Shown in pieces: positions 1 to 30,951 of a DNA stretch of 30,951 bases. Where the stretch lies: positions 1,847-32,797 of the forward strand of contig CAZRZQ010000003.1 of assembly GCA_964604585.1 (NCBI GenBank), written 5' to 3'. The notes below the pieces were generated by a model. The model did no database searches. It had not been told where the DNA came from and saw nothing but the letters and a program-made list of their open reading frames with translations. The DNA is from an uncultured Gammaproteobacteria bacterium. GTDB taxonomy: Bacteria > Patescibacteriota > Patescibacteriia > Magasanikbacterales > GWA2-37-8. The position numbers and the translations under genes were made by a program. Every line of letters begins with the position of its first letter. Within the stretch, counting starts at the first letter, position 1.

Positions 1-229
1 GATCGACGAGGTCTGCAACGGCCTCGACGACGACTGCGACGAGCAGACCGACGAGAGCCTGACGCGCCTCTGCTACACCGGTCCGGAAGGGACCGAGAGC
101 GTCGGTGTCTGCCACGGCGGCATCTCGACCTGCGTCCGGGGCCAGTGGGGCCTCTGCGTAGACGAAGTGCTCCCGATCGACGAGGTCTGCAACGGCCTCG
201 ACGACGACTGCGACGAGCAGACCGACGAG
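1..229 (+). repeat. 55-bp exact direct repeat (1-55 = 175-229), period 174 bp (58 aa)
   Basis: gatcgacgaggtctgcaacggcctcgacgacgactgcgacgagcagaccgacgag occurs at 1 and 175. Confidence 0.9.
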
Positions 230-1390
230 GAGAACTCGGTCGGGTGCGACTGGTTCTACCTCGACATGGACGGGGACGGCTACGGCCAGTCCCAGGCGCC
301 GAACAAGTGCTACTGCGCTCCCACCGAGTTCTACCGCGCCCCGCAGGACGGCGACTGCAATGATAGCAGTTCGGTGATCCACCCTTACGCGCCCGAGGTC
401 TGCAACGGCCTCGACGACAACTGCGTCGCCGGTGCGGACGAGGGCTTCCAGGACCTGACCTGCGGCGTGGGCGAGTGCTCCCGCACCGTCTCGGCCTGCC
501 TGGGCGGCGTCCCGCAGACCTGCTCGCCGGGCAATCCGGTGGCGGAGGTCTGCAACAACCTCGACGACGACTGCGACGAGCAGATCGACGAGGGCTTCCA
601 GGACCTGACCTGCGGCGTGGGCGAGTGCTCCCGCACCGTCTCGGCCTGCCTGGGCGGCGTCCCGCAGACCTGCTCGCCGGGCAATCCGGTGGCGGAGGTC
701 TGCAACAACCTCGACGACGACTGCGACGAGCAGATCGACGAGGGCTTCCAGGACCTGACCTGCGGCGTGGGCGAGTGCTCCCGCACCGTCTCGGCCTGCC
801 TGGGCGGCGTCCCGCAGACCTGCTCGCCGGGCAATCCGGTGGCGGAGGTCTGCAACAACCTCGACGACGACTGCGACGAGCAGATCGACGAGGGGGACGC
901 CTGCGCTTCGTGCAACCTGGACCTCGACGAGGTCCAGTGCGGCGAGACGCTTCTGGACGTCGAGATGGGTACGCAGTCCTGGCTGAACGGGTACTCGTGT
1001 CGCCGCACCCTCGACGAGAGCGGCTTCGAGACCATGGTGAAGTACCGCACCCTCGAGGGCGGGGTGAAGGTGACGGTCACGCCGATCGGCATCCTGCCGA
1101 TCGTGAACCCGTCCAACTCCAGCCAGGCGACCGCGCTCGACATCTTCGTTCTGCGGTCGCTCTGTTCGGCTTCGGCCTGCGACATGTTCGGCTTCACCGC
1201 CGTCGCGTTCAGGCCGACCCCCGGGGTGACCTACTACCTCGCCGTGGACCAGTTCCAGGGTACTTGGGCGCAGATGTTCGACCTCCAGGTCACCTGCGAA
1301 GAGGTCGGCTGCGCGGACGGCCTGGACAACGACCTCGACGGCCTGGTGGATTCGCAGGACTGCGACTGTACGGGCACCTGCCCGCACTGA
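2..1390 (+). CDS. Cys/Asp-rich repeat surface protein with MopE-type putative metal-binding repeats; 5' truncated by the window edge
   Basis: Frame of ORF 167..1390 is open back to base 2 (IDEVCNGLDDDCDEQTDE...). Contains WFYLDMDGDGYG...GDCND...IHPYAPEVCNGLDDNC (MopE-like, PF11617-type), repeated EVCNxLDDDCDEQxDE units, a C-terminal beta-sandwich-like segment (GVTYYLAVD...FDLQVTC) and a final CADGLDNDLDGLVD Ca-binding-like repeat. Confidence 0.85.
   Translation: MDEVCNGLDDDCDEQTDESLTRLCYTGPEGTESVGVCHGGISTCVRGQWGLCVDEVLPIDEVCNGLDDDCDEQTDEENSVGCDWFYLDMDGDGYGQSQAPNKCYCAPTEFYRAPQDGDCNDSSSVIHPYAPEVCNGLDDNCVAGADEGFQDLTCGVGECSRTVSACLGGVPQTCSPGNPVAEVCNNLDDDCDEQIDEGFQDLTCGVGECSRTVSACLGGVPQTCSPGNPVAEVCNNLDDDCDEQIDEGFQDLTCGVGECSRTVSACLGGVPQTCSPGNPVAEVCNNLDDDCDEQIDEGDACASCNLDLDEVQCGETLLDVEMGTQSWLNGYSCRRTLDESGFETMVKYRTLEGGVKVTVTPIGILPIVNPSNSSQATALDIFVLRSLCSASACDMFGFTAVAFRPTPGVTYYLAVDQFQGTWAQMFDLQVTCEEVGCADGLDNDLDGLVDSQDCDCTGTCPH
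437..894 (+). repeat. Perfect in-frame tandem repeat, 150 bp x 3 plus 8 bp (50-aa unit)
   Basis: Unit gacgagggcttccaggacctgacc...gacgagcagatc starts at 437, 587 and 737; a partial unit (gacgaggg) starts at 887. No differences seen between copies. Confidence 0.95.
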
Positions 1391-1400
1391 TCGCGCGCCG

Positions 1401-1672
1401 GCCTGGCCCCGTAAGGCCGGGCTGACCTGACACTTTCGCCATGGCGGGAGTTGGGAGGGCTTCGGCCCCCGCTCTCGCCGGTTCGAATAGTTCGAAAAAT
1501 TAGAATCGCTTGACCCGCTTCGGCGGGATTGGCCCTGGCAATAGCCGGGGCATGGGGTCGGAGGCGTGAAAGATTTTTACGCCTTTCGCCCGTAGTTCTT
1601 TCGTCCCGACTAGTTCGGGACGGTGAGGAGAGGAGAATGAGACTTGTGCTTGTATAGGCAAAACTTCTCTCC
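1401..1672 (+). ncRNA. Candidate structured RNA or highly structured 3' UTR (tandem hairpins; family unknown)
   Basis: Hairpins at 1401-1422, 1443-1479 (C-UUCG-G loop), 1482-1496, 1514-1527 (C-UUCG-G loop), 1532-1551, 1562-1584, 1602-1622 and 1627-1672, with many G-U pairs. Confidence 0.45.
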
Positions 1673-1724
1673 AACCCTCACTTATATCCATGATTTACCT
1701 CGTGAATGTAAGTGAGGGTTTTTT
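1673..1724 (+). terminator. Intrinsic terminator
   Basis: aaccctcacttatat...atgtaagtgagggtt long stem ending in a T-run, followed by a T-rich tract. Confidence 0.8.
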
Positions 1725-1754
1725 GTTGCCTTTTTTCATTTTGTTTTTTAACTA

Positions 1755-1783
1755 TTGACATACTAACCTAGTATGATTATATA
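1755..1783 (+). promoter_or_regulatory. Sigma70-type promoter with a 7-bp inverted repeat in the spacer
   Basis: TTGACA (1755-1760), 17 bp, TATATA (1778-1783); catacta-acc-tagtatg at 1759-1775. Confidence 0.6.
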
Positions 1784-1847
1784 TATACTCTGGTCCTGTT
1801 GGTTGCCGGATGGTCCGGCGACAGCGGATAGACAGAGGAGGGTCAAG

Positions 1848-2396
1848 ATGCGTCTTAAGTGGTTCCTGGTGTTCACGGTCGTGTTTGGTCTGTCGATCGG
1901 CTGCGGGATCGAGGACGATGACGAGAAGGGGCGCAGGGCCGCCCCGCCCCAGCAGGTCGAGGATCGCGATGACGATGGCACGGATGACGGCCGTGAGGAC
2001 GTCGGGTGCCTCGCGTTCACCCTCGTGGTGGACCCGGGGTGCAGCGTGAGCCAGGTCTCGTTCTGGTCCGCGACAGGGAAGGACCCGATCTCGTTCTTCT
2101 CGCCGTCCAGCCAGATGAACGCGCGTGGGTTCGAGCGCAATTCGGCGCTCGAGGCCTGCTCGGTCACGCTCGACTGGCCCGGTCGGTGGGAGACCTGGGA
2201 GAACGACCGGCGGAATTTCCCGGGACCGAATGCGCCGACCGGGCACTGTGTCCTCGCCGGAGGCATTAACGTTCCCTTCGGGGAACTGAACGAGGGCGAG
2301 GCCGCCTACGGCTGTGCCCACGACGGGCGCACCAAGGACGGGGTTGTCGTCAACCCCTGTGCGGATGGTGGTTGCTACGCCGCTGCCCTCCGCTGA
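1848..2396 (+). CDS. Hypothetical Cys-rich lipoprotein-like protein (182 aa)
   Basis: GAGGAGG at 1835-1841 precedes ATG 1848 (in frame with track ORF 1773..2396). Signal-peptide-like MRLKWFLVFTVVFGLSIG-C, an acidic linker and 8 Cys; GC-rich codon usage. Confidence 0.75.
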   Translation: MRLKWFLVFTVVFGLSIGCGIEDDDEKGRRAAPPQQVEDRDDDGTDDGREDVGCLAFTLVVDPGCSVSQVSFWSATGKDPISFFSPSSQMNARGFERNSALEACSVTLDWPGRWETWENDRRNFPGPNAPTGHCVLAGGINVPFGELNEGEAAYGCAHDGRTKDGVVVNPCADGGCYAAALR

Positions 2397-2400
2397 AACT

Positions 2401-2446
2401 GTGCCGGAGGCGTGCGTTCGAAGTTCGGACGTGCGCCGCCGGCCAC
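2401..2446 (+). terminator. Long GC-rich hairpin after the lipoprotein gene (terminator or 3' stabiliser)
   Basis: gtg-ccgg-a-ggcgtgcgttcga-agt-tcggacgtgcgcc-g-ccgg-c-cac pairs over about 20 bp; AT-rich tract follows. Confidence 0.5.
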
Positions 2447-2530
2447 AACATATTTTGTTTAAAAATAAAACCACCTTGTCAGCGGTTTTTTTATTGTGTT
2501 TATTTTTTTTATTTCTCCTCTCTTCGTTTT

Positions 2531-3907
2531 TTACGCGTGCTCGGCGCTCCAGTAACCCCAGATCGCCCAGAACCACCAGATGACCGGGGTATGGTGGAGC
2601 ATATTGTCAGATAAAGAAAGGATTAGATAGACAAGAATGCTCAAGATAAAAATGGTGTTGGGCCATTTGTGTTTTTTACCGTATTGTATTTCTCGGTAGA
2701 GTAGGGTGGCGAAAATGGCGAGGTACAGCAGAAAACCAATGATACCGGTTTCAAAAGCAACTTTGAGATAGTCATTATGCGCCTCACTAGTATTATCCCA
2801 GATATTTCCCACTCCTTTACTAACATCCCAAACTGTTGCAAACGATCCGTAGCCATAGCCTAAGAGTGGGCGGTCACGGAAGAGTGGGAATACTTTGTTG
2901 GCGACGTCCCGTCGCCAAGCGATCGAATCCGCTTCGCGGTTGCGAGTAGTCAGTCTCGCGATTACCGAATTATTTTGGAGGTTAATATTAAAAGAACTGG
3001 TGAGCCAGTGGTTAATTGGAAAAAAGGAGGCGTAAAGAATGACTAGGATTGTTAAAGTGGAGAGGGTGGTTTTGGTTACTTTGATAAGGCCATAGGCGAC
3101 TAAGAAGAAAACAAAACCGATCCAGGCAATGCGGGTGTAGGTTAAGGTAATAATGGTGACCAGGAAAAGAAAAGCTAGAAAATACAGATCTTGTTGGTTT
3201 TTAAACCAAGCGTTGAACGGTTGAAAGAGCCAACGGTCTTTGTTTTTAAAAAAGGAGTCAAAGGCAAAGATAAAAAGTAGTAGAGCAAAAGTGGCGAGGA
3301 TATTCGGGTGAGCAAAGGTTCCATACAGGCGATTGGCGACGCCATCGATCATGAGGCCAGTGTGGGTGAAGTATTGGTAAACGGCGAGAGCGAGCGGGGG
3401 GAGGGCGCCGATAAGTAAAGTTTTCCGGAAATAGCGATCAAATTTAGTTGGGTATTTTAAGCGCATGACAAAAGTTACGCCAAAGAGGGCAAAGAGGTTG
3501 GCGGCTTTAAGTACCTCGGTAATAGTTGAACTTTTGTCAAAGGTGTAGGCATAGGTTATAGCGACCCAAGCGAGAAAGACGAGCCAAATTCGTCGGGCGG
3601 GGATCTGTTTCCAGTATTCGTGGTTTTTGATAAAAAACAAAATTGACCAAGCGAGTAAGATCAAAGAAATGCCGGCGTTAACATTAAAACGAAATTCATC
3701 TTCAGAAAGGACCACATAATCCCGCCAGTAATCTATGGTCGGACGGATAATTAGGAAAACCAGAAGGGCGTAATCACCGAAGAGTTTGTAAAGTAAGAAA
3801 AAGACTAACACCAAGAACGCCAGCACGTCGCCCGCGGTATAGGGGTTTACGATGGTAAAAAGGAGAAGGGCAATGAAAAAGAGGGCGTTGTATTTTAGGT
3901 TGGTCAT
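2531..3907 (-). CDS. O-antigen ligase / Wzy_C family membrane protein
   Basis: 458 aa, many hydrophobic helices; RLYGTFAHPNILA, TYTRIAW, RPLLGYGYGSF, AHNDYLKVAFETGIIG. Confidence 0.9.
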   Translation of the reverse strand: MTNLKYNALFFIALLLFTIVNPYTAGDVLAFLVLVFFLLYKLFGDYALLVFLIIRPTIDYWRDYVVLSEDEFRFNVNAGISLILLAWSILFFIKNHEYWKQIPARRIWLVFLAWVAITYAYTFDKSSTITEVLKAANLFALFGVTFVMRLKYPTKFDRYFRKTLLIGALPPLALAVYQYFTHTGLMIDGVANRLYGTFAHPNILATFALLLFIFAFDSFFKNKDRWLFQPFNAWFKNQQDLYFLAFLFLVTIITLTYTRIAWIGFVFFLVAYGLIKVTKTTLSTLTILVILYASFFPINHWLTSSFNINLQNNSVIARLTTRNREADSIAWRRDVANKVFPLFRDRPLLGYGYGSFATVWDVSKGVGNIWDNTSEAHNDYLKVAFETGIIGFLLYLAIFATLLYREIQYGKKHKWPNTIFILSILVYLILSLSDNMLHHTPVIWWFWAIWGYWSAEHA

Positions 3908-3996
3908 AAAGGCTTGTGGTTTATCCCTATGAGAGGACTACCAAAGGGTTTCCTCCCGCGGGAATGCCGCTTTTTTGTTTTTTAAAAGTTAGTTTG

Positions 3997-4005
3997 ATTA
4001 TATCA
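3997..4005 (-). promoter_or_regulatory. Extended -10 promoter element for the O-antigen-ligase gene
   Basis: TG-A-TATAAT on the minus strand, about 90 bp upstream of the start codon. Confidence 0.5.
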
Positions 4006-4068
4006 CAGTCATTCTTTAGAATAAAGGCATTTTGTGATAGAATTACTTTGTTATAATTATTACTTAAT

Positions 4069-5085
4069 ATGATCAAAGGAGAAAACGTTAGTAAAGAGAT
4101 TGTTATTTACGAGGATAAAAATGGCCAGGTGAAAGTTGAGGCCGAAGTAAGGAAAGAATCAGTGTGGTTAACACTAAACCAAATTGCCCAGTTATTTGCT
4201 ACCCATAAGTCTGGTATCTCTAGACATTTTAGCAATATATTCGAGAATGGTGAATTATCAAGAGAAGCAACTGTTGCAAAAATTGCAACAGTTCAACTAG
4301 AAGGTAAAAGACAAATAGAGCGTTTGGTTGAGTTTTATAATCTCGACGCTATTCTTTCTGTTGGTTACCGGGTTAATTCTAAAAGAGCCACCCAGTTTCG
4401 TATTTGGGCGACGGGGATTTTGCGTAAGCATATTCTAGAGGGGTATAGCCTTAATGAGAAGCGCCTGCTGGAGTTACGGGGTAGAGAATTAAATGAATTT
4501 GAACAAGCCGTATCCTTAGTGCGTAAAACAATTAGTAATCGCGAACTTAACGGTAGAGAGGCGGAAGGGATTTTAAGGGTAATAACTGATTATGCTAATA
4601 CCTGGGTTTTGTTGCAAAAATATGATGAAGATAAGATAGAATCGCCCATTAAGTTTACCAAGGTCAAAAGAGCGTTTGCTTATGAAGAAGCAGTAGGTTT
4701 AGTTAATGAATTAAAAAATAATTTGTTAGAAAAGAAAGAAGCCGGTGATTTATTTGGCCGTGAACGCGGAGAATCTTTTGGGGGGATTATCGCAACCCTT
4801 AGCCAGGCTTTTGCTGGTAAAGATTTATATCCAAGCGTGGAAGCAAAAGCAGCTCATTTGTTGTATTTTGTGATTAAGGACCATCCGTTTAGCGATGGCA
4901 ACAAACGCCTGGCTTCATTTTTGTTTGTAGTATTTTTAGCCCGCAACAAGAGTTTGCTAAAGAAGAATGGTGAAAAGAAAATCAATGACAATGCACTGGT
5001 CGCTTTAGCCCTTCTAATTGCGGAAAGTGAACCAAAGCAAAAGGAGGTTATGGTTAAGCTCATAATGAATTTTTTGGCAGGTTAG
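4069..5085 (+). CDS. RhuM-like N-terminal domain fused to a Fic/Doc domain
   Basis: VWLTLNQIAQLF and YNLDAILSVGYRVNSKRATQFRIWAT (RhuM-like); HPFSDGNKR (Fic/Doc motif). Confidence 0.9.
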   Translation: MIKGENVSKEIVIYEDKNGQVKVEAEVRKESVWLTLNQIAQLFATHKSGISRHFSNIFENGELSREATVAKIATVQLEGKRQIERLVEFYNLDAILSVGYRVNSKRATQFRIWATGILRKHILEGYSLNEKRLLELRGRELNEFEQAVSLVRKTISNRELNGREAEGILRVITDYANTWVLLQKYDEDKIESPIKFTKVKRAFAYEEAVGLVNELKNNLLEKKEAGDLFGRERGESFGGIIATLSQAFAGKDLYPSVEAKAAHLLYFVIKDHPFSDGNKRLASFLFVVFLARNKSLLKKNGEKKINDNALVALALLIAESEPKQKEVMVKLIMNFLAG

Positions 5086-5113
5086 TATCATTTATCGTTT
5101 TTTGTGTATTGGC

Positions 5114-5142
5114 TTGCCGGCAATGCTTTTTTCCGGTATAAT
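5114..5142 (+). promoter_or_regulatory. Sigma70-type promoter for the radical SAM-GT4-GHL15 operon
   Basis: TTGCCG (5114-5119), 17 bp, TATAAT (5137-5142). Confidence 0.65.
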
Positions 5143-5161
5143 AAAGGCATAATTTATCATT

Positions 5162-6166
5162 ATGGTCTGTCGCTTACCAGTTGATTGCGTTTTAGCTTTA
5201 ACCTATAACTGTAATTCCCGTTGCACGATGTGCGACATCTGGAAGATAAAAAACAGCCCCGAGTTACCACCCGAGGAATTTTTGAAATTACCGAGTAGTC
5301 TTCGAGATATTAACTTTTCGGGTGGGGAGCCATATTTACGGAAAGATTTAGTAGAAATTTTAAAAAATGTTGTTAAAGCGGTGCCAAAAGCCCGGATCAT
5401 AATTTCTTCCAATGGCTTTGCGACTGATTTAATTATTAATCGGACTAAAGAGTTATTAAAGATTAAACCAGACATTGGTATCGCTATTTCTATTGATGGC
5501 ATCGGAGAAATGCATAATGAAATGCGCGGTATTCCTGGCGGTTTTGATAAAGCGATTGAAACAGTAAAAAGACTGAAAGAAATTGGGGTGACAAAATTAC
5601 GTTTGGCTTATACCGCTACGGATAAAAATGTTAACCACCTGTCTAAGGTATATAACCTGAGTCGAGAACTCGGGATTGAATTTACCCATAGCTTTGCCCA
5701 AAGCTCGGAGTTTTATTTCGGTGGCAAGCAGAATGTCCATAACCCGAGGGGGGAAGTATTGAACAGGGAGTATGGTTACCTCATCAAGGAGGAATTAAAA
5801 AGTTGGAGTTTTAAACGTTGGGCCAGAGGTTACTTTGCTTATGGCATGCGCAAATTTGTGACGAGTAAAAACCCCATGTTATCTAACGCTCCGGGGAGAG
5901 ATTTTTTCTTTTTAGATCCGTCGGGAGATATCTATCCTTCCGTTGTTCACAATGTGGTTATTGGTAGTATTAAGAATATTCAAGACCAAAATACCCTCGA
6001 ACAATTTTGGTGTTCTACAGAAGCAGAAGTGGCCCGTCAGAAAGTTGATGATTTAAAGATGCCGGTTTGGATGATTTGTACGGCTCGGACGGCGATTAAA
6101 AAGCATCCCTTAAAAGCCGGCCTGTGGTTTATGAAACACAAACTTTATGCGCATTTTGCTAGTTAA
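5162..6166 (+). CDS. Radical SAM enzyme with a degenerate SPASM/twitch-like C-terminus
   Basis: CNSRCTMC (CxxxCxxC), FSGGEP, SIDG; C-terminal FFFLDPSGDIYPS. Confidence 0.9.
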   Translation: MVCRLPVDCVLALTYNCNSRCTMCDIWKIKNSPELPPEEFLKLPSSLRDINFSGGEPYLRKDLVEILKNVVKAVPKARIIISSNGFATDLIINRTKELLKIKPDIGIAISIDGIGEMHNEMRGIPGGFDKAIETVKRLKEIGVTKLRLAYTATDKNVNHLSKVYNLSRELGIEFTHSFAQSSEFYFGGKQNVHNPRGEVLNREYGYLIKEELKSWSFKRWARGYFAYGMRKFVTSKNPMLSNAPGRDFFFLDPSGDIYPSVVHNVVIGSIKNIQDQNTLEQFWCSTEAEVARQKVDDLKMPVWMICTARTAIKKHPLKAGLWFMKHKLYAHFAS

Positions 6167-7346
6167 TAAATATTGGTATTTCCGCGGTGGGGCGGAAAGG
6201 GTGGCAATCCAAACAAAAAATATTTTGGAAAAAGCCGGCCACACGGTCGAGATTTTCGGTATGCATGATCCAAAAAATATTTTCCATAATAAGTATTTCG
6301 TGAGCCATGTGGATTATGCCAAAGTGCGAGGGCTTAAAAAGATATCTGCTGGCCTGAAAGCAATCTATAACCCGGAGGCGCGAGATAAGTTTAGAGAATT
6401 AGTGCAGGATTTTAAACCCGATGTCGTGCATTTGCATAATTTTTATCACCAATTATCTGGGTCAATTTTGGAGGTCTTGAAAGAAGAAAAGATTAAAACG
6501 GTTATGACACTTCATGATTATAAATTAATTAGCCCCAATTACAACTTGTACCATCATGGTAAAATTGCAGAAGAGGCGATGGGTGGTAAGTACTATCGTT
6601 GTTTGTGGAATAACTGCATGGAAAGCTGGGGGGAGAGTTTTATCGCGACGCTGGAAGCATATTTTATGCGCTGGAATAAATTGCTTTTAGCAATTGGCCA
6701 ATATATAAGTCCCAGTCGGTTTTTAAAAGATAAATTTATTCAAGCTGGTTTCCCAGCTTCTAAAATAACGGTTTTGGCTAATCCGCTCGAGGTTAATTTT
6801 GGAGAGCCATATACCGAGGGTGAATATATTACCTATGTCGGTCGAGTGGCTCCGGAGAAGGGGTTGGGGCTGTTATTACAGGCAGCGAAACAATTGCCAA
6901 AATTAAAGTTTCGGATCGTCGGTGATGGCCCCGAAGAGAAAAAATTGAAAGCTGAAGCTTCTAAATTAGATTTATCCAATCTGGATTTTTTAAGTCATGT
7001 CGCGGGCGATGATCTAGAAAAAGTTTTTGCCGAGGCCAAGTTTTTAGTTTTGCCGGCGGTTTGGTATGAAAATTATCCCATGAGTATTCTGGAAGCTTGT
7101 TTACGTCGGAAAGTGGTAATTGGGAGCCGAATTGGCGGTATACCAGAATTATTAGACGAAGAATTATTATTTGAATCTGGCGATTTAGATAGTTTGGTAA
7201 ATAAAATTACCGAGTGGGCGAAGAAGAAAGCTGAGGCGCGGGAAGCAATGGGCAATGAATTACGCGAGAAAGTTTTACAAGAGAACAATGAGGAGAAATA
7301 TTTGACTAGACTTTTGGAAGTTTATTCTTTAAAAAACAATGATTAA
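6147..7346 (+). CDS. Glycosyltransferase family 4 (GT-B fold)
   Basis: GGAERV, YVGRVAPEKG, IVGDGP, WYENYPMSILEA, SRIGGIPE. Confidence 0.92.
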   Translation: MRILLVNKYWYFRGGAERVAIQTKNILEKAGHTVEIFGMHDPKNIFHNKYFVSHVDYAKVRGLKKISAGLKAIYNPEARDKFRELVQDFKPDVVHLHNFYHQLSGSILEVLKEEKIKTVMTLHDYKLISPNYNLYHHGKIAEEAMGGKYYRCLWNNCMESWGESFIATLEAYFMRWNKLLLAIGQYISPSRFLKDKFIQAGFPASKITVLANPLEVNFGEPYTEGEYITYVGRVAPEKGLGLLLQAAKQLPKLKFRIVGDGPEEKKLKAEASKLDLSNLDFLSHVAGDDLEKVFAEAKFLVLPAVWYENYPMSILEACLRRKVVIGSRIGGIPELLDEELLFESGDLDSLVNKITEWAKKKAEAREAMGNELREKVLQENNEEKYLTRLLEVYSLKNND

Positions 7347-9324
7347 GTTTTACCGAATTTTTGTCATTTTGTTTTTAGCAGTACTAGTATCCAGTGCTTT
7401 TATTTTGCGACCGAGCAAATCTGCGCCTATGTTGGCTAACTACTACCTTGGTACTTTGCCGACTGACCAGGCCTCGATAGATTATCTTGCTCGTAACGAT
7501 TTATTAATCTTAAGTCCAGAGCAGGGCATAGTCCGGCGGAATGTGATTGATCAGATTAGAGCAAAAAATCCGGACATTATACTTCTTGCTTATGTACCGA
7601 GTGAAAGCTATAACCAGTCTTGGAAGGTCTACCCAGCTAATACTTTGTATAAAGATTTCGTCGTAAAAGATGACTGGTGGTTGAGGGACACCGGGGGGAA
7701 CATTGTTTCGGATTGGCCGGGATTACAAAACACCAACATGACTGAAGAGTCAACTGATTATTTAATTCAATATGTTAAAAGTCATATTCTAAGCCAGGGG
7801 ATTTGGAACGGTGTGTTTTGGGACATGGTTTACGATGGTATTTCTTGGCAGAACAAAGGAGATATTAGTTTGTATAACAATGGCCAACGGGGGAATGCTG
7901 ACGAAGTTAATGCGGAGTGGACAAGACGCATGGTGTATTTGTTAGATCAGACTTGGCGACAATTGCCAGTCGAGTATGTATTAATGAACGGCAGTTCTTT
8001 ACCGGCCTTGCAACCATATACCAATGGGCGGATGTACGAGGATTACCCAACACCTTGGGAAGCAGGCGGATCGTGGAGCGGTATTATGACTGGACTAGTC
8101 AGGAACCAGGCAAAGAATAAAAATCCGCAGATTTATGTTTTTAACGCTAATACTAATAATACTGGTAAACAAAATGATTACCGGCGGATGCGTTTTGGTT
8201 TAGCGAGCAGTCTTATCGTTGACGATGTCTATTTTTCATTTGACTATGGCACTAAAGACCATTCACAAGTCTGGTGGTATGACGAATATGACGTGGATTT
8301 GGGTGATCCGACCGGCGAGGCCCGAGGGATGAATGGATCAAATCAATTTCAGTCCGATGTTTGGCGGAGAGAGTATTCGAATGGTGTGGCTCTAGTTAAT
8401 CCGACCAGCCAAGCACAAACTGTCGATTTGGGAGCGGAGTACGAAAAAATTATTGGTAAACAAGATTCAGTAGTTAATAATGGACAAATTACTGATCGGG
8501 TGCGGATCGGAGCCAAAGACGGGTTGGTAATGTTAAAAACTACCCAGACGCTAAAAAATGTGGTTTTCAATAACGGCTCATTTGTTCGTTTTTTTGATGA
8601 CAAAGGCAATCGCACGAGAAATGGTTTGTTTGTCTTCGAAGATCGGTTTAAAGGTGGGGCGGCGGCTTTTGAGGGAGATGTCGACGGCGACGAAGGAAAC
8701 GAACTCATTACTATGACTGGTGCACGGTTTGAAATTTTTGATGACAACCTTGCCTCTTGGGGTAGTGAATTTCCTTTTGGTGGTAATTATTCTGGTGGGG
8801 TGAGTCTCGCAGTTTCTCGAAAGAATCCGACAGCATTGGCTACAGTTGCTTTAGCACCGACCAAAGGAAACGAAGTTCGTTTGTATACTTACTACGGTGA
8901 ATTACTGACGAAAGTTTATCCGTTGGGGAAAAAATACCAAGGGGGGTATAATGTCGCGATCGGCGACATTGATCAAGATGGTAAAAACGAAGTGGTAGTG
9001 GGAACAGGAAGAGGCGTAGTCGCCGAGTTGTTTGTGTATAACGAAGATATGAGTAAAATAGAAAAGCGCTACAAGCCGTTTAATAATAGTTATAAAAATG
9101 GAATGACTGTTGCTATCGGCGATGTGAATGGAGACAGTAAAGTTGAGTTAATTGTTGCTTCACGATCCGGTCGCGATCCACTGGTAAAGATATATAAAAA
9201 AGATTTTAAAAAAGTATCAGAGTTTAAGGTGGCTTCAACTTTCAACGATGGTAACTTGGTTACCCTTACAACGAGAGATATGAATTATGACGGTAAGGAG
9301 GATATTTTGGTCGGAACGCAGTAA
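7339..9324 (+). CDS. Secreted putative glycoside hydrolase (GHL15-like) with C-terminal FG-GAP/VCBS-like repeats
   Basis: N-terminal hydrophobic anchor; WNGVFWD, MRFGLASSL and WWYDEYDVDLGDP segments; GDVDGDEGNEL, GDIDQDGKNEV, GDVNGDSKVEL and DMNYDGKEDI repeats. Confidence 0.7.
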   Translation: MIKFYRIFVILFLAVLVSSAFILRPSKSAPMLANYYLGTLPTDQASIDYLARNDLLILSPEQGIVRRNVIDQIRAKNPDIILLAYVPSESYNQSWKVYPANTLYKDFVVKDDWWLRDTGGNIVSDWPGLQNTNMTEESTDYLIQYVKSHILSQGIWNGVFWDMVYDGISWQNKGDISLYNNGQRGNADEVNAEWTRRMVYLLDQTWRQLPVEYVLMNGSSLPALQPYTNGRMYEDYPTPWEAGGSWSGIMTGLVRNQAKNKNPQIYVFNANTNNTGKQNDYRRMRFGLASSLIVDDVYFSFDYGTKDHSQVWWYDEYDVDLGDPTGEARGMNGSNQFQSDVWRREYSNGVALVNPTSQAQTVDLGAEYEKIIGKQDSVVNNGQITDRVRIGAKDGLVMLKTTQTLKNVVFNNGSFVRFFDDKGNRTRNGLFVFEDRFKGGAAAFEGDVDGDEGNELITMTGARFEIFDDNLASWGSEFPFGGNYSGGVSLAVSRKNPTALATVALAPTKGNEVRLYTYYGELLTKVYPLGKKYQGGYNVAIGDIDQDGKNEVVVGTGRGVVAELFVYNEDMSKIEKRYKPFNNSYKNGMTVAIGDVNGDSKVELIVASRSGRDPLVKIYKKDFKKVSEFKVASTFNDGNLVTLTTRDMNYDGKEDILVGTQ

Positions 9325-9333
9325 TTATTGCGG

Positions 9334-9382
9334 TTGCGAAAAGGTAATTTTTGTGGTATAATTACAGTATAAATTACAGTAT
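9334..9382 (+). promoter_or_regulatory. Promoter of the TA-like pair with two 11-bp direct repeats
   Basis: TTGCGA (9334-9339), 17 bp, TATAAT (9357-9362) with an extended TG; aattacagtat at 9360-9370 and 9372-9382. Confidence 0.7.
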
Positions 9383-9384
9383 TT

Positions 9385-9600
9385 ATGCGTTTTAGACAGT
9401 CATTATTTTGGGATGTTGACCCAAAAACAATTGATGAAAAAAAACACGCTCGGTACATTATTGAACGGGTTTTAGATTTTGGTAATGACAAAGAAGTACG
9501 CTGGGTTTATCATAATTTTTCACCGCGGGTTATTAAGGATGTGGTAAAAAAATCAAGAGTTATGCATAAAAAATCCAAAGCCCTATGGTCTCTAATATAG
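9385..9600 (+). CDS. DUF6922-like small protein, putative antitoxin
   Basis: LFWDVD...HARYIIERVLDFG pattern; overlaps the downstream nucleotidyltransferase by 16 nt. Confidence 0.8.
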   Translation: MRFRQSLFWDVDPKTIDEKKHARYIIERVLDFGNDKEVRWVYHNFSPRVIKDVVKKSRVMHKKSKALWSLI

Positions 9601-10262
9601 AATCTACTGAAGATTTGCATTTTGACTCACTCCCAAAGGCGACGCAAGAAGCTTTTTTGGTTTGTCAAAAGATGGACTTGTTTGCGAAAAATAACTGGTA
9701 TTTAGCTGGTGGCACGGCTTTGGCTTTACAAGTGGGGCATAGGCAATCAGTCGATCTGGATTTTTTTACGCCGAATAAAAAATTTAAAGAGATAGAAGTG
9801 GAACGGGAGTTGTTAAATACCGGGCTGTGGTCCACTACTTATAGAGAGAATGGTACAATTTATGGAGTATTTAATGGAGCTAAAATGAGTCTGATCGCTT
9901 ATCCTTTTTTCTTGCCGCAAAAGAATAAATTAAAAATTGGAAAGATAAAAATTTTGTTGCCCGTGGACATTGCTTCGATGAAGATAGTGGCTGTAAGCCA
10001 ACGTGGCCGCAAGCGTGATTTTTATGATTTGTATTGGTATTGTAAAAATATTGCTCCGCTAGGTGAAGTGATATTAAAAGCAGTTAACCAGTATCCTGGT
10101 CAGGAAAATAACGTCGCTCATATTCTTAAAAGTCTGGCTTATTTTACTGATGCAGAAAACGACCCTGATCCAAAAATTTACTTTAAGGCCAGTTGGTTGG
10201 AAGTGAAGAAATTTTTTCGTCAGGAGGTAAAAAGTTTGACTCCTAAAATTTTACAGTTTTGA
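9585..10262 (+). CDS. AbiEii/AbiGii-family nucleotidyltransferase (type IV TA toxin-like)
   Basis: YLAGGTALALQVGHRQSVDLDFF; KIVAVSQRGRKRDFYDLY. Confidence 0.9.
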   Translation: MVSNIESTEDLHFDSLPKATQEAFLVCQKMDLFAKNNWYLAGGTALALQVGHRQSVDLDFFTPNKKFKEIEVERELLNTGLWSTTYRENGTIYGVFNGAKMSLIAYPFFLPQKNKLKIGKIKILLPVDIASMKIVAVSQRGRKRDFYDLYWYCKNIAPLGEVILKAVNQYPGQENNVAHILKSLAYFTDAENDPDPKIYFKASWLEVKKFFRQEVKSLTPKILQF

Positions 10263-10271
10263 AATCAATTA

Positions 10272-10469
10272 TTACTTAAGGAGGCTTATTACTTTAACAA
10301 AAATTTCTTTTGTGCATTCTGGGCAAAAATCAAAAGTCTCCCATCTTTTTTCGCTATTTGGCAAACTTTGATCAAGACCGTTAATGTTTAAACTAAGGCT
10401 CCCTGAGCCTTCTTTTTTGTTTTTTTCAATTTCTTTGTGGCATTTATCACAATTTGTTGTAGAGCTCAT
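10272..10469 (-). CDS. Small hypothetical zinc-ribbon-like protein (65 aa)
   Basis: CDKC...CPEC pairs; 20 bp downstream of and co-oriented with the PLP enzyme. Confidence 0.6.
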   Translation of the reverse strand: MSSTTNCDKCHKEIEKNKKEGSGSLSLNINGLDQSLPNSEKRWETFDFCPECTKEIFVKVISLLK

Positions 10470-10489
10470 AAAAATAAGTTAAAAATATT

Positions 10490-11380
10490 TTATTTCCCGG
10501 TAATCAAGCAAACGATTGGTCCGGTAATTTTTTTTTCATTTGTTAAATACTGTTGTAGGCCAACTAAACTTAAAATGCTGTTCGGAGACAAAACAATGTC
10601 TTCTTTTTCTTTTAGGAGAGTAAGTGTTTCTTGAATTTCTTCGTTAGTAGCTATCCAGGTGTTTCCTCGGCTTTCTTGTGCAGCATTGGCCACTGTAGTT
10701 TTGCGGTGGCCCACCTTATCTACAATGGCATCGGCTAAAGACAGTTTATTCGTGTCTGATGGTAGTTCTCCATTATGGTCTTCAACAAATGGATGGCAAG
10801 CGTCAGTTTGGACGATATGTATTTCTGGGTTTAAACCAAGTTTTTCGAATCCAAGATGCAATCCTAAAGCCGTCGTGCCACTCGAAGTGGGGATAAAAAT
10901 TGCCGCTACTGTGGGGAGCTCTTCCATTATTTCTTTAGCTAATTCCTCATAGCCAACAAGGGCCAGATCATCGGTGGATTGGCGCAAGTTTTTTACTTCT
11001 TCGTCTTTGTCCAACTGAAAAGCTACTTGTTTAGGATTCTTGACTTGTCGTAAAACAACGTTTTCATCCGTTAGGTTACGTAAAGCATTTATTTTTTCTT
11101 CATTAATATTTTCGCCAACTAGAATAAGAAGGGTGAGTTTGTTGTTATTATTTTTATTATAATCCGAGATATATAATCCCGCGGCCAGAGCGGCGTTGCC
11201 AGAAGAAGAAATGGTGAATTTGGTGTAACCTTGTTTTAAATAGTGTTCAATCATGAATGGAATCGATCTCCCCTTGTGGGACTTCAAAGGGTGAAGATCT
11301 TCGCGCTTAAAAAACAGCGACTCTTTTAGATTAAGAACTGTCTCGAGTTTTTCCATTCTTTGGAGAGGGGTTAAAGGCAT
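10490..11380 (-). CDS. Fold-type II PLP-dependent enzyme (threonine synthase / cysteine synthase-like; substrate unknown)
   Basis: FKREDLHPLKSHKGRS (PLP lysine region), SSSGNAALA, PTSSGTTALG, CLITG. Confidence 0.85.
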   Translation of the reverse strand: MPLTPLQRMEKLETVLNLKESLFFKREDLHPLKSHKGRSIPFMIEHYLKQGYTKFTISSSGNAALAAGLYISDYNKNNNNKLTLLILVGENINEEKINALRNLTDENVVLRQVKNPKQVAFQLDKDEEVKNLRQSTDDLALVGYEELAKEIMEELPTVAAIFIPTSSGTTALGLHLGFEKLGLNPEIHIVQTDACHPFVEDHNGELPSDTNKLSLADAIVDKVGHRKTTVANAAQESRGNTWIATNEEIQETLTLLKEKEDIVLSPNSILSLVGLQQYLTNEKKITGPIVCLITGK

Positions 11381-11382
11381 AT

Positions 11383-11411
11383 TTGACGTTTTAGGCTTTT
11401 TTTACTATACT
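11383..11411 (+). promoter_or_regulatory. Sigma70-type promoter for the LysW-like gene
   Basis: TTGACG (11383-11388), 17 bp, TATACT (11406-11411). Confidence 0.7.
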
Positions 11412-11453
11412 TAATTTCGCTTGTACATTACCTAACTTTAATTATTTGTAATT

Positions 11454-11618
11454 ATGAAGCTAACTTGCCCGGAGTGTAAAAATGAAGTGGATTTATCTAT
11501 TTACCCTAACTTGGCCAAAGGGGACGTAATTGAATGTGATAAATGCGGTATTACTCTTATGGTGACAAATATTGACGGAGACGAGGTAGTAGTCGAAATA
11601 GTGGACGAAGGAAAATAG
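11454..11618 (+). CDS. LysW-like zinc-ribbon protein, candidate amino-group carrier (54 aa; not in the ORF track)
   Basis: My translation: MKLTCPECKNEVDLSIYPNLAKGDVIECDKCGITLMVTNIDGDEVVVEIVDEGK*. The CPEC...GDVIECxxCG-L-V pattern and acidic tail match the LysW layout; it has its own promoter. Confidence 0.85.
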   Translation: MKLTCPECKNEVDLSIYPNLAKGDVIECDKCGITLMVTNIDGDEVVVEIVDEGK

Positions 11619-13025
11619 TTATTTTACCAATTCTTCAATCATCCCTCGGAAGCCGTGGCTACCGAGGAACACAACCACATCGTTTGGTTGTGTTTTGTTT
11701 TTGATATAAGTAATCAATTCGGCGTCTAGAGGTAAATATAAAACATTAGGGTGGGTTTTACTAATAATCTTGGTTAGTTCATCACCCTCAAGGCTCGTGT
11801 CATTTTCTTTGTTTTTTAATTTAGTCAGGCGGGGGATTATGACTTCAGTGGCATCGCTAAAAGCTTGGTCGTAAAAAGGAGCAGATTTTTTTTCGCGGTT
11901 GCCGGTATTAGGTTCAAAAATCGCGTAGATATTTCCAGTATAGATTTTTTTCAAGGCGTTTAAAGCCGACTTGGCTTTTGCTGGTGAATGAGCAATGTCA
12001 TCAAAGACATCGGCGCCGTTTAGAGTACCGCGTTTTTCCAGTCGGCGTTTTAAACCAGTAAATTTAGTTAAAGCAGTGATTATTTTTTTACTCGGTACGC
12101 CTATTTCACTCGCGAGCGCAAAAGCCCCACAAACATTCTCAGCCATGTATTCGCCGATAACTGGGACGTTTAGGTGATATAATTCGGCTTGATGGACGAT
12201 GTCCAAACTTAACCCGGTTTTGTTTTGCTGGATATTTAAGTAACAATAATCAGTTTGGGCGGAACGTCCATAGGAAACGAGTCGAGCAGCGAGGGGTGTC
12301 TCTTTGACCAACTTGTTTACATTGGTATTGTCGAGGCAAGCGACGATTAAACCAGATTTTGGTACCAGATTAAGTAATTCACTAAAAGCTCTGAAATAAT
12401 CGGTTTCAGTTTTATAAATATCAGCATGATCCCACTCTACCGCCGTTAGAAGTAAGTGGGTGGGGGAGTAGGATAAAAATTTTGGGCGGTTATCCCAACG
12501 AGCAGTTTTGTATTCGTCGCCTTCTAAAATACTCCACTCGGAATTATTTGGATTATCCGCGCTTAAGTCTAGATTTTTACTAATTCCCCCGAACATATAC
12601 GTGGGGTTATAACCAGATTCTTTTAATATCCAGGCAAGGAGAGTGGTGGAAGAGGTTTTGCCATAAGTACCAGCGCAAACAATCGAATTTTCTTTTACCA
12701 AATATCTGGCAATTAATTCTGGGTAGGAGACATATGGTAAGTTATTATCTTGGACATATTTCCATTCCGGGTTTTCTGACCCGGCCACATTTCCAACAAC
12801 CACCATGTATTCGTCGGTGGGGGTAGAATTATTTGTAAATTTTTCTAAAACTTTTTCCGGATGCCACCCTGGATAAAAAACAACGCCGTGTTTTTTTAGA
12901 TTGGTAGACACAGGTGGATAAAAACCCACGTCCGAACCAGTGACAACCCACCCTTTTTCTTTAAAAAGAATAGCGAGTGCGCTCATACCAACGCCACAGA
13001 TGCCGATGAAGTGGAGGTGTTTCAT
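11619..13025 (-). CDS. mpl: Mpl-like UDP-MurNAc:peptide ligase (MurC/Mpl family)
   Basis: GSDVGFYPPVS, GTYGKT, EGDEYKTARWDNRPKFLSYSP, EWDHADIY, DDIAHSP, FEPN and GSHGFRG fit Mpl better than MurC (from my recall of E. coli Mpl: GSDANVYPPMS, EADEY...DKRSKF, EFDHADIF). Confidence 0.8.
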   Translation of the reverse strand: MKHLHFIGICGVGMSALAILFKEKGWVVTGSDVGFYPPVSTNLKKHGVVFYPGWHPEKVLEKFTNNSTPTDEYMVVVGNVAGSENPEWKYVQDNNLPYVSYPELIARYLVKENSIVCAGTYGKTSSTTLLAWILKESGYNPTYMFGGISKNLDLSADNPNNSEWSILEGDEYKTARWDNRPKFLSYSPTHLLLTAVEWDHADIYKTETDYFRAFSELLNLVPKSGLIVACLDNTNVNKLVKETPLAARLVSYGRSAQTDYCYLNIQQNKTGLSLDIVHQAELYHLNVPVIGEYMAENVCGAFALASEIGVPSKKIITALTKFTGLKRRLEKRGTLNGADVFDDIAHSPAKAKSALNALKKIYTGNIYAIFEPNTGNREKKSAPFYDQAFSDATEVIIPRLTKLKNKENDTSLEGDELTKIISKTHPNVLYLPLDAELITYIKNKTQPNDVVVFLGSHGFRGMIEELVK

Positions 13026-13663
13026 ACAGCGTTTTTTAATTCATCTAAATCTAAGTTCCATTTTTTTTCGTCCCACCATTCTAATCCCGTAAACTGAATT
13101 TTATACAAAGCCGTTTCGTCTTTAACACTACCTAGGTAGACATATTTTTTATTCTTTTCCTTGGCTGAAGTTATTGCCTCGGTCATCATACCAATGCCAA
13201 GATTTGGTAAGTCAGTGTGTAAATTGTAAAAAGGATAAGAATAATGGAATAATTCATTGGTTTCTAAACAAATAGCATAACCAACCGGAATGTTGTTTAA
13301 GGTGTAGACAAGGAGCTGGTTAAAATTGGATTTGTCGGTTGTTAGTAATTCCTTTATTTTATTGGCGCTGAAAGTGCCGTCGCCAAATTTAGTGGTATAA
13401 AAGTCCTTGCCCAGTTTTCCGATTTCCCAGGTATATTTATCGTAGGGCAGGGGATGAGTAGTTAATTTAATTTCTTCATTTTTTCTTAAAATTCTTCGGT
13501 TTTCGCTCGTTAGTTCAAATTTTTCCAAGTTAATTCGTAAACTCCTGGTCTGGTAGAGGTAGCCTTTTTTGGTCCGACCAAAAAGCCAGCCTTGGTTGTA
13601 CAAGGCATTAAGATTACTATCGGAAAAGTCAGTCGTGGTTTGTTCTGCCCATTTTAAATACAT
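13022..13663 (-). CDS. ATE1/Bpt-like aminoacyl-tRNA transferase (GNAT fold)
   Basis: SLRINLEKF...NRRILRKN, YSYPFY...LGIGMM...AKEKNKKYVYLG...YK.F follow the ATE_N/ATE_C pattern; 4-nt ATGA overlap with mpl. Confidence 0.7.
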   Translation of the reverse strand: MYLKWAEQTTTDFSDSNLNALYNQGWLFGRTKKGYLYQTRSLRINLEKFELTSENRRILRKNEEIKLTTHPLPYDKYTWEIGKLGKDFYTTKFGDGTFSANKIKELLTTDKSNFNQLLVYTLNNIPVGYAICLETNELFHYSYPFYNLHTDLPNLGIGMMTEAITSAKEKNKKYVYLGSVKDETALYKIQFTGLEWWDEKKWNLDLDELKNAV

Positions 13664-13669
13664 AACAAG

Positions 13670-14800
13670 TTAGTAAAGAGCAACCCAAAGTCCTAGTAGT
13701 ACAGCGGCGGTATGCACAATCCAGAAACGCATGACGGTTTTTTCTTCACTCCAGCCGCGCAGTTCAAAGTGGTGGTGGAGCGGGGCCATTTTAAAAATGC
13801 GGCGACCGAGGATGTAGCGACCAAAGATTTGGATGATAACGCTCACCAGTTCAACATAAAAAATAAAAGCGAGAAGAGGTAATAGTACGAGTTGGTTCAT
13901 GACGATAATATTGATGGCGAGGAGTGCCCCGAGGCCGAGTGACCCAACATCGCTCATTTGAAAACGGGCCGGTTTGATATTAAAGTAAGTATAGGTAATT
14001 AAGGCACCGACAGTCGTGGCGTTTAAAAGGGTAATTTCATTTAATCCTTCCAGCCAGCTTAAAAGAGTTAAAGCCGAAAAAGTAATGATTAATGATCCGC
14101 CAGCTAAACCATCCATGCCGTCGGCGACATTAACGGCATTGGCGGTAAACATAACAAAGAAAATGATTAGTGGGATGATCCACCAACCGATGTTGATAAA
14201 CCCATCGAAAGGAATATGGATTTCACGCCAATTTTCACCGAGTTTAAAAAAGATCCACCAGGCCGTAATCGCGCCAGCGAGAAATTCAAGGAGTAGTTTC
14301 TCATGGACGTGTACCCCTTTACCAGGATGCGACCCCAACCAAAGAGAAATTCGTTTAAAAGCGGCCCACGGGAAAGTAACGATAAGCCAAATGCGATGCC
14401 AGATACTTTTGTGGACGCGGATTAAAGTAAGAATCTGACTAATTTTTCGGTTACGTCTCGGCGTACCAAAAATATTTAAGAGGTCGTCGACTCCGCCCAG
14501 GAATGACGACAGTAACATGACGCCGATTGGTACCCAGGTAAATTTACGTTCCCAGTTAAAAAGTATGGTAATTACTGCGACAGTTACGACCACCAAGAGT
14601 CCGCCCATAATCGGTGTGCCAGTTTTAGTTTGACGGCCATTTATACCGAGCGAGACGTCAAATTCATTGCGGCGGGTAATTTTGTATTTGTATAAAATCT
14701 TCGTAAGAAGCGGTGCCCAGAGAAAGGCAATCACACACGAAACTAAGCCAAAACTAATGGCTTTACGTAGTAATTCGAGGGTTTCTAGATTCATGGGCAT
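13670..14800 (-). CDS. mraY: Phospho-N-acetylmuramoyl-pentapeptide transferase with a large loop insertion
   Basis: KTGTPIMGG, GVDD, NAVNVADGMDG, MSDVGSLGLG, FKMAPLHHHFELRGWSE. Confidence 0.92.
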   Translation of the reverse strand: MPMNLETLELLRKAISFGLVSCVIAFLWAPLLTKILYKYKITRRNEFDVSLGINGRQTKTGTPIMGGLLVVVTVAVITILFNWERKFTWVPIGVMLLSSFLGGVDDLLNIFGTPRRNRKISQILTLIRVHKSIWHRIWLIVTFPWAAFKRISLWLGSHPGKGVHVHEKLLLEFLAGAITAWWIFFKLGENWREIHIPFDGFINIGWWIIPLIIFFVMFTANAVNVADGMDGLAGGSLIITFSALTLLSWLEGLNEITLLNATTVGALITYTYFNIKPARFQMSDVGSLGLGALLAINIIVMNQLVLLPLLAFIFYVELVSVIIQIFGRYILGRRIFKMAPLHHHFELRGWSEEKTVMRFWIVHTAAVLLGLWVALY

Positions 14801-14811
14801 AAGCGTTAGGG

Positions 14812-14840
14812 ATTATACCCCAAAAAGGTGTTTCGGGCAA
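14812..14840 (-). promoter_or_regulatory. Promoter of the mraY-ATE-mpl operon
   Basis: Minus strand: TTGCCC (14840-14835), 17 bp, TATAAT (14817-14812). Confidence 0.65.
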
Positions 14841-14854
14841 GATTAAGCCGAAAA

Positions 14855-14883
14855 TTGTGACTAAGTCCGGTTTGTGTTATAAT
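14855..14883 (+). promoter_or_regulatory. Promoter of corA
   Basis: TTGTGA (14855-14860), 17 bp, TATAAT (14878-14883) with an extended TG. Confidence 0.65.
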
Positions 14884-14902
14884 AAGGGGGTTAATTAAAT
14901 TT

Positions 14903-15931
14903 ATGGCCACTAAAATTAAAAATATTTCGCGCCGAGAGACAACCGGTAAAAATAAAATATATGTCTTTGATTTTGATCCAGTTAATTTGTTGGAAAAAGA
15001 AGTAAAATCAATTGACGAATGTGTTGAGTTAAAAAATACCCCCTCTATTACTTGGATTAACATTGACCGAGTACCGCCAGTGGACTTTTTGGATAAGCTA
15101 ACTTTGGGGTTTGATCTCCATCCCGTTGTAATTGATGACATTTTTAATGTTAACCAAAGACCAAAGATTGAAATTCTCGATGACTATATTTATTTGACCT
15201 TTAAAATGCTTTCGGCTGAAGTGGGTAAGAAGAATATTGTTGCGGAGCAGGTCAGTATGATTATTGGTGAGAAGTTTGTAATTACTTTTCAACAAGGTAT
15301 TGAGGGTGACACTTTTAGAGCGGTGCGGGAACGGATTAGGAATCCGAAAAGCCGGATTCGTACCCAGGGTACGGATTACCTCGGGTATGCTTTGTTGGAT
15401 TCGGTGGTCGATGGCTATTTTGGAATTTTGGAAAACTTCAGTGACCGATTAGAGAAGTTGGAGGAGCAGTTAATCAACGACCCCGGTTCGCACACCTTGA
15501 AAGAAATTCATACTTTGAAACGCGAGATTTTACATTTGCGTAAGGCAGTGTGGCCGTTGCGGGAAGCGATTACCATCATGGAGCGCGGTGAATCAAGGTT
15601 GATTAAAAAAACAACCCGTATTTATCTACGAGATGTTTATGACCACATAATCCAAATTATAGATACGGTTGAAACTTACCGGGAAATGCTTTCGGGGATG
15701 GTGGACATTTATCTTTCCAGTATTAATAACCGGATGAACTCAGTCATGAAGGTTTTGACTGTTATCACAACAATTTTCATGCCGCTAACTTTTATCGCCG
15801 GTATTTATGGCATGAATTTTAAACACATGCCGGAACTAGAACACGTTTGGGGCTATCCGTTTGTTTTGGGTGTAATGGCAACCGTTGCTTTAATAATGTT
15901 ACTGTATTTTCAGCGGAAGAAGTGGTTGTAA
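14903..15931 (+). CDS. corA: Magnesium/cobalt transporter CorA
   Basis: QRPKIE, YLRDVYDH, MKVLTVITTIFMPLTFIAGIYGMNF. Confidence 0.97.
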   Translation: MATKIKNISRRETTGKNKIYVFDFDPVNLLEKEVKSIDECVELKNTPSITWINIDRVPPVDFLDKLTLGFDLHPVVIDDIFNVNQRPKIEILDDYIYLTFKMLSAEVGKKNIVAEQVSMIIGEKFVITFQQGIEGDTFRAVRERIRNPKSRIRTQGTDYLGYALLDSVVDGYFGILENFSDRLEKLEEQLINDPGSHTLKEIHTLKREILHLRKAVWPLREAITIMERGESRLIKKTTRIYLRDVYDHIIQIIDTVETYREMLSGMVDIYLSSINNRMNSVMKVLTVITTIFMPLTFIAGIYGMNFKHMPELEHVWGYPFVLGVMATVALIMLLYFQRKKWL

Positions 15932-15934
15932 GTT

Positions 15935-16717
15935 TTACTTAAAGCAGTTCAATCTTTTTAAAATTAAGTCCTCGGCATTCTTGGCGTGGGTAAAAGTTTC
16001 GTTGTTATTACCGGTTTCATTTTTTTCTTCCCAAACTGCTTCCAAAAGCGGTTTTTTAGTGTCTGTGATTGTAATTCGACCGAGGCGTACACCGTGATCA
16101 TATTGTCCATCTTTTGACCACTGAAAAGAGTGAGCATAATTGATAGTGGTCGGGGTGTCCGCTTCTCTCTCTATTCTAGTAACGATTAAGACATGATTAT
16201 AGTCGTGTTTGGGTCCGGTTTTAAGCATTATGATCAGATCGCCGGCTCTGACATCTTCGTTTTTAATTTCATGGCTATTCTTTTCGTGGACGAGAGTACC
16301 AACACCGGTATTTTCAATCGGCCGGAGCCAAGCCAAAAGTTTTCTAAGCGGGCTTTTAATAAAGGGTCGCTTTAGATGTTTTTTTAAGGGTCCTAATTTT
16401 TTGCCCAAACTCTCCGCTTCTAAGAGATGATAGGCGAAACCAGAACAATCAGTACCTAAGTGGTGATTAGCTAAAAATTTTTTTAAATCACCAGAATCGA
16501 GTGTGCCTAGATCAATTTTTTCTCGAAGGGCGATTAGTTGTGCTTCTTCGGAAATTTCTTCGGCACCACCTTTTCCAACCAAAACTCGAAGAGCACCGCG
16601 TAGTCGCATGTGGCGGTTATTGAAATACGGGCAATTAACGGTGGCGTTAAAATTTGGTAGGTGTAAATAGTCAGCTAATACTTTTTTTGCCTCAGCGGTT
16701 AAATCACTCTGGATCAT
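15935..16717 (-). CDS. NlpC/P60-like (papain-fold) cysteine peptidase/amidase, no signal peptide
   Basis: GTDCSGFAYHLL (candidate catalytic Cys), then RAGDLIIM...NHVLIV (candidate His); 4-nt overlap with the upstream ATP-grasp gene. Confidence 0.65.
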   Translation of the reverse strand: MIQSDLTAEAKKVLADYLHLPNFNATVNCPYFNNRHMRLRGALRVLVGKGGAEEISEEAQLIALREKIDLGTLDSGDLKKFLANHHLGTDCSGFAYHLLEAESLGKKLGPLKKHLKRPFIKSPLRKLLAWLRPIENTGVGTLVHEKNSHEIKNEDVRAGDLIIMLKTGPKHDYNHVLIVTRIEREADTPTTINYAHSFQWSKDGQYDHGVRLGRITITDTKKPLLEAVWEEKNETGNNNETFTHAKNAEDLILKRLNCFK

Positions 16718-17967
16718 AATGCGTCAGTTAAAACAGTTTTAATTTTTTTACCGAGGGAATTTAGCTTTTCGTGGTTTTCTAAAACACCCGTTCGGCTTTG
16801 TAGGCGTAGCCAGTCGCTCTCTGTCTTTGTGTTGGAATAGACAAAGTACTTTAGTTTAAGTTTGTTTATTTTTATTTCGAGTTTTTTTAGATTTGGCATT
16901 TTTTTGACTACCTTTTGAATAATTTGTGCCCCGGTATTTATCTTAATTAGATTCGCTCCCTTTATGTTTTTATCTAGAAAAGATAGAAGGTGCGCCTCAA
17001 GCGTGGTTAGCCCACCCTTTTTTGTTTTTTTTCTAGTTTCATTTTGTAAAATACTTTCGTAAGTAGTGCTGGCGGGCTGTCGGGCGTTAATTTCGATTAA
17101 ATATAGTTTGTTATCTTCCGGGTTTAAAATGATATCAATACCAAAAAGACCGCGCCAACCGTTTTTTTGGAAGTGCCGGCCGATGTCTTTTGCTATTCTT
17201 TGGTAATTACGAATTTGTTTTTTAGTTAAGATTTTCGTTGGTAGCGCCCAGTCGTTTCCAATTGTTGCAAAAGAATTATTGGTAAAGGGGGATAAGCCCG
17301 TAATCTGGTAGTTAATATTCCCGACTAAAATTTTATTTTTCCACACTACATTGTTATTGGTAAACATCGGACCGGCAATGTATTTGGTTAAACGCGCTAA
17401 GCGTTTTGGAAATTTCTTTTTTAGTTCAGAAAGCTCAGATTCGGACTGGATAAGATAGGTGCCACTTCCGGTATGAGCGCGGTTGAATTGTAGAATAAAG
17501 GGCAAGGCGTTTTTTCCTTGGAAGGCGAATTTTGGCCAGGTGATTTTTTCTAAAGTTTTAATTTCGTGCGGGGGGAGGAACTTGTTTAAAGGGCCAAGCC
17601 ACTCAACTTGAGAAATTTTTTCTTCGACGAAGTTGGCGAAACTGGACTTGGGATTTAATAGCTCCCAGCTATTATTTTGGCAAATCTTTTCAATCACTGG
17701 GGTGTTTTTGAAAACTAGGATTCGGGGATCGTTCAATTTGTTTAAAAATGCCTTGGTTTGGTGGTGGCTAAGTAGCTCGTGGGTGTCTAAAAGCTTTTTT
17801 TCTTTAATAAGGAGGACATTGTCGAGCCCAGTACATTTTGACTTCACAAAGGGGGTAAAATTTGAGATAATATAATAACCCTTGGTATTTAGGGGTAAAC
17901 CAAGTGCCCGCTCGAGATCTCGGGTGACGTAAACTAGAGGGGTTTTACGTAAAAAGGATTCTAACAT
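16714..17967 (-). CDS. ATP-grasp ligase (417 aa; substrate unknown)
   Basis: ILQFNRAHTGSGT, TKYIAG, GLFGIDII, YLIEINAR. Confidence 0.85.
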   Translation of the reverse strand: MLESFLRKTPLVYVTRDLERALGLPLNTKGYYIISNFTPFVKSKCTGLDNVLLIKEKKLLDTHELLSHHQTKAFLNKLNDPRILVFKNTPVIEKICQNNSWELLNPKSSFANFVEEKISQVEWLGPLNKFLPPHEIKTLEKITWPKFAFQGKNALPFILQFNRAHTGSGTYLIQSESELSELKKKFPKRLARLTKYIAGPMFTNNNVVWKNKILVGNINYQITGLSPFTNNSFATIGNDWALPTKILTKKQIRNYQRIAKDIGRHFQKNGWRGLFGIDIILNPEDNKLYLIEINARQPASTTYESILQNETRKKTKKGGLTTLEAHLLSFLDKNIKGANLIKINTGAQIIQKVVKKMPNLKKLEIKINKLKLKYFVYSNTKTESDWLRLQSRTGVLENHEKLNSLGKKIKTVLTDAL

Positions 17968-17975
17968 ACAGGATA

Positions 17976-18004
17976 AGTATATTATTAAATCGCTAAAAAT
18001 GCAA
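17976..18004 (-). promoter_or_regulatory. Promoter of the ATP-grasp/peptidase operon (near-leaderless)
   Basis: Minus strand: TTGCAT (18004-17999), 17 bp, TATACT (17981-17976), 8 bp from the start codon. Confidence 0.55.
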
Positions 18005-18008
18005 TATT

Positions 18009-18536
18009 ATGGGTGAGGTAAGAAAAGTAAATTTCGGTGGAAACACAGAATCAGCCCAGGCCTTAGAAGTCCGGCGCGAGGAAGAAAAAAATGATGCTCT
18101 TCGGTTGGTCCGTCCGATTTTAGATTTGTTGCGTAAAAAGTTTATAATTGAGCTTCAAACCACAGGTGACAGTCCCTCACCGGCTGCTTATGCAAGTCTG
18201 CCACCGTGTTTACAGGAAGCCTGCCGATCAGGAAGGATTTTTCAGGACGTTGATCGTTGGGAGCTGCAGTTTAGATATATCGGAGAGCTGCTGGGGAAGA
18301 AATTTGCAAGATGGGAACTAGATATCGTATATAACCCCGAGGTAACAACTGAGATACCCAAACCTATTAAAGAGATTATCGCCCATAATTTTGAACCAAA
18401 GTTTGTAGCTGTTCAGATCAAAGCCGCAGACGAAGGCAATATTTTTTTGAAAAGAATAAAGGATTACGTTGAATCAGGAAAAATTTTTGAAGTGAGATTG
18501 GGATCGTTAGGGATTACGGCCGAAGATTTGTTGTAA
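18009..18536 (+). CDS. Hypothetical protein (175 aa)
   Basis: Open ORF filling the gap, 3 bp before murB; no motif recognised. Confidence 0.7.
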   Translation: MGEVRKVNFGGNTESAQALEVRREEEKNDALRLVRPILDLLRKKFIIELQTTGDSPSPAAYASLPPCLQEACRSGRIFQDVDRWELQFRYIGELLGKKFARWELDIVYNPEVTTEIPKPIKEIIAHNFEPKFVAVQIKAADEGNIFLKRIKDYVESGKIFEVRLGSLGITAEDLL

Positions 18537-18539
18537 TTT

Positions 18540-19478
18540 ATGCAAGAAATATATAAAACACTAAAAACTTTCGGTAAAGTCAAAGTTAATGTCCCTTTGG
18601 CTCGTTTTACGACTTTTAAAATTGGCGGACCGGCTAAGTTTTACGTCGAGGTGGCCGGTAAGGATGAGACGGCAGGATTGTTAAATTTCTTGTCTAGCGA
18701 AGGGATGACTTTTTATATTTTAGGCAACGGGTCAAATGTGGTTTTCTCGGATGAAGGTTATGATGGTGTTGTGGTGCGCTTCAAAAATGAAGAAATAAAC
18801 TTGATGGGGAATACGATTATTGCGGGAGCCGGAGCGGCTCTCGCCAAAGTTGTAAACCTGGCCTCGCAAAATAGCCTAAGCGGGCTTGAATGGGCGGCTG
18901 GAGTACCGGGTACGGTTGGTGGCGCGGTGCGTGGTAACGCGGGGGCGATGGGAAAAGAAACTTCAAATTGTGTTTCGGAAGTAGAAGTTTGGCAAGATGG
19001 GGAGGTAAAAAATTGGACAGCGAAAGAGTGTGGATTCGGTTACCGGGATAGTGATTTTAAGAATAACCAAGCCGTAATTTTGGAGGTTAAGTACGTTTTG
19101 AATCCTGGGGATAAGGCAACAATTTTGGCAGAAATGCAAAAATATTTAAAACAACGTTCAGGGCGCTATCCCGCTTATCCCTCAGCGGGGAGTTTTTTCA
19201 AGAATGTTAAGGTGGCGGATTGGCCAGGAGATAAAAGTGAGCTGCCACCATTATATATTGAGCGCAAGATGATCCCGGTCGGTTGGCTGATCGAGGGTGT
19301 TGATTTAAAAGGATACGCGATTGGTGGCGCCAAGTTTTCTGAGGAGCATGGGAATTTTATTGTGAATTTTAATAACGCTACTCAAGCGGACATTGTGGCT
19401 TTAGTTGAAGAGGCTAAGTCTAGAGTGTATAATAAATATAAGGTGGGGATTGAACCGGAAGTGGAGATTGTTCAATAA
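18540..19478 (+). CDS. murB: UDP-N-acetylenolpyruvoylglucosamine reductase
   Basis: TTFKIGGPA, LGNGSN, GVPGTVGGAVRGNAGA, SAGSFFKN, HGNFIVN. Confidence 0.96.
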   Translation: MQEIYKTLKTFGKVKVNVPLARFTTFKIGGPAKFYVEVAGKDETAGLLNFLSSEGMTFYILGNGSNVVFSDEGYDGVVVRFKNEEINLMGNTIIAGAGAALAKVVNLASQNSLSGLEWAAGVPGTVGGAVRGNAGAMGKETSNCVSEVEVWQDGEVKNWTAKECGFGYRDSDFKNNQAVILEVKYVLNPGDKATILAEMQKYLKQRSGRYPAYPSAGSFFKNVKVADWPGDKSELPPLYIERKMIPVGWLIEGVDLKGYAIGGAKFSEEHGNFIVNFNNATQADIVALVEEAKSRVYNKYKVGIEPEVEIVQ

Positions 19479-19518
19479 AGATTACTAATAAAAACTTAAT
19501 TCATTAATCTTTTATACT

Positions 19519-19881
19519 ATGCAGGTTCTTATTTCCGGCAAGGGAGTCGAGGTAACTGACGCGATTAAGGAGTATATAACAAAAAAGATTTCTAGCCTAG
19601 ATAAGTTTTATGACAAGATTATCCGCGCTGACGTGGTGGTCTGTCTGGAAACAAATAACCACCACCAGAAAGGGAAAATCTTTGTCGCTGATTGTAAGCT
19701 TGAGGTTCCTGGCAAAGATTTGTTTGCCTCAAAGAACGAGATATCTCTTTATAAGGCAATTGATAAAGTCCGAGATTATTTAGAAAATGAACTTAAAAAA
19801 CATAAAGTAATGACGCGCGAAAAAGAAAAAAAGGATCGTCGGGAAGTTCGGAGTAGTAAGGAGTACCAGGTTGAGATTTAA
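19519..19881 (+). CDS. hpf: Ribosome hibernation factor (HPF/RaiA, sigma54 modulation family)
   Basis: ISGKGVEVTDAIKEYITKK...LYKAIDKVRDYLENELKKHK. Confidence 0.92.
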   Translation: MQVLISGKGVEVTDAIKEYITKKISSLDKFYDKIIRADVVVCLETNNHHQKGKIFVADCKLEVPGKDLFASKNEISLYKAIDKVRDYLENELKKHKVMTREKEKKDRREVRSSKEYQVEI

Positions 19882-19906
19882 TAAAGGATAATCTTTGTAT
19901 CGAAGC

Positions 19907-22183
19907 ATGAAAATATTTAAGAGTGTTTGGTCCAAGTTGGTTGAGTTATTTTACGTTTCTTCCGCATCTTTCCTCATTGTTGCTGGCTGGAATTGGTATC
20001 ATCTACTGCATAAACCGCTCACGCGGTTTATTGTTGTTTCGTTCGTCATGTGGTTCTTGGTTTTTTTGGCGTATTATGTGGTTAAATACTTGGGGCAAAA
20101 GGTTTTACAGCGATTGCGGCCGGAAACCTTTTGGAGTAGAGAATTTCTACAATCTTTTCACCGTTTGTTTCTGACTTTTTCCTTAGCGTTTTTAGTTTTT
20201 TTTATTCGGAATGAATTTTGGAGCTTAGTTTATTTTTTAGCAGTTATTTTCCTTTTTTATCGTGAACTGCAAGATATTTTTAAAGGACACCATAATTCCA
20301 GCAGTTGGAATAAAATAAACCGTTATGTTTTTGCGTTATTTTCTCTTTTTTTTGTACTAAATAGCGCAATTCAATATTTTGCTTTTAAATATTATATACT
20401 CGATGCTTCGGCTAAACTATATGGCGTGGTATTATTTCGATCTTGGACCATAACGATGTTTTGGTTAGCTGGCGTAGCACTCACAAGTGTCATTTATCTA
20501 ACGATTAAAAATAGGTTGCGTTATCTGTTTATTGTTTTGTGGGTATTATTTTTTGCTTTTAGTTTGTTTTTATCCGCTGTGAATAGCGGCATATTATACT
20601 ATTCGGGCTTATATTTCGGGCCGGTAGTTTTGGCGCATGCGGAGGGGGGAAGCGGTGTTTATATAAATTTGTTGACTTTTACACTAATTGGCCTTTACGT
20701 GGTCTCCTTGGTTTCGGTCTTATATTTATTAGTTCGTTATTTTAAAACTCACCCGAAAGTTGAGAAGAAGTATTGGCTGTATTATGATTTTGTCATAATA
20801 ATTTTTGCTCTTGGCTCAATTTTTGGTTTAGCCTCTTTTAAAACTACACCGGAATATGCGATTACTCGTTCGTTTTATGAGGATTGGTTGGGTATTAGAG
20901 AGCCAGTAAATATTTCGCCCGTGGTACTTAAAAAAATGGAACGCTTTGGTTTACAGTATGATTTAAATGAGTTTAATATTACCACTCAAGACAAAGTTTT
21001 TAATGGAGAAAAAAAATTATTGCCTGAGAGGTTTGAAAAAGATCGGCCGAATATACTTATTGTATTTTTGGAATCTTTTTCTTCTCGACTGACTAGTGTA
21101 TATAATGGAGAAGAAATTGGTTTAACTCCAGGTCTAGAAAAAATGGCGGCTGATTCCCATACAACCATTTTTAAAAATTATTACAACGCTTCGACACCGA
21201 CTGTCACCGGCCTCTTGTCTCAACTTTGTTCGTTTTTACCACCAACTGGCCACGAAGAAATTGCTCACCAGGGTAAGGTAAAGACTGTCCGGCTGTCTTG
21301 TCTGCCCGAGATATTACGCGAACAGGGTGGGTATAACTATGCGTCATATATTACGGCGGTTGAAAAAGACTTCGCTAATAAAGATACGCTTATGGCGAGC
21401 ATGGGGGTGGACGAGGTCTATGGTACCGAAGAATTGAGTGAATATATTGACGGCCAGCCTTTGTCTTGGGGTTATTCTGACCACCAGCTTTTTCCTGTTA
21501 CTGGAAAGTTTATGCAAGAAAAAGCAAAAGAACCATTTTTAATGATGCTTTCGACTGTAGATACCCACCCACCGTTTACCAAAGCAAAAGACATGGTGTA
21601 CTTTAGCGACGGGAAGAGCGTGGTGCGTAATTCGGTACACACGACTGATGATGCTTTCCGAATATTTTGGGAAGATTTTGTTAAAAGCAAATTTTATGAC
21701 AACACGATTGTCATCGCTCTCGCTGACCACGCCATTTTTCCCACGGCCTACGGGGCTGATCATTTTCCGAAAGTGGCGGGGAAAATGACTTTTTATGATG
21801 AAAACACATTTTTAATGTATGTACCGGATAGTGTTTTACCAAAAACAGTTGAACAGTATTCTTCTGGTTTAGATTTCGCGCCAACTATTTTACAAATGTT
21901 AAACATAAATACGCGTAATACTTTTGAAGGCCATTCTATTTTTGACAACCGTAAAGATTACCCGAATCTTTTGGGTATGCATGAATTTGGTTTGTATATA
22001 AACGAGGACGTTGCTGGTAAAAGAAAGTTGGATTATTACATCCCGCGCGAATTAAAATGCCCCAGTGATCTAGAGGTAAGTCTGGAGGCGCCCCTAACAC
22101 TTTGTGAATTTAAGTCTTTCTACAACTGGAAGCGCCAAATGTTTGAGGAAGGGCGGTTGTGGCTTAAAAGTAGTCTGCGTTGA
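19907..22183 (+). CDS. LTA synthase / alkaline-phosphatase-superfamily membrane protein
   Basis: Multi-TM N-terminus; PNILIVFLESFS, STPT, STVDTHPPF, ALADH. ATG 19907 chosen; the track starts at TTG 19895. Confidence 0.85.
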   Translation: MKIFKSVWSKLVELFYVSSASFLIVAGWNWYHLLHKPLTRFIVVSFVMWFLVFLAYYVVKYLGQKVLQRLRPETFWSREFLQSFHRLFLTFSLAFLVFFIRNEFWSLVYFLAVIFLFYRELQDIFKGHHNSSSWNKINRYVFALFSLFFVLNSAIQYFAFKYYILDASAKLYGVVLFRSWTITMFWLAGVALTSVIYLTIKNRLRYLFIVLWVLFFAFSLFLSAVNSGILYYSGLYFGPVVLAHAEGGSGVYINLLTFTLIGLYVVSLVSVLYLLVRYFKTHPKVEKKYWLYYDFVIIIFALGSIFGLASFKTTPEYAITRSFYEDWLGIREPVNISPVVLKKMERFGLQYDLNEFNITTQDKVFNGEKKLLPERFEKDRPNILIVFLESFSSRLTSVYNGEEIGLTPGLEKMAADSHTTIFKNYYNASTPTVTGLLSQLCSFLPPTGHEEIAHQGKVKTVRLSCLPEILREQGGYNYASYITAVEKDFANKDTLMASMGVDEVYGTEELSEYIDGQPLSWGYSDHQLFPVTGKFMQEKAKEPFLMMLSTVDTHPPFTKAKDMVYFSDGKSVVRNSVHTTDDAFRIFWEDFVKSKFYDNTIVIALADHAIFPTAYGADHFPKVAGKMTFYDENTFLMYVPDSVLPKTVEQYSSGLDFAPTILQMLNINTRNTFEGHSIFDNRKDYPNLLGMHEFGLYINEDVAGKRKLDYYIPRELKCPSDLEVSLEAPLTLCEFKSFYNWKRQMFEEGRLWLKSSLR

Positions 22184-22230
22184 AGGAAAAGGCTTTTTAC
22201 GGTAATATATAGTTGAAACTAACTTTAAAT

Positions 22231-24447
22231 ATGGCCAAGATGTCAATTTTTAAATCACTTCATTTTTCAAAGAAAAAATCATCTATTAGCCAGCCGGTTC
22301 ATTTGGACTGGCAAAAAAAGAATTTTACTAATTCGGATTTAAATAAAGAAAAGCTTGAGAAAATTGCCCGTGTTTTGCGTGGGCTTATTTTCACGACAGT
22401 GGAAGCTGGGCAGTCCGGCCATCCGGGCGGTAGTAGCTCGAAAGTTGAACAGTTCTTGGCATTAAGTTTGTCTGGGGTTATGGCCTTTGATCCGATGGCA
22501 CCAAAACACCCTGGTCGGGATCGCTTGGTTTGGAGCGCTGGCCACTGCACGCCATTATTGCATTCAGCGAGCGCCTTGTATTATGAATGCCTGCGTCGAG
22601 GCGGTCGGCAATTTGCCGAGGCGGTAGTTCGGGATATTTTTTTAGAAGATTTATTGCGCTTTCGTCATCCGGATGGACCGGAGGGACATGCGGAAAATTA
22701 TTTACCTTATTCTGACGCCTCCACCGGCCCTTCGGGCCATGGTTTTTCGTATGCCGGGGGATTGGCAATTTTACATCGTTCTAATGGACTCCCAACTAAA
22801 ATCTGGGTAATGATGGGGGATATGGAAAGCGAAGAGGGTATGACCTATGAGGCGCGAAATGTTTTAGCTACTAATGGTTTAGATAATATTATTGTTTCTT
22901 TAGATTACAACCATGTTGGTCTCGATGGCCGGTTGGAAGAAGTTATTTCTTCGCCTTATTTAAACCATTGGCTGGGACTGGGCTGGAATGTGATTGAAGT
23001 CAATGGACATGATACCCTAGCCTTGGTCGAGGCCTACAAAAAAGCACGAGAAGGTTTTCAAAATAGTTTACCGACCGTGGTTATTGCTCATACCATTAAA
23101 GGGAAAGATTATGGTCGGGCAGAAGATACTCCGGAATCTCATGGGGCACCGGCTCCCCATGAAGAGTATGTTGAGATAATGAAAAAGCTCGGTTTTGCCA
23201 TTAAAGGTGAAAAGGGCAAAGTGATGCAAGATATATTTAGGGTTATGGAGGATGTTGCACTTGAAGAAGAGGAATATATTGCCCATCAATTAGAAATTGG
23301 TGCTACAAAAATTAAGCCAGAAAGTGAATTGAGTTTGCAAATTAAAAAATCTTTGGCTGGTCGGAAAATTGTCCAGCCTCATTTAATTCGTCGACCTAAA
23401 AAATTACCACCGGAATTAATTTTTAAACCTGGCGAAAAAGTATCCACGCGCCAGGCCTTACAGGCCTGGTTGAAATGGTTTATGGAAGAGTCGGCTTTTG
23501 TCTATGCTGGTTCGGGAGATTTGGCTCGTTCCACTCTTACCAACGCGGCCGAAGGGGTTTACGGAATTTTTTCTAAAGATAACCCGCTTGGTCGAGGAAT
23601 AAAATTTGGGATTGCGGAACAAAACATGGCCATGATGAGTATCGCGATTAGCCAAGATATTTTACCAGGCGGTTTTCAAGCAGTATCGGCCTTTGGGACG
23701 TTTGCGGTTTTTACTGCCATGTTAAGTCATGCCGTGCGCTTGGGTTTGTATAACAACCAGGTGACGAGTGAAAATCCAGGATTTTTTATTGTCATTGCTT
23801 CGCATGATGGCCCAGAAACCGGGGAAGATGGGCCAACCCACCAAGGATTGTATTGGATGTCTATTTTTCAAGCTTATCCCGGTATTAAAGTATATAAACC
23901 AACTGACGCGAACGAAACTATCGAGATGCTTTTTCACGCTTTGGAAAAAGGTGAGCCGATTGCGCTCGCCACTACGCGGGTCGCTGTGCCGGTAATTGCT
24001 CGTAGTGGGGTAGTCCCTGAAGCCGCAGCCGCTAATGCGGGGGCCTATGTTTGCAAAGATTATAACGGACAAGGGAAAAAGAAAATGGCGGCCGTAGTTA
24101 GTAGTGGGTTAGTTTTAAAAAATTTACAATTGGCTTTACCGGAATTAGAAAAGAAAGGTATTGATTTAAAAATTGTCGTCGCTACTTCGCCAGAATTATT
24201 TGAGGAGTTTAGGAAAACCAACCCTGCTCTGGCCGAAATAATATTCTCCAGTTTCGATCGTGAACACGCGGCAGTGTTACACAATGGTTGGAAAGGGTTC
24301 TTAATGAATTTCTTAACACCGAATGATGCGGTTCTCAGAAACATTGGTGTTGATACTTATTTAAAATCTGGTAACGCCGAAGAGGTGTATGCTTTGACTG
24401 ATTTAACACCAGAAAAAATTGCCGATCACTTGGTAAAATTATTTTGA
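22231..24447 (+). CDS. tkt: Transketolase (single chain)
   Basis: SGHPGG, RDRLVWSAGH, TGPSGHG, GIAEQNM, SHDG..TGEDGPTHQ. ATG 22231 chosen; the track starts at TTG 22213. Confidence 0.92.
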   Translation: MAKMSIFKSLHFSKKKSSISQPVHLDWQKKNFTNSDLNKEKLEKIARVLRGLIFTTVEAGQSGHPGGSSSKVEQFLALSLSGVMAFDPMAPKHPGRDRLVWSAGHCTPLLHSASALYYECLRRGGRQFAEAVVRDIFLEDLLRFRHPDGPEGHAENYLPYSDASTGPSGHGFSYAGGLAILHRSNGLPTKIWVMMGDMESEEGMTYEARNVLATNGLDNIIVSLDYNHVGLDGRLEEVISSPYLNHWLGLGWNVIEVNGHDTLALVEAYKKAREGFQNSLPTVVIAHTIKGKDYGRAEDTPESHGAPAPHEEYVEIMKKLGFAIKGEKGKVMQDIFRVMEDVALEEEEYIAHQLEIGATKIKPESELSLQIKKSLAGRKIVQPHLIRRPKKLPPELIFKPGEKVSTRQALQAWLKWFMEESAFVYAGSGDLARSTLTNAAEGVYGIFSKDNPLGRGIKFGIAEQNMAMMSIAISQDILPGGFQAVSAFGTFAVFTAMLSHAVRLGLYNNQVTSENPGFFIVIASHDGPETGEDGPTHQGLYWMSIFQAYPGIKVYKPTDANETIEMLFHALEKGEPIALATTRVAVPVIARSGVVPEAAAANAGAYVCKDYNGQGKKKMAAVVSSGLVLKNLQLALPELEKKGIDLKIVVATSPELFEEFRKTNPALAEIIFSSFDREHAAVLHNGWKGFLMNFLTPNDAVLRNIGVDTYLKSGNAEEVYALTDLTPEKIADHLVKLF

Positions 24448-24460
24448 TTTTAAGTATTAT

Positions 24461-26971
24461 ATGGAAACACCTTCCGAGACGATTAAAATACTGGATAGTA
24501 AAAAACGGTACACTGGGTTAACCACGAGTGAAGCGGTGGCACGATTGAAATTACATGGTCCGAACCAACGGCCGACTCGTCCGCCGAAACGGTGGTGGAA
24601 GCAGACGTGGGAAGTTTTTAGTGAGCCGATGATGTTATTAATACTTATCACGGCGTTTTTTTATTTTGTCTTAGGTGAGTTAGTAGAAGCGGTAATTTTT
24701 TTAGTAGCCATTATTCCGATTGGCCTAATGGAGTTACTGGAGAAAAAGAAAACTGATAACGCCATCGCAGTCTTGGACAAGTTAATGGTTGAGCACTGTA
24801 TGGTTTTTCGAAATGGTAGTGCTGTAAAAATTGAGGCTAAGGATTTAGTGCCCGACGACTTGGTATATTTAACCGCTGGGGATAAAGTTCCTGCTGACGG
24901 TTATATCTACGACACACCGGGGTTAATGGTGGATGAGTCAGTTTTAACTGGCGAATCGATCGCGGTTATTAAAACTGCTTTAACAGCATCAGATAAAAAA
25001 GAGGTTCCGGAGCACCGTTTGTATCAAGGTACCTTGGTTGTTCAAGGCGAAGGTTATCTGATGGTAACGGCAACGGGTGCTAAAACCGCCTATGGGGCAC
25101 TCGGGAGTTTGCTAGAAAAAATTGTGGCACAAAGGACTCCTTTAGAAAAAAAGATTCATTCTTTGGTCGAGAAAATTGCGGTTGTTGCTTTTTTGACAGC
25201 AATCACCGTCGGGATTATTTTGGGCATAAAAGACAATTGGCAAGCCGGAGTTTTGGGCGGGTTAGCGATGGCTATGTCTTTAATTCCAGAAGAAATGCCG
25301 GTAGTGTTTAATGTTTTTTTAATTCTCGGCGTTTGGCGCATGGCCAAACAAAAAGCGATGATCCGCGAAATGGCCATGGTGGAAACACTAGGTTCAGCCA
25401 CAGTCATTTGTACAGATAAGACCGGTACTTTGACCGAGGGGCGAATGGCTTTAGAGCAGGTATATTTTGAGGGTAAATTTGTTGATTTAAAGAAAAAAGC
25501 TAACCAGCTTGATCTAAATCTAATTTTGGAAACCGCTATTTTAGCTTTGGAAAAAGTGGCGATTGATCCGATTGAAGTCGAGGCGCAACGCTATGCACGC
25601 GTTTATGGATTAGACGTGGAAAAAATGTTTAGCGAAAGGAAGCTCCTTCAAGACTCCTCGTTTGATGCCAAAACCAAAATGGTCCATCATATGTGGGAAG
25701 ATCAAACAGGCGAGGTTTGCCAATACACGGTTGGCGCCCCAGAGTTTGTGATTAAGGCATGTGGTTCAAATGAGGTAGGGAGAGAAAAATTGTTGAGTGA
25801 TTATAACCAAGTAGCGGAAGGCGGCTACCGGGTGGTGGCGGTCGCCAAGAAATGTCGGGCCAAAGGTGAAAAAATTCAATTAGAAAATTTGGAATTTATC
25901 GGATTGCTTATCATGAGTGATCCGCCGAGAGAAGGAGTGGAAGAAGCGATCGCGCTTTGCCAGAAAGCCGGTATCCGGATTATTATGATTACCGGAGATA
26001 ATAAACTCACGGCGCACAGTATCGCTGAGAGTATTGGGATAAAACATAATGAAGAAATAATTAGTGGTGAAGAGCTAGTGAAATATTCCAATGAAGAATT
26101 AAAAAAGATTGTCGCGACCCGAGATATTTTCGCCCGGATTAGGCCAGAACAAAAATTTTCCATTGTTGAGGCCTTGCAGGCCAATGGAGAAATTGTGGCC
26201 ATGACCGGTGATGGTGTTAATGACGCGCCAGCTTTAAAAAAAGCGAATATTGGGGTGGCGATGGGTGAGAAAGGAACCGAAGTGGCTCGTGCGGCGGCTG
26301 GTATTGTTCTTCTTAATGACAATTTTTCGACGATCGTCAACGCAGTTAAAGAAGGGCGGCGCATTTATGACAACTTGCGCCAAGCGTTTGTTTTCCTCGC
26401 CTCCTTTCATTTGCCAATTATTGGTTTGGCGCTCATGCCGCTTTTTCTTGGCCAGGATTTAATTTTTCTTCCAATTCACATTATTTTTTTGGAATTAATT
26501 TGCGACCCGGCATCAGTTCTGGGCTTTGAGCGAGAAGTACCGCGACAGGGATTGATGACCGATCGGCCACGGCCTGTACAAGAGTCGCTTATCCCGGCTC
26601 GTTTGTGGCTCCGGGTGGTGATACAGGGTCTAGCCATATTTGCGGTGAGCTTTGGCCTCTATGCTTATTTTGGTTTATACCAAGGCAATTTATTATTAGG
26701 ACGAACACTAGCCTTTGTTTCACTAGTTTTGAGTCAAATCTTTATGATTCTCGTCACTCGAGAATGGTTTCAGGTCAAAAGAAACAAGTTACTTTTAACG
26801 ATCAGCGTCTTAACGGCGGTGGTAATTGAAGCCGTCATTATTGTGCCGTTTTTACGTGATTTATTCGGTTTTGTCGCTCTTAATGTTACTTTACAGTTGT
26901 TGGTTTGGTTGTTACCGCTCGGTGTAATGATCCTAACTAAATTATTAGTATTAAAAAATTTGAATAAATAA
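24461..26971 (+). CDS. Cation-transporting P-type ATPase (type II-like)
   Basis: TGES, IPEE, DKTGTLT, MITGD, GDGVNDAPAL. Confidence 0.95.
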   Translation: METPSETIKILDSKKRYTGLTTSEAVARLKLHGPNQRPTRPPKRWWKQTWEVFSEPMMLLILITAFFYFVLGELVEAVIFLVAIIPIGLMELLEKKKTDNAIAVLDKLMVEHCMVFRNGSAVKIEAKDLVPDDLVYLTAGDKVPADGYIYDTPGLMVDESVLTGESIAVIKTALTASDKKEVPEHRLYQGTLVVQGEGYLMVTATGAKTAYGALGSLLEKIVAQRTPLEKKIHSLVEKIAVVAFLTAITVGIILGIKDNWQAGVLGGLAMAMSLIPEEMPVVFNVFLILGVWRMAKQKAMIREMAMVETLGSATVICTDKTGTLTEGRMALEQVYFEGKFVDLKKKANQLDLNLILETAILALEKVAIDPIEVEAQRYARVYGLDVEKMFSERKLLQDSSFDAKTKMVHHMWEDQTGEVCQYTVGAPEFVIKACGSNEVGREKLLSDYNQVAEGGYRVVAVAKKCRAKGEKIQLENLEFIGLLIMSDPPREGVEEAIALCQKAGIRIIMITGDNKLTAHSIAESIGIKHNEEIISGEELVKYSNEELKKIVATRDIFARIRPEQKFSIVEALQANGEIVAMTGDGVNDAPALKKANIGVAMGEKGTEVARAAAGIVLLNDNFSTIVNAVKEGRRIYDNLRQAFVFLASFHLPIIGLALMPLFLGQDLIFLPIHIIFLELICDPASVLGFEREVPRQGLMTDRPRPVQESLIPARLWLRVVIQGLAIFAVSFGLYAYFGLYQGNLLLGRTLAFVSLVLSQIFMILVTREWFQVKRNKLLLTISVLTAVVIEAVIIVPFLRDLFGFVALNVTLQLLVWLLPLGVMILTKLLVLKNLNK

Positions 26972-26974
26972 TTT

Positions 26975-27973
26975 ATGTCAAAAAATAATCTTACAGTTTT
27001 GGGAGCTGGGAATATGGGTACAGCTATCGCGCAAGTTCTCGCAAATAATGGACATGAATTAAAAATATGGAATTACGAGCACGACTTGGAACCATTAACA
27101 CAGATCGAGAAGGACCAGGAAAATAAAAAGTATTTTCCGGGGTTAAAACTTTCTACTCGTATTAAACCCGAACCAGATTTGCAGAAAGCCGTAGCGGGAG
27201 CAGATGTTGTTTTTGTAGTAATCCCGAGCGCGTTTTTTGCCGCGACGATCGAGCGCGCCATGAAGTTTATGAAAAAACAGGTCATTTATGTTTCGTTGTC
27301 TAAGGGATTAGACGAAAGTAAAATGATTCTTTTAAGTGAAGTAATAGAGTGGACATTAAAAAATATTGGTGGTAAAGCCGTGGTCTTGTCGGGGCCAGCG
27401 ATTGCCAAGGATTTAGGACATGGTTATTTTACGGCCATGAATATTGCTGGTAAAAATATAAACGATGTTAAAAAAGTGGCTAAGCTTCTGGAAAACAAAT
27501 ATTTAAAATTAGTGCCGACTCGTGATGTTACCGGTGTCCAACTCGGTGGGGTTTGCAAAAATGCCTATGCCTTACTTTTTGGGCTATGTGACGGATTGGA
27601 ATTGCCCATGAATACCAAAGCAGCTCTTTTAGTTTTTGCTTTGCGTGAGATGGGGGGAATCATCCAGGCTTTTGGTGGTAAAAAAGAAACAGCTTATGAA
27701 TTGGCGGGGGTAGGGGATTTGATTGGCACGAGTTTTTCTCCCCACAGCCGGAACCGTCGTTGTGGTGAATATATCGGTCGTGGTAAAAAACCTCAAGAAG
27801 CAACAGTGGAAGTTGGACAGGTAGTAGAAGGTATTAAAACTGTTGATTTAATTTTGAAATTAGCCAGAAAAAAGAAAATTAAACTACCGCTAATCGAAAC
27901 AGTTAAAAAGATTGTCGTAGACGGACGAAACGCTAAGGAAGAATTGGAAAAATTTTTGCTTAAGTCGTTTTAA
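26975..27973 (+). CDS. gpsA: NAD(P)H-dependent glycerol-3-phosphate dehydrogenase
   Basis: GAGNMGTA, SGPAIA, GGVCKN, AGVGDL, SRNR, VVEG. Confidence 0.95.
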   Translation: MSKNNLTVLGAGNMGTAIAQVLANNGHELKIWNYEHDLEPLTQIEKDQENKKYFPGLKLSTRIKPEPDLQKAVAGADVVFVVIPSAFFAATIERAMKFMKKQVIYVSLSKGLDESKMILLSEVIEWTLKNIGGKAVVLSGPAIAKDLGHGYFTAMNIAGKNINDVKKVAKLLENKYLKLVPTRDVTGVQLGGVCKNAYALLFGLCDGLELPMNTKAALLVFALREMGGIIQAFGGKKETAYELAGVGDLIGTSFSPHSRNRRCGEYIGRGKKPQEATVEVGQVVEGIKTVDLILKLARKKKIKLPLIETVKKIVVDGRNAKEELEKFLLKSF

Positions 27974-28101
27974 AATAAAAAGACCTTCCGCCAGTTTGGG
28001 GCTTATAAACCCCGGCCGAAAGCCTTTCTTGTTTTTAAGATACCATATTGTCATAAATGGTCAAGTGGTTATTGGGTTAACGGAAAGAATAGAGAGTGTT
28101 T

Positions 28102-29826
28102 ATGCTAAAAGAACGAAATAACGAAAGAGAAATAACGATCTTGTCTTTGGTGTTTTTGGCCATCGCCTTGTTTATTATTGTCCGTCTTTTAATTTTACAA
28201 ATTCTCCAGCACGATTATTATTCTTTGTTCGCCCTAAACACTCATGAGATTTACCAGAAGCTTTATCCGGCGCGTGGTAGTATATATTATCGTGATGCTC
28301 GGGGCGACAAAGAATATCCCGCGGCGGTTAATCGGGGATATTATCTGGTTTACGCTGTACCGCAAGATATTCCACAAGATAAAATTACCGAAGTAGGGGA
28401 TAAATTAAGCGAGGTCTTTGGTTTTGTTGAAGAAGACAAAACCAAACTTTTAGAGAAGCTTTCTAAAAGCGACGATCCGTATGAGCCAGTGCAAAAAAAA
28501 GTAGATGAGGCAACCTGGGAAAAAATAGCGGCCCTAAATTTACCGGGGATATACAAAGCATCACAAAAGTTTCGTTACTACCCGGAAGCTAATTTAGCGT
28601 CAAATATTTTAGGTTTTACCGGTGAAAGCGAAAACGGTAGTTTGGTTGGGAGCTACGGCTTGGAAGGGTATTGGAACAAAGAATTATCTGGTAAATCCGG
28701 ATTTTTAGCCGGTGAGCAGGGAGCCCTTGGTTCGTGGATTGCGAGCGCCGGTCGTACCCTGGTCAAAGCTGAAGAGGGGCGAGACTTAGTTTTGACGCTT
28801 GACCGCTCTGTTCAGAACAAAGCCTGTGCAGTTTTAAAAAAAGGCTTTGAAGAATACAAAGCTAAAAGTGCTTCTTTAATTTTAATGAATCCGAAAACTG
28901 GCGCGGTATACGCGATGTGTAGTTATCCGGATTTTGATCCGAATAACTATTCAAAAGTAAAAAATTTGGAGGAGTTTAATAACACAAATATTTTTACGGC
29001 CTATGAGCCGGGTTCGGTATTTAAACCAATAACCATGGCGGCGGCTCTGGATCAGAACCTGGTTAATCCAAATACCACTTTTCAAGATCCATGTGAACGT
29101 AAAATTGACGGGTTTACTATTAGGAATGCTTTAAAAAAATGCTACGGTCGGATCACAATGACTCAAACTTTGGAAAATTCGGTGAACACGGCGATGATTT
29201 GGGTGCAAGAACAATTGGGTCGGGAGCGCTTTCAAGATTATGTAAAAAAGTTTGGTTTTGGTGAAAAAACCGGCATTGAATTAAACACAGAAGTAGAGGG
29301 CAACATATCTTCTTTAGAAAAAAAAGGTAAAGTGTATGGTGCGGTCGGTTCGTTTGGTCAGGGGCTAACAGTAACGCCGATGCAGATTGCCACGGCTTAC
29401 GCCGCTATTGCGAATGGCGGCAAGATGCCGCGGCCATATGTGGTGGCTGAACAGCGATATGCCGATGGGCGGAAGGAAAAAACTGAACCACGTATTGTCG
29501 AGAATGTTATTTCTGAGCGCGCCGCAAAGCTTTTAACCGGGATGATGGTTTCAGTAGTAGAAAATACTTACACTACTCGAGTGAAGCTCGACCATTATTA
29601 TGTGGCTGGTAAAACCGGTACTGCCCAGATTCCTGGTAAAGGTGGTTACACCGAAGAAACTAACCATACTTTTGGCGGATTCTTTCCGGCTGATGATCCG
29701 GGGTTTGTAATGGTGGTAAAGTACGAAGCGCCACAACGTGAATGGGCGGAATCGACGGCCGCACCCACTTTTAAAGAAGTGGCGGAGTTTGTATTAAAGT
29801 ATTTTGCGGTGCCGGAAGAACGGTAG
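28102..29826 (+). CDS. ftsI: Class B penicillin-binding protein (FtsI/PBP2 family)
   Basis: N-terminal TM, RGSIY, EPGSVFK (SxxK), SVN (SxN), GKTGTAQ (KTG). Position before murF favours ftsI. The track starts at GTG 28096. Confidence 0.85.
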   Translation: MLKERNNEREITILSLVFLAIALFIIVRLLILQILQHDYYSLFALNTHEIYQKLYPARGSIYYRDARGDKEYPAAVNRGYYLVYAVPQDIPQDKITEVGDKLSEVFGFVEEDKTKLLEKLSKSDDPYEPVQKKVDEATWEKIAALNLPGIYKASQKFRYYPEANLASNILGFTGESENGSLVGSYGLEGYWNKELSGKSGFLAGEQGALGSWIASAGRTLVKAEEGRDLVLTLDRSVQNKACAVLKKGFEEYKAKSASLILMNPKTGAVYAMCSYPDFDPNNYSKVKNLEEFNNTNIFTAYEPGSVFKPITMAAALDQNLVNPNTTFQDPCERKIDGFTIRNALKKCYGRITMTQTLENSVNTAMIWVQEQLGRERFQDYVKKFGFGEKTGIELNTEVEGNISSLEKKGKVYGAVGSFGQGLTVTPMQIATAYAAIANGGKMPRPYVVAEQRYADGRKEKTEPRIVENVISERAAKLLTGMMVSVVENTYTTRVKLDHYYVAGKTGTAQIPGKGGYTEETNHTFGGFFPADDPGFVMVVKYEAPQREWAESTAAPTFKEVAEFVLKYFAVPEER

Positions 29827-29882
29827 ACCCTTGTTAAATTTCACTAAAAATGGTAGCTTATCCCTGGTAAACTAACTATATT

Positions 29883-30951
29883 ATGAAAACTATTTTAATT
29901 AAGATTCTTCGCTTTTTATCTAAAAGGATAATTCGGAAATACCATCCGGATGTGGTTGGGATTACTGGGTCAATCGGTAAAACATCAGCCAAAGAAGCGA
30001 CTACGATGGTGCTCGGCGGTCGTTTCCGAGTCCGGAAAAGCCCAAAGAATTATAACAATGAAATTGGGGTACCACTAGCCATTATTGGTTTTGACAAAAC
30101 TCCCGGTAAATCTTTACTGGGTTGGCTTAAGGTTTTGGGGCAGGGAGTGGGGTTATTGTTAAAACGGGATAAAATTTATCCGGAGATTTTAGTTTTGGAA
30201 ATGGGGGCAGACAAACCAGGAGACATAAAATATTTGGTAGACATTGCGCCGTGTCAGGTGGGGGTTTTAACTTACGTTGCTCACGCACACACAGAATTTT
30301 TTAAGACAATTAAAAAAATTGCTGAAGAAAAAAGAACTATTTTAACTCACCTTAGTAATGAAGGTGTAGCGGTAGTGAATTACGACAACCCGGAATCTTT
30401 ACAGGCGGCCAGGGGTATAAAAGCCGAATTAGTTACTTTTGGTTTTCAGCTGGGCGCGGATTTACAAGCGACGGATGTTAATATAATCAAGGGAGAAAAT
30501 GGTTGGCCGGCTGGTTTGAATTTTAAAGTTTTACACAAGGGAAGTATTGTGCCCGTTTTTTTGCCAGGAATTGTTGCTGAGCATTTAATACCATCAGTTT
30601 TAGCGGCTATTGCCGTTGGTCTTTCAATGGGGATAAATTTGGTTGAAGCGGCGGAATCACTGCGTGCCCTAGAGCCACTGCCTGGCCATATGCGATTAGT
30701 GTCTGGGATAAAGCATACATTACTAATTGACGACACATATAACTCCAGCCCCGAACCAACTAAATCGGCTTTAGCCACATTAGCTAAAGTAGATTTGCAG
30801 CCAGGAGCGGAAAGATACGCTGTACTGGCAGATATGCTTGAACTCGGGCCAGAAACAACGAACGCCCATCGCGAAGTAGGTTTCCGGGTGGCAGAATTGG
30901 GGATAAATTATCTCATTACGGTTGGTGAAGCATCCAAGGAGACTGCACGAG
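29883..30951 (+). CDS. murF: UDP-MurNAc-tripeptide:D-Ala-D-Ala ligase; 3' truncated (absent from the ORF track)
   Basis: My translation from ATG 29883: MKTILIKILRFLSKRIIRKYHPDVVGITGSIGKTSAKE...NYNNEIGVPL...LVLEMGADKPGDI...IDDTYNSSP...VLADMLELG; open to the window end. Confidence 0.93.
   Translation, partial: MKTILIKILRFLSKRIIRKYHPDVVGITGSIGKTSAKEATTMVLGGRFRVRKSPKNYNNEIGVPLAIIGFDKTPGKSLLGWLKVLGQGVGLLLKRDKIYPEILVLEMGADKPGDIKYLVDIAPCQVGVLTYVAHAHTEFFKTIKKIAEEKRTILTHLSNEGVAVVNYDNPESLQAARGIKAELVTFGFQLGADLQATDVNIIKGENGWPAGLNFKVLHKGSIVPVFLPGIVAEHLIPSVLAAIAVGLSMGINLVEAAESLRALEPLPGHMRLVSGIKHTLLIDDTYNSSPEPTKSALATLAKVDLQPGAERYAVLADMLELGPETTNAHREVGFRVAELGINYLITVGEASKETAR

Follow-up and report, generated by a model that had tools for sequence, protein, structure and literature searches.

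We describe a gene cluster that was found only in candidate-phyla-radiation bacteria without MurC, MurD, and glutamate racemase (MurI), and that therefore probably makes the first two residues of the peptidoglycan stem peptide. We propose that the cluster is one functional module standing in for these three enzymes, in which L-Ala-D-Glu would be built on the terminal lysine of a small carrier protein and then loaded onto UDP-MurNAc; we give this carrier pathway about an even chance of being correct. No published description of such a system was found.

Gene Content and Conservation of the Cluster

The cluster was studied in a stretch of 30,951 nucleotides (the window), and the assembly analyzed was that of a Candidatus Magasanikbacteria (925 kb, 93% complete). 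All genes named in the initial annotation were present. The minus strand codes for a threonine-synthase-like fold-type II PLP enzyme (positions 10490–11380; PALP, 1.7e-36), a putative Mpl-type UDP-MurNAc ligase of the MurC/Mpl type (11619–13025; below the cut-offs of both the murC and mpl models), an ATE1/Bpt-like aminoacyl-tRNA-dependent transferase (13022–13663; NCBIfam arginyltransferase 1.9e-11, below cut-off; ATE_C 7.8e-4), MraY (13670–14800; TIGR00445, 179.7 bits; Glycos_transf_4), a putative NlpC/P60/CHAP-like cysteine amidase (15935–16717; weak HMM matches and an invariant Cys-His-His), and an ATP-grasp carboxylate-amine ligase (16714–17967; ATP-grasp_3, PF02655, 23.6 bits, cut-off 23.2). 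Genes on the plus strand code for a 54-aa LysW-like zinc ribbon (11454–11618; PF21344, 33.5 bits, gathering cut-off 27), CorA (14903–15931; CorA, 5.7e-71), and MurB (18540–19478; MurB_C and FAD_binding_4). A class B PBP (28096–29826) and MurF (29883 onward) are also encoded, and no murC, murD, or murE gene was found within the window. The ATE-like and ligase genes overlap by 4 nt, as do the ATP-grasp and P60-like genes, and mraY is separated from the ATE-like gene by 6 nt. A 65-aa ORF (10272–10469), with which the region initially annotated begins, is not the LysW-like gene and is not conserved in relatives; no conservation in relatives was found for ORFs 18009–18536 and 14806–15141 either.

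Clustering of the module genes recurs in 10 relatives, drawn from the two families f1 and f5, and in 7 genomes from another four families that are more distant. This physical linkage, seen in six families or more, excludes chance clustering. Gene order is ATPgrasp-P60-MraY-ATE-ligase-(LysW)-PLP in f1 and f5, ATE-ligase-(LysW)-PLP-ATPgrasp-P60-MraY in f16, f35, and f84, and ATE-(LysW)-PLP-ATPgrasp in f13. The carrier gene adjoins the module in each of the 10 close relatives and at 6 distant loci, the PLP gene is clustered with it in f1, f5, f13, f16, and f35, and mraY adjoins it in f1, f5, f16, f35, and f84; in f35 the module is located upstream of mraY-ftsW-murG, with the murD slot empty. The P60-like gene is always directly downstream of the ATP-grasp gene except in f13, and it was not detected in f13 genomes having the ATE-LysW-PLP-ATP-grasp core. 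The gene for MurB, the maker of the UDP-MurNAc substrate, is a conserved, divergently transcribed neighbor, located beside the ATP-grasp gene in 8 of the 10 relatives. In none of these relatives does corA lie between the MraY and P60-like genes: it is an insertion particular to this genome, outside the module. Since the genes remain clustered in five further families with their order changed, corA does not divide two unrelated modules, as had been considered at first, and there is one conserved module. No LysZ-, LysY-, LysJ-, or LysK-type genes were found in the cluster at 17 loci, and no peptide transporter was linked to it in the loci of relatives.

Peptidoglycan Genes and Distribution of the Module

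Besides MurB, MurF, the class B PBP, and MraY, all in the window, the genome codes for MurA (contig C46), a canonical MurE (contig C4; 328.7 bits, above its cut-off), a Ddl-like protein (contig C26), and, elsewhere in the assembly, MurG and FtsW. Genes for canonical MurC, MurD, MurI, or a D-amino-acid transaminase (Aminotran_4) were not found in this assembly, in which the window ligase is the sole MurC/Mpl-type gene. MurC, MurD, and MurI apart, the peptidoglycan pathway is present. In the related genomes, Mur-ligase frames recur that were recognized as MurE-like by their size. The cluster had initially been proposed to bypass MurC, MurD, and MurE. For MurC and MurD the proposal was not refuted: canonical copies were found neither in this nor in any other module-bearing genome searched. 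MurE is retained, and its bypass is therefore not supported.

Families f1 and f5 were represented by 27 genomes, closed genome G021 included; MurD was found in none of them, and the ATP-grasp and ATE-like genes are each present in 26; in eight sister families, all 14 genomes contain MurD and none has either of the two module genes. Across the class, 201 genomes were sampled; MurD was detected in 175, none of which carries the ATP-grasp, carrier, or ATE-like gene. The ATP-grasp and LysW-like carrier genes occur in an identical set of 12 genomes, MurD being absent from all 12 and the ATE-like gene present in 10 of them. MurI scored above its cut-off in 133 of the 201 genomes and in none of these 12. 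The module-type ligase is confined to MurD-less genomes of the sample, with scores of 150–300 bits versus 370–505 bits for canonical MurC elsewhere in the class, and no second MurC/MurD-like gene was found in closed genomes. Module and MurD are mutually exclusive across 201 + 41 genomes, and the lack of glutamate racemase in module genomes is a new observation of this analysis. The module lineages may go back to a small number of independent events in evolution, in which case the complementarity counts overstate independence. Two f13 genomes (G043 and G229) contain the module-type ligase without the ATP-grasp, carrier, or ATE-like gene, the three that were searched there. In f35 genomes, the murC position of the dcw cluster is occupied by a second ligase, which is of MurC type, so that the module there would replace only MurD and MurI, or be partly redundant.

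The Ligase and the Carrier Protein

The window ligase scored 266 bits on the murC model TIGR01082 (cut-off 335.1) and 238.7 bits on the mpl model TIGR01081 (cut-off 388.7; 914 for E. coli Mpl). Module ligases formed a clade of their own (100/99) and were excluded from the MurC clade, which contains E. coli MurC (SH-aLRT 95); identification as a canonical MurC was rejected on the basis of this position and of the TIGR01082 score. They fell together with E. coli Mpl, the one Mpl reference in the tree, on one side of a weakly supported branch (91/55.8), and the alternative was not rejected (AU p 0.40), which counts against the carrier pathway. The closest solved structure is that of P. arcticus Mpl (3hn7). 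Module ligases and E. coli Mpl share an 8-residue loop (x-A-x-W/F-D/N-x-x-x-K-F) after E(A/G)DEY, absent in 6 MurCs, and the C-terminal-domain motifs RRLE, (F/L)EP, and GFxG, absent from MurC. The Mpl-specific loop and C-terminal-domain residues have been set out previously, and Mpl takes L-Ala-D-Glu and tripeptides, with preference for the latter (PMC3060825). These features agree with the initial view of an Mpl-like enzyme rather than MurC, and suggest that the module ligase is an Mpl-type UDP-MurNAc ligase, a third subfamily beside MurC and Mpl. It differs from Mpl in its separate clade, its lower score on the Mpl model (239 bits), and its operon coupling to the ATE-like transferase; in addition, the f1 genomes have it as their only UDP-MurNAc ligase, whereas Mpl serves a recycling side route.

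The carrier has a LysW fold with an invariant C-terminal lysine. PF21344 is borne by nearly all of its 120 listed homologues, and the terminal lysine is present in 120/120 best homologues; more distant tails (EEEK, EVEK, ETEK, and ENDK) also end in lysine. The LysW-like protein recognized from the start is real, but the C-terminal Glu that defines LysW is absent: the carrier has its own tail, VDEGK, in place of EDWGE. In the LysW/ArgW AmCP pathways, too, the carrier is a zinc ribbon of about 54 aa from this Pfam family whose flexible tail is acidic, and its gene has those of an ATP-grasp ligase and a hydrolase as neighbors; the logic of tethering, modification, and release is the same. However, the exchange of Glu for Lys at the terminus implies opposite polarity of attachment. 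The partners also differ: the ATP-grasp enzyme is PurK/Lal/PylC-like and not RimK/LysX-like (LysX/ArgX), the proposed release enzyme is a Cys amidase instead of an M20 peptidase (LysK), and the set includes a Mur ligase together with a tRNA-dependent transferase.

Transferase, ATP-Grasp Ligase, PLP Enzyme, and Amidase

The ATE-like protein scored below the cut-offs of ATE_C (20.5 bits, cut-off 25) and NF002346 (43.9 bits, cut-off 170), and PF04377 was found on about half of its listed homologues. Its AF2 model (pLDDT 92) had human ATE1 as the best fold match (TMq 0.77), with FemX, aa-PG synthases, and L/F-transferase ranking next. These leading matches are aminoacyl-tRNA transferases, and the ATE1-type fold agrees with the ATE-like transferase named initially. 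The protein consists of 213 aa with a single Cys; the profile match begins at position 61–79 of a model of about 240, and the Cys-rich N-terminal region (ATE_N) is missing. ATE1/Bpt enzymes use N-terminal Asp/Glu as acceptors and tag proteins for degradation, and have the Cys-rich region that the module transferase lacks. Fem/MurM enzymes have the same fold, and the Fem enzymes likewise use aminoacyl-tRNA (Ala-tRNA in FemX) for wall-precursor synthesis, but they build cross-bridges on residue 3. The role proposed for the module transferase, provision of stem-peptide residue 1, is unprecedented.

The ATP-grasp AF2 model (pLDDT 82.7) matched PurK with a VIA Z of 24 over 356 residues, and the L-amino-acid ligase Lal (3vot), 8ynd, PylC (4ffl), and BesA (8yi6) with VIA Z of 20–21; PurT was also among its structural neighbors. 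Two of these neighbors offer precedents for the chemistry of the carrier pathway, as PylC forms its amide at the N-epsilon of Lys and gamma-Glu is activated by BesA. Neither LysX nor RimK appeared among the top 50 structural neighbors, and there was no RimK/LysX NCBIfam match. The enzyme belongs to the PurK/Lal/PylC/BesA structural class, and the idea of a LysX/RimK-type loading ligase was abandoned. A C-terminal NUDIX domain is fused to the ATP-grasp enzyme in many relatives; the carrier pathway leaves this fusion without explanation, which weighs against it.

A profile of 16 PLP enzyme orthologues had its best matches among threonine synthases (2zsj, 8.5e-25); Ser/Thr dehydratases came next, as did Asp/Ser racemases, and the distant relatives include SbnA. 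The lysine of SHK(G/D)R is invariant in the orthologues. Against the threonine-synthase NCBIfam equivalogs the best score was 65.8 bits (cut-off 358), and the protein is a divergent ThrC-like enzyme. Its proximity to threonine synthase and not to a racemase is a point against the carrier pathway. The P60-like protein scored 19.6 bits on NLPC_P60 (gathering 23), with weak Amidase_6 and CHAP matches and NLPC_P60/CHAP neighbors in the Atlas. Across 14 orthologues, residues Cys91, His175, and His196 do not vary. Inspection of the translation by eye showed no hydrophobic N-terminal stretch and no evident signal sequence.

Proposed Pathway and Alternatives

In the carrier pathway, the steps of which follow the usual chemistry of each family, the ATP-grasp enzyme would link Glu through its gamma-carboxyl to the epsilon-amine of the terminal lysine, so that the carrier would hold a carboxyl group, the reverse of LysW polarity. 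The ThrC-like PLP enzyme might then epimerize the tethered Glu, its alpha-amine and alpha-carboxylate being free, and the ATE-like transferase would place L-Ala from Ala-tRNA on that amine, the residue being acidic and N-terminal-like. The resulting carrier-bound L-Ala-gamma-D-Glu-Lys would resemble the tripeptide substrate of Mpl, and the putative Mpl-type ligase could couple UDP-MurNAc to its L-Ala amine. The P60-like cysteine amidase is the proposed release enzyme, after which MurE, MurF, and MraY would act as usual. Each chemical step is to be read as a prediction from enzyme family. The pathway uses five genes for three, which is not parsimonious in a reduced genome; the MurC-type ligase of f35, the f13 core genomes without the P60-like gene, the two f13 genomes with the ligase but none of the other module genes searched there, and the possibly few independent origins of the module lineages also weigh against it.

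It is possible, although we consider it unlikely, that the cluster serves salvage and editing: the P60-like amidase, acting in the cytoplasm, would trim imported host L-Ala-gamma-D-Glu-X to L-Ala-D-Glu, the ligase would load dipeptide or tripeptide, MurE would add the residue 3 proper to the organism, and the other module genes would act in accessory editing. This would account for the loss of MurC, MurD, and MurI with MurE kept. Mpl, which the ligase resembles, is a recycling enzyme taking di- to pentapeptides, NlpC/P60 enzymes typically cleave gamma-D-Glu-diamino-acid bonds, the small genome (925 kb) fits host-dependent Patescibacteria, and the two f13 genomes have the ligase without the other module genes searched there. 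However, salvage leaves no role for the strict core of the ATE-like, LysW-like, PLP, and ATP-grasp genes, which always occur together and are the best correlate of MurD absence, and the cluster has no linked peptide transporter.

Alternatively, the module might supply free D-Glu, with the ATE-like enzyme loading Glu from Glu-tRNA on the epsilon-amine of the carrier lysine, the PLP enzyme epimerizing it, and the P60-like enzyme freeing D-Glu, while UDP-MurNAc-L-Ala would be the substrate of the ATP-grasp enzyme, working as an analogue of MurD, and the ligase would simply function as MurC. Such a scheme uses every component; ATP-grasp enzymes share acyl-phosphate chemistry with Mur ligases, the Fem-type enzymes related to ATE use Lys epsilon-amines as acyl acceptors, f35 has a MurC-type ligase beside the module, and the NUDIX fusion hints at a nucleotide-linked substrate for the ATP-grasp enzyme. 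We nevertheless regard it as improbable: ATE/Bpt acceptors are N-terminal acidic residues and not Lys side chains, a carrier is a costly route to Glu racemization, and neither the exchange of canonical MurC for an Mpl-type ligase with Mpl peptide-site motifs nor the tight ATP-grasp/P60 coupling is explained.

It seems quite improbable that the product is an interpeptide bridge, a Fem-like side-chain modification, or another envelope glycopeptide, with MurC and MurD replaced by unrecognized, unrelated genes. Fem/MurM are tRNA-dependent wall-modifying transferases of the same fold, some ATP-grasp ligases, D-Asp ligase for one, attach branch residues, and the module is linked to mraY; but the exclusivity of module and MurD over the 201 + 41 genomes, the closed genomes with no other MurC/MurD-like gene, and the module ligase being the only UDP-MurNAc-type ligase in f1 argue against this. 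Finally, that the PLP enzyme makes residue 3 on the carrier and a whole tripeptide is loaded in the manner of Mpl, bypassing MurC, MurD, and MurE, as first suggested, is very improbable despite the Mpl-like ligase, the Mpl preference for tripeptides, and the distant relationship to SbnA, since the canonical MurE of this genome leaves residue 3 synthesis by the PLP enzyme and carrier without support, LysZ/Y/J-type enzymes are not linked to the cluster, and the terminal Glu to which amino groups are bound is missing from the carrier.

Comparison with Known Systems

The carrier pathway resembles MurD2/MurL of Xanthomonas in that residue 2 would become D-Glu without the help of glutamate racemase, the D-center being made after attachment, although Xanthomonas retains a MurD homologue and epimerizes the UDP-linked peptide with an ATP-dependent enzyme (PMC8788868). 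The module, in contrast, involves a carrier protein together with a PLP enzyme and a tRNA-dependent transferase, and no MurD-family gene was found in module genomes. In PEARL (pearlin) pathways, an amino acid from aminoacyl-tRNA is added to a small carrier peptide, tailored, and released by proteolysis, and they share with the module this use of a scaffold peptide and aminoacyl-tRNA; their enzymes are LanB-like and act on the C-terminal carboxylate of the carrier, with no link to peptidoglycan. In GspSA, the glutathionylspermidine synthetase/amidase, which has small-molecule substrates and no peptidoglycan link, an ATP-grasp-like synthetase and a CHAP amidase act on the same amide bond, and it is this pairing that recalls the module.

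Genetic Organization of the Module

The window corresponds to positions 1847-32797 of contig C3 of an assembly of 925 kb (79 contigs, 93% complete), placed in Candidatus Magasanikbacteria by the names on its homologues. ORF listing and HMM scans located on the reverse strand genes coding for an ATP-grasp enzyme (16714-17967), an NlpC/P60/CHAP-like protein (15935-16717), MraY (13670-14800), an ATE/Bpt-like protein (13022-13663), a MurC/Mpl-type ligase (11619-13025), and a fold-type II PLP enzyme (10490-11380). The ATP-grasp and P60-like genes overlap by 4 nt, and so do the ligase and ATE-like genes. A 54-aa ORF lying between the ligase and PLP genes on the forward strand (11454-11618) matched the Pfam LysW zinc-ribbon with 33.5 bits, which passes the gathering score of 27. 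The MurB gene (18540-19478) is divergent from that of the ATP-grasp enzyme, and genes for a class B PBP and MurF are found from 28096 onward. The gene row is broken up by corA (14903-15931, forward strand), an opposite-strand insertion between mraY and the P60-like gene that was missing there in 10/10 relatives examined; an ORF of 111 aa overlapping corA (14806-15141) belongs to no family. A 65-aa ORF with CxxC motifs (10272-10469) was also considered as the LysW-like gene and rejected in favor of the 54-aa ORF, since it falls into no family, has SLLK at its C-terminus, and is unconserved. No conservation of this ORF, of a 175-aa ORF (18009-18536), or of the ORF under corA was seen in relatives, and an Rfam search of the window found no RNA families.

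The initial annotation had left room for two unrelated modules split by corA. This option was set aside since relatives keep a single cluster without corA: in ten of them the order is ATP-grasp, P60-like, MraY, ATE-like, ligase, LysW-like (opposite strand), and PLP enzyme, with MurB divergent. Families f16, f35, and f84 have the arrangement ATE-like, ligase, LysW-like, PLP enzyme, ATP-grasp, P60-like, and MraY, and in family f13 only the ATE-like, LysW-like, PLP, and ATP-grasp genes are together. Three pairs keep their adjacency: ATE-like with ligase, ATP-grasp with P60-like, and LysW-like with PLP enzyme. In f35 (L061:11771-18175 and locus L062) the module lies directly upstream of a dcw cluster (mraY-ftsW-murG-MurC-type ligase) that has no gene in the murD slot, between mraY and ftsW. 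This second ligase of f35 is of MurC type (288-297 bits with the murC model, 136-139 bits with the mpl model), and it follows murG along with an Orn/Arg/DAP-decarboxylase-like gene.

Peptidoglycan Genes Elsewhere in the Genome

It had been proposed in the initial annotation that the module bypasses MurC, MurD, and MurE. A full-genome HMM search of the window's own assembly bore out a gap at MurC and MurD and added one at MurI: the MurD search gave cross-hits to other Mur ligases only, no MurC-type gene was present besides the window's ligase, and searches for a glutamate racemase (MurI) and for a fold-IV D-amino-acid transaminase found neither. The bypass of MurE is contradicted by a canonical MurE scoring above the cut-off (328.7 bits), encoded on contig C4. 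Genes for MurA, MurG, and two FtsW/RodA proteins were present in the same assembly. Contigs C51 and C53 each end in a Mur-ligase fragment, and these fragments, considered as a split MurD, turned out to be two halves of FolC; its N-terminal part (C53 5747-6157, forward strand) and C-terminal part (C51 6008-6985, reverse strand) run off the contig ends, and the two contigs probably adjoin in the genome.

Two further assignments were discarded. The ATP-grasp enzyme was ruled out as the Ddl of the organism by a Ddl-like gene on contig C26 and by the location of Ddl elsewhere in most relatives, and the PLP enzyme as a substitute for alanine racemase by the occurrence of Alr in 3/5 other module genomes. 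No Ddl match was obtained in two genomes of the own family, G021 (closed) and G024, and no alanine racemase match in G021 or in the window's own genome.

Mutual Exclusion of the Module and MurD

The set of relatives comprised 41 genomes, the window's own and 40 others: 25 of the own family (f1), two of family f5, and 14 from eight sister families belonging to the same order. MurD was found in 0/25 and 0/2 genomes of f1 and f5, respectively, and in 14/14 of the sister families; eight families of the order retain both MurC and MurD. Incomplete assembly was rejected as the cause, since all 27 genomes of f1 and f5 gave no MurD match, and one of these is closed in a single contig. The ATP-grasp and the ATE-like proteins were each detected in 26 of these 27 genomes and in 0/14 of the sister families, the two misses (one each) being assemblies of 84% and 90% completeness.

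The analysis was extended to 201 genomes of the class with completeness of at least 85%, calling the ATP-grasp enzyme at E <= 1e-60. MurD was present in 175 of the 201. The ATP-grasp enzyme and the LysW-like protein occurred in an identical set of 12 genomes, all of them lacking a MurD match (0/12), and the 175 genomes with MurD yielded no match to either of these two proteins or to the ATE-like one. The 12 genomes belong to five families (f1, f13, f16, f35, and f84), four of them outside the own order, related genomes not being independent samples. The ATE-like protein was detected in 10/12; in the other two, the fetched locus stops at the ligase (genome G114) or meets a contig end (genome G127). 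One more MurD-less genome carries an ATE-like fragment at a contig end. MurI scored above the cut-off in 133/201 genomes and in 0/12 module genomes, two f35 genomes giving only a paralogue of 77-80 bits.

In two complete f13 genomes (G043 and G229), MurD is missing and the module-type ligase is present; ATP-grasp, ATE-like, LysW-like, and P60-like genes all went undetected there, and no further module genes surround the f13 module-type ligase (loci L089, L090, L097, and L098). These genomes may represent a further variant or dependence on salvage.

The Module Ligases Form a Subfamily with Mpl-Specific Motifs

In order to calibrate the assignment of the ligase, known enzymes were scored on the murC and mpl models. 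Escherichia coli Mpl obtained 273 and 914 bits, respectively, E. coli MurC 610 and 182 bits, canonical MurCs of the class 424-506 and 176-259 bits, and the module ligases 261-295 and 218-253 bits. Based on these scores, the module ligases were considered a third subfamily. When trees were rooted on MurD, these ligases came out as a separate clade (support 100/99), and E. coli MurC grouped with the canonical MurCs of the class (SH-aLRT 95). E. coli Mpl joined the module clade weakly (91/55.8), and an alternative topology was not rejected (AU 0.40). A class-wide search with the module ligase profile, run with a lax threshold and read by bit score, gave 640-725 bits for module ligases and 255-415 bits for canonical MurC.

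Among solved structures, the module profile matched Psychrobacter arcticus Mpl (3hn7; PMC3060825) best, with 278 bits versus at most 243 bits for MurCs. In the alignment, the module ligases and E. coli Mpl have in common an 8-residue loop after E(G/A)DEY and, in the peptide-binding domain, the motifs RRLE, (F/L)EP, and GFxG, none of which was seen in the six MurCs; these positions have been named Mpl-specific (PMC3060825). Mpl takes L-Ala-D-Glu and longer peptides as substrates (PMC3060825).

Features of the Accessory Proteins

Searching PDB with sequence profiles of the ATP-grasp and ATE-like proteins was uninformative, which made fold searches necessary. The top match of the AF2 model of the ATE-like protein (pLDDT 92) was human ATE1 (TMq 0.77), with FemX, aminoacyl-phosphatidylglycerol synthases, and L/F-transferase next; each of these is an aminoacyl-tRNA transferase. 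The Cys-rich N-terminal region is absent from the ATE-like protein. The model of the ATP-grasp enzyme (pLDDT 82.7) showed a three-domain ATP-grasp whose nearest structures were PurK (Z 24) and amino-acid ligases such as Lal, 8ynd, PylC, and BesA. LysX/RimK were not among its nearest structural neighbors, and this assignment was not supported. In many Magasanikbacteria the ATP-grasp enzyme bears a C-terminal NUDIX domain (PF00293), as in L039:10653-12296 (G021) and L042:5934-7649 (G024), a fusion that could point to proofreading or to a substrate linked to a nucleotide.

The PLP enzyme is a divergent threonine-synthase-like protein with a conserved Schiff-base lysine. In the P60-like protein, Cys-His-His is invariant and no N-terminal signal-like stretch was seen by eye in the translation; its gene was not found in f13. 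The LysW-like carrier ends in Lys in 120/120 best homologues (VDEGK in 98/120), and in distant lineages its tail is EEEK, EVEK, ETEK, or ENDK. Its constant feature is thus a terminal Lys after acidic residues, in contrast to the terminal Glu of LysW. The NCBIfam release of June 2026 holds no specific models for the five accessory proteins.

A Proposed Route on a Carboxyl-Group Carrier

Drawing on the chemistry typical of each protein's family, we infer a route in which residues 1-2 of the stem peptide would be assembled toward the N-terminus on the LysW-like protein, acting as a carboxyl-group carrier. The ATP-grasp enzyme would attach the gamma-carboxyl of Glu to the carrier, at the side-chain epsilon-amine of its C-terminal Lys, and the PLP enzyme would epimerize the tethered Glu. 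The ATE-like enzyme would then extend it with L-Ala from Ala-tRNA; acceptors of ATE/Bpt enzymes are N-terminal Glu or Asp. The Mpl-type ligase would cap the carrier-bound peptide, a mimic of the tripeptide used by Mpl, with UDP-MurNAc, and the P60-like amidase would release the product at the gamma-D-Glu-Lys bond, the type of bond usually cut by these amidases.

This route accounts for the switch of the terminal Glu of the carrier to Lys, the make-and-break pairing of ATP-grasp and P60-like genes, the coupling of ATE-like and ligase genes, an Mpl-type enzyme in place of MurC, the loss of MurI, and the retention of MurE. Poor fits to it are the MurC-type ligase kept in f35, the P60-like gene missing in f13, the two f13 genomes with the ligase only, and the NUDIX fusion. 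We judge the chances to be even that the module takes the place of MurC, MurD, and MurI broadly as described; the particular sequence of steps and the linkages of a carboxyl-group carrier route, replacing the three enzymes in several lineages of Patescibacteria, are proposed tentatively.

Other explanations were weighed against this route. Salvage and editing of host peptides could proceed through the P60-like protein, the Mpl-like ligase, and MurE, but this would leave the four-gene core without a role, and we regard it as unlikely. Production of D-Glu in a tRNA-dependent manner, the ATP-grasp enzyme serving as an analogue of MurD and the ligase acting as MurC, appears equally improbable, as it does not account for the ligase being of Mpl type. 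There is still less to be said for a module product unrelated to stem-peptide positions 1-2, a reading contradicted by the exclusivity of module and MurD and by the ligase being the sole UDP-MurNAc ligase in f1. The tripeptide version of the initial annotation, with residue 3 made on the carrier and MurE bypassed, is very improbable given the canonical MurE.

The Mur pathway is a drug-target paradigm. To our knowledge, its cytoplasmic part (MurC, MurD, MurE, and MurF) is considered close to universal among bacteria that have a wall, and MurD2/MurL is the sole exception at the MurD step that we know of. MurD2/MurL still relies on a Mur ligase, whereas the module route would differ in kind. A full-text literature search did not find this combination of genes, or the absence of MurD in these bacteria, described. 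If correct, the proposal would introduce a new biosynthetic logic in peptidoglycan synthesis, based on a small carrier protein and aminoacyl-tRNA for stem positions 1-2. LysW-type carriers would then include a form of opposite polarity, loaded with carboxyl instead of amino groups, and ATE-like transferases would acquire a function in biosynthesis. The proposal would also explain how a large group of the candidate phyla radiation (Magasanikbacteria and at least five other families) makes its wall without MurC, MurD, and MurI.

Other Features of the Window

Between the Wzy-like and radical-SAM genes, the window codes for a protein with RhuM and Fic/DOC domains (4069-5085) that was not seen there in relatives. 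A DUF6922 and AbiEii (type IV toxin-antitoxin) pair, together with the 65-aa CxxC ORF, occupies 9385-10469 between the GHL15 and PLP genes. In relatives whose fetched locus holds both of the latter, they are close neighbors without those three genes in between, and the stretch looks like an insertion specific to the window's genome. Positions 1-3000 begin just past a 100-N scaffold gap (C3:1747-1846) and have a G+C content of 0.54-0.68, versus about 0.40 in the remaining window and the genome. Long ORFs overlap one another on the two strands of this region, and an ORF in it has a Cu-binding motif of MopE type; the region may result from a misjoin in scaffolding or consist of foreign DNA.

What the first reader, a model, noticed from the sequence alone, without database searches (positions are those of the whole stretch)
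11454..11618. Unannotated LysW-like carrier ending in DEGK instead of EDWGE
Seen: 54-aa ORF below the track cutoff, with a near-consensus promoter, two CxxC pairs and an acidic tail; its stop abuts the mpl stop with zero gap. Knowledge: LysW/AmCP carry substrates on the gamma-carboxyl of the C-terminal Glu in EDWGE, loaded by LysX-type ATP-grasps; no lysX/Z/Y/J/K is nearby. Inference: the terminal Lys changes the chemistry (tethering through the Lys epsilon-amine, an internal Glu, or after trimming), suggesting a distinct carrier class outside Lys/Arg biosynthesis.
Basis: partly seen in the sequence, partly recalled or inferred. Interest (0 to 1): 0.75.

Follow-up and report, generated by a model that had tools for sequence, protein, structure and literature searches.

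The report
Lysine-ended LysW-like carrier protein
A 54-residue zinc-binding protein of an uncultured groundwater bacterium has the fold of the LysW amino-acid carrier but always ends in lysine instead of glutamate. It is genetically tied to a vitamin-B6 enzyme and an ATP-dependent ligase inside the cell-wall gene cluster, which points to an undescribed carrier-based step in making wall precursors.

Summary
ORF 11454..11618 (+) is a real, conserved gene for a four-cysteine zinc ribbon ending in DEGK.

- **Fold:** it passes Pfam's LysW globular-domain model, and its AlphaFold model matches solved LysW chains best (TM 0.68-0.74).
- **Not a LysW:** it fails both NCBIfam LysW models, lacks the C-terminal Glu, and the genome has no LysX, LysZ, LysY or LysJ.
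- **Tail:** E52 and K54 are invariant in 87 orthologues. In more distant Patescibacteria families the tails read EEEK, LEEK, IEK, VQK or LGK, so only the terminal Lys is universal.
- **Partners:** a threonine-synthase-like PLP enzyme sits divergently next to it in 79 of 80 loci. An ATP-grasp ligase co-occurs throughout, is adjacent to the PLP enzyme in distant lineages, and shares one reading frame with it in one genome.
- **Context:** the trio always lies among peptidoglycan precursor genes. Trio genomes mostly lack glutamate racemase (3/30 have it, against 119/271 others).
- **Complex model:** the DEGK tail sits at the PLP enzyme's active-site entrance (ipSAE 0.81; best control 0.02).

Best reading: a Lys-ended carrier or tail-presenting partner of these two enzymes in wall-precursor synthesis. 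The chemistry is inferred, not shown. I found no paper describing it.

The parts
11454..11618 (+). Gene for the 54-aa LysW-fold zinc ribbon ending in DEGK (terminal Lys invariant)
   Evidence: AF2 model pLDDT 89.8. Best PDB fold hits are LysW chains.
11383..11411 (+). Promoter-like site TTGACG-17-TATACT upstream of the carrier gene
   Evidence: a consensus match only.
10490..11380 (-). Divergently transcribed fold-type II PLP enzyme, threonine-synthase-like, PLP lysine K36 in GSHKGRS; the predicted docking partner
   Evidence: Pfam PALP. The profile hits threonine synthases best in the PDB. It is adjacent in 79/80 loci and in the distant loci. Complex ipSAE is 0.81 against 0.02 for the best control.
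16714..17967 (-). ATP-grasp ligase of the PurK/biotin-carboxylase/BtrJ/L-amino-acid-ligase structural group, pI 9.96; co-conserved third member of the trio
15935..16717 (-). NlpC/P60-like cysteine peptidase with no obvious signal peptide (conserved DCSG Cys91, His175, His196); candidate release enzyme in the MurD-less lineages
13022..13663 (-). ATE/Bpt-like aminoacyl-tRNA transferase homologue; accessory member in the MurD-less lineages
11619..13025 (-). MurC/Mpl-like Mur ligase, convergent with the carrier gene (below both curated cut-offs)
   Evidence: MurC 266 bits against a cut-off of 335; Mpl 239 against 389.
13670..14800 (-). MraY, the genome's only MraY-type GT4 (the other GT4 is WecA-like)
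18540..19478 (+). MurB

Best explanation
The ORF encodes a LysW-fold zinc-ribbon protein. It belongs to a Patescibacteria-wide family whose only universal tail feature is a C-terminal lysine. It works as a tail-presenting partner, most likely a covalent carrier, for two enzymes that always accompany it: a threonine-synthase-like PLP enzyme and an ATP-grasp ligase. The pathway feeds peptidoglycan precursor synthesis. The proposed mechanism below is inferred, not shown. First, the ATP-grasp activates a side-chain carboxyl of an acidic amino acid (Glu, possibly Asp) and joins it to the epsilon-amine of the terminal Lys. This is the reverse polarity of LysW, which ties up the substrate's amino group. 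The tethered amino acid therefore keeps a free alpha-amine and alpha-carboxylate, which is what a PLP enzyme needs. Second, the PLP enzyme converts it at C-alpha, most likely L to D. Third, the product (D-Glu) is released for the stem peptide. In lineages without MurD, including this one, the ATE/Bpt-like transferase may first add L-Ala from Ala-tRNA. The cytoplasmic NlpC/P60-like peptidase would then release L-Ala-D-Glu for the Mpl-like ligase.
For: Shown:
- Fold: it has the LysW fold (Pfam 33.5 bits against a cut-off of 27; profile-to-PDB best hits are LysW 3wwl and 5k2m; Foldseek top hits are LysW chains at TM 0.68-0.74).
- Tail: the terminal Lys is invariant in 87 orthologues and in all distant family members found.
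- PLP enzyme link: the PLP enzyme is divergent and adjacent in 79/80 loci and in the distant loci, where it is only 27-33% identical to the window's enzyme.
- ATP-grasp link: the ATP-grasp is co-conserved (54/80 loci, many of the others cut by contig ends). It sits directly next to the PLP enzyme in other families and shares one 680-aa frame with it in G073.
- Co-occurrence: a K-ended ribbon was found in 26 of 30 sampled genomes that have both enzymes, and two of the four misses are cut by contig ends.
- Complex model: ipSAE 0.81/0.83/0.80 against a best control of 0.02. That mark was reached by 58 of 80 solved complexes and 2 of 110 mismatched pairs. The interface includes tail residues 51-54 and PLP-enzyme S58 of the SSSGN substrate loop, plus the family-specific loop 220-228.
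- Competent enzymes: PLP Lys36 and S60-G61-N62 are conserved (K36, S60 and G61 invariant; N62 in 46 of 47). ATP-grasp K117, D278, E292 and N294 are invariant.
- Charge: the carrier is acidic (pI 4.1) and the ATP-grasp very basic (pI 10.0).
- Context: every locus lies among mraY, mur ligase or murB genes.
- Missing racemase: Asp/Glu racemase was found in 3/30 trio genomes against 119/271 others (Fisher p=3e-4, kin not independent). In the MurD-containing trio lineages Alr is kept in 13/15 but MurI in only 2/15.

Precedent (partly my own knowledge): Swiss-Prot BtrJ, '[butirosin ACP]--L-glutamate ligase', is a fold neighbour of the ATP-grasp (TM 0.65). To my knowledge, in butirosin synthesis a PLP enzyme then acts on the gamma-tethered Glu.
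Against: No adduct, activity or transcript has been observed, and no RNA run holds the locus. The complex model shows docking, not chemistry. The same pose would fit a non-covalent regulatory plug. PurK-type enzymes are the best fold matches of the ATP-grasp, slightly ahead of the peptide and amino-acid ligases. The substrate identity (Glu) rests only on the gene-absence pattern. About 56% of sampled Patescibacteria lack a recognisable MurI anyway, and three trio genomes have one. The own genome has a weak MurI-like fragment at a contig edge. It is unclear why a racemisation would need a carrier. Synteny within the own order could partly reflect shared descent, though the rearranged yet still linked trio in other families argues otherwise.
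Confidence: 0.5

Rival explanations
1. Non-covalent regulator or plug. The terminal Lys carboxylate and side chain insert into the PLP enzyme's active site and switch it on or off, or scaffold it with the ATP-grasp. This would resemble the C-terminal tail of serine acetyltransferase plugging CysK in the cysteine synthase complex. No substrate is ever attached.
For: The complex model places tail residues 51-54 against the substrate loop (S58) at the active-site entrance. This is the geometry known for CysK with the SAT C-terminal Ile (my own knowledge). A free C-terminal carboxylate plus one fixed residue is all that such plugs need, and that fits 'only the terminal K is universal'.
Against: It does not explain why an ATP-grasp ligase is always in the set and is once fused to the PLP enzyme. 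It does not explain why the scaffold is the LysW carrier fold with an acidic surface. A regulator would seldom stay so tightly linked for so long with a 1:1 gene ratio.
Confidence: 0.2
2. Scaffold peptide of the pearlin/RiPP type. The terminal Lys itself, re-added by the ATP-grasp after each round, is chemically converted on the protein and then cut off. The product would be a small molecule such as a diamino acid for position 3 of the stem peptide, or another metabolite.
For: A small ribosomal protein sits with a ligase, a modifying enzyme and, in this lineage, a cysteine peptidase and an aminoacyl-tRNA transferase homologue. MurE here lacks the usual DNPR/DNPA diamino-acid motif, so the position-3 residue may be unusual.
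Against: A fold-type II PLP enzyme needs a free alpha-amine, and a C-terminal Lys in peptide linkage does not offer one. The folded, conserved zinc ribbon is unlike a leader peptide. The peptidase and the transferase are missing from the trio in many families.
Confidence: 0.1
3. LysW-like tethering through an internal Glu (E52), or through a new C-terminal residue exposed after the Lys is trimmed. In this reading the Lys is only a recognition or protecting element.
For: E52 is invariant in the DEGK group, and most distant tails are rich in Glu.
Against: Tails such as YVQK, MIQK and NLGK have no Glu at the equivalent place. Trimming would expose G, E or Q in different lineages, so no common attachment group results. 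No RimK/LysX-type ligase is present.
Confidence: 0.08
4. An ordinary LysW/ArgW amino-group carrier of lysine or arginine biosynthesis with a drifted tail.
For: The Pfam LysW domain hit and the LysW fold. A few MAG annotations call orthologues LysW.
Against: Both NCBIfam LysW models are far below their cut-offs (31 bits against 75; 24 against 53). The C-terminal Glu is absent. No LysX, LysZ, LysY or LysJ homologue is in the 93%-complete genome. The tail is conserved, not drifting.
Confidence: 0.02
5. A generic small zinc ribbon, for example nucleic-acid binding, whose neighbourhood is conserved by descent only.
For: Small CxxC ribbons are common, and some sources name orthologues 'S27E' or 'Zn ribbon nucleic-acid-binding protein'.
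Against: Linkage to the PLP enzyme survives rearrangements across families where the proteins are only about 30-40% identical. The protein is acidic. The invariant C-terminal residue and the confident, control-checked interface also argue against it.
Confidence: 0.05

Closest known systems
LysW/ArgW amino-group carrier proteins (AmCP) with LysX/ArgX, LysZ, LysY, LysJ and LysK (Thermus, Sulfolobus, Thermococcus)
   Same: Same about 54-aa four-Cys zinc-ribbon fold with an acidic surface and a flexible C-terminal tail that enters partner active sites. An ATP-grasp enzyme belongs to the gene set.
   Different: The tail ends in Lys, not Glu; the LysW paper read here shows the substrate on the C-terminal Glu (PMC12998189). 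The NCBIfam LysW models are not met. The ATP-grasp is not RimK/LysX-type. The main partner is a fold-type II PLP enzyme, which no LysW pathway has. The context is peptidoglycan, not Lys/Arg synthesis.
BtrI-BtrJ-BtrK of butirosin side-chain synthesis (ACP, ATP-grasp Glu ligase, PLP decarboxylase)
   Same: The logic is the one proposed here. An ATP-grasp tethers Glu by its gamma-carboxyl to a carrier, and a PLP enzyme then works on the free alpha centre (my own knowledge). BtrJ is a fold neighbour of the ATP-grasp (TM 0.65).
   Different: The carrier there is a phosphopantetheinyl ACP (thioester), not a zinc ribbon with a Lys amine. The PLP enzyme is a decarboxylase of another fold. It is secondary metabolism in Bacillus-type bacteria.
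CysO-CysM (Mycobacterium) and the CysK-serine acetyltransferase tail complex
   Same: A fold-type II PLP enzyme accepts the C-terminal tail of a small partner protein in its active site (my own knowledge). The predicted interface here has that geometry.
   Different: CysO is a beta-grasp protein with a GG-thiocarboxylate activated by an E1-like enzyme. The SAT tail is purely regulatory. Neither involves an ATP-grasp or a terminal Lys.
Aslfm/Racfm (Enterococcus faecium D-aspartate ligase plus aspartate racemase)
   Same: An ATP-grasp joins the side-chain carboxyl of an acidic D-amino acid to a Lys epsilon-amine in a peptidoglycan precursor, and is paired with a racemase (my own knowledge).
   Different: The acceptor Lys there is in UDP-MurNAc-pentapeptide, not in a protein. 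The racemase is of the Asp/Glu racemase family and acts on the free amino acid. No sequence relation was tested here.
Pearlin scaffold peptides (e.g. TglA) and graspetide precursors
   Same: A small ribosomal product whose C-terminus is the site of enzyme chemistry, with ligases and peptidases in the cluster.
   Different: Those are unfolded peptides with leader and core regions. The ligases are LanB-like tRNA-dependent or RimK-like ATP-grasp enzymes. No PLP enzyme docks on them.

Membership tests
LysW/AmCP | Four-Cys zinc-ribbon globular domain (Pfam PF21344) with the LysW fold | tested here: met
   33.5 bits against a cut-off of 27. Foldseek top hits are 3vpb_E, 3wwl, 3wwn_B, 5eio_C and 5k2m at TM 0.68-0.74.
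LysW/AmCP | Scores above the curated NCBIfam LysW models (TIGR01206, NF041070) | tested here: not met
   24.2 bits against 53.2, and 31 against 75.
LysW/AmCP | C-terminal Glu (EDWGE-type tail) whose gamma-carboxyl carries the substrate | tested here: not met
   The tail is DEGK. The terminal K is invariant in 87 orthologues and in all distant members.
LysW/AmCP | RimK/LysX-type ATP-grasp loader in the genome | tested here: not met
   PF08443 has no match in the 93%-complete genome, while 13 of 14 control genomes match.
LysW/AmCP | Downstream LysZ (ArgB-type kinase), LysY (ArgC-type reductase) and LysJ (class III aminotransferase) | tested here: not met
   TIGR00761, TIGR01850 and PF00202 have no match.
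LysW/AmCP | Substrate covalently attached to the tail | not testable with these tools
   This needs intact-protein mass spectrometry.
CysO/ThiS-type sulfur carriers with CysM | Beta-grasp fold with a C-terminal Gly-Gly | tested here: not met
   The fold is a zinc ribbon and the tail ends in Gly-Lys. Only the PLP-enzyme docking is analogous.
BtrI/BtrJ/BtrK-type carrier pathway | Phosphopantetheinyl ACP carrier | tested here: not met
   There is no ACP domain, and Pfam gives only zinc-ribbon families.
BtrI/BtrJ/BtrK-type carrier pathway | BtrJ-like ATP-grasp ligase | tested here: inconclusive
   BtrJ ranks 17th in Swiss-Prot models at TM 0.65, and PurK-type enzymes score slightly better.
Threonine synthase (for the partner enzyme) | Phosphate-binding Arg of the N-S-x-N-P-x-R motif | tested here: not met
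   In the profile alignment to 2zsj and 2d1f the TS Arg aligns to Ala/Leu of the family's 'STDDxAL' stretch. The assignment of that Arg as phosphate-binding is from memory.
Graspetide/RiPP precursor | Unfolded leader-core peptide modified by a RimK-like ATP-grasp | tested here: not met
   The zinc ribbon is confidently folded (pLDDT 89.8), and no RimK-type domain is in the genome.

The most novel reading that the evidence does not exclude
A new class of protein carrier with reversed polarity, a 'carboxyl-group carrier protein'. Its C-terminal Lys amine tethers Glu through the gamma-carboxyl so that a threonine-synthase-derived PLP enzyme can epimerise it on the carrier. This would give many Patescibacteria a MurI-independent route to D-Glu. 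In lineages that have also lost MurD, it would give a route that assembles L-Ala-D-Glu on the carrier with an aminoacyl-tRNA transferase and then hands it to an Mpl-like ligase. That amounts to a previously unknown way of building the peptidoglycan stem peptide.
Probability: 0.25. Interest if true: 0.9.

Novelty: new variant of a known kind. Interest (0 to 1): 0.78.

Why it matters
Peptidoglycan precursor synthesis is among the best-known and most drug-targeted pathways in bacteria, and it is assumed to be nearly invariant. In this case a whole set of uncultured, ultra-small bacteria lacks MurD and/or glutamate racemase, yet keeps MurB, MraY, MurE and MurF. These genomes always carry a LysW-fold protein with a lysine tail, a PLP enzyme and an ATP-grasp ligase in the wall cluster. 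If the protein is a carrier, it extends the carrier-protein principle of LysW to a new attachment chemistry, a new enzyme partner class and a new pathway. It would also give a concrete, testable answer to how these organisms obtain the D-Glu position of their stem peptide. The three proteins are small and soluble, so the idea can be tested in E. coli without cultivating the organism.

Tried and rejected
- **True LysW pathway:** rejected. There is no LysX, LysZ, LysY or LysJ, and the curated LysW models fail.
- **DEGK as the family signature:** rejected after reading distant loci. Only the terminal K is universal.
- **The trio as a simple MurD substitute:** rejected. Half of the trio genomes keep MurD.
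- **PLP enzyme as an alanine-racemase substitute:** not favoured. Alr is kept in 13/15 MurD-containing trio genomes. However, it is mostly missing (found in 1/15) in the MurD-less ones, which remains unexplained.
- **LysX-like nature of the ATP-grasp:** not found. There is no sequence hit in the PDB, and LysX/RimK are not among the top 50 fold hits.
- **Literature:** six searches found no paper on Lys-ended LysW-like proteins or on this trio.
- **Carrier with ATP-grasp complex:** could not be run.
- **Carrier next to the PLP enzyme in G219 (L118) and G072 (L116):** not found. G020 and G073 are cut by contig ends.

Full report
**1. The observation**

The window carries an ORF at 11454..11618 (+) of 54 codons. 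It has CxxC pairs at residues 5-8 and 28-31 and ends in V-D-E-G-K. Its stop ends at 11618, and the convergent Mur-ligase ORF occupies 11619..13025 (-), so the two genes abut with no gap. A TTGACG-17-TATACT site lies at 11383-11411 (10 of 12 matches). The region has no more promoter-like sites than shuffled sequence, so this counts only as a consensus match.

The window is contig 3 of a 0.92-Mb, 93%-complete genome from a groundwater metagenome. Homologues come from Magasanikbacteria, Parcubacteria and other Patescibacteria MAGs.

**2. It is a real, conserved gene with the LysW fold**

- A word-indexed search found 103 homologues with E<=1e-10, nearly all 53-56 aa.
- In an alignment of 87 of them, C5, C8, C31, E52 and K54 are invariant, and C28, D51 and G53 are at least 90% conserved. 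The stretch before the tail is variable.
- Pfam's LysW globular-domain model is passed (33.5 bits; cut-off 27).
- A profile of the family finds Thermus LysW (3wwl) and Thermococcus LysW (5k2m) as its best PDB sequence hits.
- The AlphaFold2 model (pLDDT 89.8) has LysW chains as hits 1-4, 6 and 8 in the PDB, with TM 0.68-0.74 and rmsd 1.4-2.6 Å over most of its length.

**3. It is not a LysW**

- Both curated NCBIfam LysW models are far below their cut-offs.
- The defining C-terminal Glu is replaced. In the LysW paper read here, the substrate sits on the C-terminal Glu of LysW (PMC12998189).
- The own genome has no RimK/LysX-type ATP-grasp, no ArgB/LysZ, no ArgC/LysY and no class III aminotransferase, although the control genomes match each of these models.

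**4. What travels with it**

Eighty species-level loci were fetched with a family profile (215 matched).

| Neighbour of the carrier gene | Loci of 80 |
|---|---|
| PALP-family PLP enzyme, divergently adjacent | 79 (the one miss is cut by a contig end) |
| Mur ligase downstream | 76 |
| ATE/Bpt-like transferase | 68 |
| MraY | 67 |
| NlpC/P60-like protein | 56 |
| ATP-grasp | 54 |
| MurB | 43 |

Many of the shortfalls are short contigs.

In a 301-genome sample of the phylum, the DEGK form is confined to the own order (6/6 sampled relatives; 0/10 other genomes of the class). Weaker matches occur in three other families. In those distant loci the small protein is 33-41% identical to the window's carrier and the PLP enzyme 27-33% identical to the window's enzyme. 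The gene order is different, but the PLP enzyme is still divergent and adjacent, and the ATP-grasp now lies directly beside it in the same operon.

Searching the same sample with profiles of the two enzymes found the PLP enzyme in 33 genomes and the ATP-grasp in 41, with both in 30, mostly side by side. Reading 18 further such loci showed a small four-Cys ribbon next to the PLP enzyme in almost every case. In all, 26 of the 30 genomes have it, two more are cut by contig ends, and two were not resolved. In one genome (G073) the PLP enzyme and the ATP-grasp lie in a single 680-codon frame.

**5. The tail**

Across these lineages the tails read VDEGK, VEEGK, VEEEK, IEEEK, ILEEK, LEEEK, VDEEK, INEEK, LMIEK, LMIQK, LLVEK, LYVQK and TNLGK. 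The only universal feature is the terminal Lys. An internal Glu cannot be the common attachment site, and trimming would expose G, E or Q in different lineages. The Lys itself, through its epsilon-amine and/or its free carboxylate, must be the functional group.

**6. The partners**

*The PLP enzyme (10490..11380, -)*

- It keeps the PLP lysine (K36 in GSHKGRS), the S-S-S-G-N substrate loop and the glycine-rich phosphate loop.
- Its profile hits threonine synthases best in the PDB (E 1e-25 to 1e-23). Ser/Thr dehydratases and PALP-type Asp and Ser racemases follow.
- In the alignment to threonine synthases, the Arg of their N-S-x-N-P-x-R motif is not matched, and a family-specific loop D221-x-V-A-H-R226 appears. 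From memory, that Arg binds the substrate phosphate.

*The ATP-grasp (16714..17967, -)*

- It folds confidently (pLDDT 92) and has the invariant Lys/Asp/Glu/Asn set of active ATP-grasp enzymes.
- It has no sequence hit in the PDB.
- By fold it is closest to PurK, biotin carboxylase, PurT, L-amino-acid ligase 3vot and a Streptomyces ATP-grasp peptide ligase (TM 0.6-0.67). LysX/RimK are not among the top 50.
- Among Swiss-Prot models, BtrJ, the '[butirosin ACP]--L-glutamate ligase', is a neighbour (TM 0.65).
- The carrier is acidic (pI 4.1) and the ATP-grasp strongly basic (pI 10.0).

**7. Docking test**

The scores were ipSAE 0.81, 0.83 and 0.80, and the best of three controls was 0.02. In the tool's calibration that mark was reached by 58 of 80 solved complexes and 2 of 110 mismatched pairs. 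The counts hold only roughly here, because my own alignments and small molecules were used.

The confident interface comprises carrier residues 16, 18, 25-27, 31-34 and the tail 51-54. On the enzyme it comprises S58 (the first residue of the substrate loop), 89, 91, 115-118, 121-122, 197 and 220-228. Most of these enzyme positions are well conserved in the family (S58, G89, P116, Q118, P197, V220), although a few (91, 115, 222, 228) vary.

No LysW complex with a PALP enzyme has been solved, so this is unlikely to be recall. The model supports binding with the tail at the active-site entrance. It does not show chemistry.

**8. The pathway context**

The own genome has MurB, MraY (the other GT4 is WecA-like), MurE, MurF, Ddl, FolC and one MurC/Mpl-like ligase. 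It has no MurD, no Alr and only a weak MurI-like fragment at a contig edge.

Over the phylum sample, the background tallies include one unpublished genome, G154:

| Gene | 30 trio genomes | 271 other genomes |
|---|---|---|
| MurD absent | 15 | 44 |
| Asp/Glu racemase present | 3 | 119 |

Two configurations emerge.

- **(A) Trio with MurD present.** The ATE-like and NlpC-like genes were not detected beside the trio. In this group Alr is kept in 13/15 genomes but MurI in only 2/15.
- **(B) Trio without MurD.** The ATE-like transferase, the NlpC/P60-like peptidase and the Mpl-like ligase sit in one cluster, and Alr is almost never present (1/15). This covers the own order and the sampled families labelled f42, f49 and f66 in the search output. 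In the single f49 locus read (L098) the ATE-like gene itself was not detected.

These genomes are relatives of one another, so the Fisher values (p=3e-4 and 7e-5) overstate the evidence. At family level the trend is only suggestive.

The NlpC/P60-like protein keeps the DCSG catalytic Cys and two His residues in 57 sequences and has no obvious signal peptide.

**9. Most likely mechanism (inferred)**

The ATP-grasp joins a side-chain carboxyl of Glu (or Asp) to the epsilon-amine of the terminal Lys. This is the reverse of LysW, which masks the substrate's amino group. Here the alpha-amine stays free, as a PLP enzyme requires. The docked PLP enzyme then acts at C-alpha, most plausibly inverting L to D, which would fill the missing MurI function.

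In configuration B the steps would continue as follows:

1. The ATE/Bpt-like enzyme adds L-Ala from Ala-tRNA. Characterised relatives of this enzyme recognise an N-terminal Asp or Glu (my own knowledge).
2. The NlpC/P60-like enzyme cuts the gamma-glutamyl-Lys bond.
3. The Mpl-like ligase puts L-Ala-D-Glu on UDP-MurNAc.
4. MurE and MurF continue as usual.

Precedents for the separate parts exist:

- LysW/LysX: a zinc-ribbon carrier with an ATP-grasp.
- BtrI/BtrJ/BtrK: gamma-tethered Glu followed by a PLP enzyme.
- CysO/CysM and CysK/SAT: a tail in a PALP active site.
- Aslfm: an ATP-grasp acylating a Lys epsilon-amine in a wall precursor.

I put about 0.5 on 'carrier or substrate-presenting partner of these two enzymes in a wall-linked pathway' and about 0.25 on the specific D-Glu scheme.

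**10. Rivals**

- A non-covalent plug or regulator of the PLP enzyme fits the docking pose. It leaves the ever-present ATP-grasp and the carrier fold unexplained (0.2).
- A pearlin-like scaffold whose Lys is itself converted and cut off is chemically awkward for a PALP enzyme (0.1).
- Internal-Glu or post-trimming tethering is contradicted by the tail survey (0.08).
- A true LysW (0.02) and a generic zinc ribbon (0.05) are contradicted by sections 3 and 4.

**11. Novelty and verdict**

Six literature searches found nothing on Lys-ended LysW-like proteins or on this gene trio, so in the libraries searched it is undescribed.

Earlier notes of this scan on the same window had already proposed a non-canonical stem-peptide pathway and had noted the lack of MurD. 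My data agree and add four things: the PLP-enzyme partnership, the phylum-wide K-ended family, the two configurations and the MurI pattern.

The fold and the carrier idea are known. The tail chemistry, the partner enzymes and the pathway are not, so I class it as a new variant of a known kind. It is of high interest because three small soluble proteins make it directly testable.

Noticed in passing
window 1-3000: The first 3 kb have 54-68% G+C against about 40% for the rest of the window. This could be foreign DNA or a chimeric join at the contig end.
   Followed up: partly
L113 (G073:C36) 3773-5812, minus strand: The PLP enzyme and the ATP-grasp lie in one 680-codon open frame, cut by the contig end. 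This looks like a natural fusion of the carrier's two partners.
   Followed up: partly
L002 16118-16165 onward; L005 12351-14000; several loci: In many relatives the ATP-grasp is 540-680 aa long and carries a NUDIX domain. A separate NUDIX gene often sits between the carrier gene and the Mur ligase. The role of a nucleoside-diphosphate hydrolase here is unexplained.
   Followed up: no
L093 (G000:C4:2492-3784): The genome's MurE has T-D-V-N-C-F-D-E-D-P where DAP- or Lys-type enzymes have DNPR or DNPA. The position-3 residue of the stem peptide may therefore be unusual.
   Followed up: no
G000 whole genome; C18:35-226: The genome has no MurD and no Ala_racemase_N match, and only a weak 64-position MurI-like fragment at a contig edge, yet it has Ddl, MurE and MurF. 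The MurD-less trio lineages almost all lack Alr as well (present in 1/15), so their D-Ala source is unknown.
   Followed up: partly
window 11451-11480, minus strand: A promoter-like site TTTACA-18-CATAAT for the divergent PLP-enzyme gene lies inside the first codons of the carrier gene. The two genes therefore share an overlapping control region.
   Followed up: no
window 4069-5085 and 9385-10262: There is a Fic/RhuM-family gene, and an AbiEii-type nucleotidyltransferase toxin gene with a small upstream ORF. These are mobile or defence-type genes just upstream of the wall cluster.
   Followed up: no
proteins P0125, P0129, P0135, P0136, P0149, P0153, P0155: Other LysW-like ribbons exist with different ends. 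Some are tandem arrays of up to 12 ribbons in one 1052-aa protein, some are doublets ending in EEEK, and some are single ribbons with long poly-Asp/Glu tails. The LysW fold seems to have several undescribed tail classes.
   Followed up: no
loci L013-L092 record titles: Many MAGs that carry this Patescibacteria-type cluster are titled 'uncultured Gammaproteobacteria bacterium' or 'Candidatus Udaeobacter' in their records. These are probably wrong taxonomic labels.
   Followed up: no

Follow-up and report, generated by a model that had tools for sequence, protein, structure and literature searches.

A putative aminoacyl-tRNA transferase of the ATE/Bpt superfamily with a probable role in peptidoglycan stem-peptide synthesis of MurD-less Patescibacteria

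In bacteria that make peptidoglycan the pathway of the Mur ligases (MurC, D, E, F) is regarded as universal, and it serves as a textbook example of a drug target. Our analysis indicates whole wall-making lineages that have neither MurC nor MurD and possess instead a conserved set of genes arranged around an enzyme with the ATE1/Bpt fold. This enzyme, designated here P0001, very probably acts in the synthesis of the peptidoglycan stem peptide and not in the N-degron tagging of proteins. Its gene and the neighbouring genes are collected in Table 1 with their positions in the window, by which we mean the whole analysed stretch of DNA of 30,951 nucleotides.

Table 1. Genes of the window that are relevant for the putative transferase and its surroundings.
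Feature	Coordinates	Strand	Remarks
Fold-type II PLP enzyme (PALP)	10490..11380	(-)	Pfam PALP 1.7e-36; weak threonine synthase/dehydratase matches
LysW-like zinc-ribbon mini-protein	11454..11618	(+)	54 aa, ends ...VDEGK; PF21344 33.5 bits, cut-off 27; convergent with ligase gene
Mpl-type Mur ligase P0003	11619..13025	(-)	468 aa; ATGA-coupled to P0001; sole MurC/Mpl-family ligase of the genome
ATE/Bpt-superfamily aminoacyl-tRNA-transferase-like protein P0001	13022..13663	(-)	213 aa
MraY (phospho-MurNAc-pentapeptide transferase)	13670..14800	(-)	TIGR00445 179.7 bits, Pfam Glycos_transf_4; adjoins ATE-like gene in nearly all relatives
Cytoplasmic NlpC/P60-type (papain-fold) amidase-like protein	15935..16717	(-)	Invariant C91 (GIDCSGF), H175, H196
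ATP-grasp ligase	16714..17967	(-)	417 aa; Pfam ATP-grasp_3; 4-nt overlap with P60-like gene
MurB	18540..19478	(+)	Divergent from ATP-grasp gene; position conserved in Magasanikbacteria loci
Class B PBP	28096-29826		Upstream of MurF
MurF	29883..30950	(+)	Cut by window end

The host of P0001 is an ultra-small uncultured CPR bacterium. Only 6 bp (13664-13669) separate the gene from mraY, and its stop codon shares the letters ATGA with the start codon of the ligase gene (reverse complement of 'tcat' at 13022-13025), so that the ORF coordinates agree with the close spacing on both sides from which the original prediction had started. The start codon can be considered correct since the N-terminus MYLKW agrees with that of the homologues. 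The protein is also nearly devoid of cysteine, as had been noticed before: its single residue (C132) lies in a non-conserved column that contains Cys in 22 of 97 family representatives, and at the places in the N-termini of the family where a CxxC would be expected Tyr or Arg-Ser is found. Scanning the region 11300-15200 for -35/-10 promoters and terminators yielded a number of sites not above that in shuffled sequence. The -35/-10-like site located directly upstream of mraY (14840-14812) is a consensus match only.

By the fold of its predicted model and by its motifs P0001 is a member of the ATE/Bpt superfamily, to which its sequence shows a real but weak likeness. With the Pfam model ATE_C (PF04377) it reaches 20.5 bits and remains under the cut-off of 25 that is exceeded by its relatives P0146 (27.6), P0171 (32.9) and P0156 (40.6 bits), and with the NCBIfam arginyltransferase model (PRK01305) 43.9 bits (E 1.9e-11) are obtained, the cut-off of 170 not being reached. 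The Pfam search gave no match of P0001 either to ATE_N (PF04376) or to FemAB (PF02388). Among sequences of the PDB, ATE1 was absent from the matches to the single P0001 sequence and to a 35-sequence profile, and a 52-sequence profile detected yeast and human ATE1 at marginal E values only (0.3-0.9). The AF2 model (pLDDT 97) could be superimposed by VIA-align on human ATE1 (8tzv) with Z 17.6 and an rmsd of 2.9 A over 209 of its 213 residues and on K. lactis Ate1 with Z 14-15; all of the top 30 matches in the Swiss-Prot part of AFDB are Bpt proteins (TM 0.71-0.80). Other folds found nearby are those of MprF/aa-PG synthases (Z 14-15), FemX (Z 12-13) and both Sba18 and Sbb17 (Z 12). The two-lobed ATE fold, composed of an N-terminal lobe and a GNAT lobe, spans the full length of the protein. 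Invariant or nearly invariant in the family are R40-S-x-R43, S53-E-N-R-R57, H140-Y141, Y146, Y176-L-G178, Y187-K188, E195 and W202, and these motifs align with the regions ...VYFIWDP..., ...YYLGY... and ...NYK... of yeast ATE1. Profile search, fold and family alignment together thus bear out the ATE-like core motifs and the ATE/GNAT similarity that had been proposed.

The sequence profiles of P0001 also match ordinary GNAT acetyltransferases, and GNAT-type folds can take acyl donors other than aminoacyl-tRNA. The protein might accordingly work without any charged tRNA, either as a GNAT-type acyl or peptidyl transferase that uses acyl-CoA, an acyl-phosphate formed by the ATP-grasp enzyme or a peptide carried by the LysW-like protein, or as a non-catalytic partner of the ligase. 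The loss of the Zn/Fe-S cysteine site of ATE1 would suit such a role, and the ATP-grasp enzyme and the carrier protein encoded nearby could provide activated acyl groups. Nevertheless we consider it unlikely: the complete two-lobed architecture has been kept including the N-terminal lobe, no exchange is seen in the basic motifs S-E-N-R-R and R-S-x-R that characterize the family, and the closest structures (ATE1, Bpt, MprF, FemX, Sba18) all depend on aminoacyl-tRNA.

If P0001 is an aminoacyl-tRNA transferase, its putative donor pocket is instructive. In klAte1 the Arg pocket is formed by S255, S273, E277 and Y289, and the equivalents in Bpt are A, A, Q and L (PMC9351520). The counterparts in the P0001 family would be Y141, M159, A163 and V/I175, conserved in 35, 33, 28 and 26 of 35 sequences, in a mapping that was taken from a marginal profile alignment to ATE1 (E 0.34) and is, as such marginal matches require, tentative. 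A pocket of this Y/M/A/V type is fuller and uncharged and thus appears to fit a small side chain of the donor.

The P0001 family is abundant in Patescibacteria, and carriers of the gene account for 19 of the 401 sampled genomes and belong to at least five separate lineages. In Magasanikbacteria mraY and/or the ligase gene adjoins the ATE-like gene in 78 of 80 loci with enough flanking sequence, and most of the 80 species-level loci exhibit the order MurB | ATP-grasp, P60-like, MraY, ATE, ligase, PALP. The proximity to mur genes extends to the distant families f46, f55 and f70. In f46 and f70 (~30% identity) the order is changed to ATE, ligase, P60-like, MraY, PALP, ATP-grasp; MraY does not adjoin the ATE-like gene there, and the constant partner across the lineages is the Mpl-type ligase. 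Two independent gene fusions even unite both partners in one polypeptide, namely an ATE::ligase protein of 688 aa (G308, L118) and the distant P0268 of 645 aa, which is located within a dcw cluster. Homologues are therefore nearly always found beside mur genes, in accordance with the original prediction. One exception is the solitary ATE-like gene of G385.

In several separate lineages the ATE-like gene travels not only with MraY but also with an NlpC/P60-type amidase, a PLP enzyme, an ATP-grasp protein and a LysW-like mini-protein ending in Lys. The last of these terminates in ...DEGK in 69 of the 69 related loci with the ORF, and in ...IEK, ...VQK, ...VEK or ...IQK in f46/f70. The PALP gene shares its loci with the module in f1, f2, f46 and f70. 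The putative amidase is assigned to the P60 type because of its DCSG...H...H motifs, since the AF2 model (pLDDT 95.8) returned only weak Foldseek matches to CHAP, Gsp-amidase and IdeS (best E 0.014). In G088 and G152 it forms a fusion protein with the ligase, and a 660-aa ORF of the locus L041 probably represents an ATP-grasp protein fused to a P60-like domain. The ATP-grasp protein of the window has only weak family matches, among them one to a pseudomurein Ddl-like protein, and a PDB sequence search with it found no relative.

The coupled ligase P0003 is, by its sequence relationships, of the Mpl type. It stays under the cut-offs of both relevant models (murC 266.1 bits, cut-off 335.1; mpl 238.7 bits, cut-off 388.7), and its best match among PDB sequences is Psychrobacter Mpl (3hn7). 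In a phylogenetic tree whose only Mpl reference has a long branch, the ligases associated with the ATE-like gene group with this E. coli Mpl at 100/99 support, and E. coli MurC as well as three MurCs of CPR non-carriers are placed outside of it. The locus L130 is exceptional as the ligase beside its ATE-like gene is of the MurE type. Being the sole MurC/Mpl-family ligase present, P0003 must serve de novo synthesis. As MurE is kept in the carriers, a substrate shorter than usual is suggested, and this retention fits a dipeptide product and not the tripeptide that Mpl usually accepts.

The distribution of the classical ligases points in the same direction of an altered pathway. MurD was found in none of the 19 carriers, in which the murD model gave cross-matches only (E 1e-15 to 1e-26), vs 299 of 382 non-carriers that pass its cut-off; in a non-carrier from the same order as the carriers (G334) MurD is detected at 2.7e-102. 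The carriers G000, G018 and G039 contain no ligase above the murC cut-off, and the same model yields 398-487 bits in the non-carriers G334, G046 and G253. The complete set of Mur-ligase-type proteins in G000 comprises the Mpl-type ligase, MurE, MurF and FolC only. With MurD missing from the carriers and MurC from those examined, charged tRNA is probably used in an undescribed route to the wall peptide. An Asp/Glu racemase (PF01177) occurs in 1 of 19 carriers and in 166 of 382 other genomes, but its absence adds little since these represent only 43% of the non-carriers. The P60-like gene has strong matches (E < 1e-30) in 18 of 19 carriers and in a single non-carrier (G053); it is present without the ATE-like gene in G053 and G274.

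Five non-carriers without MurD (G267, G399, G053, G224, G257) gave no match to the ATE-like gene even at E <= 1. The transferase is thus not the sole way to dispense with MurD, and the idea that its gene is a prerequisite of the MurD-less state was abandoned.

The full mechanism that we propose, with a middling degree of confidence, replaces MurC and MurD. P0001 would take a small L-amino acid, probably L-Ala, off its aminoacyl-tRNA and move it onto the free α-amino group of a glutamate-type acceptor, which may be free Glu, a γ-Glu peptide or a Glu residue that the LysW-like protein carries on its Lys tail; the Mpl-type ligase, adjacent or fused, would then join the N-terminal L-Ala-Glu unit to UDP-MurNAc. 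Glutamate-type acceptors are common to ATE1 and Bpt, and related folds form peptide bonds on amines of small molecules, e.g., in Sba18 and Sbb17, two peptide synthases that depend on aminoacyl-tRNA. We infer here the tRNA donor, the identity of both donor and acceptor and the order of the steps, and likewise the roles of the carrier, the PLP enzyme, the ATP-grasp protein and the amidase. The source of D-Glu represents a gap in this mechanism. A wider route that would also replace MurI is conceivable, if rather doubtful: Glu would be loaded by the ATP-grasp enzyme on the Lys tail of the LysW-like protein and inverted by the PLP enzyme, P0001 would add L-Ala from Ala-tRNA, the Mpl-type ligase would join the product to UDP-MurNAc and the NlpC/P60 protein would release it. 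We know of no precedent for a Glu racemase among PLP enzymes of fold-type II.

A different contribution to the wall would be that of a Fem/MurM-like enzyme, with P0001 adding a branch amino acid from tRNA to the amine at position 3 (Lys, Orn, DAP) of UDP-MurNAc-pentapeptide or of lipid I/II. Such branch addition is, to our knowledge, the sole established tRNA-dependent step of peptidoglycan synthesis; the fold is shared with FemX and with MprF/aa-PG synthases at the Z values given above, and in Magasanikbacteria the gene stands directly after mraY. We regard this function as improbable. A separate FemAB-family gene, above the Pfam cut-off, already exists elsewhere in the genome (contig C8), and the tightest partner of P0001, as both fusions and the arrangement in f46 and f70 reveal, is the ligase and not MraY. 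Moreover, a branch role leaves the absence of MurD in 19 of 19 carriers and of canonical MurC in G000, G018 and G039 unexplained. Of the original idea that an enzyme of the ATE family was repurposed for the cell wall, the part concerning wall-peptide synthesis is consequently favoured, and modification of lipid intermediates is not; nor is a Fem/MurM-like branch addition, an analogy that had been cited there as background.

The same gene set could also serve salvage. Fragments of host walls would be imported and trimmed by the P60-like protein, P0001 would restore L-Ala on γ-D-Glu peptides and the Mpl-type ligase would reload them on UDP-MurNAc, with D-Glu being scavenged. Mpl is a recycling enzyme in Gram-negative bacteria, and CPR bacteria are generally considered host-dependent; the missing ligases, the mostly missing Asp/Glu racemase and the fusions of a cytoplasmic NlpC/P60 protein with the ligase are in line with such a life style. 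Salvage, which would leave the co-occurring Lys-tailed carrier, PLP enzyme and ATP-grasp protein without a role, is nevertheless of low probability: the retained MurE speaks against reloading of a tripeptide, and a dedicated peptide importer is not seen in the module. Finally, an ordinary Bpt-like enzyme that tags N-terminal Asp/Glu for ClpS/ClpAP in a merely coincidental neighbourhood is most improbable and this canonical N-degron role was rejected, because, although the Bpt Asp/Glu leucyltransferases are its nearest annotated relatives, P0001 falls far under the Bpt equivalog cut-off (43.9 vs 170 bits) and no longer possesses the conserved Cys site, lineages with ~30% identity maintain its linkage and fusion to Mur genes, and ClpS (PF02617) was not found in six of six carriers checked (G000 and five others, two of these genomes being single-contig/closed).

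A literature search, with most subscription journals outside of its reach, found no paper on the P0001 family, on the MurD gap in CPR bacteria or on any involvement of LysW-like proteins in making the wall. If the stem peptide is indeed built with charged tRNA, substrates of translation would be tied to core wall synthesis beyond the Fem-type branches, the ATE/Bpt fold would gain a function outside protein degradation, and the 'incomplete' wall pathways reported in surveys of CPR genomes may be accounted for. The compact set of seven small proteins would be testable in vitro. Should the wider route prove true, core stem-peptide synthesis would for the first time be seen to include a step that depends on tRNA and on a carrier protein, and this fold would for the first time be given a role outside proteolysis. 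The finding also bears on the divergence of the ATE/Bpt, Fem and MprF transferases.

Compared with Bpt and ATE1, P0001 has in common the two-lobed fold over its whole length and the motifs R..R, S-x-x-R-R, YLG and YK, and by this analogy it probably shares their chemistry, i.e. aminoacyl transfer from tRNA to an α-amine beside an acidic group. It differs in its low identity (16-22%, below all curated cut-offs), in the lack of ATE_N and in the donor pocket, which is Y/M/A/V in place of S/S/E/Y (Arg donor, ATE1) or A/A/Q/L (Leu donor, Bpt). Unlike both, the family resides in mur operons of carriers without ClpS and can be fused to an Mpl-type ligase. The four cysteines that bind Zn or the Fe-S cluster in klAte1, C23, C26, C95 and C96 (PMC9351520), are absent from it. 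With FemX/FemABX/MurM (PF02388) it shares a related dupli-GNAT fold and, as proposed, the tRNA-dependent addition to peptidoglycan precursors, but these enzymes form a side-chain branch whereas the step suggested for P0001 concerns stem positions 1-2 upstream of the Mpl-type ligase.

LysW attaches its substrates at an acidic tail ending in Glu (EDWGE-type). The LysW/ArgW amino-group carrier systems, whose ATP-grasp ligases are of the LysX type, resemble the module: a small zinc-ribbon protein is accompanied by an ATP-grasp enzyme and by a hydrolase that could set the product free; in contrast with the C-terminal Glu of LysW the mini-protein tail ends invariantly in Lys, LysZ/Y/J/K genes do not accompany it, and the context is peptidoglycan synthesis. 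Mpl itself (the ligase of L-Ala-γ-D-Glu-meso-DAP and UDP-MurNAc) puts a preformed peptide on UDP-MurNAc, as is proposed for P0003, which however does not reach the 389 bits required by the NCBIfam mpl model (239 bits) and has no separate MurC alongside. A parallel in outcome is offered by Xanthomonas, where D-Glu is installed at stem position 2 without glutamate racemase by MurD2, a ligase that is still of the MurD type and has UDP-MurNAc-L-Ala as its substrate, together with MurL, an ATP-dependent epimerase (PMC8788868). The carriers of P0001 possess a different gene set and no MurD-type ligase, but the idea of a position-2 step that can be rewired is shared by both.

In terms of sequence the 213-residue product of the ATE-like gene (P0001) is a weak relative of the ATE/Bpt transferases: it reaches 20.5 bits with Pfam ATE_C (cut-off 25), has no ATE_N match in the Pfam search and obtains at most 44 bits from NCBIfam arginyltransferase models with cut-offs of at least 170. 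In the predicted structure this kinship becomes clear. With an AF2 model (pLDDT 97) built from a 35-sequence alignment, Foldseek ranked human ATE1 first (E 5e-10, TM 0.78), and VIA-align matched 209 of the 213 residues to human ATE1 with a Z of 17.6, followed by MprF/aa-PG synthases, the ATE1 enzymes of K. lactis and yeast, FemX and tRNA-dependent peptide synthases. Among Swiss-Prot models, each of the best 30 is a Bpt Asp/Glu leucyltransferase, matched over the full length with TM 0.71–0.80 at 16–22% identity.

Typical conserved regions of this family are R40-S-x-R43, S53-E-N-R-R57, H140-Y141, Y146, Y176-L-G178, Y187-K188, E195 and W202, all of them invariant or nearly so. In K. lactis ATE1 the zinc site is formed by C23, C26, C95 and C96, the pocket for the acidic acceptor by R80, Y25 and Y87, and the arginine pocket by S255, S273, E277 and Y289 (PMC9351520). 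In contrast with ATE1, the four zinc-site cysteines are absent throughout the P0001 family. As originally noted, P0001 is nearly free of cysteine; its single one, C132, lies in a column where only 22 of the 97 family representatives have Cys. A broader family profile aligns the C-terminal motifs to yeast ATE1 residues 234–307 with E 0.34, and on this thin reference basis the donor-pocket positions correspond to Y141, M159, A163 and V/I175. Since the donor pocket would thus be fuller and uncharged, it may tentatively suit a small donor, e.g., Ala or Gly.

A word-indexed search with P0001 yielded 1231 clusters at 90% identity, the best of them sharing about 60% identity and, where named, coming from Magasanikbacteria or Patescibacteria, and an exhaustive comparison against 1.84 billion representatives gave 296 clusters at E ≤ 1e-3. 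Relatives are encoded by 544 genomes at species level. Of 401 evenly sampled Patescibacteria genomes (including the unpublished G154, counted solely among non-carriers and needed for no claim) 19 carry the family, namely in the order of the window (9 of 10 sampled, plus the window's own genome, G000) and in four other families (f46, f55, f70, f144).

Positions of features in the window
Feature	Position	Strand	Remark
RhuM/Fic-domain gene	4069-5085	plus	within glycan-synthesis block
AbiEii-type toxin gene	9585-10262	plus	within glycan-synthesis block
LysW-like zinc-ribbon ORF, 54 aa	11454-11618		convergent with ligase; PF21344 above cut-off
Mpl-type ligase (P0003)	11619-13025		ATGA-coupled to ATE-like gene
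ATE-like gene (P0001)	13022-13663	minus	ORF, 213 aa
ORF, 111 aa	14806-15141	minus	overlaps CorA gene; no family match
CorA Mg2+ transporter gene	14903-15931	plus	between P60-like gene and mraY

The noted coupling on both sides of the gene is borne out by the ORFs: mraY ends at 13670, leaving a 6-bp gap, and the ligase starts within the ATE-like stop codon. The order MurB | ATP-grasp, P60-like amidase, MraY, ATE-like, ligase and PALP (a PLP enzyme) is nearly universal in 80 Magasanikbacteria loci. In f46 and f70 (about 30% identity) the same genes are reordered as ATE-like, ligase, P60-like, MraY, PALP and ATP-grasp, and in f55 the ATE-like gene lies 5' of the ligase, in the vicinity of MraY and MurB. 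Fusion of ATE-like and ligase gives a 688-aa protein in G308 and is also seen in the distant P0268 (645 aa, 29% identity), which is located in a dcw cluster and flanked there by a Mur ligase and murA; ligase and P60-like are fused in two further genomes (G088, G152). The P60-like protein conserves the DCSG cysteine and two histidines and is strongly matched in 18 of 19 carriers, among non-carriers in G053 alone (E 1e-41), with G274 at 2.8e-22 and three more weakly. G385 has an ATE-like gene without other module genes in the 15-kb stretch examined.

Several peculiarities accompany this module. In the window the CorA gene splits it on the opposite strand, a placement found in only two of 80 related loci, and the overlapping 111-aa ORF is probably spurious. 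Fusions of the ATP-grasp, one of them probable, lie at L003:2399-4045, L004:581-2194 and L041:2036-4018; in some relatives the partner is a NUDIX domain. The L041 reading frame has 660 aa with a P60-like domain in the scanned C-terminal part, and its N-terminal part is, going by gene order, probably the ATP-grasp. MurD-less G053 (C8:48823-49526, split) and G274 (C17:10674-11240) keep the P60-like gene with no ATE-like gene detected, which may represent a variant or decaying form of the module. Among distant family members, P0270 (809 aa) has PPDK_N and PEP-utilizer (swivelling phosphohistidine) domains as its fusion partner, which differs from the Mur ligase. In a GC-rich organism (L128:1789-4122, L129) the start of P0226 lies within the final part of an alanine racemase gene, and a protein of 78 aa with Zn_ribbon_8 comes next; this locus is another cell-wall link with another small zinc-ribbon partner. 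The glycan-synthesis block of the window (Wzy_C, radical SAM, GT4, GHL15) directly adjoins the PLP-enzyme gene in relatives. Window positions 1–2000 show a GC of 0.64 (about 0.40 elsewhere), and long ORFs overlap there in large numbers in every frame; this end of the contig could be of foreign origin or a chimera of the assembly.

The coupled ligase stays under both the murC and the mpl equivalog cut-offs, and its best PDB sequence match is Psychrobacter Mpl (3hn7). In a maximum-likelihood tree with a single Mpl reference and long branches, E. coli Mpl shares a clade (100/99) with the ATE-associated ligases of f1, f2, f46, f55, f70 and P0268, outside of which fall E. coli MurC and its counterparts from three non-carrier CPR genomes. 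At L130:676-2821 an ATE-like gene precedes a ligase grouping with E. coli MurE (100/100) and not with Mpl, with ftsZ and ftsA near. The LysW-like ORF always ends with ...DEGK in 69 related loci and, located between MraY and PALP in f46 and f70, with ...IEK, ...VQK, ...VEK or ...IQK; the terminal lysine is therefore invariant.

The Mur-type ligases of G000 (925 kb, 93% complete) comprise only the Mpl-type, MurE, MurF and a split FolC; MurD is absent. G000 also has Ddl and one FemAB-family transferase (325 aa), encoded elsewhere in this genome (contig C8, L010:2308-3285) and suggesting that the stem peptide also bears a tRNA-dependent branch. The murD cut-off is passed by 299 of the same 401 genomes, among them non-carrier G334 of the same order (2.7e-102), and all 19 carriers gave only cross-hits (E 1e-15 to 1e-26). 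If the carriers are counted as five independent lineages, and given that 22% of non-carriers are without MurD, we calculate a probability of about 5e-4 for such a pattern to arise by chance. In some MurD-less genomes no ATE-like gene was found. Canonical MurC scores 398–487 bits in non-carriers G334, G046 and G253; in carriers G018 and G039 the ligase next to the ATE-like gene is the only one (271 and 104 bits). Asp/Glu racemase occurs in one of 19 carriers versus 166 of 382 others, a difference that lends weak support. The murE profile matches G000 MurE (430 aa; L007:2495-3787, contig C4) only from position 73, so that most of the N-terminal UDP-binding domain is missing; as the length is similar in other Mur ligases of CPR bacteria, this shortening may be phylum-general.

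We propose that the ATE-like enzyme would attach the future position-1 residue to a Glu-type acceptor at its amine, and that the Mpl-type ligase would then join the peptide to UDP-MurNAc. Such consecutive steps fit both kinds of ligase fusion and the arrangement in f46 and f70, where the ATE-like gene is followed by the ligase and then P60. Because carriers keep MurE, the product is suggested to be a UDP-MurNAc-dipeptide. It is speculation that the Lys-tailed carrier, ATP-grasp, PLP enzyme and amidase would tether, invert, extend and release. Among the rival readings, the ATE-like enzyme could perform a Fem-like branch addition. Alternatively the enzyme might use a non-tRNA donor or act in a salvage route. 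A canonical N-degron role is the least likely; ClpS was found in none of the six carriers examined, G000 included.

A literature search found no paper on the ATE-like family or on the MurC/MurD gap in CPR. Among published systems, Mpl recycling and the MurD2/MurL route come closest. As for the putative Glu-type acceptor, ATE1 and Bpt act on precisely this class, N-terminal Glu/Asp.
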